A DNA stretch of 62,928 nucleotides, the filler included. It is 7 parts of 7 records of this genome, joined end to end, with 100 filler letters (N's around TTAATTAATTAA, not from the genome) between each part and the next. Parts side by side here need not be neighbours in the genome. Positions count along the whole stretch, not along the records: positions 1 to 10,872 come from SRR31147125_12253; 6 more parts are not named here. One strand, given 5' to 3'. The notes beneath the pieces were generated by a model that saw nothing but the letters and a program-made list of their open reading frames with translations, was not told the DNA's origin and ran no database searches. This document shows positions 1 to 62,928 of the stretch, in pieces (the stretch's first letter is position 1; each line of letters starts with the position of its first letter). Both the position numbers and the translations under genes were made by a program.

Positions 1-72
1 GAATTTCTTCTATAAAATTATAAAAAGCCACCTTGGTAGATGGCAATAATGGGTGATTTTAGTATGTTTGTT

Positions 73-1601
73 TTAGTAATCGATGATATCTTCATCAAAA
101 AAACCAGATTGTTTAAAGTATTGTAAAGGAAAGGAATCATCTTTAACCCATTTGAAAGCAATAGACTTTAATTGCTTTGCGGTAATTAAGCATATTGGTG
201 TATCGTTTTCCATTGAATATTTTTTTGATTCTTTTACTGAATTATCTGTGAAAGAAGGCGCTATAACCAAAAAGCTAGCTACAGATTTTTCAGATCCTTT
301 TATATATCTATCAAATTGCTTTATGTGGTCTAAAAGATTGACACTTGTTTCTTTTGATTTGTTGTCCCAAAAAATCAACCTATCATTAATTGATAAAATA
401 CCATCAGGGTGCTCTGTACCTTTTAAAACTAGAGGTTTGTGCTTAAGGTATTTTTCGAAAATATAATTAGTGGCCGATTCGAAATGCCTTTCGCATTCAA
501 TATCTTTTGTTATGATACCTTGATTTCTTAAGTCTTGTAGCTTTCTACTTGCCAATTCATCAAAATATTCAAAATAAATACTTCTGGTATCTTCTAGTGA
601 ATTGATATCAGGTTTTTTGCGCAATCCATCATAATATTCAATGATTCTATCTGCTAGCTCTTTCTTTTGACCACTTACCATCAAACCTAACTCTTGGCAC
701 CACCTTGACAGTGTTTGTGTGTCTAAACCATCGCGAGAATTAAAACCGAGTAAAAGTTTGTATGCATCAAGGCTAGATACAACAAGATTTTGTAGCTCGG
801 GCAAAGTAAGGCTAGAAGAATGGTTGATATTGCCTTTATTTAATATTTCACTTAAATATTTCTTATTACTTATGTGTTTATTTTTGATTAACTCGCCATA
901 GCCATATTTACGTATACTTACACCCCATATTTTGCGTAAAGTTAGTGCTATCTCTGTTGGAATCAAATCGTAATCATTGCCTTTTGAATCCCTGATTGAA
1001 AAACCAGTCCTATTTTTTGCAAGTAGTGTCTAACGCTATTAATCTCTTTTTTGATGTGGATTTGATTATCCAGTTGTGGGAATTTACCAATATCGGCTTC
1101 TATTACATCGGATTCATAATTAGAAATTCTTAAACGCTCTCTTAGTTTTTCAATTAAATTACGCTCGTCCTTAGACAGGGAGTTGTTTGATTCCCATGCG
1201 ACGTTCAAAACAAACTTGTATAATTTAAGATTCTCAGTTGGAATTGTGCTATTGGATATGATGTCTTGTGCTGATTGGCGGTTTATTTCTTGCTCATAAT
1301 TAATTACTTCGATTTCAGTATCATCATGAAGGCTCATAAAATCATCGCTGTTAAGCAAGATAGTTTTAATAATAATCATGCCAATTACGCTTATATTGTT
1401 ATTTTCATTATAAAGTATTTCATTTAAGCTGTTTTCTACATTCTTACAGTCATAGTATTGTGCGTTTACTTTTCTTATCGCATCTTTTGTTTCGTCAACT
1501 GAAAGCCTGCTGTAATCAACTACATAAGCGCTTGCAATTCTTTTGATTTCTAAGCTTGTACTAATAAGACTAATTGCATCGTTAATTTTCAAAATAACCA
1601 C
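73..1601 (-). CDS. Putative nuclease (~510 aa): helical N-terminus, SAP-like DNA-binding motif and C-terminal FokI-like PD-(D/E)XK domain; split by a 1-nt homopolymer deletion
   Basis: ORFs 963..1601 and 73..966 join (GLVFSIRDSKGNDYDLIPTEIAL) if one base is added to the A5 run at 999-1003. SAP-like motif LSRWCQELGLMVSGQKKELADRI; nuclease motifs HPDG..WDNK and QFDRYI. Start may be TTG at 1592. Confidence 0.65.
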
Positions 1602-1615
1602 CTACCTTTTTGTTA

Positions 1616-1643
1616 ATTATACCAAATCCACCCAAATATTCAA
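1616..1643 (-). promoter_or_regulatory. Putative sigma-A promoter of the nuclease gene
   Basis: Minus strand TTGAAT-N16-TATAAT, with a TG extension before the -10. Confidence 0.5.
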
Positions 1644-2129
1644 TAGTTATTAATAAAAAGCTATTTATAGCACGAAAGATTTCAGAGCTTCTGCTCTTCG
1701 AGGCAATGACCAAAAAGAAAATATGGATATAATCTATTTGGCTGTGCATGAAAAAGCAGTATTGGTTTAAACATTCTATTCTGCTTGCTAACCATTGGAT
1801 TTAGCTCTTAGATCAAAATGTTCTGTTTCAGAAAATACTCCCCTTTTATACAACTGCTCCATTTCTTCTATTTTTTTGCATCCAACAAAATAAGCTCCTA
1901 ATATAATTGCTTTTTACGTATCCTGCATTATAAAAAGCAAGTATAACTTCTATTTTTTCATTAGGTTTTCTATCAGAATCAGTACATAGTTTTTAAAGTA
2001 AAGCTTTATCGTTTTACTTATAAAAGTTTTGGTTTGGTCGATAGAGGGCTTTTTATTTTACAAATTTTATCTTTTTTAGTTGCTACATTTCTATTTAACT
2101 TTATAAACATTCAATAATAAATAAAAAAA

Positions 2130-2172
2130 TGTGATATGATTCACAGAAATACATTATCGGATATATTATGAT
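2130..2172 (+). promoter_or_regulatory. Perfect CRP-type box with a class II promoter -10
   Basis: TGTGA-TATGAT-TCACA at 2130-2145; TATGAT at 2167-2172 places the box centre at about -41.5. Confidence 0.75.
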
Positions 2173-2204
2173 GAATCAGAAATATCGTCAAGGAAGGTGA
2201 AACT

Positions 2205-2936
2205 ATGGTTTTAAATAATGAAACATTCTCAATAAAACATCATGCATTGTTATTTAGCATAATCGCTAAACAAAGCAAAATAGCACTAGGTGATAAGGTG
2301 GATGAGACCTTGAAAAATGCGGTTATCAGATATGCATTAGGTAGAGGTGAAAGAATGGGTAAGCGTGCTTTAAAAGATGGCAATGAACTCAACACGTTTA
2401 ATTATTTGCTTTATGGCGAATGGGATAGCTCACAAGAATTGGAGATGGATACTGATTTTATGGCAAAAGAAGCTACGATGAATGTGAAAAAATGTCCATG
2501 GTTTTCAATCTGGGAAGAAGCAGGGCATATTGAGTATGGGAAGATTTATTGTGATTATATAGATTCTACGTTAGCAAAAGGCTTTGGTGGGGATGTTGTA
2601 TTGGATGTAGAAAACACAAGAACTAGTGGAGCTGAAACTTGTGACTTTTTCTTTAGAGGTAAATCCTTTCAAGAAAAGGAATTATATGAGCTTGTTACAA
2701 AGAAGAAAATTCTACAAAACAAAGCGATGAAAGATTGGGAATACCATACTGCTCATCTTTATTTTGCAATGAAAGAAGAACTGATAAAAGAGCATCATGA
2801 AGTAGGGGAGCAAATATTAGAAAAATCACACATAGAGTATTCGAGAGAATTTTCAACGCAAGCAGTTGAAACGATACTTGGATATAGTGATACAGATTTT
2901 AGTTCGGTTAGCGACTATGAGGCAATGAAAAAATAA
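2205..2936 (+). CDS. L-2-amino-thiazoline-4-carboxylate hydrolase family (V4R/H-NOX-like fold) protein
   Basis: RGERMGKRAL..NYLLYGEW, CPW, YCDYID and CDF motifs; SD GGAAGGTG. Confidence 0.75.
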   Translation: MVLNNETFSIKHHALLFSIIAKQSKIALGDKVDETLKNAVIRYALGRGERMGKRALKDGNELNTFNYLLYGEWDSSQELEMDTDFMAKEATMNVKKCPWFSIWEEAGHIEYGKIYCDYIDSTLAKGFGGDVVLDVENTRTSGAETCDFFFRGKSFQEKELYELVTKKKILQNKAMKDWEYHTAHLYFAMKEELIKEHHEVGEQILEKSHIEYSREFSTQAVETILGYSDTDFSSVSDYEAMKK

Positions 2937-2956
2937 AGTTGTCACAGGGGATTGGT

Positions 2957-4120
2957 ATGAAACAAATTTCAGAATATAGAAATGAATTGATAAAAATACG
3001 CAGGCATATTCATATGAACCCTGAATTGTCGTTTAGGGAATATGAAACATCAAAATATGTAACTGAGTATTTAGATAACTTGGGTGTTGCATATAAGAAA
3101 GTTGCAGAAACTGGTGTAATAGCTGAAATAGATAGTGGTATAGAAGGAAAGACAATAGCGTTTAGGTGCGATATGGATGCACTATCCATAAATGAAGTAA
3201 CAGATGTAAGTTTTAAGTCCCGAAATGATGGTGTAATGCATGCATGTGGACACGATGCACATATGGCGATTTTACTGATAACTGTAAAATATATAGTAGA
3301 AAATATAAAAGAATTTTGTGGTAAGATCATCTTTGTTTTTCAACATGCCGAAGAATTACCGCCTGGTGGCGCAGTAGATTTTATCGAATCTCAATTGCTG
3401 GATGGTGTTGAGTATATGTATGGCTTGCATGTCAATGCATATGGAGAAAGTGGAACTATTGTTACTGCATCAGGGACTATACTTAGTTCTGTGGACAAGT
3501 TTAGTGTAGAAATAATAGGAAAAGGAGGTCATGTAGCAATGCCTCATATGACTGTCGATCCTATTATGATTACATCGCAAATTATTAACAATCTTCAATC
3601 GGTGATAAGTAGAAATATGGATCCGCTTGAGTCACTTATATTGTCTGTTGGTTATATTAACGGCGGTAAAGACTTTAATGTTATACCTGAGAAAGTGACA
3701 TTTGGAGGGACAGTCCGAGCACTCTCTTCTGAAACTAGGGATATGGCAGAAAAAAGATTTTATGAGATTGTTACATCAACTGCGAAGATGAATGGCGCTG
3801 TATCAAATATAACATACGATAGAGGATATCCTGTACTAACTAATGATGCCGAAGCAGTGGAATATGTTAAAAAAGCTGTACAAGTGCATGTTTCAGAAAA
3901 GTCATTCTCTAGTATAGATAGACCGATTATGGCCGCAGAAGATTTTGCTTCATATACCCAAAAGTACAAGAGTTGTTTTTCGTTTTTAGGAACATGTACT
4001 AAAGATAGACCTCAGTTTCCTACTCATAATCCTAAGTTTGACTTGGATGAAGATGCGCTTATCAATGGAGTGAAACTATTTGTTGGCTTATTTTTAGATC
4101 ATAATACGGTAAAAGAATAA
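2957..4120 (+). CDS. M20D family amidohydrolase (hippurate hydrolase/ACY1-like)
   Basis: HMNPELSFRE, RCDMDAL, MHACGHD, FQHAEE, GKGGH, AEDF and HNPKF motifs; ATG at 2957 follows SD AGGGGA. Confidence 0.92.
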   Translation: MKQISEYRNELIKIRRHIHMNPELSFREYETSKYVTEYLDNLGVAYKKVAETGVIAEIDSGIEGKTIAFRCDMDALSINEVTDVSFKSRNDGVMHACGHDAHMAILLITVKYIVENIKEFCGKIIFVFQHAEELPPGGAVDFIESQLLDGVEYMYGLHVNAYGESGTIVTASGTILSSVDKFSVEIIGKGGHVAMPHMTVDPIMITSQIINNLQSVISRNMDPLESLILSVGYINGGKDFNVIPEKVTFGGTVRALSSETRDMAEKRFYEIVTSTAKMNGAVSNITYDRGYPVLTNDAEAVEYVKKAVQVHVSEKSFSSIDRPIMAAEDFASYTQKYKSCFSFLGTCTKDRPQFPTHNPKFDLDEDALINGVKLFVGLFLDHNTVKE

Positions 4121-4130
4121 GGAGAACTAT

Positions 4131-5945
4131 ATGCCTAAACATATAAGCAAAATCATTTATACAGACGTGTTAGTGATTGGTGGAGGTGGCGCTGGAATTA
4201 CAGCTGCAGTTGCTGCTTCTAGACAAGGCGCTAATGTTGCGATAGTTTCAAAGGGTAAGATTGGCAATAGTGGAAATACTATCATGATTGGTGGAACTTA
4301 TTCAATGGACGGTCAAAGTGCATATGAGGAATATGGATTTGATGAAGCTGATAAGAACTTTACTAAAAAGGATCTATATGAATCGATTGTAAAAGATTCA
4401 TTTTATCTTAGTGATCAAAATATTGTAAAGCAGTTTGTTGAGGATAGCCCCAAAATTGTTGCAGAAGTAGCAGGATGGGTTGAAGAAGCTGGACAAAAAG
4501 CAATGTTTTTTCCTCCTGCAATGTGGTTTTTATCTGGTAGAGCTCTTGGGAAAGGTCTGTATCATGGATTGAAATCTGAAAGCAATATTACTGAAATTAA
4601 TGACGTAATCATAGTTGATTTGATAAAAGATAAGGATAATGTCGTTGGAGCTATTGGCTTAGACGTCTATAGTGGAGATATAGTTAAATTTGTTTCTAAG
4701 TCAGTTGTGATTGCAACAGGTGGTTTTCAACCACACAAATTGAAGAATACAAATTCGGATATGACTGGAGACGGGATTGCAATGGCATATCGTGCTGGTT
4801 GTGAAATATCTGATATGGAGTTTTTACTGTTCTTGATTACTGCATTGGAACCGCATGAAATGAAGGGGTCAATTTTTTCAATGATTGCAGTGGCCATTTC
4901 TGATGATTATAATGAGTGTTTCTTTAGCGATAAAAATGGAGACAAGATTGAAATCCCAGATGATATGATGCAAATACTTAAATCTAGTGAACTTTGCAAA
5001 TTGATACATCTTTACTACTTCGGAAAAGCCATTTTTCATGGCCGAGGAACAAAAAACGATGGAATCTATTTTGATTTTAGTGACTTTACAAATGAAAGAA
5101 TTGAAGCTATATTTGATAACTTAGAGATCACTGATTACCTATATAAAAAGGGGTTCTATCATGGCGATGATTTAATGGAATACAAAAAAATTCTGTTGGA
5201 AAATAAAAAAATAGAAACTGGACTTGGTAATGAGTATACAGTTGGCGGCATCGTTATAAACGAGAATATGGAAACTAATATAAAAGGTGTTTATGCTGGC
5301 GGAGAATGTGCAAGTGGATGCTTTGGTTCGAACAGAGTTGCCGATGCCACCGTTGAGATGCTGACTCAAGGCTATAAGGCTGGCGAAAACGCAGCTAAAT
5401 ATGCTGAATCTCAAAACTTTATAAAAAATGACAATCTAGGTATTGATATTGCAAAAGAGATCTTAAGTTATCTTGATAATAAAGAAGGCATTTCGGCCAA
5501 AGATGCAAATTTAGAAATCGAAAGAATATCTGGATATGGAATATCTTATGTTAGAACAGAAGAGCTCTTAACTAAGGCGATTGAAGAATATGAGATACTT
5601 GAAAAAAAACTATCAAATGTGACTTTGAAATCAAACGCTCGAAGATATAACTTTGAATGGATACAAGCTATACAAGCTAAGAATAGACTTTTCTGCGCAA
5701 AAGCGGCTACAATTATGGCTAAAGAAAGAAAAGAAAGTAGGGGCTTGCATCTTAGAGAGGATTATCCTCTAGTGGATAATGAAAACTACCTTCAAAGAAC
5801 GATTGCCTCACAAAAAAATGGCAAAATATCGTTAAGATTTAGACCACCTATAGAGGTTGATATTCCTTTACCAGAAAAAGAGAAAATAGATTTTATAAAA
5901 TTCATCATTAAAGAGGATATGGGGCTTGAGAATATTGATATTTAG
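4131..5945 (+). CDS. FAD-dependent oxidoreductase of the SdhA/FrdA/NadB/AprA superfamily, paralog 1; substrate probably not succinate/fumarate
   Basis: DVLVIGGGGAG, IATGG, TGDG, YAGGE, NR and ERKESRGLH motifs; covalent-FAD His and dicarboxylate-binding His residues absent. Confidence 0.88.
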   Translation: MPKHISKIIYTDVLVIGGGGAGITAAVAASRQGANVAIVSKGKIGNSGNTIMIGGTYSMDGQSAYEEYGFDEADKNFTKKDLYESIVKDSFYLSDQNIVKQFVEDSPKIVAEVAGWVEEAGQKAMFFPPAMWFLSGRALGKGLYHGLKSESNITEINDVIIVDLIKDKDNVVGAIGLDVYSGDIVKFVSKSVVIATGGFQPHKLKNTNSDMTGDGIAMAYRAGCEISDMEFLLFLITALEPHEMKGSIFSMIAVAISDDYNECFFSDKNGDKIEIPDDMMQILKSSELCKLIHLYYFGKAIFHGRGTKNDGIYFDFSDFTNERIEAIFDNLEITDYLYKKGFYHGDDLMEYKKILLENKKIETGLGNEYTVGGIVINENMETNIKGVYAGGECASGCFGSNRVADATVEMLTQGYKAGENAAKYAESQNFIKNDNLGIDIAKEILSYLDNKEGISAKDANLEIERISGYGISYVRTEELLTKAIEEYEILEKKLSNVTLKSNARRYNFEWIQAIQAKNRLFCAKAATIMAKERKESRGLHLREDYPLVDNENYLQRTIASQKNGKISLRFRPPIEVDIPLPEKEKIDFIKFIIKEDMGLENIDI

Positions 5946-5985
5946 TATTTAAGCTGTATTAATGTGATTATCCAAGGAGGAAATA

Positions 5986-6287
5986 ATGGTTGTTAAAGTA
6001 TTAAGAGGAGAAAATGGTGTTTCATGCGGTTTTGATACATATGAAGTTCCAATTACAAAAGAAGATAGATATACCGCACTTGATATCCTTCAACATATAT
6101 ACAACAATTTTGATAGTTCATTAGCTTTTTTAGTCATAGCGTTTGCAATCATGGAATTTGCGGCAGATGTGCAATTAAAATTAACGGCAAAGTAAGACTA
6201 TCCTGTACATATTTAGTAACAGAGGATGAACTTGTGCTAGAACCTAAAAATAATAGTGTTGTTAGAGATTTAGTAACAAACCCGTAA
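5986..6287 (+). CDS. Small [2Fe-2S] protein like the SdhB/FrdB N-terminal domain (~100 aa); frameshifted
   Basis: Adding one T to the T6 run at 6126-6131 gives LAFFSHSVCNHGICGRCAIKINGKVRLSC..VVRDLVTNP*, paralogous to 8151..8429. Confidence 0.85.
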
Positions 6288-6353
6288 AGATTAGAAGTTA
6301 TATAGCCTAATTAAGGGGTAAGTATTGAAAAAATTATGAGGGAGGTAAACTAT

Positions 6354-8141
6354 ATGAGAGTAGATGAAAGAATGACGACCGATGTACTTGTTATAGGCGG
6401 TTCAGGAGCTGCATTGATGAGTGCTATATCTGCCAAGAAAAATGGAGCTAAAGTTCTTATGGTTTCGAAAGGGAAGGTTGGCAGGAGTGGAAACGCAATA
6501 ATGATTGGTGGAGGATTTGGTATTGATGGTATAAGTGCTCAAAATCTTTGTGATGAAGAAGCTGATACAAATTATACAAAAGAATCCGTATATAACAAAT
6601 TACAGGTTAGCGGATTTGGACTTGCTGATCAAAAATTGTGCAGGAAATTTGTAGATGTTTCGCCAAATGCAGTTCAAGAATTTTTCAGCTGGGAGAAAAA
6701 TAAAAAGCGCAACTACATTTATAATAAGTATTCCCATATGTGGATAACTGCTGGTAAAGTGTTTGGAAATACGCTTAAAAGCGGATCGAACTTATACAAA
6801 GATATTGATACTTTAGAAGACTGCATTTGTGTGGATTTATTAAAATCTGGCGATGAGGTTTGTGGTGCAATTGTAGTTAATATCTATACTGGAGATATTA
6901 TAAAAGTTAGTGCAAAAAGCGTTATTATGGCTACTGGTGGTTTTCAACCTTTTTCATTAAAAAATTCAATATCAGATATGACAGGTGATGGAATTGCAAT
7001 GGCTTTAAGAGCTGGCGCAAGAGCTAAGGACATGGAATTTTTGCTTTTTATTCCAACTATTGTTAAACCGGACAGATTCAAAGGATCAATCTTACCGTAT
7101 CTGTTTACAATGCCAGGTTTTTTAGAGGCAAAAGTAAAAATAACCGATTTAGATGGTGATCTTATCGAAATTGAAGATAAGTATAAATCTATTCCGCCTA
7201 ATAATAAGATGGCTAAATTGGTTTACGCCTATACATACGGCAAGAGAATGTTTGAAAAGTCGGATAAGCACGGACTTCAGATGTATTATGATTTTTCTGA
7301 TAACACAGAAGAATACTTAAGAGAAGCATTTGTTGATTTAGCAAACAAGTTTAGCGCTTGGCATAAAAAGGGCCATTATAATGGGTTAGACCTTGCTGAT
7401 GTTGCAGAATATATCATACAAAACGATATGAAACTTGAAGTTGGACTCGGAAATGAATACTCTATGGGCGGAATAATAATTGACGATAAAATGAAAACGG
7501 ATGTTAAAGGACTTTATGCGGCAGGCGAAGTAACTGCTGGGCTGTTTGGAGCCTTTAGAAGTGCAGATGGTTTAGTTGAAATGTTGGCAAATGGTGTAAT
7601 TGCTGGGGAGAGCGCAGTTGAAAATATAAAAAGCATACCTAAATGCCTTGAGGCTGATAATGAGGATGAGATTTTAGATGACCTGCTTAATGTGTTTGAT
7701 CAACAAGATGGTGAAAATCCATTAGTCAGATTGAAGGAAATTGAAGCAAATAATGATTATGGATTTAACTTCTTTAGGACAGGTGACAGATTGAACAAAT
7801 CTAAAAAAGTCCTTGATGAATTAATCCATAAGCCTATGTCAGTTAGTTATAAAGGTAGAGAATATAATAACGAATGGATAACTAGTATACTGGCAAAAAA
7901 TTTATCTTTAGTATCAAAACTAGGTATAGAGGCGGCAATTTTAAGGACTGAGTCGAGGGGCACACATATGAGGTACGATTGTCCAATAGTTGACAGTGAA
8001 AATCAAACGCACAATATAGTATTTTGGCTTGAAAATGGTGAGGTTAAGCAGGATTTTGAAAAACCAGTTGTGGTTGATTTTGATTTGCCAACTACAAATC
8101 ATGATTGCCTACTGGATTATATATTGGACAGTGTTAAGTAG
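6354..8141 (+). CDS. FAD-dependent oxidoreductase of the SdhA/FrdA/NadB/AprA superfamily, paralog 2
   Basis: DVLVIGGSGA, MATGG, SDMTGDG, GLGNEYSMGG, YAAGE and RTESRGTH motifs; ATG at 6354 follows SD GGAGGT. Confidence 0.88.
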   Translation: MRVDERMTTDVLVIGGSGAALMSAISAKKNGAKVLMVSKGKVGRSGNAIMIGGGFGIDGISAQNLCDEEADTNYTKESVYNKLQVSGFGLADQKLCRKFVDVSPNAVQEFFSWEKNKKRNYIYNKYSHMWITAGKVFGNTLKSGSNLYKDIDTLEDCICVDLLKSGDEVCGAIVVNIYTGDIIKVSAKSVIMATGGFQPFSLKNSISDMTGDGIAMALRAGARAKDMEFLLFIPTIVKPDRFKGSILPYLFTMPGFLEAKVKITDLDGDLIEIEDKYKSIPPNNKMAKLVYAYTYGKRMFEKSDKHGLQMYYDFSDNTEEYLREAFVDLANKFSAWHKKGHYNGLDLADVAEYIIQNDMKLEVGLGNEYSMGGIIIDDKMKTDVKGLYAAGEVTAGLFGAFRSADGLVEMLANGVIAGESAVENIKSIPKCLEADNEDEILDDLLNVFDQQDGENPLVRLKEIEANNDYGFNFFRTGDRLNKSKKVLDELIHKPMSVSYKGREYNNEWITSILAKNLSLVSKLGIEAAILRTESRGTHMRYDCPIVDSENQTHNIVFWLENGEVKQDFEKPVVVDFDLPTTNHDCLLDYILDSVK

Positions 8142-8150
8142 GAGGAAATT

Positions 8151-8429
8151 ATGATTATAAAGGTCTTAAGAGAAAATGGGATTCAAAGTTATGAAATTAG
8201 TATTGATAAAGATAAAACAATAATGCAAGCTCTTGAGCATATTACGCTTACTCAAGATCCGTCGCTAGCATATTATTCGCACAGTGTTTGCAATCAAGGA
8301 ATATGTGCTAGATGTTTAATTAAAGCAAATGGCAAGGCGGTATATATGTGTTTAGAAAAAGTTGGAGATAAAGATCTTCTGTTAGAACCAGTAAACGACA
8401 GAGTAGTAAGAGACTTAGTAGTGAAATAA
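8151..8429 (+). CDS. Small [2Fe-2S] protein like the SdhB/FrdB N-terminal domain (92 aa)
   Basis: QDPSLAYYSHSVCNQGICARC..NG..C..VVRDLVV; no 4Fe-4S/3Fe-4S domain. Confidence 0.88.
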   Translation: MIIKVLRENGIQSYEISIDKDKTIMQALEHITLTQDPSLAYYSHSVCNQGICARCLIKANGKAVYMCLEKVGDKDLLLEPVNDRVVRDLVVK

Positions 8430-8447
8430 ATTAAAGGAGATTTGGGG

Positions 8448-9782
8448 ATGGAAAACATGGATAAATCAACGAAATTAACATTAGGCAAAAAGATCAAATA
8501 TAGCGCTACAGAAACTGGGCTATTGATGTTGGGGATTACACTTTCAACGCAGTTGATGTTCTTCTTAACGGATATAGTTGGTATTGCGGCAGCAACTGTA
8601 GGGACTATGTTCTTACTAACTAGAATATGGGATGCCATTAATGACATTATTATGGGTGTTATAGTGGATAAATATAATTCTAAAATGGGGAAATACAGAC
8701 CTTACATACTTTTTGGAGGCATAGCTGTTGCACTTGCAATCATTTTAAACTTTAGTGCTCCCAACTTGTCCTACGCTGGAAAAGTAGTATATATGTATCT
8801 TGTGTATATACTCTATGGAATGGCGTATACAGTAGTGTTTATACCTTATACGACAATGATGATAAATATTACTAACACTGATAGTGATAGAACTTCATTA
8901 TCCTCTATGAAGGGCGCTTTTCAAATGGGCGGAGTGCTTATTGCATCAATGCTTACAGTTCCTTTAGTAACAAAATTTGGCGGTGGCGAACTTAGTGCTA
9001 CAGGTTATCAAATGGCTGCTATTATATTTGCTGTTGCAGCGCTTACATTGATGAGTATAACTTTCTTTGGAGTCAAAGAAAATAAGGAAAAATACAATGA
9101 TACATCTGATGTGAAATACGACTTTAAGACAATTAAAAGAGTAGTGCTTACAAATAAGCCATTGATGTTAGTTATGGCTATATACTTCTTGATATATTTT
9201 AGAATCTATCTTAATAATTTATCTGCTACATATTTCTTTGTGTGGAGATTAGGCCGCCCTGAACTTATTGGACCGTATCTAGGAATTGCTACGGGTGCTA
9301 CGATATTAACTGCTTTTGTAGCTCCTAAATTGAGTATGAAATTTGGTAAAAAAACATTTATATCTGTTTCTGTAATTCTTGCGGCTGTTGGTTACTTAGG
9401 AATGTTTGCAGCAAGAACAGGTAATATAGGATTGCTTTTAGGATCAGCTACATTCTGCGGTCTTACTGGCGGAGTACCTTCACTATTAATATGGGCATAT
9501 GTTGCCGAAGTAGCAGATTATACAGCAAATAAGGAAGGGAAACGTTTTGATGGTATGATTTACGCCGCTGTAAGCTTTTTTAACAAACTAGCTGCCGGAC
9601 TATCAGGATGGTTTTCAGGGATTATCTTAACTTTTTACGGCTATATAGCAAACCAGCCACAAACTGAAACTGCGTTATTTGGTATAGATATGGTGTTTTT
9701 AATAGTTCCAGCTATCTGTATGATTTTAATCATTGTTCCGGTTGTCTTATATAAAGCTAACACTTCTAAAAATCAATTATAG
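8448..9782 (+). CDS. MFS glycoside-pentoside-hexuronide (MelB/UidB-like) cation symporter
   Basis: RIWDAIND, GKYRPY and ADY..G motifs; about 12 hydrophobic segments. Confidence 0.9.
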   Translation: MENMDKSTKLTLGKKIKYSATETGLLMLGITLSTQLMFFLTDIVGIAAATVGTMFLLTRIWDAINDIIMGVIVDKYNSKMGKYRPYILFGGIAVALAIILNFSAPNLSYAGKVVYMYLVYILYGMAYTVVFIPYTTMMINITNTDSDRTSLSSMKGAFQMGGVLIASMLTVPLVTKFGGGELSATGYQMAAIIFAVAALTLMSITFFGVKENKEKYNDTSDVKYDFKTIKRVVLTNKPLMLVMAIYFLIYFRIYLNNLSATYFFVWRLGRPELIGPYLGIATGATILTAFVAPKLSMKFGKKTFISVSVILAAVGYLGMFAARTGNIGLLLGSATFCGLTGGVPSLLIWAYVAEVADYTANKEGKRFDGMIYAAVSFFNKLAAGLSGWFSGIILTFYGYIANQPQTETALFGIDMVFLIVPAICMILIIVPVVLYKANTSKNQL

Positions 9783-9902
9783 TAATCAAAGAATGAATAT
9801 TGTAATAAGGTGAATGAAATGAAGAGTCTTTCATAGAAGTGATTAAAAAAATATAATGAATTGCGCAGTGAAAGACTTTTTATATGCATAAATTCCGCAT
9901 AA

Positions 9903-9931
9903 TTGACCACCAATCTTCACAATGGTATAAT
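9903..9931 (+). promoter_or_regulatory. Sigma-A promoter of the Crp/Fnr regulator gene
   Basis: TTGACC-N17-TATAAT with extended -10 TG. Confidence 0.7.
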
Positions 9932-9959
9932 TTAATTAAATAATACTTAGGAGAAGAGA

Positions 9960-10612
9960 ATGTTAGGCGGTAATTTTAAGAGGCTACCTATTACAAAATA
10001 TGCTAAAGATGCTAAAACTACAAAATATAGCGCTGGGAGCATTATATTAAGACAAGGTGATATAAACGATCACTGTATCAATATTATTGAAGGAAATGTA
10101 AGGATTGATATTTTAGATGTTAAGGGTAGGGTTAAATTGATTAACATTTTTGATGGAGGTCTTATTGGAATAAGCAGACTTATTTCTGGAGGCACTGTAT
10201 CCGCTAATGTTTATGCTATAACTGACACAGTCGTTCATAAAATTTATAGAGCGGAGTTTTTAGACTTAATAGACAATAATGCTGTTTTCAGAAATTATGC
10301 ATTTATAAATATGGAAAAAATAATAGACATATATATTAACAAGTCTATGAGAGAGGCTTATAATACTACCTTTGAAATATTAACATTTGTATTGTTGAAA
10401 TATATGCGAGAATATGGCGTTGCTCAAGAAGATGGTAGTATAATGATCGATATAGAACTAACTGATGAAACATTAGGGGAAATTGTTGGTGTAAGCAGAG
10501 AAACAATTACAAAAAACCTAATGAAGTATAAAATAGATAAAACTATATCTAAAAAGAAGAAAAAATATATATTCACGATGTTGAAAAACTAGAAGAAGCA
10601 ATTATGTACTAA
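9960..10612 (+). CDS. Crp/Fnr family transcriptional regulator; C-terminal homopolymer frameshift
   Basis: cNMP-binding-like N-terminus (IILRQGD, IIEGNV); HTH LTDETLGEIVGVSRETITK; one extra A near 10560 restores IYIHDVEKLEEAIMY*. Confidence 0.9.
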
Positions 10613-10872
10613 TTTGATTGCGTTTGATTGGATGTTTTCCGTTATATTATACCTATATTATTTTTTTATGCTAAGCGTTAAGCTTAATCCTGTCATATTG
10701 TTTTGAATCTAATGTATCTGTGGTTTTGGACTTTTAACAATACTATTTCATTTGTAATGTAAAAAAGAGCAAATCATGCTTGTTTATAGGCACAATAAAT
10801 ATTTTAGTATAGAACTAAGATACTATCTTTAAGTGGAAATCAAATCGTATAATAATTAGATTTTATAATTAG

Positions 10873-10972
10873 NNNNNNNNNNNNNNNNNNNNNNNNNNNN
10901 NNNNNNNNNNNNNNNNTTAATTAATTAANNNNNNNNNNNNNNNNNNNNNNNNNNNNNNNNNNNNNNNNNNNN
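10873..10972. other. Artificial contig linker
   Basis: 44 N + TTAATTAATTAA (stops in all six frames) + 44 N. Confidence 0.98.
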
Positions 10973-13011
10973 TTTTTCCTCTAAGTGTTGAGTATGAAGA
11001 AAAGATGTATTCTGTAGGTAAAATACCTGGCGGATTTCTTAAAAAAGAAGGTAGACCTTCTGAAAATGCTATTTTAAGCTGTAGATTAATAGACAGACCT
11101 ATAAGACCGCTTTTTCCAAAAGGGTATTATAATGAGGTGCAAATAGTAGCAACTGTTATGTCGGTTGATATGAATATTCCTCCTGTGGTTTATGCTATGA
11201 TAGGTTCATCTGTAGCTCTTAGCATATCAGACCTACCTTTTGCAGGACCTACTGGTACTGTTGTAATCGGGCTTATAGATGGCGAGTTTATCGTAAATCC
11301 TGATTTAGAGCAAAGAGAGGTATCTGACCTTGACCTTACTGTTTCTGGTACTAAAGATGCAGTTATGATGGTTGAAGCTGGTGCGAATCAAGTTGCTGAA
11401 GATGTAATGCTAGAAGCTATTATGCTTGCTCATGAAGAGATTAAAAAAGTTGTTGCATTTATTGAAGACATTCAAGCAAAAATAGGCAAACCAAAAGCGG
11501 ATGCTGTTGTATATAAACCAGAAGTGACTATTGAAGAAGCGGTTAAGAGTTACGCTAAAGAAAAAGTTGACTGGATTATGGAAACATTCGACAGAGAAGA
11601 AAGAAGAGTTAGAGAAAAACAAGTTTCTAAAGAAGTTGTTGAGCACTTGTCAGAGAAATTTGAAGATTGTGAAAAAGATGTTGAAGCTGTTCTTTACACG
11701 ATGAAAAAAGAAGTTATGAGAGGCAAGATACTAGAATCTGGTGTTCGTCCTGATGGAAGAAAATTGGATGAAGTTAGACCTATTTGGTGTGAAACTGGCG
11801 TTTTGGCTAGAACTCATGGTTCGGCTACATTTACGCGTGGTTTAACACAAGCTATGACTATTACAACGCTTGCTCCACTTGGTGAGGGTCAAAAGATAGA
11901 TGGTATTTCTGAACTTGTATTTAAAAGATATATGCACAGCTACAACTTCCCACCTTATTCAGTAGGTGAAACTGGAAGACTTGGGGGTTCTAGCAGAAGA
12001 GAAATTGGTCATGGTGCACTTTCTGAGAGATCTATTGCTCCTATCCTGCCAGATGAAGAGGATTTTCCTTATGCTATAAGAACTGTTGCCGAGATTTTAA
12101 GCTCTAACGGTTCTACATCACAGGCTAGTGTTTGTTCTTCAACGCTTTCGTTGATGGATGCTGGTGTTCCAATCAAAGCTCCTGTTGCTGGTATTGCTAT
12201 GGGTCTTATTAAGGCTAAAGAAGGCGATGATTTAGCTGTTTTAACAGATATCCAGGGTCTTGAAGACTTTTTAGGAGACATGGACTTTAAGGTTGCTGGT
12301 TCTTCTAAAGGTATTACAGCGATTCAAATGGATATTAAAATAAGTGGTATAGGCAGAGATATATTAGAGCTTGCATTGGAAAAAGCAAGAATTGGTAGAT
12401 TACACATTCTAGACAAAATGCTAGAAGTTCTTGCTGATGTAAGAGAAGATATGAGTGAGTTTGCACCTAAGATTATTCAATTTAGTATTGATCCAGATAA
12501 AATCAGAGATGTTATTGGTTCTGGTGGAAAAACGATTAATAAAATTATCGAAGACACAGGGGTTAAGATTGACCTTGAAGATACTGGACGTGTATTTATT
12601 AGTACGCCAGATTCAGAAGCTGCTGAAAAAGCTAGAAAGATAATTGACTCTATTGTAACGGATGTTGAAAAAGGTAATGAATATGACGGTAAGGTTGTAA
12701 GAATTATGGACTTCGGTGCATTTATTGAACTTGCGCCAGGAAAAGACGGATTGCTTCATATTTCAAAGCTTGCTAACGAACACGTTAAAAAGGTTGAAGA
12801 TGTTGTGAAAATAGGTGATGTTATTCCTGTTAAAGTTGCGGAAGTTGACAGACAAGGCAGAGTTAACCTTGTAAGAACAGACTTGCCACCAAGACCACAA
12901 AAACCGGATTTTGATAAAGGTGATTCTGATAAAGCTCCTGATAGAGATAACAACAGAAACACAAAATATAAGCAAAGAAAAAGAGAACGTAAAACATTTG
13001 ATAAAAAATAG
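10973..13011 (+). CDS. pnp: Polyribonucleotide nucleotidyltransferase (PNPase), 5'-truncated
   Basis: Frame open from the contig edge (FPLSVEYEEKMYSVGKIPGGF); RREIGHG, SNGSTS, GDMDFKVAG; KH and S1 domains. Confidence 0.98.
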
Positions 13012-13022
13012 GTTAGTATAAT

Positions 13023-13050
13023 AAAGGGTGGTGCAAACCATCCTTTTTTT
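13023..13050 (+). terminator. Rho-independent terminator after pnp
   Basis: AAAGGGTGGT-GCAA-ACCATCCTTT followed by a T tract. Confidence 0.85.
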
Positions 13051-13231
13051 GTGTTTGAATAATTAACGGATAAATAGTCTGTTATGCGGAAAAGATAGAA
13101 CAGAAAGCTTGAAGGTAACACATTGAAAATAAAACATAAAAAGATAAAAACTCGTAAAACGCTTGAAAATGATGTAAAAAAGCATAAAAACCATGCTTTA
13201 AATAAGGTATATTTAATTATTACACAAAAAC

Positions 13232-13294
13232 CTGTTAAAATTTTAACGAATTGTGCTAAAAGTTCTTGAAACATGACTTATAATATTATATTAT
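13232..13294 (+). promoter_or_regulatory. Candidate Rex operator and sigma-A promoter of gap
   Basis: CTGTTAA-AATT-TTAACGA at 13232-13249; TTGAAA (13266) -N17- TATTAT (13289). Confidence 0.5.
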
Positions 13295-13404
13295 ATTATA
13301 AATGTGTGTGTAAACTGAATAAAGATTTAATTAATCCTATTTATATAGCATTAAATGAAATAATATTAGTCAAGCATTCATAATAGTTTTTTATTTTTAT
13401 TTAG

Positions 13405-14421
<1,017 letters not shown>

Positions 14422-14450
14422 TTTTTAAAAACTAAAGCCTTTAAGGTATT

Positions 14451-14482
14451 AGCCGCTAAGCTCTTTTGGTTTAGCGGTTTTT
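14451..14482 (+). terminator. Rho-independent terminator after gap
   Basis: AGCCGCTAAGC..GTTTAGCGGTT followed by a T tract. Confidence 0.8.
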
Positions 14483-14677
14483 ATTTATATTTTTTTAATA
14501 CGGAACGATTTTTATTTATGTGAATGGCAGGAATCAGAATAATTTAAAAAGATTATAGAAAAAATTGCATTTTATCGAAGGATTGTACATATTTTTTGAA
14601 AAAATGTATTTATAATAAGCCGTTTTTATGTTACAATTGATTACAAGTAATATGCGAGAACTGGGGGTAGGGTCGTA

Positions 14678-15876
14678 ATGTTAACATCAAAAAATGTACT
14701 GGAAAAAAATTCTCTGCTAGTTTTAGAGGATACGATATGCATCAAGTTGATTTCTTTTTGGATGAAGTAAAAGTTCAATTAGAAAAGTATGAAAAAGATA
14801 TGCCTAAACTTGATAAAAAAGCTAACGCTCTTGAAAGTGAAATAAATAGTGAGGGTTATCTTTCTAAGGTTAATAAAGCAAATGATATTGTAGAAAAAGC
14901 AAAAAATGCGTATGATAAGTATATAGAAGATGCAAAAAGAGAAGCACAAGTAATTGTAGAAAATGCTACTAAAAAAGCAAAAGAGATTGCAACAAAGAAA
15001 GAATATAATCCACAGCTTTATAGTTATGATGCTCAAAAGCAGCCGGAAGCTAGCAATAGCATAGATGAACAGGCTATTAAAGCAAGAATAAAAATGGAAT
15101 ATAAGCTAAAGCTTAAAAAATATATTGAAGATGTTGAGAAGAAAGCCGAACAGATTTATAAAAATGCAAAAGATAAAGCGGCAGAAGTGATGGCAGAAGC
15201 TGAAACTATGAAAGCAGAAGCAGAAGCTGTTATGGCGGAAGCTAATAGCATGAAGGAAAAAGCAAAAGCAGAAGCTGAAGCCATAGTTCAAAAGGAAATG
15301 CAAGAGCATAAGCAAACTGTTGAAGAATTGAAAGCACAAGAGCAAGAGATGAGCAGTAAGCTTGCTAAAGCAAATGAAGAAGCTAAAGACATCATTGAAA
15401 AAGCTCAAGCTAAGGCTTCTGATACAGAAAAAATGATGAATATTATGGTTTCAAACTCTAAGCAAAGATTGCAGGAGATTGAGACTAAGACTAATGAATA
15501 TAAAGCCAAGTTTAAGGATATTGTTGACAAGCAAAAACAATTCTTTTCTAGTTTTATGGATAGCAATGATTTAGGTGCTGAAAAAGAAAAAGTTATAAAT
15601 GATGTTGAAGAAAAAGTTGTTGCTCAGCAAAATGTGAATAAAAGCATAGAAAACGAAGTTGAAGAGCAAAACACACCAAATTACTATAATTCAACAATGC
15701 AACAAGTTGATGAAAGTAACGAAGAAGAAATCAAGACTCAAACAAATACTGTTGAAGTGAATCCTGTTGTTGATTTTGTTGATATGAATGATGAAGAAGA
15801 TCAACAGGCACCTGGTTTTTCTATAGATGATGAGGAAAGAAAAAAACTTATCGATGCTATAGATGACATTCTTTAA
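14678..15876 (+). CDS. divIVA: DivIVA-domain coiled-coil protein; frameshift near the 5' end
   Basis: Adding one A to the A7 run at 14703-14709 gives MLTSKNVLEKKFSASFRGYDMHQVDFFLDEV (DivIVA motif); long coiled coil follows. Confidence 0.8.
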
Positions 15877-15900
15877 AGAGTCTCAAAAAACGGAGTAGAA

Positions 15901-16388
15901 ATGTTACATATATCGATTATTATAGTTTCAATTATTGCAGACCAGCTATCCAAGCTTTGGATGGCTGACTTTTTAAGCTCACAAGGAGGATACTTTGTCC
16001 TTTGGCCTAAGGTTTTTAACCTTTTGTATGTAGAAAACAGAGGTGCGGCATTTGGAATGCTGCAAAACTCCAGATGGTTTTTTATTGGGGTTACTATAAT
16101 TGCTGTTGCCTGCGGTATGGTTTATATCTATAAAAACCGAAAAGGTATGCACTGGCTTTTAAACATATCTACTGCACTTATTTTTGGTGGTGCTATTGGT
16201 AACCTTATCGATAGAATATTTTATGGATTTGTAGTGGATTTTTTATATTTTGAGCTAATAAACTTTGCAGTATTTAACGTTGCTGATAGCTGTATTAACG
16301 TTGGGGCTGTTTTGCTTGGGTGGTATATATTGTTTATCCATGATTTTGATGAAGAAGAAAAACTAAAGAAAAAAAGGAAAATGAATAA
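15901..16388 (+). CDS. lspA: Lipoprotein signal peptidase II
   Basis: DQLSK, NRGAAFG, GAIGNLIDR, VVDF and FNVAD motifs. True stop is probably TAA at 16386-16388 (TAATG coupling to rluD); the extension to 16458 looks like an A-run slip. Confidence 0.95.
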
Positions 16389-17305
16389 TGAAAGCAAAAG
16401 TTTGCTTTTGCTACGAATCACGCGAAAAACAGCGTATAGATATTTTTTTAGCAGATAATTTTGATGAGCATTCGAGATCGCATTATAAGACTATGATATT
16501 GGATGGTCAAGTTACAATAAACCAAAAAAGAGTTAAGCCAAACTATATGTTATCGTTTGGTGATGAGATACTAATAGAAAAGAAAAATCCTAAATCAGTT
16601 GTAGTTGAAGCGCAAGATATCCCTTTGGACATTGTATATGAAGATGGGGATATTATTATTGTCAATAAAAAAAGAGGAATGGTGGTACATCCGGCTCCTG
16701 GAAACTACGATGGCACTTTGGTTAATGCTCTTTTGTTTCATGCAAAAGATCTTTCAGGAATAAATGGAGAGTTAAGACCAGGGATTGTTCATAGGCTTGA
16801 TAAAGATACAACTGGGCTTATGGTTGTTGCGAAAAACGATGTTTCTCATAATTCTCTTGCAAAGCAGATTGAAGAGAAAAGTGCAGGTAGAATATATTTA
16901 GCTTTGGTTCATGGTGGCTTTAGGCAAGAAGATGGCGTTGTTGATGCGCCTATAGCTAGACATAGAACAGATAGAAAAAAGATGGCTGTAGTATCGAATG
17001 GTAAGATGGCCAAAACACAATACAATGTAGTTAAAAGATTTAGAGGATATACGCTGGTGCGTTTAAAACTGTTTACAGGAAGAACACACCAAATTCGAGT
17101 GCATATGAAGCATATAGGACATCCTGTAGTATGCGATCCTGTTTATGGCGTGAAAAAAGAAAAGTTTTCTTTGGATAAACAGTTGCTCCATGCTGAAAAA
17201 TTGATTATTAAACACCCTAAAACTCATAAGACTATGGAATTTGAAGCTGAAATTCCGAGTGATTTTAAAGGTGTTTTAAATAAATTAAAACCTATTGATG
17301 ATTAA
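16388..17305 (+). CDS. rluD: RluA/RluD family 23S rRNA pseudouridine synthase
   Basis: S4 domain; VHRLDKDTTG and GRTHQIRVH motifs; follows lspA. Confidence 0.9.
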   Translation: MKAKVCFCYESREKQRIDIFLADNFDEHSRSHYKTMILDGQVTINQKRVKPNYMLSFGDEILIEKKNPKSVVVEAQDIPLDIVYEDGDIIIVNKKRGMVVHPAPGNYDGTLVNALLFHAKDLSGINGELRPGIVHRLDKDTTGLMVVAKNDVSHNSLAKQIEEKSAGRIYLALVHGGFRQEDGVVDAPIARHRTDRKKMAVVSNGKMAKTQYNVVKRFRGYTLVRLKLFTGRTHQIRVHMKHIGHPVVCDPVYGVKKEKFSLDKQLLHAEKLIIKHPKTHKTMEFEAEIPSDFKGVLNKLKPIDD

Positions 17306-17390
17306 GGAGATGAAGTCTTGCTTGTTAGGTCTGGCATAATATTCAAAAAGGTTATGTTGGGCTTTTTTAGACGAAAGGATTGTTTTGTTT

Positions 17391-18833
17391 ATGAATAAAA
17401 AAGTTTTAATAGTTATTATTTTATTGTCAGTTATGTTATTTGGTTCATGTGCTGCGATTGAAAAGGTGGTATTTGATAGGGTCGAAGATAAGACAGATGA
17501 AGTGGAAGAAACTCCTGAGCCGACACCGACACCGACGCCGACACCAACGCCAACACCGACGCCGACTCCTGAGGTGGAGCCAGAGCAAACTGAAGAGCTG
17601 CAAGAAACCGAGGTTGCAAAAGAGGAAAGAGAACCAGGACCTTACGGGGATGGCATGTATGTTATTGAGGAATATAATAATGAGTTTCCTGAAAATGTGC
17701 CTATCGATTTAAAATATGATGAATACGATTTTAATTTAAACTATGTTGTGTTTAAGCAAAATTCTGGTGTTTTTGAAGATAGAAATATTAATTCTGCTAA
17801 TGTTAAGTATATAAACAGAGGAACTGACGGAAAACTTTCTAATGAATTTTATTATGGTGAAAGAGTTGAAGTTACAGCTAAGCTTGAGGGTATGGATAAC
17901 GGATATGAAGACCCTGTAAATTGGTATAGACTTAATATAATAAAGCCAAAGTACGAAGAAGAAACTGTTGGTTACGCTAATGCTTCTTTATGTAGCAGAA
18001 GAACGTTTCAACTTGAAAAAGCATATAATGAGATTTTGGAACTTGCAAAAGAGATCAACGATGAAGATACTTTTTATGTGAATGTGGCAAACAGAAGCAA
18101 TGATAACGGTATGGCGCCAGATTCTGGGCTTAAAAATGACTTTGATAAAGTTGTGGATAAATTTGGAGTTTTACAAGATCAATCTGTGCCCGCATATTAT
18201 GAAAAAGATAAAGATGGCGAATTTAGATATATCCCAGATGGAACTTTAGTAAAAGTTTTGGAGGTATCATCTAACCTAGAGGATTTATCCGAAGTTTATA
18301 TTCCTCAGTATGATAAAAACTTCTTTATCCCAAGAAAATATCTATACTACAAAAATTCGGAAAAGTTATCTACTATAGAAGAGCTTACTCAATGTATTGT
18401 TGTTGATAGATATAATTTAAATGAGATGTATTTTGAGGTTGATGACGAGAGCGGTGAGTGGGAGCTTGTTTCTACAAATTATGTCTCTACAGGAGCAGAA
18501 ACCGAACACGCTGATCCGACGCCACTTGGATACTTTGGTGTTTTAAAGGTAAAAGATTTATTTGAATATCCGTCGGATACAAACAGCAGACAAGAAGATG
18601 GGTATGCACCATATGTCTTAAGGTTTTCTGGTGGAGCATATATTCATGGTGTACCTGTAAAATACACGTATAACGATGATGGGACAAGGGAGTCTGGCAG
18701 AGAGACAGAAAGTCATCCAAGCCTTGGTGTAAAACCAGAATCTCATATGTGTGTAAGAAACTATACAAGCCATGCAGAGTTTTTGTACAAGAGAATTAAG
18801 TTTGGTGAAGCGGCAGTTATAGTTATGGAATAG
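17391..18833 (+). CDS. Lipoprotein L,D-transpeptidase (YkuD domain) with a Pro-Thr linker
   Basis: Lipobox LFGSC; TPLGYF; YIHG..SHMCVRN catalytic His/Cys. Confidence 0.88.
   Translation: MNKKVLIVIILLSVMLFGSCAAIEKVVFDRVEDKTDEVEETPEPTPTPTPTPTPTPTPTPEVEPEQTEELQETEVAKEEREPGPYGDGMYVIEEYNNEFPENVPIDLKYDEYDFNLNYVVFKQNSGVFEDRNINSANVKYINRGTDGKLSNEFYYGERVEVTAKLEGMDNGYEDPVNWYRLNIIKPKYEEETVGYANASLCSRRTFQLEKAYNEILELAKEINDEDTFYVNVANRSNDNGMAPDSGLKNDFDKVVDKFGVLQDQSVPAYYEKDKDGEFRYIPDGTLVKVLEVSSNLEDLSEVYIPQYDKNFFIPRKYLYYKNSEKLSTIEELTQCIVVDRYNLNEMYFEVDDESGEWELVSTNYVSTGAETEHADPTPLGYFGVLKVKDLFEYPSDTNSRQEDGYAPYVLRFSGGAYIHGVPVKYTYNDDGTRESGRETESHPSLGVKPESHMCVRNYTSHAEFLYKRIKFGEAAVIVME
17520..17570 (+). repeat. Coding hexamer repeat (CCRACN)x8 encoding a (Pro-Thr)n linker
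   Basis: ccgaca ccgaca ccgacg ccgaca ccaacg ccaaca ccgacg ccgact cct. Confidence 0.9.
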
Positions 18834-19097
18834 TTTTTGAAAGAATAGTAAAAATTAAAAATATACGCTTATAGTATTAATTTTACAAAAAACACTGCTA
18901 TTCGCATAAAATGTACATGTTTTGCATAATAGTAGTTATTAAATATTCACAAAAATCTTAAAAAATTTATTTGATTAATATTAAAAAGTAGTATAGTATA
19001 TTGATATAATTGGCAGGATAGGCGTTTTAGTTTTGTCTTTTGATTATAGGAATTATAGTTTTTATGCTTTTACAAAATGAATAGAAAAGGAGTGCAT

Positions 19098-19445
19098 ATG
19101 GTTGATATTAATAATTCTTTAGGTAGGATTACATATACTGATGAATGTCTTAGTGATATTGTTGGGCTTTGTGCAACAGAATGTTATGGTATTGTTGCGA
19201 TGTCATCAAAGAGAGCTGTTGATGGTGTTATTGAGTTTATTAAAGGCGACAATCCTAAAAAAGGTGTTAAGATAGAAGTAGTTGATGAAGCCTTGAAGAT
19301 TGAGCTGTATGTTGTAGTAGAATATGGGGTTTCTATTGCTGCTGTAGCAAAAAACATAATACACACAATTAAATATAAAGTTGAAAAATTCACAGGTTTA
19401 AAGGTTTGTGATGTGAATGTTGTTGTGGATGGAATAAGGATTTAA
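19098..19445 (+). CDS. Asp23/Gls24 family protein (YloU-like)
   Basis: ATECYGIVAM and YVVVEYGVSI motifs; lies before the DAK2 gene; ATG follows SD AGGAG. Confidence 0.9.
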   Translation: MVDINNSLGRITYTDECLSDIVGLCATECYGIVAMSSKRAVDGVIEFIKGDNPKKGVKIEVVDEALKIELYVVVEYGVSIAAVAKNIIHTIKYKVEKFTGLKVCDVNVVVDGIRI

Positions 19446-19460
19446 AAGGGAGATAATAAA

Positions 19461-21095
19461 GTGGTATATAAGGAAATTACGGGGTCAGTATTTAAAGAAA
19501 TGATAAATGGCGCTGTATCTTTGTTGGAAAAAAATAAACAAGGACTAAATGATTTGAATGTATTCCCTGTTCCTGATGGGGATACTGGAACAAATATGTC
19601 TATGACTATGATGTCATCTTTGGCAGAAGTTAATGCTTGTGATGAAACTACAATAACAAGTGTTGCAGATGCTGTTGCGCTTGGAGCCTTAAAGGGAGCA
19701 AGAGGAAACTCTGGTGTTATTCTTTCACAGATTCTAAGAGGTTTTGCAAGAGGTCTTGAAGGCGACATTGATGTTATGGAAAAGGACCATTTAATAAAAG
19801 CTTTTGAAAAAGCTAGTGATGCAGCGTATAAAGCTGTTATGAAACCAAAAGAAGGAACGATTCTTACGATTATAAGATCAATGAGCGAATATGCTGTTAC
19901 AAAATATGAAGAGAAAATTGATGTATATAGCCTTTTGGTAGAAACTATTGTTGCTGGTGAAAGGATGCTTAAAAAAACGCCAGACATGTTGCCAGTTTTA
20001 AAAGAAGCGGGTGTTGTTGATGCTGGTGGCGAAGGGCTTTTGGTTCTTTTTAGAGGCATGCAGGCGGTTTTGGATGGCGAAGAGATTGACAATATTGAAT
20101 TAGATATGGGCGAAGTGAGTGTGGAATTTATTGATGTTCATGAAACTAATGCTGGTGAGATAGAGTTTGGATATTGTACTGAGTTTTTTGTAAGAAACCT
20201 ATTTGATTTTGTTGGAGAAAATGAAACTGATGGTTTAAGAGAAAGCCTTATGGAGCTTGGAGATTGTGTGTTGGTTATTGGTGACCTTGGCATGGTTAAG
20301 GTTCACGTTCATACAAACAGTCCTGGTCAGGCTTTAGAGCTTGGAGCTAAGCTTGGAGAACTTTCAAAAATCAAAATCGATAATATGCGTGAGCAAAGCA
20401 ATGATAAGCTTTCTTCTGATAGACCAAAAGAAAAAAAACCAATTGGATTAGTAGCTGTTGCTTCTGGTACAGGTATGGGAGATATATTTAGAGACTTTTT
20501 GGTTGACGAGGTTATCCAAGGTGGTCAGACTATGAACCCAAGTGCAAAAACTATTGCAGATTCTATAGAGAGTTGTCCTTCTGACAATGTTATTGTATTC
20601 CCTAACAACAAAAATATCATAATGGCAGCAGAGCAAGCTATGAACTTGTCTGATAAAAAGGTATATGTTGTACCATCAAAAACATTGCCGCAAGGGATTG
20701 CTTCTGTTTTAGCGTATAATCCAGAAATGGATATAGATTATAATATTAAACGTATGACCTCTGCACTTTCTGATGTTAAAACTGGTCAAGTTACTTTTGC
20801 TGTTAGAGATGCTAATGCTAATGGTCATAAGATTAAAGAAGGCGAAGTTATGGGTATTAGTGATGGTGAGATTGTTTGCCATGACGAAGATGTAAAATCT
20901 GCGGCTATGAGTTTGCTTGAAAACATGGTAGATGAAGATGAAGATGCTGTCATCACAATCTTTTACGGTGAAGATGTTTTGGAAGAGCAAGCTAATAAAA
21001 TGGCAGAAATGGTTGAAGAAAAGTATGACGATTTTGATGTGGAATTACATAATGGCGGTCAGCCAGTATATTCTTACATTTTTTCAGTGGAATAA
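19461..21095 (+). CDS. DAK2-domain fatty acid kinase subunit A (YloV/FakA-like)
   Basis: LNVFPVPDGDTGTNM, GARGNSGVILSQ, GGQTMNPS and GGQPVY motifs. Confidence 0.95.
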   Translation: MVYKEITGSVFKEMINGAVSLLEKNKQGLNDLNVFPVPDGDTGTNMSMTMMSSLAEVNACDETTITSVADAVALGALKGARGNSGVILSQILRGFARGLEGDIDVMEKDHLIKAFEKASDAAYKAVMKPKEGTILTIIRSMSEYAVTKYEEKIDVYSLLVETIVAGERMLKKTPDMLPVLKEAGVVDAGGEGLLVLFRGMQAVLDGEEIDNIELDMGEVSVEFIDVHETNAGEIEFGYCTEFFVRNLFDFVGENETDGLRESLMELGDCVLVIGDLGMVKVHVHTNSPGQALELGAKLGELSKIKIDNMREQSNDKLSSDRPKEKKPIGLVAVASGTGMGDIFRDFLVDEVIQGGQTMNPSAKTIADSIESCPSDNVIVFPNNKNIIMAAEQAMNLSDKKVYVVPSKTLPQGIASVLAYNPEMDIDYNIKRMTSALSDVKTGQVTFAVRDANANGHKIKEGEVMGISDGEIVCHDEDVKSAAMSLLENMVDEDEDAVITIFYGEDVLEEQANKMAEMVEEKYDDFDVELHNGGQPVYSYIFSVE

Positions 21096-21117
21096 TATAT
21101 AAATATATAAAATTTTT

Positions 21118-21165
21118 AAAGGCTTAAAGTTTTTGTTTTAACAAATTGCTTTTAAGCCTTTTTTT
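21118..21165 (+). terminator. Rho-independent terminator after the DAK2 gene
   Basis: AAAGGCTTAAA..TTTAAGCCTTT followed by a T tract. Confidence 0.7.
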
Positions 21166-21206
21166 GTTATAATAACCTAATAGTAAATATTATATGCAAG
21201 GGGTAT

Positions 21207-23212
21207 GTGGTGAATATACTATCTAAAGTAAGTGTACTTAAGGGAGTTGGCGAAAAAAGAGAGGAGCTTTTTAATGCAAAGGGTATTTATACCGTTCTGG
21301 ATTTGTTGTTTTATTTGCCAAAATCATTTAAGGATTTTAGCAGAGTAGTAAAAATAACTGAAGATGTGGAAAAAGAAAGCTTATATTATGTTAAGGTAGA
21401 ATCTAAGCCTAGCTTTGGGTTTGGAAAAAACAGATCTAGGTTTTTAAGGTTTAAGGTTGCGGATGATAGTGGCGATGCTTTTGTATATTATTTTAATATG
21501 TCATATATGGCAGGGCACATTACGAAGGGCGATAATATGTATCTTTTTGGAAAGATGTATGTTAAAGAAGGAAAGAGATATATTGTAAACCCAAATATTC
21601 ATAGGACTATAGATGACAAGAGAAAACTTATTCCTGTTTATCCTATTATTCATGGTATTGGTCAAAAAACCATAACAAAGTGTATAGAGCTTTCTCTTGA
21701 AAATATAAAAGGCAGTGCTGATTATCTTAGTGATGAATTTAAGGACGAATTTGATTTGCCACAATTTTATGAGGCGCATAAAAATAATCATTTCCCTGAT
21801 GAATTAGGGCAAATAAAAAAATCTAACGATAGGTTTTCTTTAGAAGAACTTTTGGTTTTTTTGTGTCTTATTGAAAACTATACCAGCAAAAAAACAAAAC
21901 TGGATTTGAACTTTAACTTTGGAGATGATGTTGACAATCAATTTTTACAGCAGATAGACTTTAGGCCAACAGGTGCTCAAACTAAAGCTATGTTGGATAT
22001 AAAAAAGGACTTTGAATCTGGATATGCTATGAATAGATTGGTTCAGGGCGATGTGGGGTGTGGGAAGACCATTGTCGCTTTTTATGCGATGTTTTTGGCG
22101 CATAGGGCAGGTCATCAATCTATGATGATGGCGCCAACCGAGGTTTTAGCAAGACAGCATTACGAAAACGCTAAAACCATTTTTTCGGGTATAGGTATAG
22201 AGATTATTACGGGGTCTATGACAAAGAAGGAAAGAGAAGAAACAAAGAATAGACTCGAAAGCGGTCAAAGCAGTATGGTTTTTGGAACGCATGCATTGTT
22301 GTTTTCAAAAATAGAATATAGATCGCTTGGTTTAGCGATAACAGATGAGCAGCACAGGTTTGGTGTTAGTCAGCGTGCTAAAGTAGCGTACGGCGGTAGT
22401 TTGAATACTTTGGTTATGTCAGCAACACCAATACCGAGAACCCTGGCGTTAGTGCTTTATTCTAATATAGATGTTTCAATAATTGACGATATGCCGAATG
22501 GAAGGCAAAAAACCGAGACATTTATTGTAGGCGAAACCAAAAGAAAAGATATGTACGACTTTATAAAAAAAGAGTGTAAAAAGGATTTCAGGCTTATGTT
22601 GTTTGTCCTTTAATAGAAAGCGAAGACGATGACAAAAGTGTTTATAATATATATGAACAGGTAAAAGGTGAATTTGGCATAAAATCTTGTGAAATACTGC
22701 ATGGAAAAATGAACAACGCAGAAAAGAATGAAATCATGTTAAGGTTTAAGAGAGGAGATATAGATGTTTTGATATCCACAACAGTTATTGAAGTTGGTGT
22801 GGATGTGAAAAATGCAACTATTATTGCGATAGAGCAGGCTGATAGGTTTGGCATGTCGACACTTCATCAGTTAAGAGGCAGAGTTGGAAGAGGAAGCGAT
22901 AAGGCTTATTGCTTTTTGGTAAGTGATGTAAAAAACGATAGACTTGAAGCGGTAAAACAACAGAGTGATGGATTTAAACTTGCTGAGATGGATTTGGAGA
23001 TAAGAGGTCCTGGTCAGTTTTTGGGTAAAAAGCAGCATGGTATTGATGATTTTTATATGCATAGGATTATTAACGATACTAAAATGATAGAAAAAGCGAA
23101 GGGTATTTATGCACGCATGAAAAATGGCGAGTTTAGCCATGAATACAATATTGTTAAAGAGAATTCGCAAAGAAAGTATAAAAGGCTTATGAAGGATATT
23201 GCACTTAATTAA
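21207..23212 (+). CDS. recG: ATP-dependent DNA helicase RecG; split by a 1-nt deletion near 22580
   Basis: GDVGCGKT, DEQHRFG, SATPIPRT, TTVIEVGVD and QLRGRVGR motifs; one extra A restores KKGFQAYVVCPLIE. Confidence 0.96.
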
Positions 23213-23254
23213 TGTAGATATGATATAATCATATAAAATGCATGGAGATTAATT

Positions 23255-24127
23255 ATGTATAGGGTTGATAAAGTCGAGCTGGATAGTACATATATAGAAT
23301 ATATTGTTTTTGGAAAAGGAAATAAAACCTTAGTGATGATTCCAGGGCTTAGCGACAGTATGGTTAGTATAAAAGGTCGCGGTATGTTTTTATATAGCCA
23401 TTATAAAAATTTTGCTAAGCATTATAGAGTTTATCTTATATGTAGAAAAGATTATTTGCAAGATGGTTGTAATACAAGAGACATGGCAAAAGACTATATA
23501 AAGGCATTTGATGCTTTAAATATAGATAAGGCACATATATTTGGAATATCGCAAGGCGGAATGATAGCTCAGTGGATTGCAATAGATTACCCTAGTTATA
23601 TCGATAAACTTATTCTTGGAGTTACTACAGCAAAACCAAGCGAAAAAAGTATCTGTGCAATTAGTGAATGGATTGAACTTTTAAAGCAGGAAAGATATGG
23701 CGATTATATGGTTGATGCTATAGAAAAATCTTACAGCAATCAAGGGGTAAAAAAGTATAGAAAATGGTATCCAATTATTAAAAGGGTAGGTAAGCCAAAA
23801 TCGTATAGAAGCTTTTTTATTCAAGCTAATGCATGTATAAACCATAATGCGCTGGATAAACTCTGCGATATAAATTGTGAGACTTTGGTCATTGGGGGAG
23901 GTAGTGATAGAGTTGTCGGCGAAGATTCGTCTGAACAGTTAGCACAAAAAATACCTAATAGTCATTTGGTTTTGTATAAACAGCTTGGACATATGGCTTT
24001 TGATGAAACAAAAGATTTTTATAAAAAATGTTTAGACTTTTTGCTTGGCAAAAAAAGTTTAATGAAAGCAAAAGTAAACGCTTGTTATGGAATAATAATG
24101 TGTATCATATTTAGTTTTTGTCATTAA
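23255..24127 (+). CDS. Alpha/beta hydrolase; exact C-terminus uncertain
   Basis: GISQGG nucleophile elbow; catalytic Asp (SDRVV) and His (LGH). Confidence 0.85.
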   Translation: MYRVDKVELDSTYIEYIVFGKGNKTLVMIPGLSDSMVSIKGRGMFLYSHYKNFAKHYRVYLICRKDYLQDGCNTRDMAKDYIKAFDALNIDKAHIFGISQGGMIAQWIAIDYPSYIDKLILGVTTAKPSEKSICAISEWIELLKQERYGDYMVDAIEKSYSNQGVKKYRKWYPIIKRVGKPKSYRSFFIQANACINHNALDKLCDINCETLVIGGGSDRVVGEDSSEQLAQKIPNSHLVLYKQLGHMAFDETKDFYKKCLDFLLGKKSLMKAKVNACYGIIMCIIFSFCH

Positions 24128-24190
24128 ATGTAGGCTAGGGCTGATGGGTAGGGTGAATTTTGAAAAATCGTAAAAAATCATTTGAAAAAA

Positions 24191-24290
24191 NNNNNNNNNN
24201 NNNNNNNNNNNNNNNNNNNNNNNNNNNNNNNNNNTTAATTAATTAANNNNNNNNNNNNNNNNNNNNNNNNNNNNNNNNNNNNNNNNNNNN
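24191..24290. other. Artificial contig linker
   Basis: 44 N + TTAATTAATTAA + 44 N. Confidence 0.98.
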
Positions 24291-24333
24291 GTTGTAGATC
24301 ACAGGGCACCGCTACCTCCCAGCTAGTGTGACA
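24291..24333 (-). ncRNA. ffs: 5' end (Alu domain) of a large bacterial SRP RNA, truncated by the contig edge
   Basis: Minus strand GTCACACTAGCTGGGAGGTAGCGGTGCCCTGTGATCTACAAC. The 20-nt core GGGAGGTAGCGGTGCCCTGT matches the B. subtilis scRNA 5' region as I recall it; consensus promoter directly upstream. Confidence 0.8.
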
Positions 24334-24339
24334 GGGATT

Positions 24340-24368
24340 ATTATAACGAAATTTCTGTTCCGTGTCAA
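24340..24368 (-). promoter_or_regulatory. Perfect-consensus sigma70 promoter driving the ncRNA
   Basis: Minus strand TTGACA-N17-TATAAT. Confidence 0.9.
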
Positions 24369-24455
24369 TGTTTTTTTATTTCTTCTTTCCCATTTCATTA
24401 GAAAAAAGATACTCAAAGCATTATAAATATTACCTTCACTGCTTCTATTTTTTTA

Positions 24456-25811
24456 CTAAATATTAAAAAATACCTTAACCAAATTAAAATATACTAATAG
24501 TGACATTACGTCAATTATTGTTGTTAGAAGAGGACTAGCCATTAACGCAGGATCAAGTTTTATACTTTTTACGGCAATTGGCAAAATCCCACCAACTATC
24601 TTCGACATAATAATTGTGAACATCATACTAAGTGATACCATAATAGATATCTCTAATTTATCCGGTCTTCCAACTAAAGCTATCTCTAAATAGTAAAGAC
24701 GGAAAAAATTGATTATAGCCAAAACTAAACCAACTATTAAACTTGTTCTAACCTCATGCCAAATAACCTTTAAAATATCATCAAGTTTTACATTCCCAAG
24801 AGATAAATCACGGATAATTAATGCAGAAACCTGTGCTCCTGCGTTTCCAGATGTCCCACTAAGCAGGGGAATGAAGCTCGACAAAACTGTTATTTGTACT
24901 AGTATCGACTCATAATGGCTTATTACAGCTGATGTAAGGGATGCTGACACCATTAGTATAGCTAGCCACGGAATACGCTTCTTAGCCATCTCAAGAGGCC
25001 CTACTTCTAAATAGTTCTCTTCTAGAGGAGTTACGGCAGCCATCTTTTGGATATCCTCTGTTGTTTCCTCTTCGATAACATCTACTATATCATCAATTGT
25101 GATAATTCCTGTAAGTCTATTTTCTTTATCAATAACAGGCATAACTATCAAATCATATTTTTTAAACTTCTCTGCAATTATTTCCTGATCATCTGTTGTA
25201 TGTACACTGATAATCTCTTCTTCAGCAATATCAATAACTTTTGTTTTTTTAGGTGAGAGTATCAACTCTTCCAAAGAAACTACACCTAATAACTTTCTTG
25301 TTTTATCTGTGATATAACAAGTGTAGATAGTTTCCTTCTCTTTTCCAACCTCACGTATATGTTCAAGGGCGTCTTCAACATCCATATCTTTTTTTAACGA
25401 AAGATATTCAATCGTCATCAAGCTTCCTGCTGAATCTTCTGCATATTTTAAAAACTGATTAATTATTAATCTATTTTCCTTTGTAGTATTTCTAATTATT
25501 CTCTTTACCAGATTAGCAGGCATCTCCTCTACCATGTCAACTATATCATCCATATAAAGTTCATCAACAAGCTCTTTCATCTCAACATCACTAAATGCCC
25601 TGATTAGTTGCTCTTGATCATCAGGCTCTAAATAGGAAAATACCTCTGCCGCTTCATCTTTCGGCAAAAGTCTATATATTAAAAGTGCTTCTTTTGTATT
25701 TAGTTCTTGTATTATTTCACTTACATTAAATGCATGCAGTGAAGTAAGTTCCTCTTTTAACTTTAAGAATTTCTTAGCATGTAGAAGTTCTTCAATTGTA
25801 TTATTCTCCAT
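24456..25811 (-). CDS. mgtE: Magnesium transporter MgtE
   Basis: N-domain, CBS pair (SAGSLMT, GIITIDDIVD), GTSGNAGAQ and DPALMASPLLTTIID motifs. Confidence 0.97.
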   Translation of the reverse strand: MENNTIEELLHAKKFLKLKEELTSLHAFNVSEIIQELNTKEALLIYRLLPKDEAAEVFSYLEPDDQEQLIRAFSDVEMKELVDELYMDDIVDMVEEMPANLVKRIIRNTTKENRLIINQFLKYAEDSAGSLMTIEYLSLKKDMDVEDALEHIREVGKEKETIYTCYITDKTRKLLGVVSLEELILSPKKTKVIDIAEEEIISVHTTDDQEIIAEKFKKYDLIVMPVIDKENRLTGIITIDDIVDVIEEETTEDIQKMAAVTPLEENYLEVGPLEMAKKRIPWLAILMVSASLTSAVISHYESILVQITVLSSFIPLLSGTSGNAGAQVSALIIRDLSLGNVKLDDILKVIWHEVRTSLIVGLVLAIINFFRLYYLEIALVGRPDKLEISIMVSLSMMFTIIMSKIVGGILPIAVKSIKLDPALMASPLLTTIIDVMSLLVYFNLVKVFFNI

Positions 25812-25910
25812 AATTCCTCCTCAATTTCAGCTTTTATTTCAGAAATAAAAGTATAGGCGGAGGGTATAACAGGTTTCGCTTTCATTAAATTTATCATTTT
25901 CTCCACCTCC
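25763..25910 (-). promoter_or_regulatory. Candidate leader ORF / translational attenuator of mgtE
   Basis: SD GGAGGTGG precedes ATG at 25897 (MINLMKAKPVIPSAYTF.., 44 aa, overlapping the mgtE start out of frame); internal anti-SD CCCTCCGCCT; palindrome CTTTTATTTC-T-GAAATAAAAG. Confidence 0.45.
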
Positions 25911-26105
25911 CTAGGAATTATTTTCATGTATTTTTATAATTTTAGCCTTTAGAATTATATCACAATTCTTTTTTTCAGTAAAGTTTACAAACCTCTTTTA
26001 CTAAACATTTACTCATGAAAAGTTTTCTTCTAAAAATAAAGCACCTCCCAGATTGATAACGTATTTTTACCAATTTAGGAGGTTATTTCTTAATAAAAAG
26101 CATTT

Positions 26106-28153
26106 TTAAAATTTGAATTTATCTTTTAATTTTTCTAACTCTTTTTTTAATTTTTCTTCTGCTTCTGCTTCTTGTTTTGCTTTTTCTGCTGCTGCTTTCT
26201 CTTCTGCTTTTTTTCTAAGTTTTTCTTCTTCAGCTTTCAGTTTAGCCTCAATCTCTTTTTTAAGTTTTTCTTGTTCTTGTTTCAATTTCTCTATTTGACC
26301 CTTATCTAGCTCTGATAATTTATCTTTTAGTAGCTCTTCAACATCTGATGCATTTTTAAAACTTTTAACCGCTTCTTTTTGATCATCCGATAAAATAGTT
26401 CCTATTTCTGCCTCTAATTTATCAACTTCAGCTAGAAGTTCATTTCTATACTTCTCTATCTTCTCATTTATCTCTTTTCTAATTTTCTCTTCTGCTTCTT
26501 TCATCTCTTCTTTATAGATTTCATCTAATTTATCAGAAAATATTTTTCTCAAATTAGTTTTCAATGTAAACTTATCATTCTCAAATCCTATTCTCAAAGT
26601 AATAGTCTCAATTGAATCAACTATTCTCTTAGTTAATTCATCAGCTAATTTATCGCCTTTTTTACTTAACTCTTTAAAATCAATATTAAATAACTCCAAA
26701 TCTAAAACAAAAGCAAAATCATCATTATTCATTGTAATATATGATGTTCCCGTTACATCACTTCTTGAAATATCTGCAAAACCAAGTGACTCATTTTCAA
26801 GTTCAGCACCATTTTGTTTTATTTCAACTTTCTTTAAGTTATTTTCACCTCTAAAATCAATTATTGAATCGAGAGTAGTTATTTTTTTCCCTCTTCATTT
26901 TTTAGAGCTATAATAATAGGATTCCCTGTTCTGTCTTGATTATCAGTTATATCAGTAATTACACCATCAAAATAAGAATCATTATTAAAAACTTTCACCT
27001 TAGTTTCTTTTATCCAAAACTTCGGTAATTCAGGCATTTTTTCACTTTTTGATTCTTTTTCTTCATCAGTTTTCTTTTTATTTCCAAACATCCCTGTGGC
27101 TTTTTCATAATAGTTAGTAAGTTTAATTAGTAAATTTGTTATTTTTTCCCCCAATAGATTTTTCAATAATTGTTCAACTTCATCTTTATTCAAATCTCCA
27201 AGACCTTCTAAGCTCTTTAAGTCATCCTCTACTACCTCTGTTAAATTATCTTTTAATTTATCTAACTCTTTAATATCCGATTCAAATTTCTTTTTATCAG
27301 ACTCAATATCATCAACTATTTCTTTTCCAGTATCTACAACCGCTTTTATTTCAGATTTCTTTGATTCCAATCGCTTAAGTTCTACTTTAAATTCATTTAA
27401 ACTCTTTTTATCTTTAATCTTTTTAAACAGCTTCTCAAGATGACTAGTATCAACATCTATATTTCCGAAGTCTTTTTCAAGATTTTTTATTCTCCCTTTG
27501 TAGTCTTTATCATCAACAAATTTAGACCAATACTCCTCCTTTTGATCAACTATCTTTTCAGCCTTCGCAAACTCTTTTTCTACTTTGAAATCAAGCTCAT
27601 TTTTAAAGTTTTCTCCTACTTTATCTTTTTCAAAGTCATCAAAAGTAAAAACTTCCTCTTTTTTTTCGTCTACTATCTCCCCAAAATAATTTTTGATTTC
27701 TCCTTTTAATTTTGAATCCTCTTTTGATTCTGCTTTTTTTGCTTTTTCAGCTTTTTTTGCAATCTTTTCCTTTATTTTTTCAGGAAGTTCTCCAGAACTT
27801 TCTCTAGCTGTGTCTAATAATACCTCTCCAATATTTAACTGATCAATTATAATTTTTCCTGCTAGTAAAGGCTTTGGTTCCAGATTAAATTCCGCACCTC
27901 TAATTTCATATGAATTTTTCATAAAATCTTCTTTATCTGTTATTTGTAATTTATCCATTGTTATTTCAAGTGTGAATAATGGATTCTCTAAACCTTCTAC
28001 TTCTACTAAAGCTCCGTTTGAAATACTCCCATTTGACTCAACTAAACTCTTTATAATCTTCACTCTCATCAAATAAGCTGTTGTAATTCCAATAACTAAT
28101 ATTAAAATTAAAATTGTTATATTTCTAAATATCTTTTTTATAAACTTTTTCAT
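26106..28153 (-). CDS. TIGR03545-like membrane-anchored (AsmA-like N-terminus) coiled-coil protein; split by a 1-nt deletion at 26882-26888
   Basis: One extra A joins GKK-ITTLDSIIDFRG..ITMNNDDF; N-terminal TM helix; PKFWIKE..GVITDITDNQDRTGNP motif. Confidence 0.65.
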
Positions 28154-28186
28154 CCTGCCCTCCCTAGTCAATGCAAGTCAATTTTT

Positions 28187-28855
28187 CTAGTATTGTTTAA
28201 TTATGAAAGCTGCTTGCTCTTCACTTTCTAATTTAAGTTTTTCTCCAAGATCAATAATCGAACTTTCACCAGTCAAATAATCTTCTAGATTTTGCAGTGA
28301 AAATTTATCAAAAACATCATTTGCAATTAACACTTTATCATTTTCTGTAAAATAAAACTCATGCATATTTGGAAGTAATACTTCATTCCTTCCAAGTGCA
28401 CTAGACAAGTTTTTATTCAACGGGTGTTTTTTTAATCTTTCATATTCGATTATCCCCATTTTAAATAACTCATAAGCTTGAGTATCCTCATCTGTTATCT
28501 GTTTTAACTCCCCAGATCCATATACATAAAGTGCTGCATTTCCAACCTGTCCAATTATAAGTTTTTTCTCATCTGCATAGTAACAAACTACACTGATTTC
28601 TGTTTTTCCTTCCTTATATATTTTTGCATTTATATTTTGCAAGGATTCTCTTAAAGTTCCCTTAATATTTGATTTATTAAATTTATTAAAAAACTCTTTT
28701 TGTAATTTTCTACAAACTTCATCTGGATCAATCAATTGATCTTTTGAATCACAAACAATTAATAGTTTTCCATCTTCACTTACAGAAGCTCCTTTGCCAC
28801 TGGCATAACAAGTCTCTTTGTTTGATGTCGAAAATAGTTTCGATAAAAATTTCAT
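28187..28855 (-). CDS. Degenerate PP2C/PrpC-like Ser/Thr phosphatase-fold protein
   Basis: LIIGQVGNAALY..LKQIT..HPLNKNLSSALG..DKVLIAND aligns by eye with PrpC/Stp1; several catalytic motifs altered. Confidence 0.7.
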   Translation of the reverse strand: MKFLSKLFSTSNKETCYASGKGASVSEDGKLLIVCDSKDQLIDPDEVCRKLQKEFFNKFNKSNIKGTLRESLQNINAKIYKEGKTEISVVCYYADEKKLIIGQVGNAALYVYGSGELKQITDEDTQAYELFKMGIIEYERLKKHPLNKNLSSALGRNEVLLPNMHEFYFTENDKVLIANDVFDKFSLQNLEDYLTGESSIIDLGEKLKLESEEQAAFIIKQY

Positions 28856-28910
28856 TACTCCTCCTAAAAACTCTTTAACTTTAATAAATTGCTCTATTAT
28901 ACTTATTTAA

Positions 28911-30372
28911 CTAGTTTGATGAAAGTAATAAGAACTCTACTCTATTTCTTCCACTTTCTTTTGCATTATAAAGGGCTGAATCAGCAACATCCAAAAGTTT
29001 CTTCTCTGAAAGATTAGAGCTAGGATAAGTTGATGATACACCAAGGGTTATTGTTACGAAATTTGATATATCTGAATAATCATGAATCAAACGCAACTCA
29101 TCTTCAATATGCGCTCTAAGCTTCTCAGCTAGCTCCACAGAAGATTCAAGGTCTGTATCTGGTAAAACTACTACAAACTCATCTCCTCCATATCTAGCGA
29201 CGAGATCAATCGCCCTCTTGAAGAAAGCATCTGCTGTTTTGGCAATTTTTTTAATACACTCATCTCCCTCGAGATGTCCATAATTATCATTATATTGCTT
29301 AAATCTGTCAATATCAAATATAATAATTGACATCGGTGTTTTGTATCTAACAGCTCTCCACCATTCCCGTTTAGCAACCTCTTCAAACCTTCTTCTGTTA
29401 GCAATTTCCGTTAGTCCATCTTTCAGAGATAACGACAATAACTTTTGATTTGCATCCTTCAAAATCATTGATTTCTGAGCATTATTTAAAGCTATTGCTA
29501 CATAGTTTACAAATGCTTTCATTATTGTAATGTCCTGCTCTAGATATTCATCGTCAGTTCTTTTTTTAAGATAAACTCCCCCGATTACTCTTTCTTCTAT
29601 AATTAGTGAAACAAAACGTTCAGAACTTTTTTCACCTTTGAAAACCATTTTTTCTCGACCACTACCCATATGAAATTCTCTAAAACTTTTTTCCATTAAA
29701 AGCTGCTTCCCGTTATTTTTTATACCATCAACAGAAAGAAAAGAGAACTCTATATTTTTTCCGCTATCATCATAAATTACAAGTCCAAATTCAACTAAGT
29801 CAAGGATTTTTTTAAAGTGTTTTTCCGTTTTAGAAACCACTTTATCCAGATCAAGTACTGATGTAATCTCTTGCCCCATCTCACTAATAACCTTTATATC
29901 ATTGTATAGTTTTTCAACTTCATCAGTTCTTTCAGTTAAACGGACATTTTTTAACTGAACTAAATCTTTTTCATGTTCAATTTTCACAAGCTTTAATTGA
30001 TTTTTCAAATGTAGAACTTTCTTCTCAACTTCTTTTACTTGATTTTGTTTCTCTTCTTTGGAGTAATATTTATAGTAATTTAATGCTTCTCTATACTTTT
30101 TATTATTTTCATAAAATTCAGCGAAATTGGAATAAATTTTTGACAGCTTCATTTTATAGTTATTGTTTATAGAGGTTTTATGGGCTTCCTTTAAAATCTC
30201 CAAAGCTTCTTCTGTTTTTTTGTATCTTAATAAAAAACTATAAAATTCAAGTTGAACTATAACTAAAAAATAAACTAAATTTTGCTCTTTTAAAAGCTCT
30301 ATTGCTTTTTGAAAATTTTCATGAGCATCCTCAAACATATCTTTACTAGAGTAAATTTTAGCTAAACAAAAA
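28911..30372 (-). CDS. TPR + GAF + GGDEF diguanylate cyclase, 5'-truncated
   Basis: DGLTEIANRR, DIDRFKQYND, RAID (RxxD I-site) and RYGGDEF motifs; frame open to the contig edge. Confidence 0.93.
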
Positions 30373-30472
30373 NNNNNNNNNNNNNNNNNNNNNNNNNNNN
30401 NNNNNNNNNNNNNNNNTTAATTAATTAANNNNNNNNNNNNNNNNNNNNNNNNNNNNNNNNNNNNNNNNNNNN
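30373..30472. other. Artificial contig linker
   Basis: 44 N + TTAATTAATTAA + 44 N. Confidence 0.98.
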
Positions 30473-30589
30473 CCGGGCTTGAGGTCGTCTTCAAGGCGCA
30501 TTCCTTTTCCCCCTCCCATGGCACGGACTGCACGGCCATTGTTAACGGGGAACAAGGAAACGTACACTTCCAATCGATGGGGAGCAGAT

Positions 30590-31699
30590 ATGTTGATGAA
30601 CTCGCTGAGAGGAATGCCTGAAAAGAACGATGGTGCCGATAGGTATGTGCGCCAGGTTCTGTCCGCATATCTTAAGAACCGTCCCATGAGGGACAACCCG
30701 GCTTGCGCAACGGATTGGGAGCGCATCGGCCATACGGTTATGGTGCATGGATTGGAAGGGGTTTTTCAACATGCTTTGAATGAAATCGACGTTCCGTCCC
30801 AGATGCGCGATGCATGGCAAAAGAGAACGATGGCCGTTTTGTTTGAGAATATTCGTTCCCTGCGCACGGCGGTTCGACTATTTCATCTTCTTGACGAAAA
30901 CAAGATCCCTGCTGTGGCCATGCGTGGTTTGACATTGGCGAACAAGGATTATGAGTCACCCGGCATGCGTTCAATGGGCGATATCGACGTCTTGATCAGC
31001 CCCGAGGATCGTAAGCGGTTGCTGGATGTGGCCCAGAGGGCTGGCTATTCACCGGAAAAGGTACTGAGAAGTCAATATGTGTTTAAAATTGAAGGGGGTG
31101 TTATTGAGCTGCACTGGTCGTTTCTGACGGCCAAACGCTACCGTGATCAGCTTGAGAGCCGTTTTTTGCTGGCAACCAGACAGCCCTTCACGACCCCGGA
31201 CGGCGGGATTTACTGCCTATCAAACGAGAACGAGTTGATCGGCCTCGTCGCCCATTCATTCATCCACCATGATCTGAGCGTGCTCAACCAACTGCTTGAT
31301 ATCGCCATTTACATGATGAAGCCGGCAATGGACTGGGACTACATCAAACGCTGGTGTGAAGCCACCAATCTGTCCCGCATGTTTGCATTGACCTTGGATC
31401 TGGTCAGCCGATTTTTCATGCTGGAAGTGGAAGGCTTTCGGCGGGCTTTCGGTAATATGGCCAGTCCGCGCCTTGCGAAAACACTGCCTGATTACACTGC
31501 CCCTTTCTTCGGCAAAACTGGCATCGGTTCGTATATCCGCCGGAAAGGCAATTTGCTTTACATCGCCGAACATCCACGGGGCAAGCTCAATCAACTGCTT
31601 TGTTTCTGCACCGTTAAAGAAGCCAAAGAATTATTTCGCCGGCTCTTTCAAGGAAGGGCAGGGCACGATCCTCGCCCGTCGCCTGGAAACAAAGCATGA
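30590..31699 (+). CDS. Uncharacterised nucleotidyltransferase family protein (NTP_transf_5-like)
   Basis: MRGLTL..Y..PGMRSMGDIDVLI, IELHW, LVAHSFIH and LLDI..DW motifs; ATG at 30590 follows GGGAG. Confidence 0.85.
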   Translation: MLMNSLRGMPEKNDGADRYVRQVLSAYLKNRPMRDNPACATDWERIGHTVMVHGLEGVFQHALNEIDVPSQMRDAWQKRTMAVLFENIRSLRTAVRLFHLLDENKIPAVAMRGLTLANKDYESPGMRSMGDIDVLISPEDRKRLLDVAQRAGYSPEKVLRSQYVFKIEGGVIELHWSFLTAKRYRDQLESRFLLATRQPFTTPDGGIYCLSNENELIGLVAHSFIHHDLSVLNQLLDIAIYMMKPAMDWDYIKRWCEATNLSRMFALTLDLVSRFFMLEVEGFRRAFGNMASPRLAKTLPDYTAPFFGKTGIGSYIRRKGNLLYIAEHPRGKLNQLLCFCTVKEAKELFRRLFQGRAGHDPRPSPGNKA

Positions 31700-31826
31700 C
31701 GGCGTCGTAAATCGTTCATGATTGCATACGTCGCCAATTTTTTTCTGGGTGACGGATCCAGTCCGGCATGACGCGTCAGACATGTCTTGCACGAAAAAAA
31801 TGGGCCTTCGGTGCAATCGGTTACGA

Positions 31827-32303
31827 TCAGCCCATGCGCAGGCCGGCCCGCATATTGATCAGCATGGGGCCGAAGCCACAGGACGCGAAAAGCCGTTGCG
31901 CGGCTACGTTAAATTCCCATACGCCCAGTTCCAGGTGCGGGTATCCTTTATCCTCGGCAAGCTGTTTGGCGCGAAGGGTCAACTCCCTGCCGAGTCCCTG
32001 TTTCTGAAAGTCTGGCGCGACAACGATATGCTGCAATACGATAAACCGGCGCTCATGGGTAAACGTGCCTTTGCGGGCCACGTGCTCGACAACAAACGCA
32101 TATCCTGCGGTTTGCTTGCCGCCCCGGGCCACCATTAGCGTGGCACGGCCGCCAGTCATGTTCTTTTCAAAAAAGGCGACGACTTTTCGCTTGCTGAATT
32201 TGCTGAAAATCGAGGCCTCGTTGGCGTTGTGCATTTGCTGGAGCTGTTTCGTCAACGGAAGGATGGATTTGATGTCACCGTTGGAGCCGACAATGATTTC
32301 CAT
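31827..32303 (-). CDS. GNAT family N-acetyltransferase
   Basis: VAPDFQKQGLGREL (acetyl-CoA motif A) and VWEFNVAAQRLF; start MEIIVG at 32303. Confidence 0.88.
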   Translation of the reverse strand: MEIIVGSNGDIKSILPLTKQLQQMHNANEASIFSKFSKRKVVAFFEKNMTGGRATLMVARGGKQTAGYAFVVEHVARKGTFTHERRFIVLQHIVVAPDFQKQGLGRELTLRAKQLAEDKGYPHLELGVWEFNVAAQRLFASCGFGPMLINMRAGLRMG

Positions 32304-32320
32304 GTTGTCTTTCCCACAAT

Positions 32321-33361
32321 TTAGTTCGAGTCTTGGGCATGCCTTTCGCCTTGGCTTTCGGCGGTTGCTTTGGCAAGCGCCTGCTCCGCCACAAAGCGCG
32401 GCGGCTTGCGATTCATGCTGTTGATGGCATGGGCGATGCAGCCTCCTTTGCACTGGCCGCGGCGCATGTATACACAGGTCAGGCATTCGGGGCGGCAACC
32501 CAGTGAACGGTAAGGTCCGAACACGCGTTGATAATAGTCGTGGATGGCCTGGCGCGAAGGGTAGTCGGAGAGCCGGGTACGGTATACGTCGGACAGCGGA
32601 AAGCAGCTCCATACCTCCTGATTCGGGCCGATATCGATGATGGGGTTGCATACGGATTTGAACCCTTCGGTTTGGGTCATTATAATTCCCAGTTGCTTTT
32701 CGGTGAACATGCACAGCGTCATCCCGCAGTCAAAGCCGATAATAATGTCCTCTTTTATGCAATCCCCGGCCATGCGCACAATGGTTTCGCCCAGCTCCGG
32801 ATATCGAGCCGGCGGGAAATAGGCATTGTCCTGTCCCACGATGGGTTGCGCCACCCCCACCCGAATGCGCTTGTTCAGATTATAGCGTTTGATAAAATCG
32901 ATCAGATAGCCATAGTCCACATCCGTTTCGGAGATGGTAATCCCCAGGGTCACGGATGGTCCCAGTTGCTCCAGGGCGCGATTGCGTTTGGCCTGTTTGC
33001 TCGGGCTGTCAACTTCAAAGTCCGAAATATTGCATATAATGGACGTACTCCCAGGCTTCAGGCTGGATAAAAAATCGACCTTCTTGGGCCCCATGATACC
33101 ATTGGAAAAAAGTTTGATATGAAACTGTCGTTTTTGGGCTTCTTCCATGATGGAGATGAATTGGGGATGCAAAGTGGGTTCACCTCCCAAGATGCCGATG
33201 ACCTGGACACCCGAGCCTTTCAGATAATCGAAAATTTCGACAATATGATCATAGGGCATATGGATGCTCTTTTTCTGACGTTTCATCTCGTCCAGGCGGC
33301 GTTGGGCGAAACAAAACCTGCACGATCGATTACAAAGGGCGGTGATAATGAGATTGGCCAT
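32321..33361 (-). CDS. Radical SAM enzyme with a C-terminal SPASM-like Fe-S domain
   Basis: CNRSCRFC, GGEPTLHP, FSNG; Cx14C..Cx3Cx2Cx7Cx3C. Confidence 0.92.
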   Translation of the reverse strand: MANLIITALCNRSCRFCFAQRRLDEMKRQKKSIHMPYDHIVEIFDYLKGSGVQVIGILGGEPTLHPQFISIMEEAQKRQFHIKLFSNGIMGPKKVDFLSSLKPGSTSIICNISDFEVDSPSKQAKRNRALEQLGPSVTLGITISETDVDYGYLIDFIKRYNLNKRIRVGVAQPIVGQDNAYFPPARYPELGETIVRMAGDCIKEDIIIGFDCGMTLCMFTEKQLGIIMTQTEGFKSVCNPIIDIGPNQEVWSCFPLSDVYRTRLSDYPSRQAIHDYYQRVFGPYRSLGCRPECLTCVYMRRGQCKGGCIAHAINSMNRKPPRFVAEQALAKATAESQGERHAQDSN

Positions 33362-33376
33362 CGAAAAGTCCTTATT

Positions 33377-34192
33377 TTATGTTTTTTTCATGAAAACGAG
33401 TAGCCGCTGGCAGACAACGGCGCCTATTATCCAATCATGGGATAACCCAACACGGTCTCCCGGAGGGGGGCTGATCAGTCCAAAACGGTTCAGCGCCGCC
33501 AAAATCGATGCTTGACCCTCGTTTTTGGCATACAGGGCCGCTGTAATCGACTCGGGCAAGGTCACCACAAAACGATGTTTGAGCCCGGCGTCAATCATTG
33601 GAGAAAGCATTCGCATGGGCGACGGGCTGCCGTCCCAGGCCTCGTCATCGGTAAGATCACCCAGTTCTATCAGCGATGCGTAATTGGCGCCAAGTGCCAT
33701 GGCGGTCCGGATTTGCGCGGCGTTATCCATGGCGCCGCGGATTATGACAATCTCTACATGCGGATGGACGTGGTGGCCGGCGAGTTGAATTCCTTTGCGG
33801 CGAATACGCTTGAACTCTCCCATGCAGAATTCAAATTCCGTTCTTAGGGCAGGATTATGGCCATCAAAGAACGTTCGGAAAAAATATATGCCGCCATTTG
33901 CCAGTTGCTCAACGGTCCGTGGTGCCGAGAACAGTGTGAACGGCGCCGTCAATTTGATTCTCAAGGCGCTCGCCAGCCTGGCCTGAGCCGCCGCATGCAC
34001 AATGGTGGCGATCGGTGTGCCATCGCCGCAAACCAGCTCGACATTTGCATTGCTCAGTTGGCCCAAAAGGTCTGGTAATTGCGCCTTGTCAACGGCCGTC
34101 TGCTCTTTGCCGGACAGACAACACCCCGGGCACCCCAGTTCACAAGCACCGCCTAACACGACTCTTTTGTATTCCGAATCAAACCCATTCAC
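33377..34192 (-). CDS. Highly divergent radical SAM-like protein
   Basis: N-terminal CELGCPGC (CxxxCxxC); ELVCGDG in the GGEP position; GTG start overlaps the upstream stop. Confidence 0.6.
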   Translation of the reverse strand: MNGFDSEYKRVVLGGACELGCPGCCLSGKEQTAVDKAQLPDLLGQLSNANVELVCGDGTPIATIVHAAAQARLASALRIKLTAPFTLFSAPRTVEQLANGGIYFFRTFFDGHNPALRTEFEFCMGEFKRIRRKGIQLAGHHVHPHVEIVIIRGAMDNAAQIRTAMALGANYASLIELGDLTDDEAWDGSPSPMRMLSPMIDAGLKHRFVVTLPESITAALYAKNEGQASILAALNRFGLISPPPGDRVGLSHDWIIGAVVCQRLLVFMKKT

Positions 34193-35571
34193 GGTCGGTC
34201 GCCATGGGGTTGGCGAAGAAAAAGGCAGTTGTTGAGGTTGTAGCGATGCTCAATATTTCTCGTAATCGTTTTCAACAATCGCAGTTCATGGCTCGGGATA
34301 CGATTCGTCGCATAAACGGAGTAAGGCGGCTGAGGATCGAACCTGTAGCCGAATTCCACGGCTCGCCGACGCAGATCCGTACCGTTGAGCAGCAACAGTT
34401 CATTGATGAAGATTTGAGTCGGCCGACAGCGCATGGCAAAGAATAGCCCTTCAAAAAAGGACGCCGCGGTTTCATACGGCAACCCCAGGATCAGATAGAT
34501 GTTGATGGTGCTGCCGTACCTTTTGATCCGTTCGATCCCGGCGGTAAACCGCTGCATGTCGAATTTGCGGTGGATGGCCGTGAGTGTGGGAGAATGGATG
34601 CTCTGCAAACCGATATCGAGCATTGAGAATTCACCGAGATACTGGGCGACGGCATCCGTGATCTGGTCGGCATAGGTTTCCACGGAAATGGACAGATGGC
34701 CGTATTGTTTTCTCAATCGCCTGAAATGTCGGGACAGCCGTGACAAGCGGTCGACATTGCTGTTGCAGAGGATGGGGTCCATCACATGGAAATAGCGTGC
34801 TCCTTTGGCGGCCATATACGCGGCTTCTTCACCCAGACGATCGGTGCTTGCAAGGCGGATTTTCTCGCGTTTGGCGCCTTCGAAGCAAAAACCACAACGA
34901 TTGGGGCAGCCTCGCGAGGATTCAAGCAGTACGCCCAGTTTGTTTTTCTCATTCGGCGGCACCAGACCAGCTAAAATAATGGATTGGTTTTCATCCAGAT
35001 GGGACAGACACCGGCCGGGGCCTGCAAAATCAGTGGTTCCATTCTTGCGATAACGCAGGCCGGCCACAACCTGAGGATCAGGCAAGCGTTTTGCCGAACC
35101 ATCGAAGGCATGTAAGAAATCAATGAAGGGAAGCTCGCCTTCACCGTCGATGAGGTAGTCAAAGGCAGGAACTTCCTTTAAATAATCCCCCACGGAATTG
35201 GTGACCTCTTGGCCACCGACCAGGATACAGGTCTCCGGATGCAAGGTTTTCACCTGTCGGGCCACGTCTATACAGGTATTACGGTTCCAGATGTTCATGG
35301 ACAGGCCCAGGATATCGGGGCTGATCATCGATATCGTTTGAATGATGTCTTCGACCCCAACGGTTCTATGGCCGACGAGATATTGCGGGTCATCCCACTC
35401 GATGAACCGAATGTCGTAGCGTTGGGCGAGCGCGGTGTCAGACATGGCACAGAGCGAAAGGATTCTCACCGGCAGCGAGTAGTATCCGGAAACATTAATG
35501 GCCACCAATAGACCTTTGGTCCGCGAGTTGTCCGGTTTCCATTGATCGGTTGGGGATAATTCAAGGTGCAT
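34189..35571 (-). CDS. Cobalamin-binding radical SAM enzyme (class B methyltransferase-like)
   Basis: PDILGLSMNIWN, LVGGQEVT, DGEGE, ESSRGCPNRCGFC, IGLQS and LILGLPYET motifs. Confidence 0.92.
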   Translation of the reverse strand: MHLELSPTDQWKPDNSRTKGLLVAINVSGYYSLPVRILSLCAMSDTALAQRYDIRFIEWDDPQYLVGHRTVGVEDIIQTISMISPDILGLSMNIWNRNTCIDVARQVKTLHPETCILVGGQEVTNSVGDYLKEVPAFDYLIDGEGELPFIDFLHAFDGSAKRLPDPQVVAGLRYRKNGTTDFAGPGRCLSHLDENQSIILAGLVPPNEKNKLGVLLESSRGCPNRCGFCFEGAKREKIRLASTDRLGEEAAYMAAKGARYFHVMDPILCNSNVDRLSRLSRHFRRLRKQYGHLSISVETYADQITDAVAQYLGEFSMLDIGLQSIHSPTLTAIHRKFDMQRFTAGIERIKRYGSTINIYLILGLPYETAASFFEGLFFAMRCRPTQIFINELLLLNGTDLRRRAVEFGYRFDPQPPYSVYATNRIPSHELRLLKTITRNIEHRYNLNNCLFLRQPHGDRP

Positions 35572-36385
35572 GTCGGGTCTTCTTTCGGGTCAAGGCAATT
35601 TGATCGAAGGCGCGATCCATCCGTTTTTGTCTTGCGGTAAAGTGCTCATCGGCGACGCGCCGAACCTTTGCAACCAGATTGCGCGGGTCATCAATCGGCC
35701 ATTTGTTCAGGTAGGCCAGGCTAAGCTGCTCATGCGCATCGGGGGAAAAGGCATTCAGGTATGAGCAGATGTGCCCCAGGCTCAGATGCGCAATCGTGTT
35801 GCGTCGCAGGCGCCGCAGGCGAACCGACTCGTAGTCGATCAATAACAGATCAAATGCGTTTTGGGATCCGTCCTGGAACAGCAGATTCCCGGGATGCAGG
35901 TCACGCGGGAAAAAACCCAGTTGATGGATGGCGGCCACAAAGCCGCCAATGCTATGGTATAAACGGGTCAACCATTGATCGGATAATTGGCCGGATTCTT
36001 GTTTGTGACGGATCAGCTGACTCAGGGGGCATGCGTTGGGGACCCATTCTTGGGCGAACAACGTCTGCTGGGGCATCAATCGCCGTCGCGGCCAACCGGC
36101 GCACCCCACAGGCCTGGGAACGGAAAGGCCGGCCCTGGCCAATCGCTTGCAGATTCGAAAGTCGCGGAAACCGCCGGTTTTGGCCAGTTGGGCCTTTAAA
36201 CGGGCCGCGGCGCCGTGGTGTAGATAGACTTTGACGAACAACTCTCCAGTTTCGGCAGTTACCGGCGGAATGCGCAGGATTGTGCGATCAGTCCGGGAGC
36301 GAATGATCTTGAATGGGTGCGCTTTGCCGAGGATATGATCGAATACCGGCTGGAGCGGGTTGTCTGCGATGATTGGATGGCGCAT
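35561..36385 (-). CDS. Kdo/WaaP/InaA-like (protein-kinase-fold) kinase
   Basis: LFVKVY, GLSVPRPV, RDLHPGNLL (catalytic loop) and LIDYE motifs. Confidence 0.82.
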   Translation of the reverse strand: MRHPIIADNPLQPVFDHILGKAHPFKIIRSRTDRTILRIPPVTAETGELFVKVYLHHGAAARLKAQLAKTGGFRDFRICKRLARAGLSVPRPVGCAGWPRRRLMPQQTLFAQEWVPNACPLSQLIRHKQESGQLSDQWLTRLYHSIGGFVAAIHQLGFFPRDLHPGNLLFQDGSQNAFDLLLIDYESVRLRRLRRNTIAHLSLGHICSYLNAFSPDAHEQLSLAYLNKWPIDDPRNLVAKVRRVADEHFTARQKRMDRAFDQIALTRKKTRHAP

Positions 36386-36404
36386 GGCGGCTTACATTTT
36401 CCGT

Positions 36405-37376
36405 CTACCCATTGGTTGGTCGTTTAAGGGGCCGCTCCCCCGTTGCCCTAAAATGTGGATGTTGGGACGGGCGCCATCTTTTCTCGGTAGTTGAAGACGA
36501 CGGATGGGATGATGGGGATGAGCCAGAGGCACCCCCCTGGGCGTCTTCATGGCTGATTTCCCGAACGGTCCTATTTTCAACCCGCAGAATACGATCGCAA
36601 TGGGAGAGAATCGACGGCCGGTGCGAGATGTTGATGATAATGGGGCGAGGAGACCACCGGGCCATGGATTGCAGAATGTGCCGTTCCGAGGCACTGTCCA
36701 GTTCGCTGGTGGCTTCATCCAGAATGACCAGGGCCGCTTTGCGAACAATGATGCGCGCCAGGGCCACCCGCTTGCGCTCCCCCCCGGATAACAAGGCCCC
36801 GCGCTCACCGACGCGGGTGTCAATGCCATCGGGCAATCGCCTCAACATCTCGTCGCATCCAGCCTCCTTAAGTGCACCGAGGATTTGTTCATCACTGGCG
36901 CTAAAATTACCCATCAATACATTTTTCCTGATCGTGGCATCGAACAAGAACGGTTCCTGGGAGACAATTCCAATCCGATCTCGCCAACTGGCCATCTCCA
37001 GCCGCGTCATGCTAATACCGTTGATCAGGATCTGACCGGACGAACACGGATACAATCCGTTGAGCAAATCGGATAGGGTCGTTTTACCGGCGCCGCTGGG
37101 CCCGGTCACCGCCACATGCTCTCCCTGGTGAATGGCCAGATTGACATCCTTGAGGATCGACCGCGTCCCGTCGTAGGAGAAGGAAATATTTTTCATTTCA
37201 ATGGATCGGATCGTCGCACCGATTTCGATCCGCTCCAGGTGCCGGTCGGTAATGCCGGTGGTCCAATTGATCCGGCGGATGGCGGCCAAGGCGCGCTGCA
37301 ATTCGACAATGCCCTGGGATAGGGATTTGACGGGTTTCTTCAATCCCAGTGAAGCGATCAGACAGCCCACGATGGC
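36405..37376 (-). CDS. MsbA-like ABC exporter (end of the TM domain + NBD), 5'-truncated
   Basis: GPSGAGKT, LSGGERKR, ILDEATSELD and ISHR motifs; KKPVKSL helix end. Confidence 0.92.
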   Translation of the reverse strand, partial: AIVGCLIASLGLKKPVKSLSQGIVELQRALAAIRRINWTTGITDRHLERIEIGATIRSIEMKNISFSYDGTRSILKDVNLAIHQGEHVAVTGPSGAGKTTLSDLLNGLYPCSSGQILINGISMTRLEMASWRDRIGIVSQEPFLFDATIRKNVLMGNFSASDEQILGALKEAGCDEMLRRLPDGIDTRVGERGALLSGGERKRVALARIIVRKAALVILDEATSELDSASERHILQSMARWSPRPIIINISHRPSILSHCDRILRVENRTVREISHEDAQGGASGSSPSSHPSSSTTEKRWRPSQHPHFRATGERPLKRPTNG

Positions 37377-37476
37377 NNNNNNNNNNNNNNNNNNNNNNNN
37401 NNNNNNNNNNNNNNNNNNNNTTAATTAATTAANNNNNNNNNNNNNNNNNNNNNNNNNNNNNNNNNNNNNNNNNNNN
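37377..37476. other. Artificial contig linker
   Basis: 44 N + TTAATTAATTAA + 44 N. Confidence 0.98.
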
Positions 37477-38456
37477 GGGTGGAATATTCAGAAAATCTAG
37501 ATCAAAGATCAACAGTTGATTTTGAAGAAAAAACAATTGAAGTTGAGATTATAGTTGATGAAAATACAACTACTAATGATGTTGCTAGTAAACTCAAAAA
37601 AGGTTTATTTGCATTACTTATTAAAGATACTCAAACAGCATATGATGATGATGAGCTATCACAAAATGTTGATAAAGCAATGAAAAAATCTGATCCTGCT
37701 TATAAAGTTGAAAAAGTTGAAAAAAAGCCAATTTTAACTGATTTATACTTAGGAGCAAAAGACATCTATACTAAAAAAGATCAATTAGAGATTGCTACTC
37801 TGGTTAAAAATACAGTTGACAAACTTAAACCAAAAGAGAAAAAATCTAAACAAAGTGGTAAGAAAATTGTATCAATTTCAGTAAAAATGCCTTCTGATAC
37901 AGTTATTAAAAAAGCAAAGAATTTAAAACCACAGGTTGAGAGATATTCAAAAACTGAATCTGTTGAACCAGCACTAGTTTATGCAATTATTCAATCTGAA
38001 AGTAGTTTTAATCCAATGGCTAAATCATACATCCCTGCATTTGGTTTGATGCAGATTGTTCCAAAATCTGCAGGTAAAGATGCCACTGCAAAAGTAGACG
38101 GAAGAGCTAGACTACTTTCATCATCTGAACTTTATAATTCAAAGAAAAATATTAGATATGGAGCTGCATATCTAAATATTCTATATTACAATTATTTAAA
38201 GGATATTAAAAACCTTGAAAGCAGATACTATTGTACAGTAGCAGCTTATAATACAGGTGCTGGTAATGTCGCAAAAACTTTCATAGGTAATACAAACATT
38301 AGAAAAGCTGCAGTTGAAATCAATAAACTAACACCAAATCAAGTGTATAATAGATTATTAAAAAAATTACCTTATGACGAAACTAAGAACTACTTAAAAA
38401 AAGTACATACAAGAAAACTTTCGTTTGAAACTGCTATTCAAAATGGTGAATTATAA
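37477..38456 (+). CDS. MltC-like lytic murein transglycosylase (DUF3393 + SLT), 5'-truncated
   Basis: IIQSESSFNP, FGLMQIVP, YNTGAGNV and ETKNYL motifs. Confidence 0.9.
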
Positions 38457-38490
38457 ATCATTTTGATTTAGAAAAAAATAGGGGGATAAA

Positions 38491-39481
38491 ATGAAAAAAG
38501 GATTAATTATTATATTACTAACAATATTATCTACTATTTCCTTCGCTAGAATGATTTCAGGTAGTGGTAGAGGAGACAGCGCAGAAAAAGCTAAAGAGGC
38601 TGCTCTTCGTGATATATCTCAGCAAATACAGGTCAAAGTAATTAGTGAATTTTCTAAAGAGGAAACTGTTGCAAAGGATAATAGCTATTCTGCTTCAAAA
38701 GCAGCAAGGTAAAACTTACTTCTGCAAACGACCTTTTAGGTGTAGATTTCATTGTAAATGAAATTAAAGGTGTTTTTATTGTTGAAGCATTTATTGACGA
38801 AAGCACACTTCCCTTATATGAGTTTGAAATAAAAAATCTGATAAAATCTATTGAGTTAAATGTTAGAAACTCTGAAAATAGTGATGATTTTGTTTTTAAA
38901 AAAATTATTTAGCTGAAGCTAGAGATTCCTTTGAAAAACTAGATGCTTATAGATCAGTTGCAGTAATTTTGGGCTCAGAAAAAACTTATGAAATCACTTT
39001 TTCAAAAGCTTATATTATAAATGAAATTGAAAAAATTGACAGAGTTTTTGAACAGAAAAAAGTTATATATATACAGGTCATTGATGAATTTGACGAAGAA
39101 ATTAATAATAAATACTTAATCAAAGAGATAAAAAAGATGCTTACAACTATTTCTAGAAAAAATCCTGATACATTTAGGTTAACAAATAACCCTGATAAGA
39201 AAAATGTATCATTTACAGTTAATGTTGATTCTTTCTTTGCTGAGACAACTCCACCAGTTTTTTATAATAAAAAACAAATTAGCAACGAATCATATACTGG
39301 AGATGTTTCGCTTACATTTATTATTTTTAACGAACTAACTAAATCAAGAATCGCGTCATTTTCAGTTAGTGGAAGTGCAAAAAGTTTTTTAAATGAAGCA
39401 AATGCTATCGATAAATCTGTTAGAAAAATCATGATTGATAGTAGTACGAAAAATAAAATTCAAGAAGTATTAATAAAATAG
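38491..39481 (+). CDS. Secreted LPP20-like protein (~330 aa); two homopolymer frameshifts
   Basis: Signal peptide; GRGDSAEKAKEAALRDISQQIQVKV; one extra A near 38699 and one near 38900 join it to ORF 38969..39481. Confidence 0.6.
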
Positions 39482-39531
39482 AGATAAAAAAATAAGTGCC
39501 TGACAGCACTTATTTTTTTATCTCTATTTTA
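39474..39531. terminator. Bidirectional terminator: perfect 26-bp inverted repeat
   Basis: TAAAATAGAGATAAAAAAATAAGTGC-CTGACA-GCACTTATTTTTTTATCTCTATTTTA between convergent genes. Confidence 0.85.
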
Positions 39532-39548
39532 ATTTTGAAATATTAATA

Positions 39549-40301
39549 TTACTTTCCAACTCTAATATACATCAAATGATTTGTAACATTAATTCCATCA
39601 AATCTTTCAATATATAATTTCTCTATTTGCTTTAATATATTTTTTGTTAGAGTCTTTTTATCTTTTAAAGCACTATTTGCCCCAATTCCCTTTACTGCTT
39701 TTAGAAACTCTAAAAGATTCTTAAAGTTTTGAGGTATATACTCATCTAAAAGAATTTCAAGTTCATGATTTTCTCTATCAAAATCCTCTAAAGAAATGAA
39801 GTTTTGAGAAAAAACATAGTTTGGATTATACATACGAAAAGCTTCCCTCAACTCAAAATAAGTATCTGAAGCAAATAATGAAAAGTATATTTGACCTTTT
39901 TCAGTTAGCAAACTTTTTAAGTGTGATATTGCAGTATTAATATTTTTAAACCACTGAAAACTTGCATTTGAGATAATTAAATCATATTTAGTACTAGTTA
40001 AATATGTCTCTGCATCTGCGCATATATAATTCTCTATTTCGTCTCCAAACTTATCCTTTGCAGTTTCAAGCATTGATTCTGATATATCAAGTATATCTAT
40101 CTCTGCTTCTGCATAGTTACTTAATAAAAGCTCTGTAAATATACCGGTACCACATCCAATTTCTAAAATTTTAACAGGTTTGATCTCCAACACACATAAC
40201 TCTACCAGTTTCTTTGCCATCTCCCTTTGAACTTCAGCATATTTATCATATGTCGCGGCGTTTTTAGAGAAATTTCTTTCAACCAATTTCTTTTCAATCA
40301 C
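39549..40301 (-). CDS. bioC: Malonyl-ACP O-methyltransferase BioC
   Basis: FSKNAATYDKYAEVQ, LEIGCGTG, DLIISNASFQW and KGIGAN motifs. Confidence 0.9.
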   Translation of the reverse strand: MIEKKLVERNFSKNAATYDKYAEVQREMAKKLVELCVLEIKPVKILEIGCGTGIFTELLLSNYAEAEIDILDISESMLETAKDKFGDEIENYICADAETYLTSTKYDLIISNASFQWFKNINTAISHLKSLLTEKGQIYFSLFASDTYFELREAFRMYNPNYVFSQNFISLEDFDRENHELEILLDEYIPQNFKNLLEFLKAVKGIGANSALKDKKTLTKNILKQIEKLYIERFDGINVTNHLMYIRVGK

Positions 40302-40959
40302 TTAAATAACTCCTAACTAATTCTTCTATTTTACCCTCTTCAATTATATTGTGACCACAGTGAATCTCTTTTACATTTGAATTTTTAAAACAAGCAATTA
40401 CTTTTTGGGAATTTTTATTTGCAATAACCAAATCTTCATTTCCTAATATGATTAAAGGCTCAATATCTCCCTCTAAATAAAATTCATTTACTTGCTCATT
40501 TAGTAAAAACTGCAAACCTTTTACTAAATCTTCTTCAGATGTATTTATAAATTTTTCTATATTATTTTTATAATAATTTTCAGCTGTTTCTTTGTTAAAG
40601 AAGTTTATTTTACAAAATTCTTTTATTGTTATAAGTTTGTTTTTTCTTAAATTTCTTATCATCTTTTTAATTATTAATGGTGGTGTTGTTTCTGTAAAAT
40701 TAAGCGTAGGAGATAATAAAATAAGTTTATCTGGCATAATTTTTTCCAAAGATTTTAGAGCAAGTAAAGTTCCCATCGACCATGCCAAAATGATTAGTTT
40801 ATCGTATTTAAATTTCTCTAATCGATAATAAAACTTCTCTATCTCAAGTTCATTGAAATAAAGAAGTTCGTCATATTCTATATTTAATCTCTCGTATAAT
40901 TCTTCGAAACTTGTCCAACCAGGAAAAATAACTAATAAAGTTTTCGTTTTTTTCTTCAC
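40294..40959 (-). CDS. Alpha/beta hydrolase, probable pimeloyl-ACP methyl ester esterase (BioH/BioG-like)
   Basis: FPGW, AWSMG, EDLVI and CGH motifs; overlaps bioC. Confidence 0.7.
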   Translation of the reverse strand: MKKKTKTLLVIFPGWTSFEELYERLNIEYDELLYFNELEIEKFYYRLEKFKYDKLIILAWSMGTLLALKSLEKIMPDKLILLSPTLNFTETTPPLIIKKMIRNLRKNKLITIKEFCKINFFNKETAENYYKNNIEKFINTSEEDLVKGLQFLLNEQVNEFYLEGDIEPLIILGNEDLVIANKNSQKVIACFKNSNVKEIHCGHNIIEEGKIEELVRSYLSD

Positions 40960-41522
40960 TACTTCTCCTTGTAAAATCCATTAGCTAATATATGCTGTCT
41001 AACAGTTTCTGGAACTAGATATCTTATACCTATTCCATTATTAATATTTTCTCTAACTAAAGTTGCACTTATATCAATCTTAGGATTGTTTAAAATTTTT
41101 ATACTTTGTTGCTGAGCTTTAACGTCAAATCCAGTTCTCTTAAAGACAATAAATTTAACCTCTTTTAACATCTCTTTATAATTTTTCCACTTATGAAGAT
41201 ACGCTAAAGAGTCTTCACCTATTATTTCATAAAGTTCAGCGTTAGGATAAATCTTTTGTAGGCTCTTAAATGTCTCATATGTATATGAGGACTTTCCTGC
41301 TTCAACTGTAGATATCTCAAAATCAGGATTATCATTTGTTGCTAGTTCAAGCATTTTTAATCTATCTTCAAATGAAAGTAAATCATTTTCTCGATGATAG
41401 GGTATCCCAACAGGAACAAATAAGATTTTATCCATTAAACACATTTCTTTAACATACTCTGCTATAATCAAATGACCATTATGTATTGGATTAAAACTTC
41501 CACCAAATACTCCTATTTTCAT
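40959..41522 (-). CDS. nadD: Nicotinate-nucleotide adenylyltransferase
   Basis: GGSFNPIHNGH, SYTYET, IIGED and ISATLVR motifs. Confidence 0.95.
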   Translation of the reverse strand: MKIGVFGGSFNPIHNGHLIIAEYVKEMCLMDKILFVPVGIPYHRENDLLSFEDRLKMLELATNDNPDFEISTVEAGKSSYTYETFKSLQKIYPNAELYEIIGEDSLAYLHKWKNYKEMLKEVKFIVFKRTGFDVKAQQQSIKILNNPKIDISATLVRENINNGIGIRYLVPETVRQHILANGFYKEK

Positions 41523-41975
41523 TTAGCTATCCAATCCAGATAAAATTTCAAGTAGCTCCTCTTTTTCTTTAGCCAGTTTTACTGCTTCTCTGAACTCTGT
41601 ATTTCTAAATGCTCTTGAAATATTTGATAATAATTTAAGATATTCTGTATTTTTCGAAGTTGGTGCTCCAACTAAAATTACTACTTTTGCTTTTTCTCCA
41701 TCAGGTGTATTGAATTCAATTGGAGTTTCTAAAACAGCAAATGCTATAACAATATCATTAAGAGATTCACATCTTGCATGGGGAACCACTATCTCTCTAC
41801 CTATTCCAGTAGTACCAATTTCTTCTCTTTCAAATATCTTCTTAGTAAATAACTCCTTATCAGTTACCTTCTCTGTTTTTTCCATTGTTAAATTAATTAA
41901 TTTATGGATTATTTCCTCTTTTTCAACATTGTTTTTTTCCAGTAAAATAAGCTTATTATTTAAATATTCAACCAT
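41523..41975 (-). CDS. PTS IIA component (fructose/mannitol/Ntr family)
   Basis: EREEIGTTGIG..VPHAR (phospho-His). Confidence 0.9.
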   Translation of the reverse strand: MVEYLNNKLILLEKNNVEKEEIIHKLINLTMEKTEKVTDKELFTKKIFEREEIGTTGIGREIVVPHARCESLNDIVIAFAVLETPIEFNTPDGEKAKVVILVGAPTSKNTEYLKLLSNISRAFRNTEFREAVKLAKEKEELLEILSGLDS

Positions 41976-42000
41976 ATAAGCCTCCTAATTATTATGTGTA

Positions 42001-43088
42001 TTAATTTAAACTTGCTGCCATTGTGCTATCTTCAAATCTTTTTTTACCATCAAAATTCTCAAATAGTTCATCTTTTTGAGAATCATAAAGAAACACTATC
42101 TTTCCATTTTTCTCTAAATAAACTATCTTTCCATCTTTGATGTAATGGTTTCTTCTAATTACTTCTTCAAACTCATCTGCTTCCATATTTACCATTTCAA
42201 CTATTTTTCCCATTATTTCTAGTTCGAAAGAAGTTGAGATTTCCTTTTTATGAGGTTTACCATATTTATTTTGTCCTTTTATATATAAATTCTTATAGAA
42301 TTCTCTCAATGTAGAATTGTTTCTAGCCAAACTGTTAATTGATTGCATATGGTATCTAAAGAATTTTCTATATTCATTCATTACATTTGAATTATTATTA
42401 TAGTCATTCCAAGATGAATATTTCTCATCATAAAGTAGATCAACTTCCATGTCAGCAAATATCGATACTCCAGATTTTATTGGACTAATATCCTCTCGAA
42501 CGATATCTATTTCGTTTAAAATCATTGGATAATTAATTATATTAATTCCTTTTAACGATTCAAGTCTTTCAAGTAATTCCTCTACTGATAACAGATCTAT
42601 ATCTTCTAAAGTTATCGTCGACGAATAGTTTAAAACATAGTCACCATCGTTATTCTCATCATAAACTGATAGAATATAGTTTTCGATTTCATCCAATACT
42701 TCTGAGTCTCTGCCAATAAGGAATCTTTCAGTTTTGAATATAAAATCCTTATCATTATTTATAACAAGTAATTTTCCATTTTCGGTTGACCTTATAACAT
42801 ATTCCGAGGCCTTAGAAGAACTATTTTTTAAAACTCTATCCTCTATAATCACATATTCAAAACCAAAATCTGTTAAAGTTTTTCCAAGTTTTTCTGTCCA
42901 AATTCCACCCTCATTCCAAAAACCTGAAGGAGTAAAGTTAAACTCTTCTTTTAGTATTTTTTTATGTGCCTCTATCTGCCATTTATTACTCTCGTCATTG
43001 TTTGCGGCAACTACCGATTCAGAATAAGTTGTTCCTAAAAGTTCTAATTTGCCTGAATCAATTAAATTTTTAATTTTAATTATTAAGC
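42001..43088 (-). CDS. GH57-like (4-alpha-glucanotransferase/amylase fold) protein, 5'-truncated, catalytic motifs degenerate
   Basis: Frame is open upstream of 42852 to the contig edge: IDSGKLELLGTTYSE..QIEAHKKILKEEFNFTPSGFWNEGGIW..GFEYVIIED. Confidence 0.65.
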
Positions 43089-43188
43089 NNNNNNNNNNNN
43101 NNNNNNNNNNNNNNNNNNNNNNNNNNNNNNNNTTAATTAATTAANNNNNNNNNNNNNNNNNNNNNNNNNNNNNNNNNNNNNNNNNNNN
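43089..43188. other. Artificial contig linker
   Basis: 44 N + TTAATTAATTAA + 44 N. Confidence 0.98.
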
Positions 43189-43293
43189 GGGGTTTTAAAA
43201 TAACGTCTTTTTTTAGTGAACAAGCACCTATAAAGAGATATCCCAAAAGGAAAAATGATAATAAGAATATCTTTATTTTTTCTTGTCGTTTTT

Positions 43294-44295
43294 TCATAGC
43301 GCTATCAACTTTAATGATTTTAACCAGTCACTCAACAAAGATGACCAGTTACTCACAGGCCCTTTTCCATAGGTCAAGCCAAATCCATGCCCACCCTCAC
43401 GGTAAATATGAATTTCTGCCGAAACACCTGCTTTTTTCAATGCCAGATAATAACGGATGGCATTCTCAGTAGAAACAGGGTCATCATGGGCTTGAATCAT
43501 AAAAGTCGGTGGCGTATCTGCTGTGACATGCAAATCATTGGAAAATTCATCCATAAGATCCTGACTGGCATCTGGCCCCAGCAAGGTACTCCTTGATCCA
43601 CTATTCGTAACATCATCCTGCATCGTAATTACCGGATAAACAAGGATGGCAAAATCCGGTTTACAGCTGATAAAATCCTTGGCATCAACAATGGGATAGG
43701 CACTTTTTTCATAATGCGTTGCAACAGTTGAGGCCAGGTGTCCGCCTGCTGAGAAACCCATCACACCGATTTTCTGCGGATTGATGTTCCACTGAATGCT
43801 GTTGGCGCGAACAATTCGAATCGCGCGCTGTACATCCTGAAGAGGAACATATTCTCTGTTCACATGCCCTTCTCCGGGAAGTCGGTATTTGAGCACAAAA
43901 GCAGCCACACCCAAAGAGTTGAACCATTTTGCCACATCATGACCTTCTTTATCAATGGTGACATGATGGTAAGCACCACCCGGACAAATGACGACAGCGG
44001 CACCGGTTGCCTTTTCTTTATCCGGTAAATGCACGTAAATAGAAGGTTTTAAAATTTTAGTGACTGATCTATCATGCATTTCTGTTTTACTTCTTTCTAC
44101 AACCTCTTCCTGCAAATCCAGACTTTCAGATCCGGGTATAAAAGTCGGCCAGAGAAATACTTCATCTGGTTTCGTTTCAGCATATCCCGGGGATAACCAG
44201 GTAAAAACAAGTCCCATTGTCAGCAATATAACAACCATTTTCCAATTCAGCATGTTTAGACAAATCTTTTCCACAAGACAACTCCTTTCAAGCAT
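43294..44295 (-). CDS. Secreted alpha/beta hydrolase (BD-FAE/acetylxylan esterase-like); start possibly 44253
   Basis: CPGGAY, LKYRLP, GFSAGGHLA, HDDPV and GGHGFG motifs. Confidence 0.88.
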   Translation of the reverse strand: MLERSCLVEKICLNMLNWKMVVILLTMGLVFTWLSPGYAETKPDEVFLWPTFIPGSESLDLQEEVVERSKTEMHDRSVTKILKPSIYVHLPDKEKATGAAVVICPGGAYHHVTIDKEGHDVAKWFNSLGVAAFVLKYRLPGEGHVNREYVPLQDVQRAIRIVRANSIQWNINPQKIGVMGFSAGGHLASTVATHYEKSAYPIVDAKDFISCKPDFAILVYPVITMQDDVTNSGSRSTLLGPDASQDLMDEFSNDLHVTADTPPTFMIQAHDDPVSTENAIRYYLALKKAGVSAEIHIYREGGHGFGLTYGKGPVSNWSSLLSDWLKSLKLIAL

Positions 44296-44388
44296 TACTT
44301 TATACTATTCTATCAACTCGTACTATTTATTAACTATCAATCAGTAAATCCTGTAATTTTTCATTTCACATTCCACGTCAGCATTATT

Positions 44389-46293
44389 TTAGTATGGAAT
44401 TACCTCAATCATGGCTTCACACCATTCGCGTAACTCCATGTCATCACATGTCACGTCAGCTGTTATAATTGAAACACCCGTTTTAATTTCTTTTGGTATT
44501 GTTATTTTAAAAATCATCTTGCCTTCTGTGAGTGGCTTGACCTGGACAGAAGAGATAATTTGATCTGCTTTAAATCCGGCAGGTAAATTCATCTTTACCT
44601 CATAGTTTTTCTGCACTGACGAATGGTTGAAAATCGTGGCTGTGAGCTCAATAGTATCACCTGGTTTGGTTTTTTGTCCATATGGATAAAATTCAATCCA
44701 ACGCTCATCCACCCCATAGTTTGGATCATCCCAGGGAAAAAGATCTTTAAATAATATAGTGCGTTCCTGCAAAACCTCAGTCATGATATCCAGTTGTTCC
44801 CTGGAAAAAGAGAACAACTGCTTCATATGCTGATTGGACAGCAGCACAGATTCCGGGTATTTTTTCAGCACATCCAGACACAACAGATAACCCGTACCTG
44901 CATGAAGGAAATTTCGATTTTGCAGGCAATAATCATCGATTCCGGACGGAGTAAAAGAATCCCCTATAAAAAACACAGCCTCTTTGTCTTTTTCGAATAA
45001 AACAGCATCATGATACAGAGTTTGCCCCGGGAAAAAGTGAAATGTCAGGGTAAAATCCTTCCAACGCATCTTTTGACCATCCTCTACAATGGTCAAGTTG
45101 GAGATGGATTCGGTGGTCAGGCATGGTACATGATAGGCAGCGGGATGTTCAAGAATATCCTTTAATTCCCGGGTAACGTACACAGGACAGTCAAACTCTT
45201 TAACCACCTCGTTTATTTTATCTGTATGATCATCATGATAATGGGTGATAAAGAGTCCGTCCAGACTTTTTAATCGTCCTGTTTTTTTCCATTCCTTTAT
45301 CTTTTTTAAAGCGCCTTCAGTGCCACAATCTATTAAAAAGGCGGATCCATCATCGCTAAAAACAAGGTTCGTGTTAAAGATGTGTTTGTACCATGACGGT
45401 GGATGTCCCTCAATAACCTGTGAAAATGTCAATTTATTCACGGTTTTAGAATTGAGAACACGTTTTGATTGGATATCAAAGCGCTCCTGACCAAAATGCC
45501 AGTGTAAGGCGCTGATGGACAAATAGTTATCATAGGCTAAACGAACCCGTTCAATCAACATTTGAATGGCCAATTCGGGATTTTCGATAATGGGCCCACG
45601 CGCCGGTATAAGAATATCCGGTTTTTGCTCAGCCACAAGCTGCAAACTCTTGATCAGCTGCCCTAATCTGGCGGCATAACCATGATAGCCTCTTAATTTT
45701 GCTTCGGGAATAGCATCCTGAAAACTGTATAGATCGAGGATCTTTCCATCACCATAAATCAGGTCACCCACAAACGCCAGCTTTTTTCCATCCATGTTCG
45801 TAATGTAAGAAACCGCGTCTCTGGTGTATCCAGGTGTGTCCAGAACCTTGATATTCAGATCCTGCCACTTTAGAATATCTCCTCCCTGAACGGAATGAGT
45901 GACTTTTACAGGCTGAGCCACTATTTTTGTTGTCTGTTGATAATAATCATGAAATCGTTTTTGCGTAAAATGTGTCCAGAATGAATCCGGCCGGGTAAAA
46001 TATGTCCGTTCGCCCTTTGGAACAACAGCCTTTGCACCATTTAACACAAGTTGTCGTCCTGCCCAGACCACATCCCTTCTGCTATGCGTGAACAGGACCA
46101 TATCCACGTTTTTTATCTCATTTTCCGGATCACCATAAACCACCAATGTTTTTCCGTTTTTCTCGATAGAGACGCCATTTATTGCGCCCGGGCTGATGGT
46201 TACATGGGGGGTTATATTTTTAGTGCCGGAACAATGAAACATCATTAACAAAACCGGAAGTAATCCAGCAAAAACAATTAAATTTTTTAGCAT
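44389..46293 (-). CDS. Tandem metallo-beta-lactamase-fold hydrolase, probable lipoprotein
   Basis: Domain 1 FTHSRRD..TPGYT..GDLIY; domain 2 IDCG..THYHDDH..PGQTLYH..GDSF; C-terminal beta domain. Confidence 0.82.
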   Translation of the reverse strand: MLKNLIVFAGLLPVLLMMFHCSGTKNITPHVTISPGAINGVSIEKNGKTLVVYGDPENEIKNVDMVLFTHSRRDVVWAGRQLVLNGAKAVVPKGERTYFTRPDSFWTHFTQKRFHDYYQQTTKIVAQPVKVTHSVQGGDILKWQDLNIKVLDTPGYTRDAVSYITNMDGKKLAFVGDLIYGDGKILDLYSFQDAIPEAKLRGYHGYAARLGQLIKSLQLVAEQKPDILIPARGPIIENPELAIQMLIERVRLAYDNYLSISALHWHFGQERFDIQSKRVLNSKTVNKLTFSQVIEGHPPSWYKHIFNTNLVFSDDGSAFLIDCGTEGALKKIKEWKKTGRLKSLDGLFITHYHDDHTDKINEVVKEFDCPVYVTRELKDILEHPAAYHVPCLTTESISNLTIVEDGQKMRWKDFTLTFHFFPGQTLYHDAVLFEKDKEAVFFIGDSFTPSGIDDYCLQNRNFLHAGTGYLLCLDVLKKYPESVLLSNQHMKQLFSFSREQLDIMTEVLQERTILFKDLFPWDDPNYGVDERWIEFYPYGQKTKPGDTIELTATIFNHSSVQKNYEVKMNLPAGFKADQIISSVQVKPLTEGKMIFKITIPKEIKTGVSIITADVTCDDMELREWCEAMIEVIPY

Positions 46294-46723
46294 GAGGACA
46301 ACAGGCTCCTTTGTTTTGGATCATGTTTTTTTATTAAATTTATTCCAGACACAGCGGGAAAAGTACATTTCTTCAATACTCATTTCCTAATAACCATCCA
46401 AAACATGGCTCTAAAGGAAACGACTGATTGCTTTTCATAAGGAAGGTATATAATTAAAAAATATAATACACAAGGGTGAGGGAATCAACTTATATTTGTT
46501 AAATTATTTTATTAGCAATGGTACGTTTTTCAAACGGCGTAGGCGTTGTGCCAGGCATCCTCATATTTTCTGAATAGATGGCAAAAAAAATTATAAAGAT
46601 TTCACAAGAGCCCTTATTCTACTGGAAGAGATTTAACTGTAACAACTTTTGAGTATCACTCGTAGATTATAGTTGTAATCTTTCTGATATTTTAAGGAAT
46701 ATCAATTTGAAAGGGAAATAGCT

Positions 46724-48980
46724 ATGAAGCTCTCCCGACTATTTTTAATCATCTTGACAATCTTCATGTTTTCTGTTCTCCATTCGCTATCATTAATCGG
46801 ACAAACAATGGGTAACGCTGACTATGGCTCAGGCACAGTTGAAGACCCATATCTTGTTCCAAAGACCGTGTCAGCGATCGTAGTTGATGCCGTTCTGGAC
46901 GAAGCAACATGGCAAAAGGCTCTTATGTTGGAATTGAAATATGAAGTTCGGCCCGGAGAGAACGTGGCACCGCCGGTACACACAGAAGTTCTTCTCACAT
47001 ACAATGAAAATAATTTTTATGCTGCCTTTCGCTGTTATGATTCTGATCCAAAAGCCGTTAGAGCACACTTACGAGATCGAGATACAGTAGGTGGGGACGA
47101 CTGGATCGGTCTTATCCTTGATACTTTCAATGATGAGCGACGGAGCTTTGATTTCATCGTAACAGCGCAGGGAGTGCAATTTGATGAGATCGAAACCGAA
47201 AACGACGAAGATCCTGGCTGGGATGCAATTTGGGATTGTGCCAGCAAAATTACGGATTGGGGCTATGCCGTGGAAATTGCGATCCCCTTTTCATCATTTC
47301 GTTTCCAGCGAAAAGAGGGACCACAGGTATGGGGACTCGATGCGGTACGCCGTTATCCTCGCGAGCACGCCTACCATATCGGGCTTTTCCCCAGGGACCG
47401 CAGCAACAACTGCTATCTCTGCCAGGCTGTCAAAATAAAAGGATTCGAAGGTGCCAGTCCTGGTCGCAATATTGAGTTTGATCCTACAGTCATCGGCTTC
47501 CGTTCAGAGAATCGAAAAGATTTTCCGCATGGAAATCTTGAAAAGCAGAGCCAGGAAACTGAATTTGGGCTGACCGCACGCTGGGGATTAACTCCAAACC
47601 TGACAACAAATTTCACCATAAATCCTGATTTCAGCCAGGTCGAGGCTGATGCCCAACAACTCGACATCAACGAACCTTTTGCACTTTTTTTCCTGAAAGG
47701 CGACCTTTTTTTACAGAAGGAGCTGACTTTTTTAGCGCATTAGAAAGTATTATTTATACACGAACCATGCGCAATCCATCATGGGGTCTCAAGCTAACCG
47801 GCAAAGAAGGAGCCAACACAATCGGTGCGTACATGGTCCATGACGAGATAACAAATCTCATCCTCCCAGAGAGTCAGAGGTCCAACTCGACTTCACTGGA
47901 TATGGCAAACACGTCCTCTGTGTTTCGCTACAAACGAGACTTTGGCAGTAGATATACTGTCGGCCTTTTAGGAACAGACAGGGAAGCTAATAATTATTTC
48001 AACAGAGTATTCGGATTCGACCTGGACTTCCGTTTCACAACGACAGATCAAATCCAATTGCTGGTCCTTGGTTCCAGTACAAAGTATCCGGTTAATGTCG
48101 TAGATAATTTCGATCAACCTTCCGGATCTTTTAGTGATAGACTCATATCATTCGAGTACGATCATGACACCAGAACCTGGGGCTGGTGGGCAGATTACGA
48201 AGAAGCCGGTCCGGAATTTCGTGCTGATCTTGGTTATTATCCCAGAGTCGGGTATCGCAATGTTGAAGGTGGATTGCTTCACACCTGGAATGCAGATCCG
48301 GGTTCGTGGTGGTCACGGTTCAGAGTAGGCAGTGAATTAATTTATTATGAAGAACAGGGTGGAAAGCTGCTGAACAAGCGAGCCTCACTCTGGTTTTATT
48401 ACAGAGGGACCATGCAATCCGATCTCTTCATAGGAGGCTGGAAAACCAGGGAAGCCTATTTAAATCGTGAATTCGATATGACGTACTTTCATGTTGAAGG
48501 TGATTTTTGGCCAACTAGCAATCTGGAGTTGGATGCGTCTATCAAATTTGGAGATCAAATCGACTATGCCAACACACGAATTGGCAAGAGGCAAAGAGTT
48601 AATCCCAGGTTAACCTACAATATTGGCAAGCATCTGCGTCTTTCCCTTGACCATACTTTTGAGAAGATGACCGTTCAGCAAAAACGCCTGTACACTGCGA
48701 ATATCAGCCAGGTAACCGCTATCTACCAATTCAACGTTCGCACTTTTTCCGGACGATATTTCAATATGTGAATTATGACTATAATACAAGTCTTTACACT
48801 TTTGATATAGACTCGGAAGACAAGCGTTTTTTTAGTCAGCTCTTGTTCTCCTACAAGATGAATCCTCGCACCATGCTCTTCCTCGGATATACTGATAATT
48901 ATTTTGGCAGTCAGGAGTTCCGATTAACTCAATCCAACAGGACCTTCTTTATCAAGTTAGGCTATGCCTGGGTACTTTAG
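46724..48980 (+). CDS. CBM9-like + DUF5916 outer-membrane protein; two homopolymer frameshifts
   Basis: NPDFSQVEAD..FALFFPERRPFFTEGADFF after adding one T at 47685-47691; second T added at 48744-48748; ends FIKLGYAWVL. Confidence 0.85.
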
Positions 48981-49132
48981 ATGAAAAATAAATTACCTGA
49001 AAATACAGACCAACTCTAATGAGGCATCAGAATGCAACTTGAACACCGCCTGGTTGGCGCTCAGGATCGACAAAGCATGCTAATGAATTCATCAATTTAC
49101 ATGATAATATTTTATAGCTCAGAAAATACTCT

Positions 49133-49232
49133 NNNNNNNNNNNNNNNNNNNNNNNNNNNNNNNNNNNNNNNNNNNNTTAATTAATTAANNNNNNNNNNNN
49201 NNNNNNNNNNNNNNNNNNNNNNNNNNNNNNNN
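49133..49232. other. Artificial contig linker
   Basis: 44 N + TTAATTAATTAA + 44 N. Confidence 0.98.
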
Positions 49233-49535
49233 AAGGGAATTAAAACAATGAACCTGACGGATAAAACCGGTAGTTTAATTGCCGTTAAGAGAGTAACTGA
49301 TAATGATGATATTATGATTATCACAAAATCAGGATTAACAATCCGACTCTCAGCAGCAGATATTCGGGTGTTAGGTAGGGCAACGCAAGGTGTTAGGTTG
49401 ATTAATTTAAGAAATGAAGATCAGATAGCAGGTGTAGCCAGGGTAGATGCCCAGGAATTACCAGAAGAAATGGTAGGAGAAGGAGAAGAGCTTGATAACA
49501 ACGAAAACGAAACACCTGAGGAAAGTAAAGAGTAA
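49233..49535 (+). CDS. gyrA: DNA gyrase subunit A, C-terminal fragment
   Basis: KGIKTMNLTDKTG..GRATQGVRLI beta-pinwheel blades and acidic tail. Confidence 0.9.
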   Translation, partial: KGIKTMNLTDKTGSLIAVKRVTDNDDIMIITKSGLTIRLSAADIRVLGRATQGVRLINLRNEDQIAGVARVDAQELPEEMVGEGEELDNNENETPEESKE

Positions 49536-49643
49536 TATGTTTATTAAGACTTAATATAAAAATAAACAAAACTTTTGGCAATATTTTTGAATATTGCTTA
49601 GAAAGCATATAATTTGCAATTTAAAATTTAAAATTCATAGATA

Positions 49644-50953
49644 ATGAAACGATTTGGTATATCATTAATTTTACTGTTAGCATTAATAATAAGGGTGGAT
49701 GCACAGACGACTGCCGTTACATCGCTTAATTATAATGCACTTGAGAAGAAACTTGTTAAAAGCGATGAGGATATTCAAAATCCTAAAAAGAACACCAAAG
49801 CAAAAACCTGGTTAATGCGAGGCGAATTATTTCAAGATATTAACGATGTGAATATTGAATTCTTAAGACCTGACATGCAGTTAACAGAGCTTAATATTTA
49901 TTTTCCTGACGAACCAAAAGAAATTAAGACTGAAACAGGAGATGATGGTATTACAAGAGAAACCCACGTTCATGAAAGAATTAATCTTATTGTTGAAAAT
50001 GGTGTTTTAAAATCTTGGGAAGAGACTCAGGTAATTCATGAAGAGCCTTTAAAAATGGCATTAGAAGCATTCATAAAAACAAACGAACTCGATTCTGATA
50101 ATAAATTGGAAAAAAACCTGCTGGAATCATTACAAAGATTAAAAAGCAAGCAGAAACAAAAGGTATCATGGCATTTACATCTCAAGATTATAAAAATGCG
50201 CACAGATACTTTGATTTATGCGCTAAAACAGGACAGCAAGATGTTTTTGAAGGAGGAATTGATACTGTAATTTATTACAATGCAGGTTTAGCGGCAGTAA
50301 ATGCTAAAATGCACGATGAAGCTATCAAATACTTCCAACTCGCTAAAAAATATAACTATGGCGGTGAGAATTTATATTACTATTTGAAAAATGTATATAT
50401 TGAAAAGGGAGATTCTGCTAATGCCGAAAAAACCCTCCAAGAAGGTTTCAAGAATTTGGGAAGTAACTTAATGGTTTTTGAACTTATCAATTTTTACCTA
50501 ACACAAGGTAAATCAGTTGAAGCTCTTGAATATCTAAAATTAGGACTTGAATCAGATCCTTCAAACAAAACATTATATTTTGCATTAGGTACAACATACG
50601 ATCAGTTAGATAACAAAGAAGAAGCTTTAAAAGCATACAAAAAAGCAATTGAATTAGATAATACTTATTACGATGCTTACTACAATCTTGGTGTAATGTA
50701 TTATAACACTGCTGTTGAATTATACAAACAAGCGAATAATGAAACAGATAATGAAAAATATAATGCATTAAGAAACGAAGCTGATGAAGTATTAAAAAAT
50801 GCTGTTGAACCAATGGAACGTGCCAGCGAAATTGAAGGTGGTAAAGTAGAAGTTTGGGAAACGTTAAAAACTATCTACTACCGTTTACAAATGGAAGATA
50901 AAAGACAAGCTGCCGAAGCAAAAGTGCAAGAACTTACTGGCGCAGCACAATAA
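49644..50953 (+). CDS. Secreted TPR protein downstream of gyrA; frameshift at 50141-50145
   Basis: Signal peptide; one extra A gives LKKQAETKGIMAFT; TPR motifs (YYNAG, YFALG, YYNLG). Confidence 0.85.
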
Positions 50954-50973
50954 TACCAGAAAATATTAACTTT

Positions 50974-51005
50974 AAAGGGTACTTATTTCTAAGTACCCTT
51001 TTTTT
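50974..51005 (+). terminator. Rho-independent terminator
   Basis: AAAGGGTACTTA-TTTC-TAAGTACCCTTT followed by a T tract. Confidence 0.88.
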
Positions 51006-51021
51006 ATTTAATTATGTTACC

Positions 51022-51975
51022 ATGAAAATAGTTGTTCTCGATGGTTATACGTTAAATCCGGGTGATTTAAAATGGGATGAGCTTAGCAACCTTGGGTCTT
51101 GTGAAATTTACGATAGAACAAGCAATGATTTAACAATCTCCAGAGCCAGTGATGCAGAAATAATTCTTACAAACAAAACAAATATCCCAAGAGAAGTAAT
51201 TGAAAGTTTGCCAAAATTAAAATACATTGGAGTTTTGGCAACAGGTTATAATGTTGTTGATATTGAGTCAGCTAAAGATAATGGTATTGTTGTTACAAAT
51301 ATACCTTCTTACAGTACACCATCAGTTGCCCAGATGGTTTTTTCCCATGTTTTAAATCTTAGCCAACGGTTTGTTGAGCATTCTGTTGAAGTAAAAAAAG
51401 GCAAATGGGCAAAAAGTATAGATTTTTGTTACTGGGATTATCCCCTTATTGAACTAAAGGGATTAACATTTGGAATTGTTGGGGCGGGAAGAATTGGACA
51501 AGCAACAGCAAAATTAGCAATGGCATTCGATATGAATGTTTTGGCATATGCACCAAGAAGGCCAAAATCCTTATTAGAAGGTATTAAGCTGACTACACTA
51601 GAAGAATTACTCGGGCAAAGTGATGTTGTAAGCCTGCATTGTCCGTTAAATAAAGAAACAGATAAGTTAATAAATGGGACTAGTTTAGGATTAATGAAAT
51701 CATCTGCTTTTCTTATAAATACCGGGAGAGGAGCATTAATTGATGAAGAGGCACTGGCCAAAGCACTAAATACATCAAAAATTGCCGGAGCAGGACTTGA
51801 TGTGTTATCCACAGAGCCACCAGCCCCTAATAATCCTTTATTATCTGCTAACAATTGTTATATCACACCGCATATTGCATGGGCAACAAAAGAATCTCGT
51901 TCACGACTTATGCAAATTGCAGTAAATAACGTTAAGGAATTTCTTAATGGTAGTCCGATTAACGTTATTTCTTAG
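51022..51975 (+). CDS. D-2-hydroxyacid dehydrogenase (glycerate dehydrogenase/HprA-like)
   Basis: VLDGYTLNPGD, GAGRIG, SLHCP, INTGRG and TPHIAW motifs. Confidence 0.93.
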   Translation: MKIVVLDGYTLNPGDLKWDELSNLGSCEIYDRTSNDLTISRASDAEIILTNKTNIPREVIESLPKLKYIGVLATGYNVVDIESAKDNGIVVTNIPSYSTPSVAQMVFSHVLNLSQRFVEHSVEVKKGKWAKSIDFCYWDYPLIELKGLTFGIVGAGRIGQATAKLAMAFDMNVLAYAPRRPKSLLEGIKLTTLEELLGQSDVVSLHCPLNKETDKLINGTSLGLMKSSAFLINTGRGALIDEEALAKALNTSKIAGAGLDVLSTEPPAPNNPLLSANNCYITPHIAWATKESRSRLMQIAVNNVKEFLNGSPINVIS

Positions 51976-52099
51976 AGGTTACTTTTAATGTGCTATAAGA
52001 CATTAATATTTAGTTAATAAAAATGATTGGTTTTTATCGAATGTTCATTTCGTTTTTCTTTTCTTTACTCTGGATATTTAAACTAACTCTTCACAAATC

Positions 52100-53569
52100 A
52101 TGAAAAAGAATATTTTGTTATTGCCATTACTGGTTTTCATTCTAATCTTTCAAAGCTGCACAAACAATCAAAAAAAGGATGAAAAGAATACTGAAACAAA
52201 ACCTAATGTAATATTTATACTTGCGGATGATCTGGGTTATGGTGATCTGGGGTGTTATGGTCAAACTAAATTCGAAACGCCGAATATAGATAAACTTGCC
52301 GCCGAGGGGTTACTTTTTACCCAACATTATAGCGGAAGCACTGTTTGCGCACCTTCTCGGGCTTCATTAATGACCGGCCTTCACACCGGCCATACATATG
52401 TGAGAGGGAATAAATCTTTTAGTGATGAAAATGGTGTGAGGCTTGAAGGACAATTTCCGTTAGCAGATTCTATTGTTACTGTTGCTGAATTGTTTAAAGA
52501 TGCAGGGTATGCAACTGGAATGTTCGGAAAATGGGGATTGGGAGCAATTGGTTCATCAGGAGAACCTGGTAAACAAGGATTTGATGAGTTTTTTGGTTTT
52601 GCGTGCCAGGGTCTGGCGCACAGGTATTATCCTACACATCTATGGCATAACACCGAGAAAATAATTCTGGAAGGTAACGACGGAATTAATACTGTAGAAT
52701 ACTCAAACGAACACATTCAAAAAGAAGCTCTTAAGTTTATTAAAGAAAATAAAGATAATCCATTTTTTATGTTTGTCCCAACAGCGATACCACATGCAGA
52801 GCTCATTGTTCCTGATGATGAAATCTATGCTAAATATGAAGGTAAGTTTGAAGAAACACCTTGGGAAGGAAATGGTTATGGTGAAGATTATAACCCATGG
52901 AGATATTGCAGCCAGGAAAAACCAAGAGCAACATTTGCTGCCATGGTACACCGATTGGATAAAAATGTTGGAGAAATCAAGAATTTACTTGAAGAATTAG
53001 GAATTGCAGAAAATACTTTGATATTATTTTCCAGTGATAATGGCCCGCATATAGAGGGTGGGGCAGATCCTGATTTTTTTGATAGTAATGGACCTCTTAA
53101 AGGCTATAAAAGAGACTTATATGAAGGTGGGGTAAGGGTTCCTACAATTGCTTACTGGTCTTCGAAAATAAAAACAGGCGCAAAAACTGATCATATATCT
53201 GCATTTTGGGATTTCTTGCCTACAGTAATGGAAATTGCAGGTGGAGAAGTTCCTTCAAATATTGATGGAATTTCATTTTTGCCAACATTGCTTGGCGATT
53301 CGGCAAATCAAAAAGAACATGAATACCTATATTGGGAATTTCATGAGAAAAATAAACGGCAGGCAATACGAATGGGGAATTGGAAAGGTGTTCGATACGA
53401 TATAGCAATAAAACCAGATGCCGAACTTGAACTATACGATCTTTCAAAAGATATAGGAGAGGAGAATAATATTGCCGATGCACATCCTGAAATTGTTAAC
53501 GTATTAAAAGAGAAACTCAAAGACGCAAGAACTGTTGATCCGAACTGGAAATTTTTTAATGAAGAATAA
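52100..53569 (+). CDS. Formylglycine-dependent (S1) sulfatase, Cys-type, lipoprotein
   Basis: ILADDLG, CAPSR, GKWGLG, SDNG and YEGGVRVP motifs; lipobox FQSC. Confidence 0.95.
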   Translation: MKKNILLLPLLVFILIFQSCTNNQKKDEKNTETKPNVIFILADDLGYGDLGCYGQTKFETPNIDKLAAEGLLFTQHYSGSTVCAPSRASLMTGLHTGHTYVRGNKSFSDENGVRLEGQFPLADSIVTVAELFKDAGYATGMFGKWGLGAIGSSGEPGKQGFDEFFGFACQGLAHRYYPTHLWHNTEKIILEGNDGINTVEYSNEHIQKEALKFIKENKDNPFFMFVPTAIPHAELIVPDDEIYAKYEGKFEETPWEGNGYGEDYNPWRYCSQEKPRATFAAMVHRLDKNVGEIKNLLEELGIAENTLILFSSDNGPHIEGGADPDFFDSNGPLKGYKRDLYEGGVRVPTIAYWSSKIKTGAKTDHISAFWDFLPTVMEIAGGEVPSNIDGISFLPTLLGDSANQKEHEYLYWEFHEKNKRQAIRMGNWKGVRYDIAIKPDAELELYDLSKDIGEENNIADAHPEIVNVLKEKLKDARTVDPNWKFFNEE

Positions 53570-53590
53570 GAATTAAAATTGAATATTTAG

Positions 53591-53626
53591 AAAAGACGAG
53601 GTTGGTACTGCTAACCTCGTTTTTTT
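53591..53626 (+). terminator. Rho-independent terminator
   Basis: GACGAGGTTGGT-ACT-GCTAACCTCGTT followed by a T tract. Confidence 0.85.
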
Positions 53627-53858
53627 ATGCCTGCATATTACCTAAATATATTATAATCCTGGCGCCATGATAAAAATCATAATCAATTAACACTTTGATT
53701 ATCAAAATATTTAATTGTTTGATGAATGTGTTACTAAAATATGCCAAAAATAATACAGTAATAATAATCAATAAATATTATCATTACACTTTCATATTAT
53801 AAGTTGTATTAAGCTATTTAAATCAAAAAATAAAATATTAATCATTTAAACTTTTACC

Positions 53859-55514
53859 ATGAAAATAAAACTAACATTTATCTTCTTATTTTTTATCTCA
53901 ACTATACTTCTTGGTCAGGAAGAATTGGAAAATGGATTAAACGCAATAACAGAAGATGCCGTTAAAGCACAGTTGGAATTTCTTGCTTCAGATTGGACCG
54001 AAGGAAGAGCCGTTGGAACGAAAGGTGCATACATGGCTGCCGATTATATTGCATCAATGTTTAAGCTTTATGGTGTAAAACCCTTTGGTGATGTTGCATA
54101 TACCCAACCAACAAGACAAGAGAGGATGAAAGGCATTCGATCTGAAGAATATACAAGTTACTATCAAAACTTCTCTCTTATTGAGTATGAACCAGGTGAT
54201 GAACAATCATTTTCTCTAATAAATGGAAACAGCTCTTTGAATTTCTCATATAAAACAGATTTTTCAGTACATACTGGTTCTATTGGGCAAACACTAGAAG
54301 CTCCACTTGTTTTTATTGGCTATGGTTTTGTTGATGAAGAAAATGGATATAACGATCTTCAAAAACTTGACCTGAAAGGCAAAGTAGCTGTTATGATAAA
54401 TGGATTTCCGGGGCATAAAGATACCGCATCAGTTGCTTATAAGAAATTTATTAAAGAAGGAAGATGGGCAAGATATTACATGGAGCGGGATAAGATAAAA
54501 AAATTAGAAGAGGCTGGTGTTGTTGCAATTATCAAAATATATCCCGGATCGGATCCAACACTTGCTTGGGCAGAGAATATAAATTACCCGATTAAAACAA
54601 GCTATTCAGAATCGGATAAGCCATTAAAATCATACTATGATAGTCGAATGTCGTTGCCTGGCAAAAAATTAACATCAAGTATCTCTACTATTAATGTAAC
54701 ACAACGTGTTTATAACGAATTAATTAAGGGGACAGGAATTGACTTTGAAAAATTTGAAGATAATGCTATGAAAACGATGAAACCTGCATCTAAAGTGCTT
54801 GTGGGAAAACGAGTTGCATTAAAAACTACCGTAAAAAGCAAAATTATTAAAGCCAGAAACGTTTTAGGAATCATTGAAGGAGAGAATAAAAATGAATTTA
54901 TTGTTGTAGGTGGCCATTACGATCATCTTGGGAAGTGGGATGGTTATATTTGGAATGGTGCAGACGATAATGCTTCTGGAACAGTTGGTGTTATGACAAT
55001 TGCCAAGGCATTTAAAGCAACCGGGAAAATACCTGAGAAATCTATAATATTTGCTGCTTGGACAGGTGAGGAGAAAGGACTTTTCGGCTCAAAGTATTTT
55101 GTTAGAGATGCCATGGAAAAAGAATTGAATATTCTCCTAAATCTTAATTATGACATGATAGCCCGTGATACTGAAAAGGATACATTAAAAAATCAGGCTG
55201 GAATGAGTTATACAAAAGCAAATTATTTATTAGAAGAAACAACAAAGAAAAATATTGAAAAATATGATATTGATTTGGATATAAAGTATAATCCATCGGA
55301 AAAACCTGGTGGTGGAAGTGATCATGCGCCATTTGCTGAGGTAGATATACCCATATTTTATTTTATGGCAGCCATGCATCCGGATTATCATCAACCATCT
55401 GACGAGTTAAGCAAAATTAATTTTGCAAAAATGACAAACATTATAAAAGTTGGTTTTTTAGATACATGGGAATTTGCTAACAGCGACAGTTGGAAAGAAA
55501 CAAAGAAAGAATAA
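53859..55514 (+). CDS. M28 family aminopeptidase with a PA domain
   Basis: GHYDHLG, NGADDNASG, GEEKG, SDH and YHQPSD motifs. Confidence 0.93.
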   Translation: MKIKLTFIFLFFISTILLGQEELENGLNAITEDAVKAQLEFLASDWTEGRAVGTKGAYMAADYIASMFKLYGVKPFGDVAYTQPTRQERMKGIRSEEYTSYYQNFSLIEYEPGDEQSFSLINGNSSLNFSYKTDFSVHTGSIGQTLEAPLVFIGYGFVDEENGYNDLQKLDLKGKVAVMINGFPGHKDTASVAYKKFIKEGRWARYYMERDKIKKLEEAGVVAIIKIYPGSDPTLAWAENINYPIKTSYSESDKPLKSYYDSRMSLPGKKLTSSISTINVTQRVYNELIKGTGIDFEKFEDNAMKTMKPASKVLVGKRVALKTTVKSKIIKARNVLGIIEGENKNEFIVVGGHYDHLGKWDGYIWNGADDNASGTVGVMTIAKAFKATGKIPEKSIIFAAWTGEEKGLFGSKYFVRDAMEKELNILLNLNYDMIARDTEKDTLKNQAGMSYTKANYLLEETTKKNIEKYDIDLDIKYNPSEKPGGGSDHAPFAEVDIPIFYFMAAMHPDYHQPSDELSKINFAKMTNIIKVGFLDTWEFANSDSWKETKKE

Positions 55515-55535
55515 ATTTAGCCCTAATATAAAATT

Positions 55536-55564
55536 AAAGCGCACACCAAATTGGTTGCGCTTTT
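55536..55564 (+). terminator. Rho-independent terminator
   Basis: AAAGCGCA..TGCGCTTTT. Confidence 0.7.
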
Positions 55565-55808
55565 CTGATCTTAATATAAAGATACCATATCATTTCTGGG
55601 AGGGGTTTTCAAATATTCTATTTAACATAATATAAATTATGAGGCAATTATACTAATTTCTAAATTATGCTTATAACTAAATTCAAATAATAAATAATGG
55701 AATAATTTCCTATTAGATTCTTACGCACAATAATTATTACAAATCAAATTTCTTTTATTGAAATAAATTCAGAGTAATTGCGTCAATTACAACACAATCA
55801 AAATTCAA

Positions 55809-57611
55809 GTGTTCCATAATTATGATGCGTCACAAACAGTACATAGATATAAGAAAGAAAAAATAACATTTGGCGGGCTTAAAAATGCATTCAAGTTATT
55901 TAAGTTTATTAAACCTTACGGATTGGAATATTCATTCGGAATGTTTTTCTTGCTTGGAGCCAGTCTGGCTAATTTAGCCTTCCCAAAACTTTTAGGCGAT
56001 TTAGTTAATGCTGGTAACGAAGGTGTCCTGGGTTATGAACTGAATAAAATAGCATTGTTACTGGCCGGAGTCCTGGTCATTCAGGCTTTATTTTCGTATT
56101 TCAGGACTGTATTATTTGTGAATGTTACGGAAAAAGCCATGGCCGATATTCGCCAAACTACGTATAACCACCTAATTAAATTACCGATGGATTTTTTCGC
56201 ATCGCACCGCGTAGGTGAATTAAATAGCAGGATTTCGTCCGACATTTCACTGTTACAAGATACGCTAACTTCTACCCTTGCTGATTTTATTCGCCAAATG
56301 GTAATAATTATCGGTGGTATTACCTTGTTGGCCATCACATCATTTAAACTTACCTTGTTTATGCTTGCTGTAATACCAGGAATAGTTATCCTCACCGGGG
56401 TTTTTGGAAGGTATATCAGGCGGTTTTCGAAAGATGTACAAAACGAAATTGCAGAGTCAAACACAATTGTTGAAGAAACATTGCAAGGAATTCAGAGTGT
56501 AAAAGTTTATACCAATGAATTTTTTGAGATGAAGCGTTACAAAAAACGTTTAACTGAAATTGCAAAAATTGGAATGAAAAGTGGTAAGTATAGAGGTGCA
56601 TTTTCAGCTTTTCTGGTAATTGGCCTGTTTGGAGCCATGGTAGCAGTTATATGGCGTGGTTCCATGCTGTTGGCTACTGGAGATATTGCAGCCGGAGAAA
56701 TGTTTTCCTTTGTATTGTATTCAGGATTTATTGGTGGCAGCATTGGTGGATTATCTGGCGTTTATACCCGAATTCAAAAATTTATTGGGGCTACAGAAGA
56801 TTTATTTAAGATTTATGATGAATCTACTGAAGAAATTACTTCAATAAATAATCAAATTAGTAGTAATCAATTTGTTGGGGAAATTGAATTTAGAGATTTA
56901 ACATTTCGATATCCTTCTAGAAAAGAGGATGTTGTACTAAATAATATAAACTTTAAAATCAAACCAAATCAATTGGTTGCCCTTGTAGGTCCCAGTGGTG
57001 CGGGAAAATCAACAATTGCTTCGTTATTGTTGGGTTTATACAAACCATCAAGCGGAAATATACTTTTTGATGGGAAGGATAACATGGATATACCCCTCTC
57101 CCATTTGCGACATCAAATTTCGCTTGTTCCCCAGGATATTTTCTTATTTGGTGGCACTATTAAAGAAAACATAGCATATGGAAAACCCAATGCCGCTGAT
57201 GATGAAATAATTAGTGCTGCAACAATGGCGAATGCCCTGGAATTCATAACTCAATTACCTAAAAAGTTTGATACCGTTGTCGGTGAACGGGGCACTCAAC
57301 TTTCAGGCGGTCAACGGCAAAGAATTGCCATTGCCAGGGCTATCCTTAAAAATCCCAAAATACTAATTTTGGATGAAGCTACTTCATCCCTGGATGCAGA
57401 ATCAGAAAATCTTGTGCAGGAAGCCCTGGAAAAATTAATGCAAGGCAGGACTTCCATTGTTATTGCTCACCGGTTGGCAACAGTTAGGAAAGCAGATAAA
57501 ATATTTGTTTTGGAAAACGGACAAATAAAAGAACAAGGCACTCACGAAGAGCTCCTAAAAATGCCGCATGGATTATATAAAAATCTAAGTCGATTGCAAT
57601 TTGCCGGATAA
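55809..57611 (+). CDS. ABC transporter, fused permease/ATPase (MsbA/ABCB-like)
   Basis: Six TM segments; GPSGAGKS, LSGGQRQR and LDEATS motifs. Confidence 0.94.
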   Translation: MFHNYDASQTVHRYKKEKITFGGLKNAFKLFKFIKPYGLEYSFGMFFLLGASLANLAFPKLLGDLVNAGNEGVLGYELNKIALLLAGVLVIQALFSYFRTVLFVNVTEKAMADIRQTTYNHLIKLPMDFFASHRVGELNSRISSDISLLQDTLTSTLADFIRQMVIIIGGITLLAITSFKLTLFMLAVIPGIVILTGVFGRYIRRFSKDVQNEIAESNTIVEETLQGIQSVKVYTNEFFEMKRYKKRLTEIAKIGMKSGKYRGAFSAFLVIGLFGAMVAVIWRGSMLLATGDIAAGEMFSFVLYSGFIGGSIGGLSGVYTRIQKFIGATEDLFKIYDESTEEITSINNQISSNQFVGEIEFRDLTFRYPSRKEDVVLNNINFKIKPNQLVALVGPSGAGKSTIASLLLGLYKPSSGNILFDGKDNMDIPLSHLRHQISLVPQDIFLFGGTIKENIAYGKPNAADDEIISAATMANALEFITQLPKKFDTVVGERGTQLSGGQRQRIAIARAILKNPKILILDEATSSLDAESENLVQEALEKLMQGRTSIVIAHRLATVRKADKIFVLENGQIKEQGTHEELLKMPHGLYKNLSRLQFAG

Positions 57612-57657
57612 TTTCAATTTGCAAGCAATAAAAATAATGTTTAAGCATAATTCAAAA

Positions 57658-57685
57658 TCCCGTAATTTTGATTGATATTCCAGAT
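57658..57685 (+). promoter_or_regulatory. Candidate HTCS operator, copy 1 (upstream of the HTCS gene)
   Basis: TCCCGTAATTTTGATTGATATTCCAGAT; 19/28 identical to 61872-61899; TCC half-sites 21 bp apart. Confidence 0.45.
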
Positions 57686-57768
57686 CGAACTAATTCTATT
57701 TTTGTTTTTTGTAAAATTTAAATTTTTGCGAACCAGATAAAGAAAAGACTGTGGCAAGGCATATTCGT

Positions 57769-60700
57769 ATGGGTTTAATAAAACATCTATTGATACTTGT
57801 TATTATACAATTATCATTCGTTCCGGTAATCTTATCAATCCAACCACAATATATTTTTAAAAAACTGATGAATGAAGACGGGCTTTCCTATAGCACCGTA
57901 CTTGATATTGAACAAGAATCATCTGGTATTATGTGGTTCGCAACCAAACAGGGACTGAATAAATACGATAGCTATAATATTCATAAATATTACGTTGAAG
58001 ACAATGTCGGGTTACCATCCAATACCATTCAAAGCTTGCTGGTTACAAAAAATAATGAATTATACGTAGGAACCGATAGAGGCCTTGTTATATATAATCG
58101 GAAAAACGATTTTTTTACCACCCTGTTATACGAAGGAAACGAACTTCCATCTATCATGTCTCTCCTGAGAACAGCTCGGGATCAATCTATATTGCAACAT
58201 CTCAAGGAATCTTCGCTTATTATCCTGATAGAAAAAAAGTTATAAAGTTTATTTCATTGCAGGATGCTTTTGTACGATCTATTATTGAATTGAACGAGAA
58301 TCAATATATGGTTTCCAGCAATTCAGGTATTTATGTGATTAATTCAGACGGAATTCTCCTGGAATATTACAACAAACAAAATACCCCATCCTTGCCCACT
58401 GAAGTAATTCCGGTAATCTATAAAGACAAAAGCAAAAATATTTGGATTGGTACTGATTATTATGGTCTTTATAACTTCAACAGGGATAAAAAATATTTTT
58501 CAAAAGTAAAACTATCTGATATTGAAAAGGTAGAAGAAAAAGTTATCAGGGATATTTTAGAAGATGATGAAGGAAATATATGGATAGCAAGTGAATTAGG
58601 CGTTTATGCTTTAGATATAATCAAAAAAACAGTTCTAAACATTCAACATTCCTTGGAAAAATCTGAATACCATTTAAACGATAATGCTGCTTATTGCCTT
58701 TTCCGCAGCAAAGAAAATATTATGTGGATTGGCACTTACTTCGGTGGTGTTAATTATACCAACTTAAAAAACAAAAAAGGCTTTTATAATTTATATCCCG
58801 GCGATGGTACCAATGAACTGAGAGGCAAAGCAGTTAACCGTATTTACAAAAGCACAACCGGAGAATTATGGATTGCCACTGAAGATGGTGGTATTTGTAG
58901 TTTTAATACGGATAATAAGCGAATTACAAAATATTTACAATATAATGAAGCTGATGGATTAAGTTCAAATAACATCCACTCAATTTCTGAGGATAAAAAC
59001 GGAAGAATTTGGTTTGGGCATTTTATGACCGGGATTGATGTGTACGATCCTTCAAAAAACACATTTAAACATATCTCGCTGCATCCACAAGAGCGTCAAA
59101 GCATTGGGAGGAATTCAGTGTATAGTATTTATAAAGATTCTCAACAAAAATTATGGATTGGTACACAAATGGGTATATACACGTATGATGAGAATACTGA
59201 CAAAATAGTGCCTTTCAAACAAGATATGCTTGATAATTATTTTGTTTACAACATAATGGAAGACAGAACCGGCAAATTTTGGTTTTGTATAAGATATAAC
59301 GGTATAATTTGTTACAATCCTAAAAATGAGGAATTTCGTTTTTATGGAATGTCATATGGATTGTCTTCAAATCAGATTGTTTCTTCCATTGAAGATGATA
59401 AAGGTCGAATCTGGTTCGGGACTATCGAAGGGGGTGTAAATATTTATCACCCGGAAAAAGATGCCTTCGAAGCGATTACCATGGAACAAGGCCTGCCAAA
59501 CAACACTGTATACGGGATTCTCCAATCTAATGATGGAAACATGTGGTTAAGCACAAACCGTGGACTGGCACTTTATAATTACGATAATAAAACGATACGA
59601 AATTACAACCTTAACGATGGTTTGGCCCAAATGCAGTTTAATTACAGCTCCTATTTTAAAGATTCTGATGGTACAATGTATTTTGGTCATATTAACGGGT
59701 TAACATATTTTAAACCAGAAGATGTTTCGGATAATACATTTAAATCTCAAGTATTTCTAACAGACTTTAAAATTTCGAATGAAAGTGTAAATGTTACAAA
59801 AGACGGCATTCTTACTAATCCTATAAATGAGACTAGTAAAATAACCCTTGGCTACCTCCAAAAAGCATTTACAATTGATTTTGTTGCCATCAATCATTTT
59901 TCATCGGGGCAAAATCAATTTTATTATTTTCTTGAAGGGTTTGAAGAAAACTGGAATGACATGGGCAATAAAACCAGTGCAACCTATACGAACTTATCTC
60001 CCGGTAAATATACCTTTTGGTTAAAAGCCAAAAATAACGATGGAGTTGAAAGTTCAAATACTAAAAAGCTGGAGATTATTATTAAACCGCCATTTTATTT
60101 AACTGTTTGGGCTTATTTACTTTATAGTTTAATTATTCTGTCTATTTTACTTATTTACAGAAAAATAACAATTGATAAAGAAAAAGAAAAAGCTGCATTA
60201 AATTACGAAATTATTGAGAAAGAAAAGATTAAGGAATTAAGCCAGCAAAGGTTAAATTTCTATACATACATATCGCATGAATTTAAAACTCCACTGGCCA
60301 TAATTATTTCAAGTATCGAACAATTGTATGAGACCACACACGAAATTTCTGATGAATTACGAGCTCATTTCCAGAGGCTAACCCGAAGTTCTAAAAGGCT
60401 TTCATTTCTTTTCAACCAACTTATGGATTTTAGAAAAATTGAGACCAAGCATGCAAAGCTTATTCTAAAAAAAGGAGATATTGTAAGTTTTTTAAAGGAC
60501 ACATGCCTCGCGTTTACCCCTTTGTTTGATAAACAACGTGTTAATTTTGAGTTTAAATCTAATAAAGAGCATTTCGAATATTATTTTGATCCGGATAAAA
60601 TCGAAAAAATAATTGTCAACTTAATTTCCAATGCATTAAAAAACACCCCTATACACGGTAAAGTTTTATGTGAAGCAAATATTCTAAACACTGGTGATGG

Positions 60701-61845
60701 AAATGCTGAAGGCAACAATATCAATATTTTAATTTCAGATAATGGCAATGGAATTCCTGAAAATGAAATAGAAAATCTATTCATTCCATTTTATGAAGGA
60801 AACAATAGAAAAAATGGTTCTGGTATTGGACTAACTCTGGTTAAAAGTCTTGTTGAATATCTTCATGGTTCCATTGAATTGAAAAGTAAGGAAAACCTGG
60901 GGACAGATATTACCATAAAATTGCCTTTGGATTATAACAATATTTCGAATGTAAAATTTGATAATAGTAACGAGTTAATTAAAAGGGACTTAGATATAGA
61001 AAATATAACAGGGAGTTCAACAATTACTACAAACATTAAAGATAAAGTAAATGAAGATAAGGAATTTAAGTTACTAATAGTTGAAGATACCATCGATTTT
61101 GCAGAAGTTCTTATCGATCACTATAAAAAGAATTTTACAATTTGTACGGCTCAAAATGGTGTGGAAGCACTTAAAATTGTAGGCAAGGAAGAACCAGATA
61201 TTATTATCAGTGACATTATGATGCCCGAGATGGATGGCATTGAATTTTGCAAACGAATAAAACAAAACGAAGTAACAAGCCATATTGCTGTAATTCTATT
61301 AACAGCCAAATCAACACATGAAGATAAAATCGAGGGATTAGAAGCTGGTGCCGAAGCGTATATTACTAAACCATTTGATTTGACTGAACTCGATTTACAT
61401 GTTAGAAACTTTCTGGAAATTAGAAAAAGACTAAAATTAAATGTAGTCTCCGGTATACATATTGACCTTGAGAAAGTGAACTTTCAGGATAAAGACAAAG
61501 ATTTTATTGAAAAGGTTACAAAAATCATAAATGAAAATATTGAGGATGTTGACCTTAACACAGAAATTTTAGCAAAACAACTGGGTATGAGCAAAACCCT
61601 TGTTTATTTAAAGCTAAAGAAACTCCTAAATATGTCTGGCTCCGATCTTATACAATCTATTCGTTTTAACAAAGCAATTGAGTTAATGGTGGATGTAAAT
61701 CTTAACGTTTCGGATATCGCTTATGAGGTTGGATTTTCCGATCCAAACTACTTTAGCAAGGTTTTCAAAAAAAGTATATCAAAAATCACCCACAGTTTAT
61801 AGAAAAGAACTTCTTACTAAAGTTAAAAACCTAAATAACAAATAG
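57769..61845 (+). CDS. Hybrid two-component system (beta-propeller, Y_Y_Y, HisKA/HATPase, REC, AraC HTH); frameshifts near 58167 and 61770
   Basis: Reg_prop repeats (W-IGT), YTNLSPGKY, SHEFKTPL, GSGIGL, DIMMP and VGFSDPNYFSKVFKK; frames rejoin with +1 and -1 nt. Confidence 0.95.
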
Positions 61846-61871
61846 TTAATATATTTTACAATGAATTATTT

Positions 61872-61899
61872 TCCTTGAAAATTGATTAGAAATCCAGAT
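61872..61899 (+). promoter_or_regulatory. Candidate HTCS operator, copy 2 (upstream of GH43)
   Basis: TCCTTGAAAATTGATTAGAAATCCAGAT. Confidence 0.45.
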
Positions 61900-61945
61900 A
61901 CATAAACGGAAATGTTGCGAATCTTGCAGAAAATAAATTTAATCA

Positions 61946-62928
61946 ATGGCAAGATCCGTAAACTTTACCCAATTACTAGCATATACTTTATTTCTTTCAA
62001 TTTTTATTTGTAGTAACCAAATTCTTTATTCTCAAACTTCGTACACCGTTGAACAAGAGATTGAAAAAATAGAACCTGTCAATCTTATCGTAAATCCATT
62101 ATTTAAGTATCATTTACGAGATGTTGCTGTATGTAAGGGGCCTGGTGGCAAATATTATCTTACCGGGACAACAGATGATAATTGGGGAGTTGCCGACGGA
62201 ATACGTGTTTGGGAATCCCCGGATTTAAAAAATTGGCAGCTGCTTGGTGTAAATGGTTTTGTATGGACTTTTGAGAAAGATGCCAGCAACGATGCTCAAA
62301 AAGAAATCAAGGTACAATACGGTCGATTAGTACGTGGTGTTTGGGCTCCCGAGATTCATTATATCAACAATAATTTTTGGATTACTTATTCAATAAGTGG
62401 CGGTTATGGTTCCGGTCTTTTAAAAAGCACTACCGGGAAACCAACTGGCCCTTATGAAGATGTAAAAAAGGATGACGCCATGGTAAATGGAATTGATGCC
62501 ACTTTGTTTAAAGATAAAGACGGTACAGTCTGGTATATCTGGGGGCCGGGAAAAATGAAAAAGCTAAAACCTGATATGATGGGTTTTATGGACGACTCCT
62601 CTCCTATTTTTCCTAAAGATGCTGCAGGTAAAGAAGTTGGTTATGAAGGTGTTAATATGTATTACAATAACGCCACATATTATCTAATGGCAGCTGAATG
62701 GAACAGCGAAGGTCCCAATAAAGGTCACCATTTTGGCAATAGCGATATAAACCGGCGTTCGGCAGACGGAAGATACGATTGTATGATTGCCATGGCTGAT
62801 AATTTAACCGGTCCATACACGCAAGCTTATATTGCCATACCACATGGTGGCCACAACATGATTTTTGATGATTATGAGGGAAATATATGGGCTACCATGT
62901 TTGGTAATGATGCCGCTGCTGCACCTTT
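61946..62928 (+). CDS. Glycoside hydrolase family 43 protein, 3'-truncated (absent from the ORF track)
   Basis: My translation: signal peptide MARSVNFTQLLAYTLFLSIF.., then HLRD, VWAPEIH, GIDATLF, GYEG and HGGH; no stop before the window end. Confidence 0.9.
   Translation, partial: MARSVNFTQLLAYTLFLSIFICSNQILYSQTSYTVEQEIEKIEPVNLIVNPLFKYHLRDVAVCKGPGGKYYLTGTTDDNWGVADGIRVWESPDLKNWQLLGVNGFVWTFEKDASNDAQKEIKVQYGRLVRGVWAPEIHYINNNFWITYSISGGYGSGLLKSTTGKPTGPYEDVKKDDAMVNGIDATLFKDKDGTVWYIWGPGKMKKLKPDMMGFMDDSSPIFPKDAAGKEVGYEGVNMYYNNATYYLMAAEWNSEGPNKGHHFGNSDINRRSADGRYDCMIAMADNLTGPYTQAYIAIPHGGHNMIFDDYEGNIWATMFGNDAAAAP

What the first reader, a model, noticed from the sequence alone, without database searches (positions are those of the whole stretch)
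2130..10612. Uncharacterised anaerobic catabolic operon with twin flavoprotein/[2Fe-2S] modules
Seen: co-oriented, closely spaced genes for a V4R/ATC-hydrolase-like protein, M20 amidohydrolase, flavoprotein 1 + 2Fe-2S, flavoprotein 2 + 2Fe-2S, GPH symporter and Crp regulator. No membrane anchor, no nadA/nadC and no aprB. I do not recognise this as a described pathway. Inference: import of a conjugated small molecule (e.g. an N-acyl amino acid, heterocycle or glycoside), amide cleavage, and two sequential redox steps or a heteromeric soluble oxidoreductase.
Basis: partly seen in the sequence, partly recalled or inferred. Interest (0 to 1): 0.75.

Follow-up and report, generated by a model that had tools for sequence, protein, structure and literature searches.

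The report
Uncharacterised heterocycle-catabolism operon with twin flavoenzymes
A real operon from an anaerobe carries two copies of an unstudied iron-sulfur flavoenzyme related to succinate dehydrogenase, next to a ring-opening hydrolase and an amidase, and probably recovers cysteine from ring-shaped cysteine derivatives.

Summary
The eight co-oriented genes are real (window 2205-10592, +). There are two caveats. The first 2Fe-2S gene is broken by a one-base loss in a T-run. The cassette's contig ends at 10872, because the window is seven contigs glued by N linkers.

The two flavoproteins belong to a distinct, unnamed clade of the SdhA/FrdA/NadB superfamily. Compared with E. coli FrdA, only one of four fumarate-binding or catalytic residues survives in 69 family members. 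The iron-sulfur partner is a ~100-aa 2Fe-2S protein with no further cluster domains.

In 39 related loci with full flanks:
- the 2Fe-2S gene is adjacent in 39;
- an ATC-hydrolase-family gene lies within 6 kb in 31;
- an M20 amidohydrolase in 22;
- an L-cysteine-desulfidase-family gene in 14.

Transporters and regulators vary between loci. None of 69 other family loci has two flavoprotein modules. The window's two belong to different clades, each found alone elsewhere. Parallel modules therefore fit better than sequential steps or a heteromer.

Best reading (inferred): a carboxylated S,N-heterocycle is converted by the flavoenzyme to a thiazoline-type ring. An AtcB-like hydrolase opens the ring, and the M20 enzyme deacylates the product to cysteine. 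I found no characterised homologue in print.

The parts
2130..2145 (.). Perfect CRP-type palindrome TGTGA-N6-TCACA, 60 nt before the first start codon. It overlaps the -35-like hexamer of a promoter-like site at 2140-2167 and is the likely operator of the cassette's Crp-family regulator.
   Evidence: one exact match in 62.9 kb against 0.11 expected. One search gives the promoter-like site. Binding by the encoded regulator is inferred.
2205..2936 (+). ATC_hydrolase-family protein (long form, 243 aa) with a V4R-like fold. Proposed ring-opening hydrolase, the AtcB analogue.
   Evidence: PF14196, 83.1 bits. C97, Y115, C116 and C146 are invariant in all 49 and all 51 family sequences; model pLDDT 95; only weak fold matches, to the MopR/DmpR/PoxR sensor domains and Bet3.
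2939..4120 (+). M20D amidohydrolase (aminoacylase/hippuricase type). Proposed N-acyl-amino-acid deacylase, the AtcC/YxeP analogue.
   Evidence: TIGR01891, 370 bits against a cut-off of 153.75. PDB 4ewt E 1.1e-80, ILL2 E 1.7e-69, B. subtilis YxeP E 3e-66.
4131..5945 (+). Flavoprotein 1 (604 aa). SdhA/FrdA/NadB superfamily, new clade, non-covalent FAD.
5986..6289 (+). 2Fe-2S subunit 1 (Fer2_3), interrupted by a one-base loss in the T-run at 6125-6130. The N part reads 5986-6195 in its own frame. The C part, with the Cx4Cx2Cx11C ligands, reads 6132-6289.
   Evidence: Other genes in the window are split too. recG is broken at an A-run; the hybrid sensor kinase is split with the break not pinned, though an A7 run lies nearby. 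No frameshift-stimulating RNA structure lies downstream.
6336..8141 (+). Flavoprotein 2 (601 aa; probable true start 6354). Same family as flavoprotein 1 but a different clade.
8151..8429 (+). 2Fe-2S subunit 2 (92 aa). It corresponds to the N-terminal domain of SdhB/FrdB only.
   Evidence: Fer2_3 E 1.6e-15; the Cx4Cx2Cx11C motif is present.
8442..9782 (+). GPH-family cation symporter, the presumed substrate importer. It is 45-48% identical to the GPH genes of L020, L023 and L038; in L020 and L023 that gene lies two genes after the clade-2 flavoprotein's 2Fe-2S gene.
9960..10592 (+). Crp-family regulator (cNMP-binding domain plus HTH_Crp_2), with its own promoter-like site at 9903-9931.
   Evidence: The sequence holds a single Cys, so there is no FNR-type cluster motif (read; the motif itself is recalled).

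Best explanation
This is a Crp-controlled catabolic operon for a small carboxylated heterocycle, most likely a cysteine-derived S,N-ring. Candidates are thiazolidine-4-carboxylates (cysteine-aldehyde adducts such as thioproline) or, in the reductive direction, thiazole-4-carboxylates.

Shown by the analysis:
- The genes are real.
- The two flavoproteins and their ~100-aa 2Fe-2S partners belong to one distinct clade of the SdhA/FrdA/NadB superfamily. That clade has lost the residues that define fumarate, succinate or aspartate enzymes.
- Across genomes this two-gene core travels with ATC-hydrolase-family genes, M20 amidohydrolases and, often, L-cysteine-desulfidase-family genes. Transporters and regulators change from locus to locus.

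Inferred mechanism:
1. The GPH symporter imports the substrate.
2. The FAD/2Fe-2S enzyme adds or removes two hydrogens next to the ring carboxylate. This gives a delta2-thiazoline-4-carboxylate-type cyclic thioimidate. Electrons pass through the 2Fe-2S subunit to or from a soluble carrier such as ferredoxin.
3. The AtcB-like protein opens the ring by adding water at C2, giving an N-acyl-cysteine.
4. The M20D enzyme removes the acyl group, giving L-cysteine and an acid.
5. Elsewhere in the genome, a cysteine desulfidase would yield pyruvate, H2S and NH3.

The two flavoenzyme modules are paralogues brought together. They probably handle two related substrates or isomers and share the single hydrolase/amidase pair.
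For: Genes and families.

The flavoprotein clade is distinct:
- Every NCBIfam equivalog scores far below its cut-off. The best is TfrA at 210.7 bits against 718; nadB scores 145 against 452.75.
- In the tree, the 69 family rows are separated from two Sdh-like outgroup rows by branches of 3.1 and 4.9.

Active site compared with E. coli FrdA and NadB, over 69 family sequences:
- covalent-FAD His is Gly in 69 of 69;
- His232 is never His (0 of 69);
- catalytic Arg287 is never Arg (0 of 69);
- His355 is Glu in 68 of 69;
- Arg390 is kept in 69 of 69. One carboxylate anchor therefore remains.

Iron-sulfur partner: 62 of 63 partner ORFs carry Cx4Cx2Cx9-14C, and the one miss is cut by a contig end. 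Most are about 100 aa.

Context:
- Of 69 family loci, the 2Fe-2S gene is adjacent in 63, and five of the six misses have under 400 bp of contig left on the downstream side; L002 has about 1.6 kb without one.
- Of 39 loci with at least 5 kb on both sides: 2Fe-2S 39, ATC-hydrolase family 31, M20 22, cysteine-desulfidase family 14, ATC or M20 33, both 20.
- The ATC-family gene sits directly beside the flavoprotein/2Fe-2S core on the same strand in 29 of the 43 loci that have one.

Identity of the neighbours:
- The neighbour cluster c1 matches solved L-cysteine desulfidase 9he0 at E 2.3e-23 over nearly its full length.
- The M20 enzyme matches YxeP at E 3e-66. That YxeP is the N-acetylcysteine deacetylase of the B. 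subtilis S-(2-succino)cysteine pathway is recalled.

Chemical precedents:
- L-ATC hydrolase followed by a carbamoyl-cysteine amidohydrolase gives cysteine in Pseudomonas, and cysteine is then broken down to pyruvate, H2S and NH3 (review PMC10821248, passages).
- Thioproline is oxidised by PutA to 2,3-thiazoline-4-carboxylate and then hydrolysed to cysteine plus formate (bioRxiv 10.1101/2020.03.19.981027, passages).
- T4C, 2-methyl-T4C and 2-ethyl-T4C form from cysteine and aldehydes in an anaerobic gut protist and release cysteine enzymatically (PMC4222106, abstract and passages).

Other support:
- Pyruvate:ferredoxin oxidoreductase or ferredoxin genes lie in 7 of 69 loci.
- Regulation: the CRP palindrome lies at the promoter.
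Against: - There is no biochemical evidence for any step.
- The only characterised ATC_hydrolase member is known to me from Pfam's name, one review and recall. The family has no solved structure. Its fold resembles ligand-binding V4R sensor domains, where three Cys and an acidic residue hold a structural zinc (the zinc site is recalled). The protein could therefore be a binding or accessory subunit and not a hydrolase.
- AtcC-type carbamoylases belong to another M20 branch. TIGR01879 scores only 28 bits here.
- No cysteine desulfidase gene lies in the window, though the contig is only 10.9 kb. It is missing from 25 of the 39 full-flank loci.
- The closest relatives of flavoprotein 1 (L001, L003) carry Amidohydro_1 genes in place of M20. 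That fits other N-heterocycles equally well.
- GPH symporters usually carry glycosides.
- In the SdhA superfamily, NadB is the only enzyme I know of that oxidises a C-N bond, and it acts on a primary amine (recalled).
- The direction of the redox step cannot be told from sequence.
Confidence: 0.4

Rival explanations
1. The operon reductively degrades a sulfur-free N-heterocycle, such as an imidazole-, pyrimidine- or hydantoin-type carboxylate. The flavoenzyme saturates a ring C=C next to the carboxylate, a hydrolase opens the ring, and the amidase releases an ordinary amino acid.
For: - The logic is the same as in the best explanation, and one carboxylate-binding Arg is kept.
- Amidohydro_1 cyclic-amidase-type genes replace M20 in L001, L003, L054 and L067, including the nearest relatives of flavoprotein 1.
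- The cysteine desulfidase family gene is absent from 25 of 39 full-flank loci.
Against: - The ATC_hydrolase family's only named activity is on a thiazoline.
- Cysteine-desulfidase-family genes occur in 14 of 39 loci, far above what a gene present once or twice per genome would give by chance (the chance estimate is inferred).
- Dedicated enzymes of other families are already known for orotate, uracil and urocanate (recalled).
Confidence: 0.2
2. The operon cleaves a cysteine thioether such as S-(2-succino)cysteine without oxygen. The SdhA-like enzyme dehydrogenates the succinyl part, the ATC-hydrolase-like protein hydrolyses the resulting vinyl thioether to oxaloacetate plus (N-acyl)cysteine, and the M20 enzyme deacylates.
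For: - The flavoprotein descends from succinate dehydrogenase.
- The M20 enzyme is similar to YxeP.
- Cysteine desulfidase genes are linked.
- A malate/lactate dehydrogenase gene lies in the Anaerotruncus loci L040 and L043.
- TRAP and TTT carboxylate transporters occur in some loci.
Against: Three of the four dicarboxylate-binding or catalytic residues are lost in all or nearly all of the 69 sequences. That argues against a succinyl substrate bound as in SdhA.
Confidence: 0.1
3. One reading: the two flavoprotein/2Fe-2S pairs form one heteromeric enzyme or catalyse two consecutive redox steps on one substrate.
For: - The two pairs lie in tandem in one operon with only one hydrolase and one amidase.
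- The closest relatives of the ATC-like protein, flavoprotein 1 and flavoprotein 2 (78%, 83% and 85% identity) are each listed from a single 11,844-bp contig of one source. The tandem layout is therefore probably conserved in at least one relative (that it is the same contig is inferred).
Against: - None of 69 other family loci has two family members within its flanks.
- The two proteins fall in different clades, with support 97 and 100.
- Genomes that have both clades keep them at separate loci: Anaerocolumna jejuensis L016 and L036, and one MAG L012 and L034.
- The clade-2 block flavoprotein, 2Fe-2S, (short ATC), GPH exists on its own in L020 and L023.
Confidence: 0.1
4. It is an ordinary fumarate reductase, succinate dehydrogenase, L-aspartate oxidase or APS reductase that has been mis-set in an odd context.
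For: Pfam domains and weak NCBIfam hits. Source names read 'succinate dehydrogenase / fumarate reductase flavoprotein subunit'.
Against: - The defining residues are absent.
- All equivalog scores are far below their cut-offs.
- The iron-sulfur subunit lacks the 4Fe-4S and 3Fe-4S domains.
- No anchor, nadA/nadC or aprB gene lies on the contig.
Confidence: 0.03

Closest known systems
AtcB/AtcC pathway of Pseudomonas (L-2-amino-delta2-thiazoline-4-carboxylate to L-cysteine)
   Same: A PF14196 protein lies directly before an M20-family amidohydrolase (2-nt gap). The known pair opens a thiazoline-4-carboxylate ring and then removes the N- or S-carbamoyl group to give cysteine, which is then degraded to pyruvate, H2S and NH3 (review PMC10821248).
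   Different: - The amidase here is the aminoacylase branch (TIGR01891), not the carbamoylase branch (TIGR01879, 28 bits).
- The pair is embedded with FAD/2Fe-2S enzymes that the Pseudomonas system is not known to have (recalled).
- The hosts are anaerobes.
- Activity on ATC is untested.
Succinate dehydrogenase / fumarate reductase (SdhAB, FrdAB), thiol:fumarate reductase TfrAB, L-aspartate oxidase NadB
   Same: The domain architecture of the flavoprotein is the same (FAD_binding_2 plus Succ_DH_flav_C). The small subunit matches the 2Fe-2S N-terminal domain of SdhB/FrdB/TfrB. The best solved match is M. smegmatis SdhA, 7d6v, E 1.1e-35.
   Different: - No covalent-FAD His.
- The His232, Arg287 and His355 equivalents are replaced.
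- The iron-sulfur subunit has no 4Fe-4S or 3Fe-4S domains.
- There is no membrane anchor.
- The gene partners differ.
Thioproline detoxification in E. coli (PutA or ProC oxidation to thiazoline-4-carboxylate, then hydrolysis to cysteine plus formate)
   Same: The chemistry proposed here is the same: dehydrogenation of a thiazolidine ring, ring opening to N-formylcysteine, then deformylation.
   Different: The E. coli enzymes belong to unrelated families and act as a side activity. No dedicated hydrolase or deformylase is assigned there (PMC4222106 passage). The cassette here would be a dedicated, oxygen-independent route.
B. subtilis yxe operon (S-(2-succino)cysteine breakdown; YxeP deacetylase)
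   Same: An M20D amidohydrolase similar to YxeP (E 3e-66) releases cysteine as the last step of a cysteine-conjugate salvage operon that includes a transporter (the pathway is recalled).
   Different: That pathway uses an O2-dependent flavin monooxygenase and an acetyltransferase. It has no SdhA-like enzyme, no 2Fe-2S protein and no PF14196 protein (recalled).
Dye-linked L-proline dehydrogenase complexes of Thermococcales (recalled, not tested here)
   Same: In an anaerobe, an FAD dehydrogenase with a small iron-sulfur ferredoxin-like subunit oxidises a cyclic amino acid.
   Different: Those flavoproteins belong to the DAO/sarcosine-oxidase family and have other subunits. This is a functional analogy only.

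Membership tests
SdhA/FrdA fumarate reductase-succinate dehydrogenase flavoprotein | FAD_binding_2 plus Succ_DH_flav_C domain architecture | tested here: met
   both flavoproteins match both domains. Flv1 E 1.6e-35 and 1.5e-22; Flv2 E 4.8e-33 and 3.8e-12.
SdhA/FrdA fumarate reductase-succinate dehydrogenase flavoprotein | Dicarboxylate-binding and catalytic residues His232, Arg287, His355, Arg390 (E. coli FrdA numbering, recalled; located by motif in the E. coli sequence fetched) | tested here: not met
   69 family sequences: His232 position 0 of 69 His; Arg287 position 0 of 69 Arg; His355 position Glu in 68 of 69; only Arg390 is kept (69 of 69).
SdhA/FrdA fumarate reductase-succinate dehydrogenase flavoprotein | Covalent FAD attachment His (RSHT motif) | tested here: not met
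   Gly in 69 of 69.
SdhA/FrdA fumarate reductase-succinate dehydrogenase flavoprotein | Iron-sulfur subunit with 2Fe-2S, 4Fe-4S and 3Fe-4S clusters, plus a membrane anchor or an HdrB-like domain | tested here: not met
   the partner is 92 aa with one Cx4Cx2Cx11C motif only. No anchor gene lies on the contig.
SdhA/FrdA/TfrA/NadB/AprA curated equivalogs (NCBIfam) | Score above the curated cut-off | tested here: not met
   TfrA 210.7 against 718; sdhA_frdA 199 against 567; nadB 145.1 against 452.75; AprA 88.3 against 557.
L-aspartate oxidase (NadB) | Same His/Arg active-site set as FrdA, plus genomic link to nadA/nadC | tested here: not met
   NadB shares the His, His, Arg and Arg with FrdA, and the family does not. 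No nadA or nadC lies on the contig or among the recurring neighbour clusters.
ATC hydrolase (AtcB, PF14196) | Match to the family profile above the gathering score | tested here: met
   83.1 bits against 28.1, profile positions 4-145 of 145; the atlas neighbours all carry PF14196.
ATC hydrolase (AtcB, PF14196) | Partnered with an amidohydrolase that frees cysteine from the ring-opened product | tested here: inconclusive
   An M20 gene lies 2 nt downstream, but it belongs to the TIGR01891 branch, not the carbamoylase branch.
ATC hydrolase (AtcB, PF14196) | Hydrolysis of L-2-amino-delta2-thiazoline-4-carboxylate | not testable with these tools
   Needs an enzyme assay.
M20D amidohydrolase (TIGR01891) | Score above the curated cut-off, plus the M20 dimerisation domain | tested here: met
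   370.2 against 153.75. M20_dimer E 4.7e-12.
GPH cation symporter (TIGR00792) | Score above the curated cut-off | tested here: met
   332.3 against 231.35. Named-substrate equivalogs (MelB, glucuronide, YagG) all fall below their cut-offs.
Crp/Fnr regulators | cNMP-binding domain plus Crp-type helix-turn-helix. For the FNR branch, an N-terminal Cys cluster. | tested here: met
   both domains match. Only one Cys in the protein, so it is not FNR-like (the motif is recalled). No equivalog reaches its cut-off.

The most novel reading that the evidence does not exclude
The cassette is one example of a widespread, undescribed anaerobic route that recovers and ferments cysteine locked in thiazolidine-, thiazoline- or thiazole-4-carboxylates, which are cysteine-aldehyde adducts and related rings. 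The route would run on a new clade of SdhA-like FAD/2Fe-2S enzymes whose active site has been rebuilt for a ring substrate. It would be coupled to the first physiological role for the ATC-hydrolase family outside an industrial Pseudomonas curiosity. Paralogous modules with different transporters would then define a family of heterocycle-specific enzymes in gut and sediment anaerobes.
Probability: 0.3. Interest if true: 0.75.

Novelty: new variant of a known kind. Interest (0 to 1): 0.6.

Why it matters
If this reading is right, three things follow.
- A function would be assigned to a flavoenzyme clade now labelled only 'FAD-binding protein'. The clade includes clusters with hundreds of member sequences (835, 170 and 122 members) and named gut isolates: Clostridium symbiosum, Pygmaiobacter, Anaerotruncus and Flavonifractor.
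- The ATC-hydrolase family would gain a natural role.
- An oxygen-independent source of cysteine and H2S from cysteine-aldehyde adducts would be revealed. Such adducts form wherever free cysteine meets formaldehyde or acetaldehyde.

It would also show how the succinate-dehydrogenase scaffold was re-tooled, with three of four catalytic residues replaced and the iron-sulfur subunit cut to one cluster.

If the sulfur-ring idea is wrong, a conserved four-part module still remains: flavoprotein, 2Fe-2S protein, PF14196 protein and amidase. It is a well-defined target for finding its substrate.

Tried and rejected
- **Complex prediction** of flavoprotein 1 with the ATC-hydrolase-like protein: no verdict (score 0.01, mark 0.34). 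This is evidence neither for nor against binding.
- **Programmed -1 frameshift** at the T TTT TTA site of 2Fe-2S gene 1: no downstream structure (-12.5 kcal/mol, z +0.44, 136 of 200 shuffles fold as well). recG is broken by the same kind of homopolymer indel, and the hybrid sensor kinase is also split. A sequencing or assembly error is the likelier cause; a recent pseudogene is not excluded.
- **Sequence search of solved structures** with the ATC-like protein: no hit.
- **Fold search:** 0 matches at E <= 0.001; the best is 6.8e-3, to the MopR sensor domain.
- **Riboswitch or other RNA** on the contig: none at E <= 0.1.
- **Terminator-like sites:** 0 found. Promoter-like sites are no more frequent than in shuffles (41 against 44.9).
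- **Homologue on plasmids:** none at E <= 1e-40.
- **Cysteine desulfidase, short ATC or second M20 gene elsewhere in the window:** none. The only hits are weak matches to the cassette's own M20 and ATC genes.
- **Protein atlas look-up:** it only repeated the Pfam name.
- **Literature:**
  - Searches were badly aimed, with generic terms.
  - Search 23 found four papers that mention the ATC-hydrolase name. The two I opened mention it only in passing.
  - Searches found no paper describing such a cassette or a dedicated thioproline dehydrogenase.
  - The original AtcB paper is not held.
So it stayed unchecked whether they share one contig, in what gene order, and whether their first 2Fe-2S gene is intact.

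Full report
**What is in the sequence**

Between 2205 and 10592 there are eight co-oriented reading frames on the + strand:
- an ATC_hydrolase-family protein, 2205-2936 (PF14196, 83.1 bits);
- an M20D amidohydrolase, 2939-4120 (TIGR01891, 370.2 bits against a cut-off of 153.75);
- flavoprotein 1, 4131-5945;
- a 2Fe-2S gene, 5986-6289;
- flavoprotein 2, 6336-8141;
- a second 2Fe-2S gene, 8151-8429;
- a GPH symporter, 8442-9782 (TIGR00792, 332.3 bits against 231.35);
- a Crp-family regulator, 9960-10592.

The gaps are 2, 10, 40, 46, 9 and 12 nt, then 177 nt before crp.

Three points need adding.

1. The first 2Fe-2S gene is broken. The frame from 5986 ends at 6195. The remainder, with all four cluster cysteines, reads in another frame at 6132-6289. 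Both pieces align colinearly with the second 2Fe-2S protein; the C part is 58% identical over 50 residues. The break lies in a T6 run at 6125-6130, and one more T would restore the frame.
   - The site looks like a -1 slippery heptamer, but no stimulating structure follows it (z +0.44).
   - recG in the same window is split by a one-base loss in an A-run, and a hybrid sensor kinase is split too.
   - I take the frameshift for an assembly error. A fresh pseudogene is not excluded.
2. The window is seven contigs joined by N44-TTAATTAATTAA-N44 linkers. The cassette's contig is 1-10872. The pnp and gap genes after it are not real neighbours, and 'absence' of other genes means absence from 10.9 kb.
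3. The finding's start coordinate is a perfect CRP-type palindrome, TGTGATATGATTCACA, at 2130-2145. It is the only exact match in the window, with 0.11 expected and 10 of 100 shuffles having one anywhere. It overlaps the -35-like hexamer of a promoter-like site at 2140-2167. A second promoter-like site at 9903-9931 precedes crp. No terminator-like site and no Rfam match were found on the contig.

**What the flavoproteins are**

Both have the SdhA/FrdA/NadB architecture. Every curated equivalog scores far below its cut-off: TfrA 210.7 against 718, nadB 145.1 against 452.75, AprA 88.3 against 557. The best solved relative is M. smegmatis SdhA, 7d6v, E 1.1e-35.

I fetched E. coli frdA and nadB and aligned them with the two window proteins and 67 relatives. 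Using E. coli FrdA numbering:

| FrdA residue | Role | In the 69 family sequences |
|---|---|---|
| His44 | covalent FAD | Gly in 69 of 69 |
| His232 | substrate binding | I/L/F/M/A/C, never His |
| Arg287 | catalytic | S/T/M/A/L/C, never Arg |
| His355 | substrate binding | Glu in 68 of 69 |
| Arg390 | substrate binding | kept in 69 of 69 |

The hinge motif around Thr244/Glu245 is replaced by a KGSI(L/Y/F)P stretch. Family-specific near-invariant residues include N49, D60-G61, D158, Q200-P201, K290, E368, F398 and D405.

The family therefore fails the membership test for fumarate reductase, succinate dehydrogenase and aspartate oxidase, while keeping the fold and one carboxylate anchor.

The partner proteins are short. 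In 62 of 63 partner ORFs there is a single Cx4Cx2Cx9-14C motif, and the one miss is cut by a contig end. This is the N-terminal 2Fe-2S domain of SdhB without the 4Fe-4S and 3Fe-4S domains.

**Relatives and their neighbourhoods**

Protein searches found many relatives, named at best 'FAD-binding protein'. Apart from one close relative, identity is at most 59% for flavoprotein 1 and at most 56% for flavoprotein 2.

A scan of one genome per species gave 73 loci. Of these, 69 belong to the family and four are distant. I called ORFs in all of them, labelled them by BLAST against the window's proteins, clustered the rest, and named the recurring clusters with Pfam, NCBIfam and PDB searches.

Counts:
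- A 2Fe-2S gene is adjacent in 63 of 69 loci. Five of the six misses have under 400 bp of contig left on the downstream side; L002 has about 1.6 kb without one.
- Among the 39 loci with at least 5 kb on both sides:

| Gene within 6 kb | Loci of 39 |
|---|---|
| 2Fe-2S (adjacent) | 39 |
| ATC_hydrolase family (long or short form) | 31 |
| M20 amidohydrolase | 22 |
| ~430-aa protein matching solved L-cysteine desulfidase (9he0, E 2.3e-23) | 14 |
| ATC or M20 | 33 |
| both ATC and M20 | 20 |

The ATC-family gene lies directly beside the flavoprotein/2Fe-2S core on the same strand in 29 of the 43 loci that have one. In the Clostridium carboxidivorans group it sits between the 2Fe-2S and flavoprotein genes.

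Transporters differ widely: SsuA-type ABC 7, NhaC-like 6, Nramp-like 6, TRAP 6, SBP5 ABC 4, LivK ABC 3, GPH 3, TAXI 3, TTT 2. Regulators differ too: MarR, LysR, sigma-54 activators, IclR and Crp.

Pyruvate:ferredoxin oxidoreductase or ferredoxin genes occur in 7 of 69 loci. Some loci carry Amidohydro_1 genes in place of M20, including the closest relatives of flavoprotein 1 (L001, L003).

**The twin modules**

A quick maximum-likelihood tree was used because the careful search did not finish.
- Flavoprotein 1 sits in an 18-row clade (support 97), nearest L001-L003.
- Flavoprotein 2 sits in a 24-row clade (support 100), nearest L020, L023 and L027.

L020 and L023 have the order flavoprotein, 2Fe-2S, short ATC, GPH, M20 (L027 has only short ATC, flavoprotein, 2Fe-2S, M20 on its short contig). 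The GPH genes of L020, L023 and L038 are 45-48% identical to the window's.

No other locus has two family members within its flanks. Genomes with both clades keep them apart (L016 and L036; L012 and L034). The window therefore joins a clade-1 block (ATC, M20, flavoprotein 1, 2Fe-2S) to a clade-2 block (flavoprotein 2, 2Fe-2S, GPH) that has lost its own short ATC and M20 genes.

The layout is probably not an assembly chimera. The closest relatives of the ATC-like protein (78%), flavoprotein 1 (83%) and flavoprotein 2 (85%) are each listed from a single contig of 11,844 bp from one source.

This pattern argues for two parallel paralogous modules sharing one hydrolase/amidase pair. It argues against a heteromer or two consecutive steps.

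**The ATC-hydrolase-like protein**

It has no solved relative by sequence. A confident model (pLDDT 95) matches only weakly: the best E is 6.8e-3, and none reach 0.001. The matches are the V4R-type aromatic sensor domains of MopR, DmpR and PoxR, and TRAPP Bet3.

Across the 49 family sequences and the 51, C97, Y115, C116 and C146 are invariant, and R47, G59 and D120 nearly so. Three Cys plus an acidic residue resemble the zinc site of those sensor domains (recalled). This leaves open whether the metal is catalytic or structural.

A complex prediction with flavoprotein 1 gave no verdict.

**How it most likely works**

The only characterised PF14196 enzyme opens a delta2-thiazoline-4-carboxylate ring, and an M20-family amidase then frees cysteine (review passages). 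Here the same two gene types lie 2 nt apart, and relatives add a cysteine desulfidase.

A flavoenzyme that keeps one carboxylate anchor could make the thiazoline in two ways:
- by dehydrogenating a thiazolidine-4-carboxylate. This is the chemistry known as a side activity of PutA on thioproline, which ends in cysteine plus formate (passages);
- by reducing the C4=C5 bond of a thiazole-4-carboxylate, in the manner of fumarate or urocanate reduction.

Thiazolidine-4-carboxylates form spontaneously from cysteine and aldehydes, and they accumulate in an anaerobic gut protist. The varied transporters would then reflect different 2-substituents.

All of this is inference. I put about 0.3 on the sulfur-ring version and about 0.4 on the whole statement as worded. 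The last is effectively excluded.

**Novelty**

I found no paper that characterises this cassette or clade.
- Searches gave nothing. Searches were poorly aimed.
- Four papers mention the ATC-hydrolase name. The two I opened do so only in passing.
- The library lacks most subscription journals, so the absence is not proof.

The parts belong to known superfamilies. The active-site make-up, the single-cluster partner and the conserved association are new. I rate it a new variant of a known kind, interest 0.6.

Noticed in passing
window 10873-10972, 24191-24290, 30373-30472, 37377-37476, 43089-43188, 49133-49232: The window is not one piece of DNA. It is seven contigs joined by N44-TTAATTAATTAA-N44 linkers, so gene neighbourhoods across these points are not real.
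   Followed up: yes
window 21207-22613 and 22709-23212: recG is split in two by a one-base loss in an A-run at about 22565-22582. This is the same kind of homopolymer indel as in the first 2Fe-2S gene and points to assembly errors.
   Followed up: partly
window 57751-58245 and 58257-61802: A hybrid two-component sensor (Reg_prop, Y_Y_Y, HATPase, receiver, AraC-type HTH) is also split into two frames. It lies on a contig with a sulfatase, an M28 peptidase and a GH43 gene. That looks like a polysaccharide-utilisation context and may not come from the same organism as the cassette.
   Followed up: no
window 73-966 (-) and 963-1601 (-): Divergent from the operon are a protein with SAP-domain and weak FokI-cleavage-domain matches and a 212-aa protein with no family. 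This may be a nuclease or defence pair.
   Followed up: no
window 32321-37370 (-): On another contig lies a run of genes: radical SAM, unknown, B12-binding radical SAM, Kdo/WaaP-like kinase and ABC ATPase. It resembles a peptide-modification cluster.
   Followed up: no
L054 3240-4508: In one Deltaproteobacteria MAG the 2Fe-2S partner is fused to a glyoxalase/VOC-type domain. That locus has no ATC-hydrolase gene, so the fused domain may be an alternative ring-processing module.
   Followed up: no
L016 and L036 (Anaerocolumna jejuensis); L012 and L034; L023 and L047: Single genomes carry two family cassettes at separate loci, with different transporters. This fits a family of paralogous modules with different substrates.
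   Followed up: partly
L045, L047, L052, L057: A sub-clade of the flavoprotein-2 group is preceded by a URO-D/MtaA-like methyltransferase-family gene (seen in all four). In L045, L047 and L052 it is followed by a TAXI-TRAP transporter, and no ATC-hydrolase or M20 gene was detected in any of the four (L047 and L057 have short flanks).
   Followed up: no
window 49248-49535: A 95-aa GyrA C-terminal fragment starts right after a contig junction. It is the end of a gene truncated by the contig start.
   Followed up: partly
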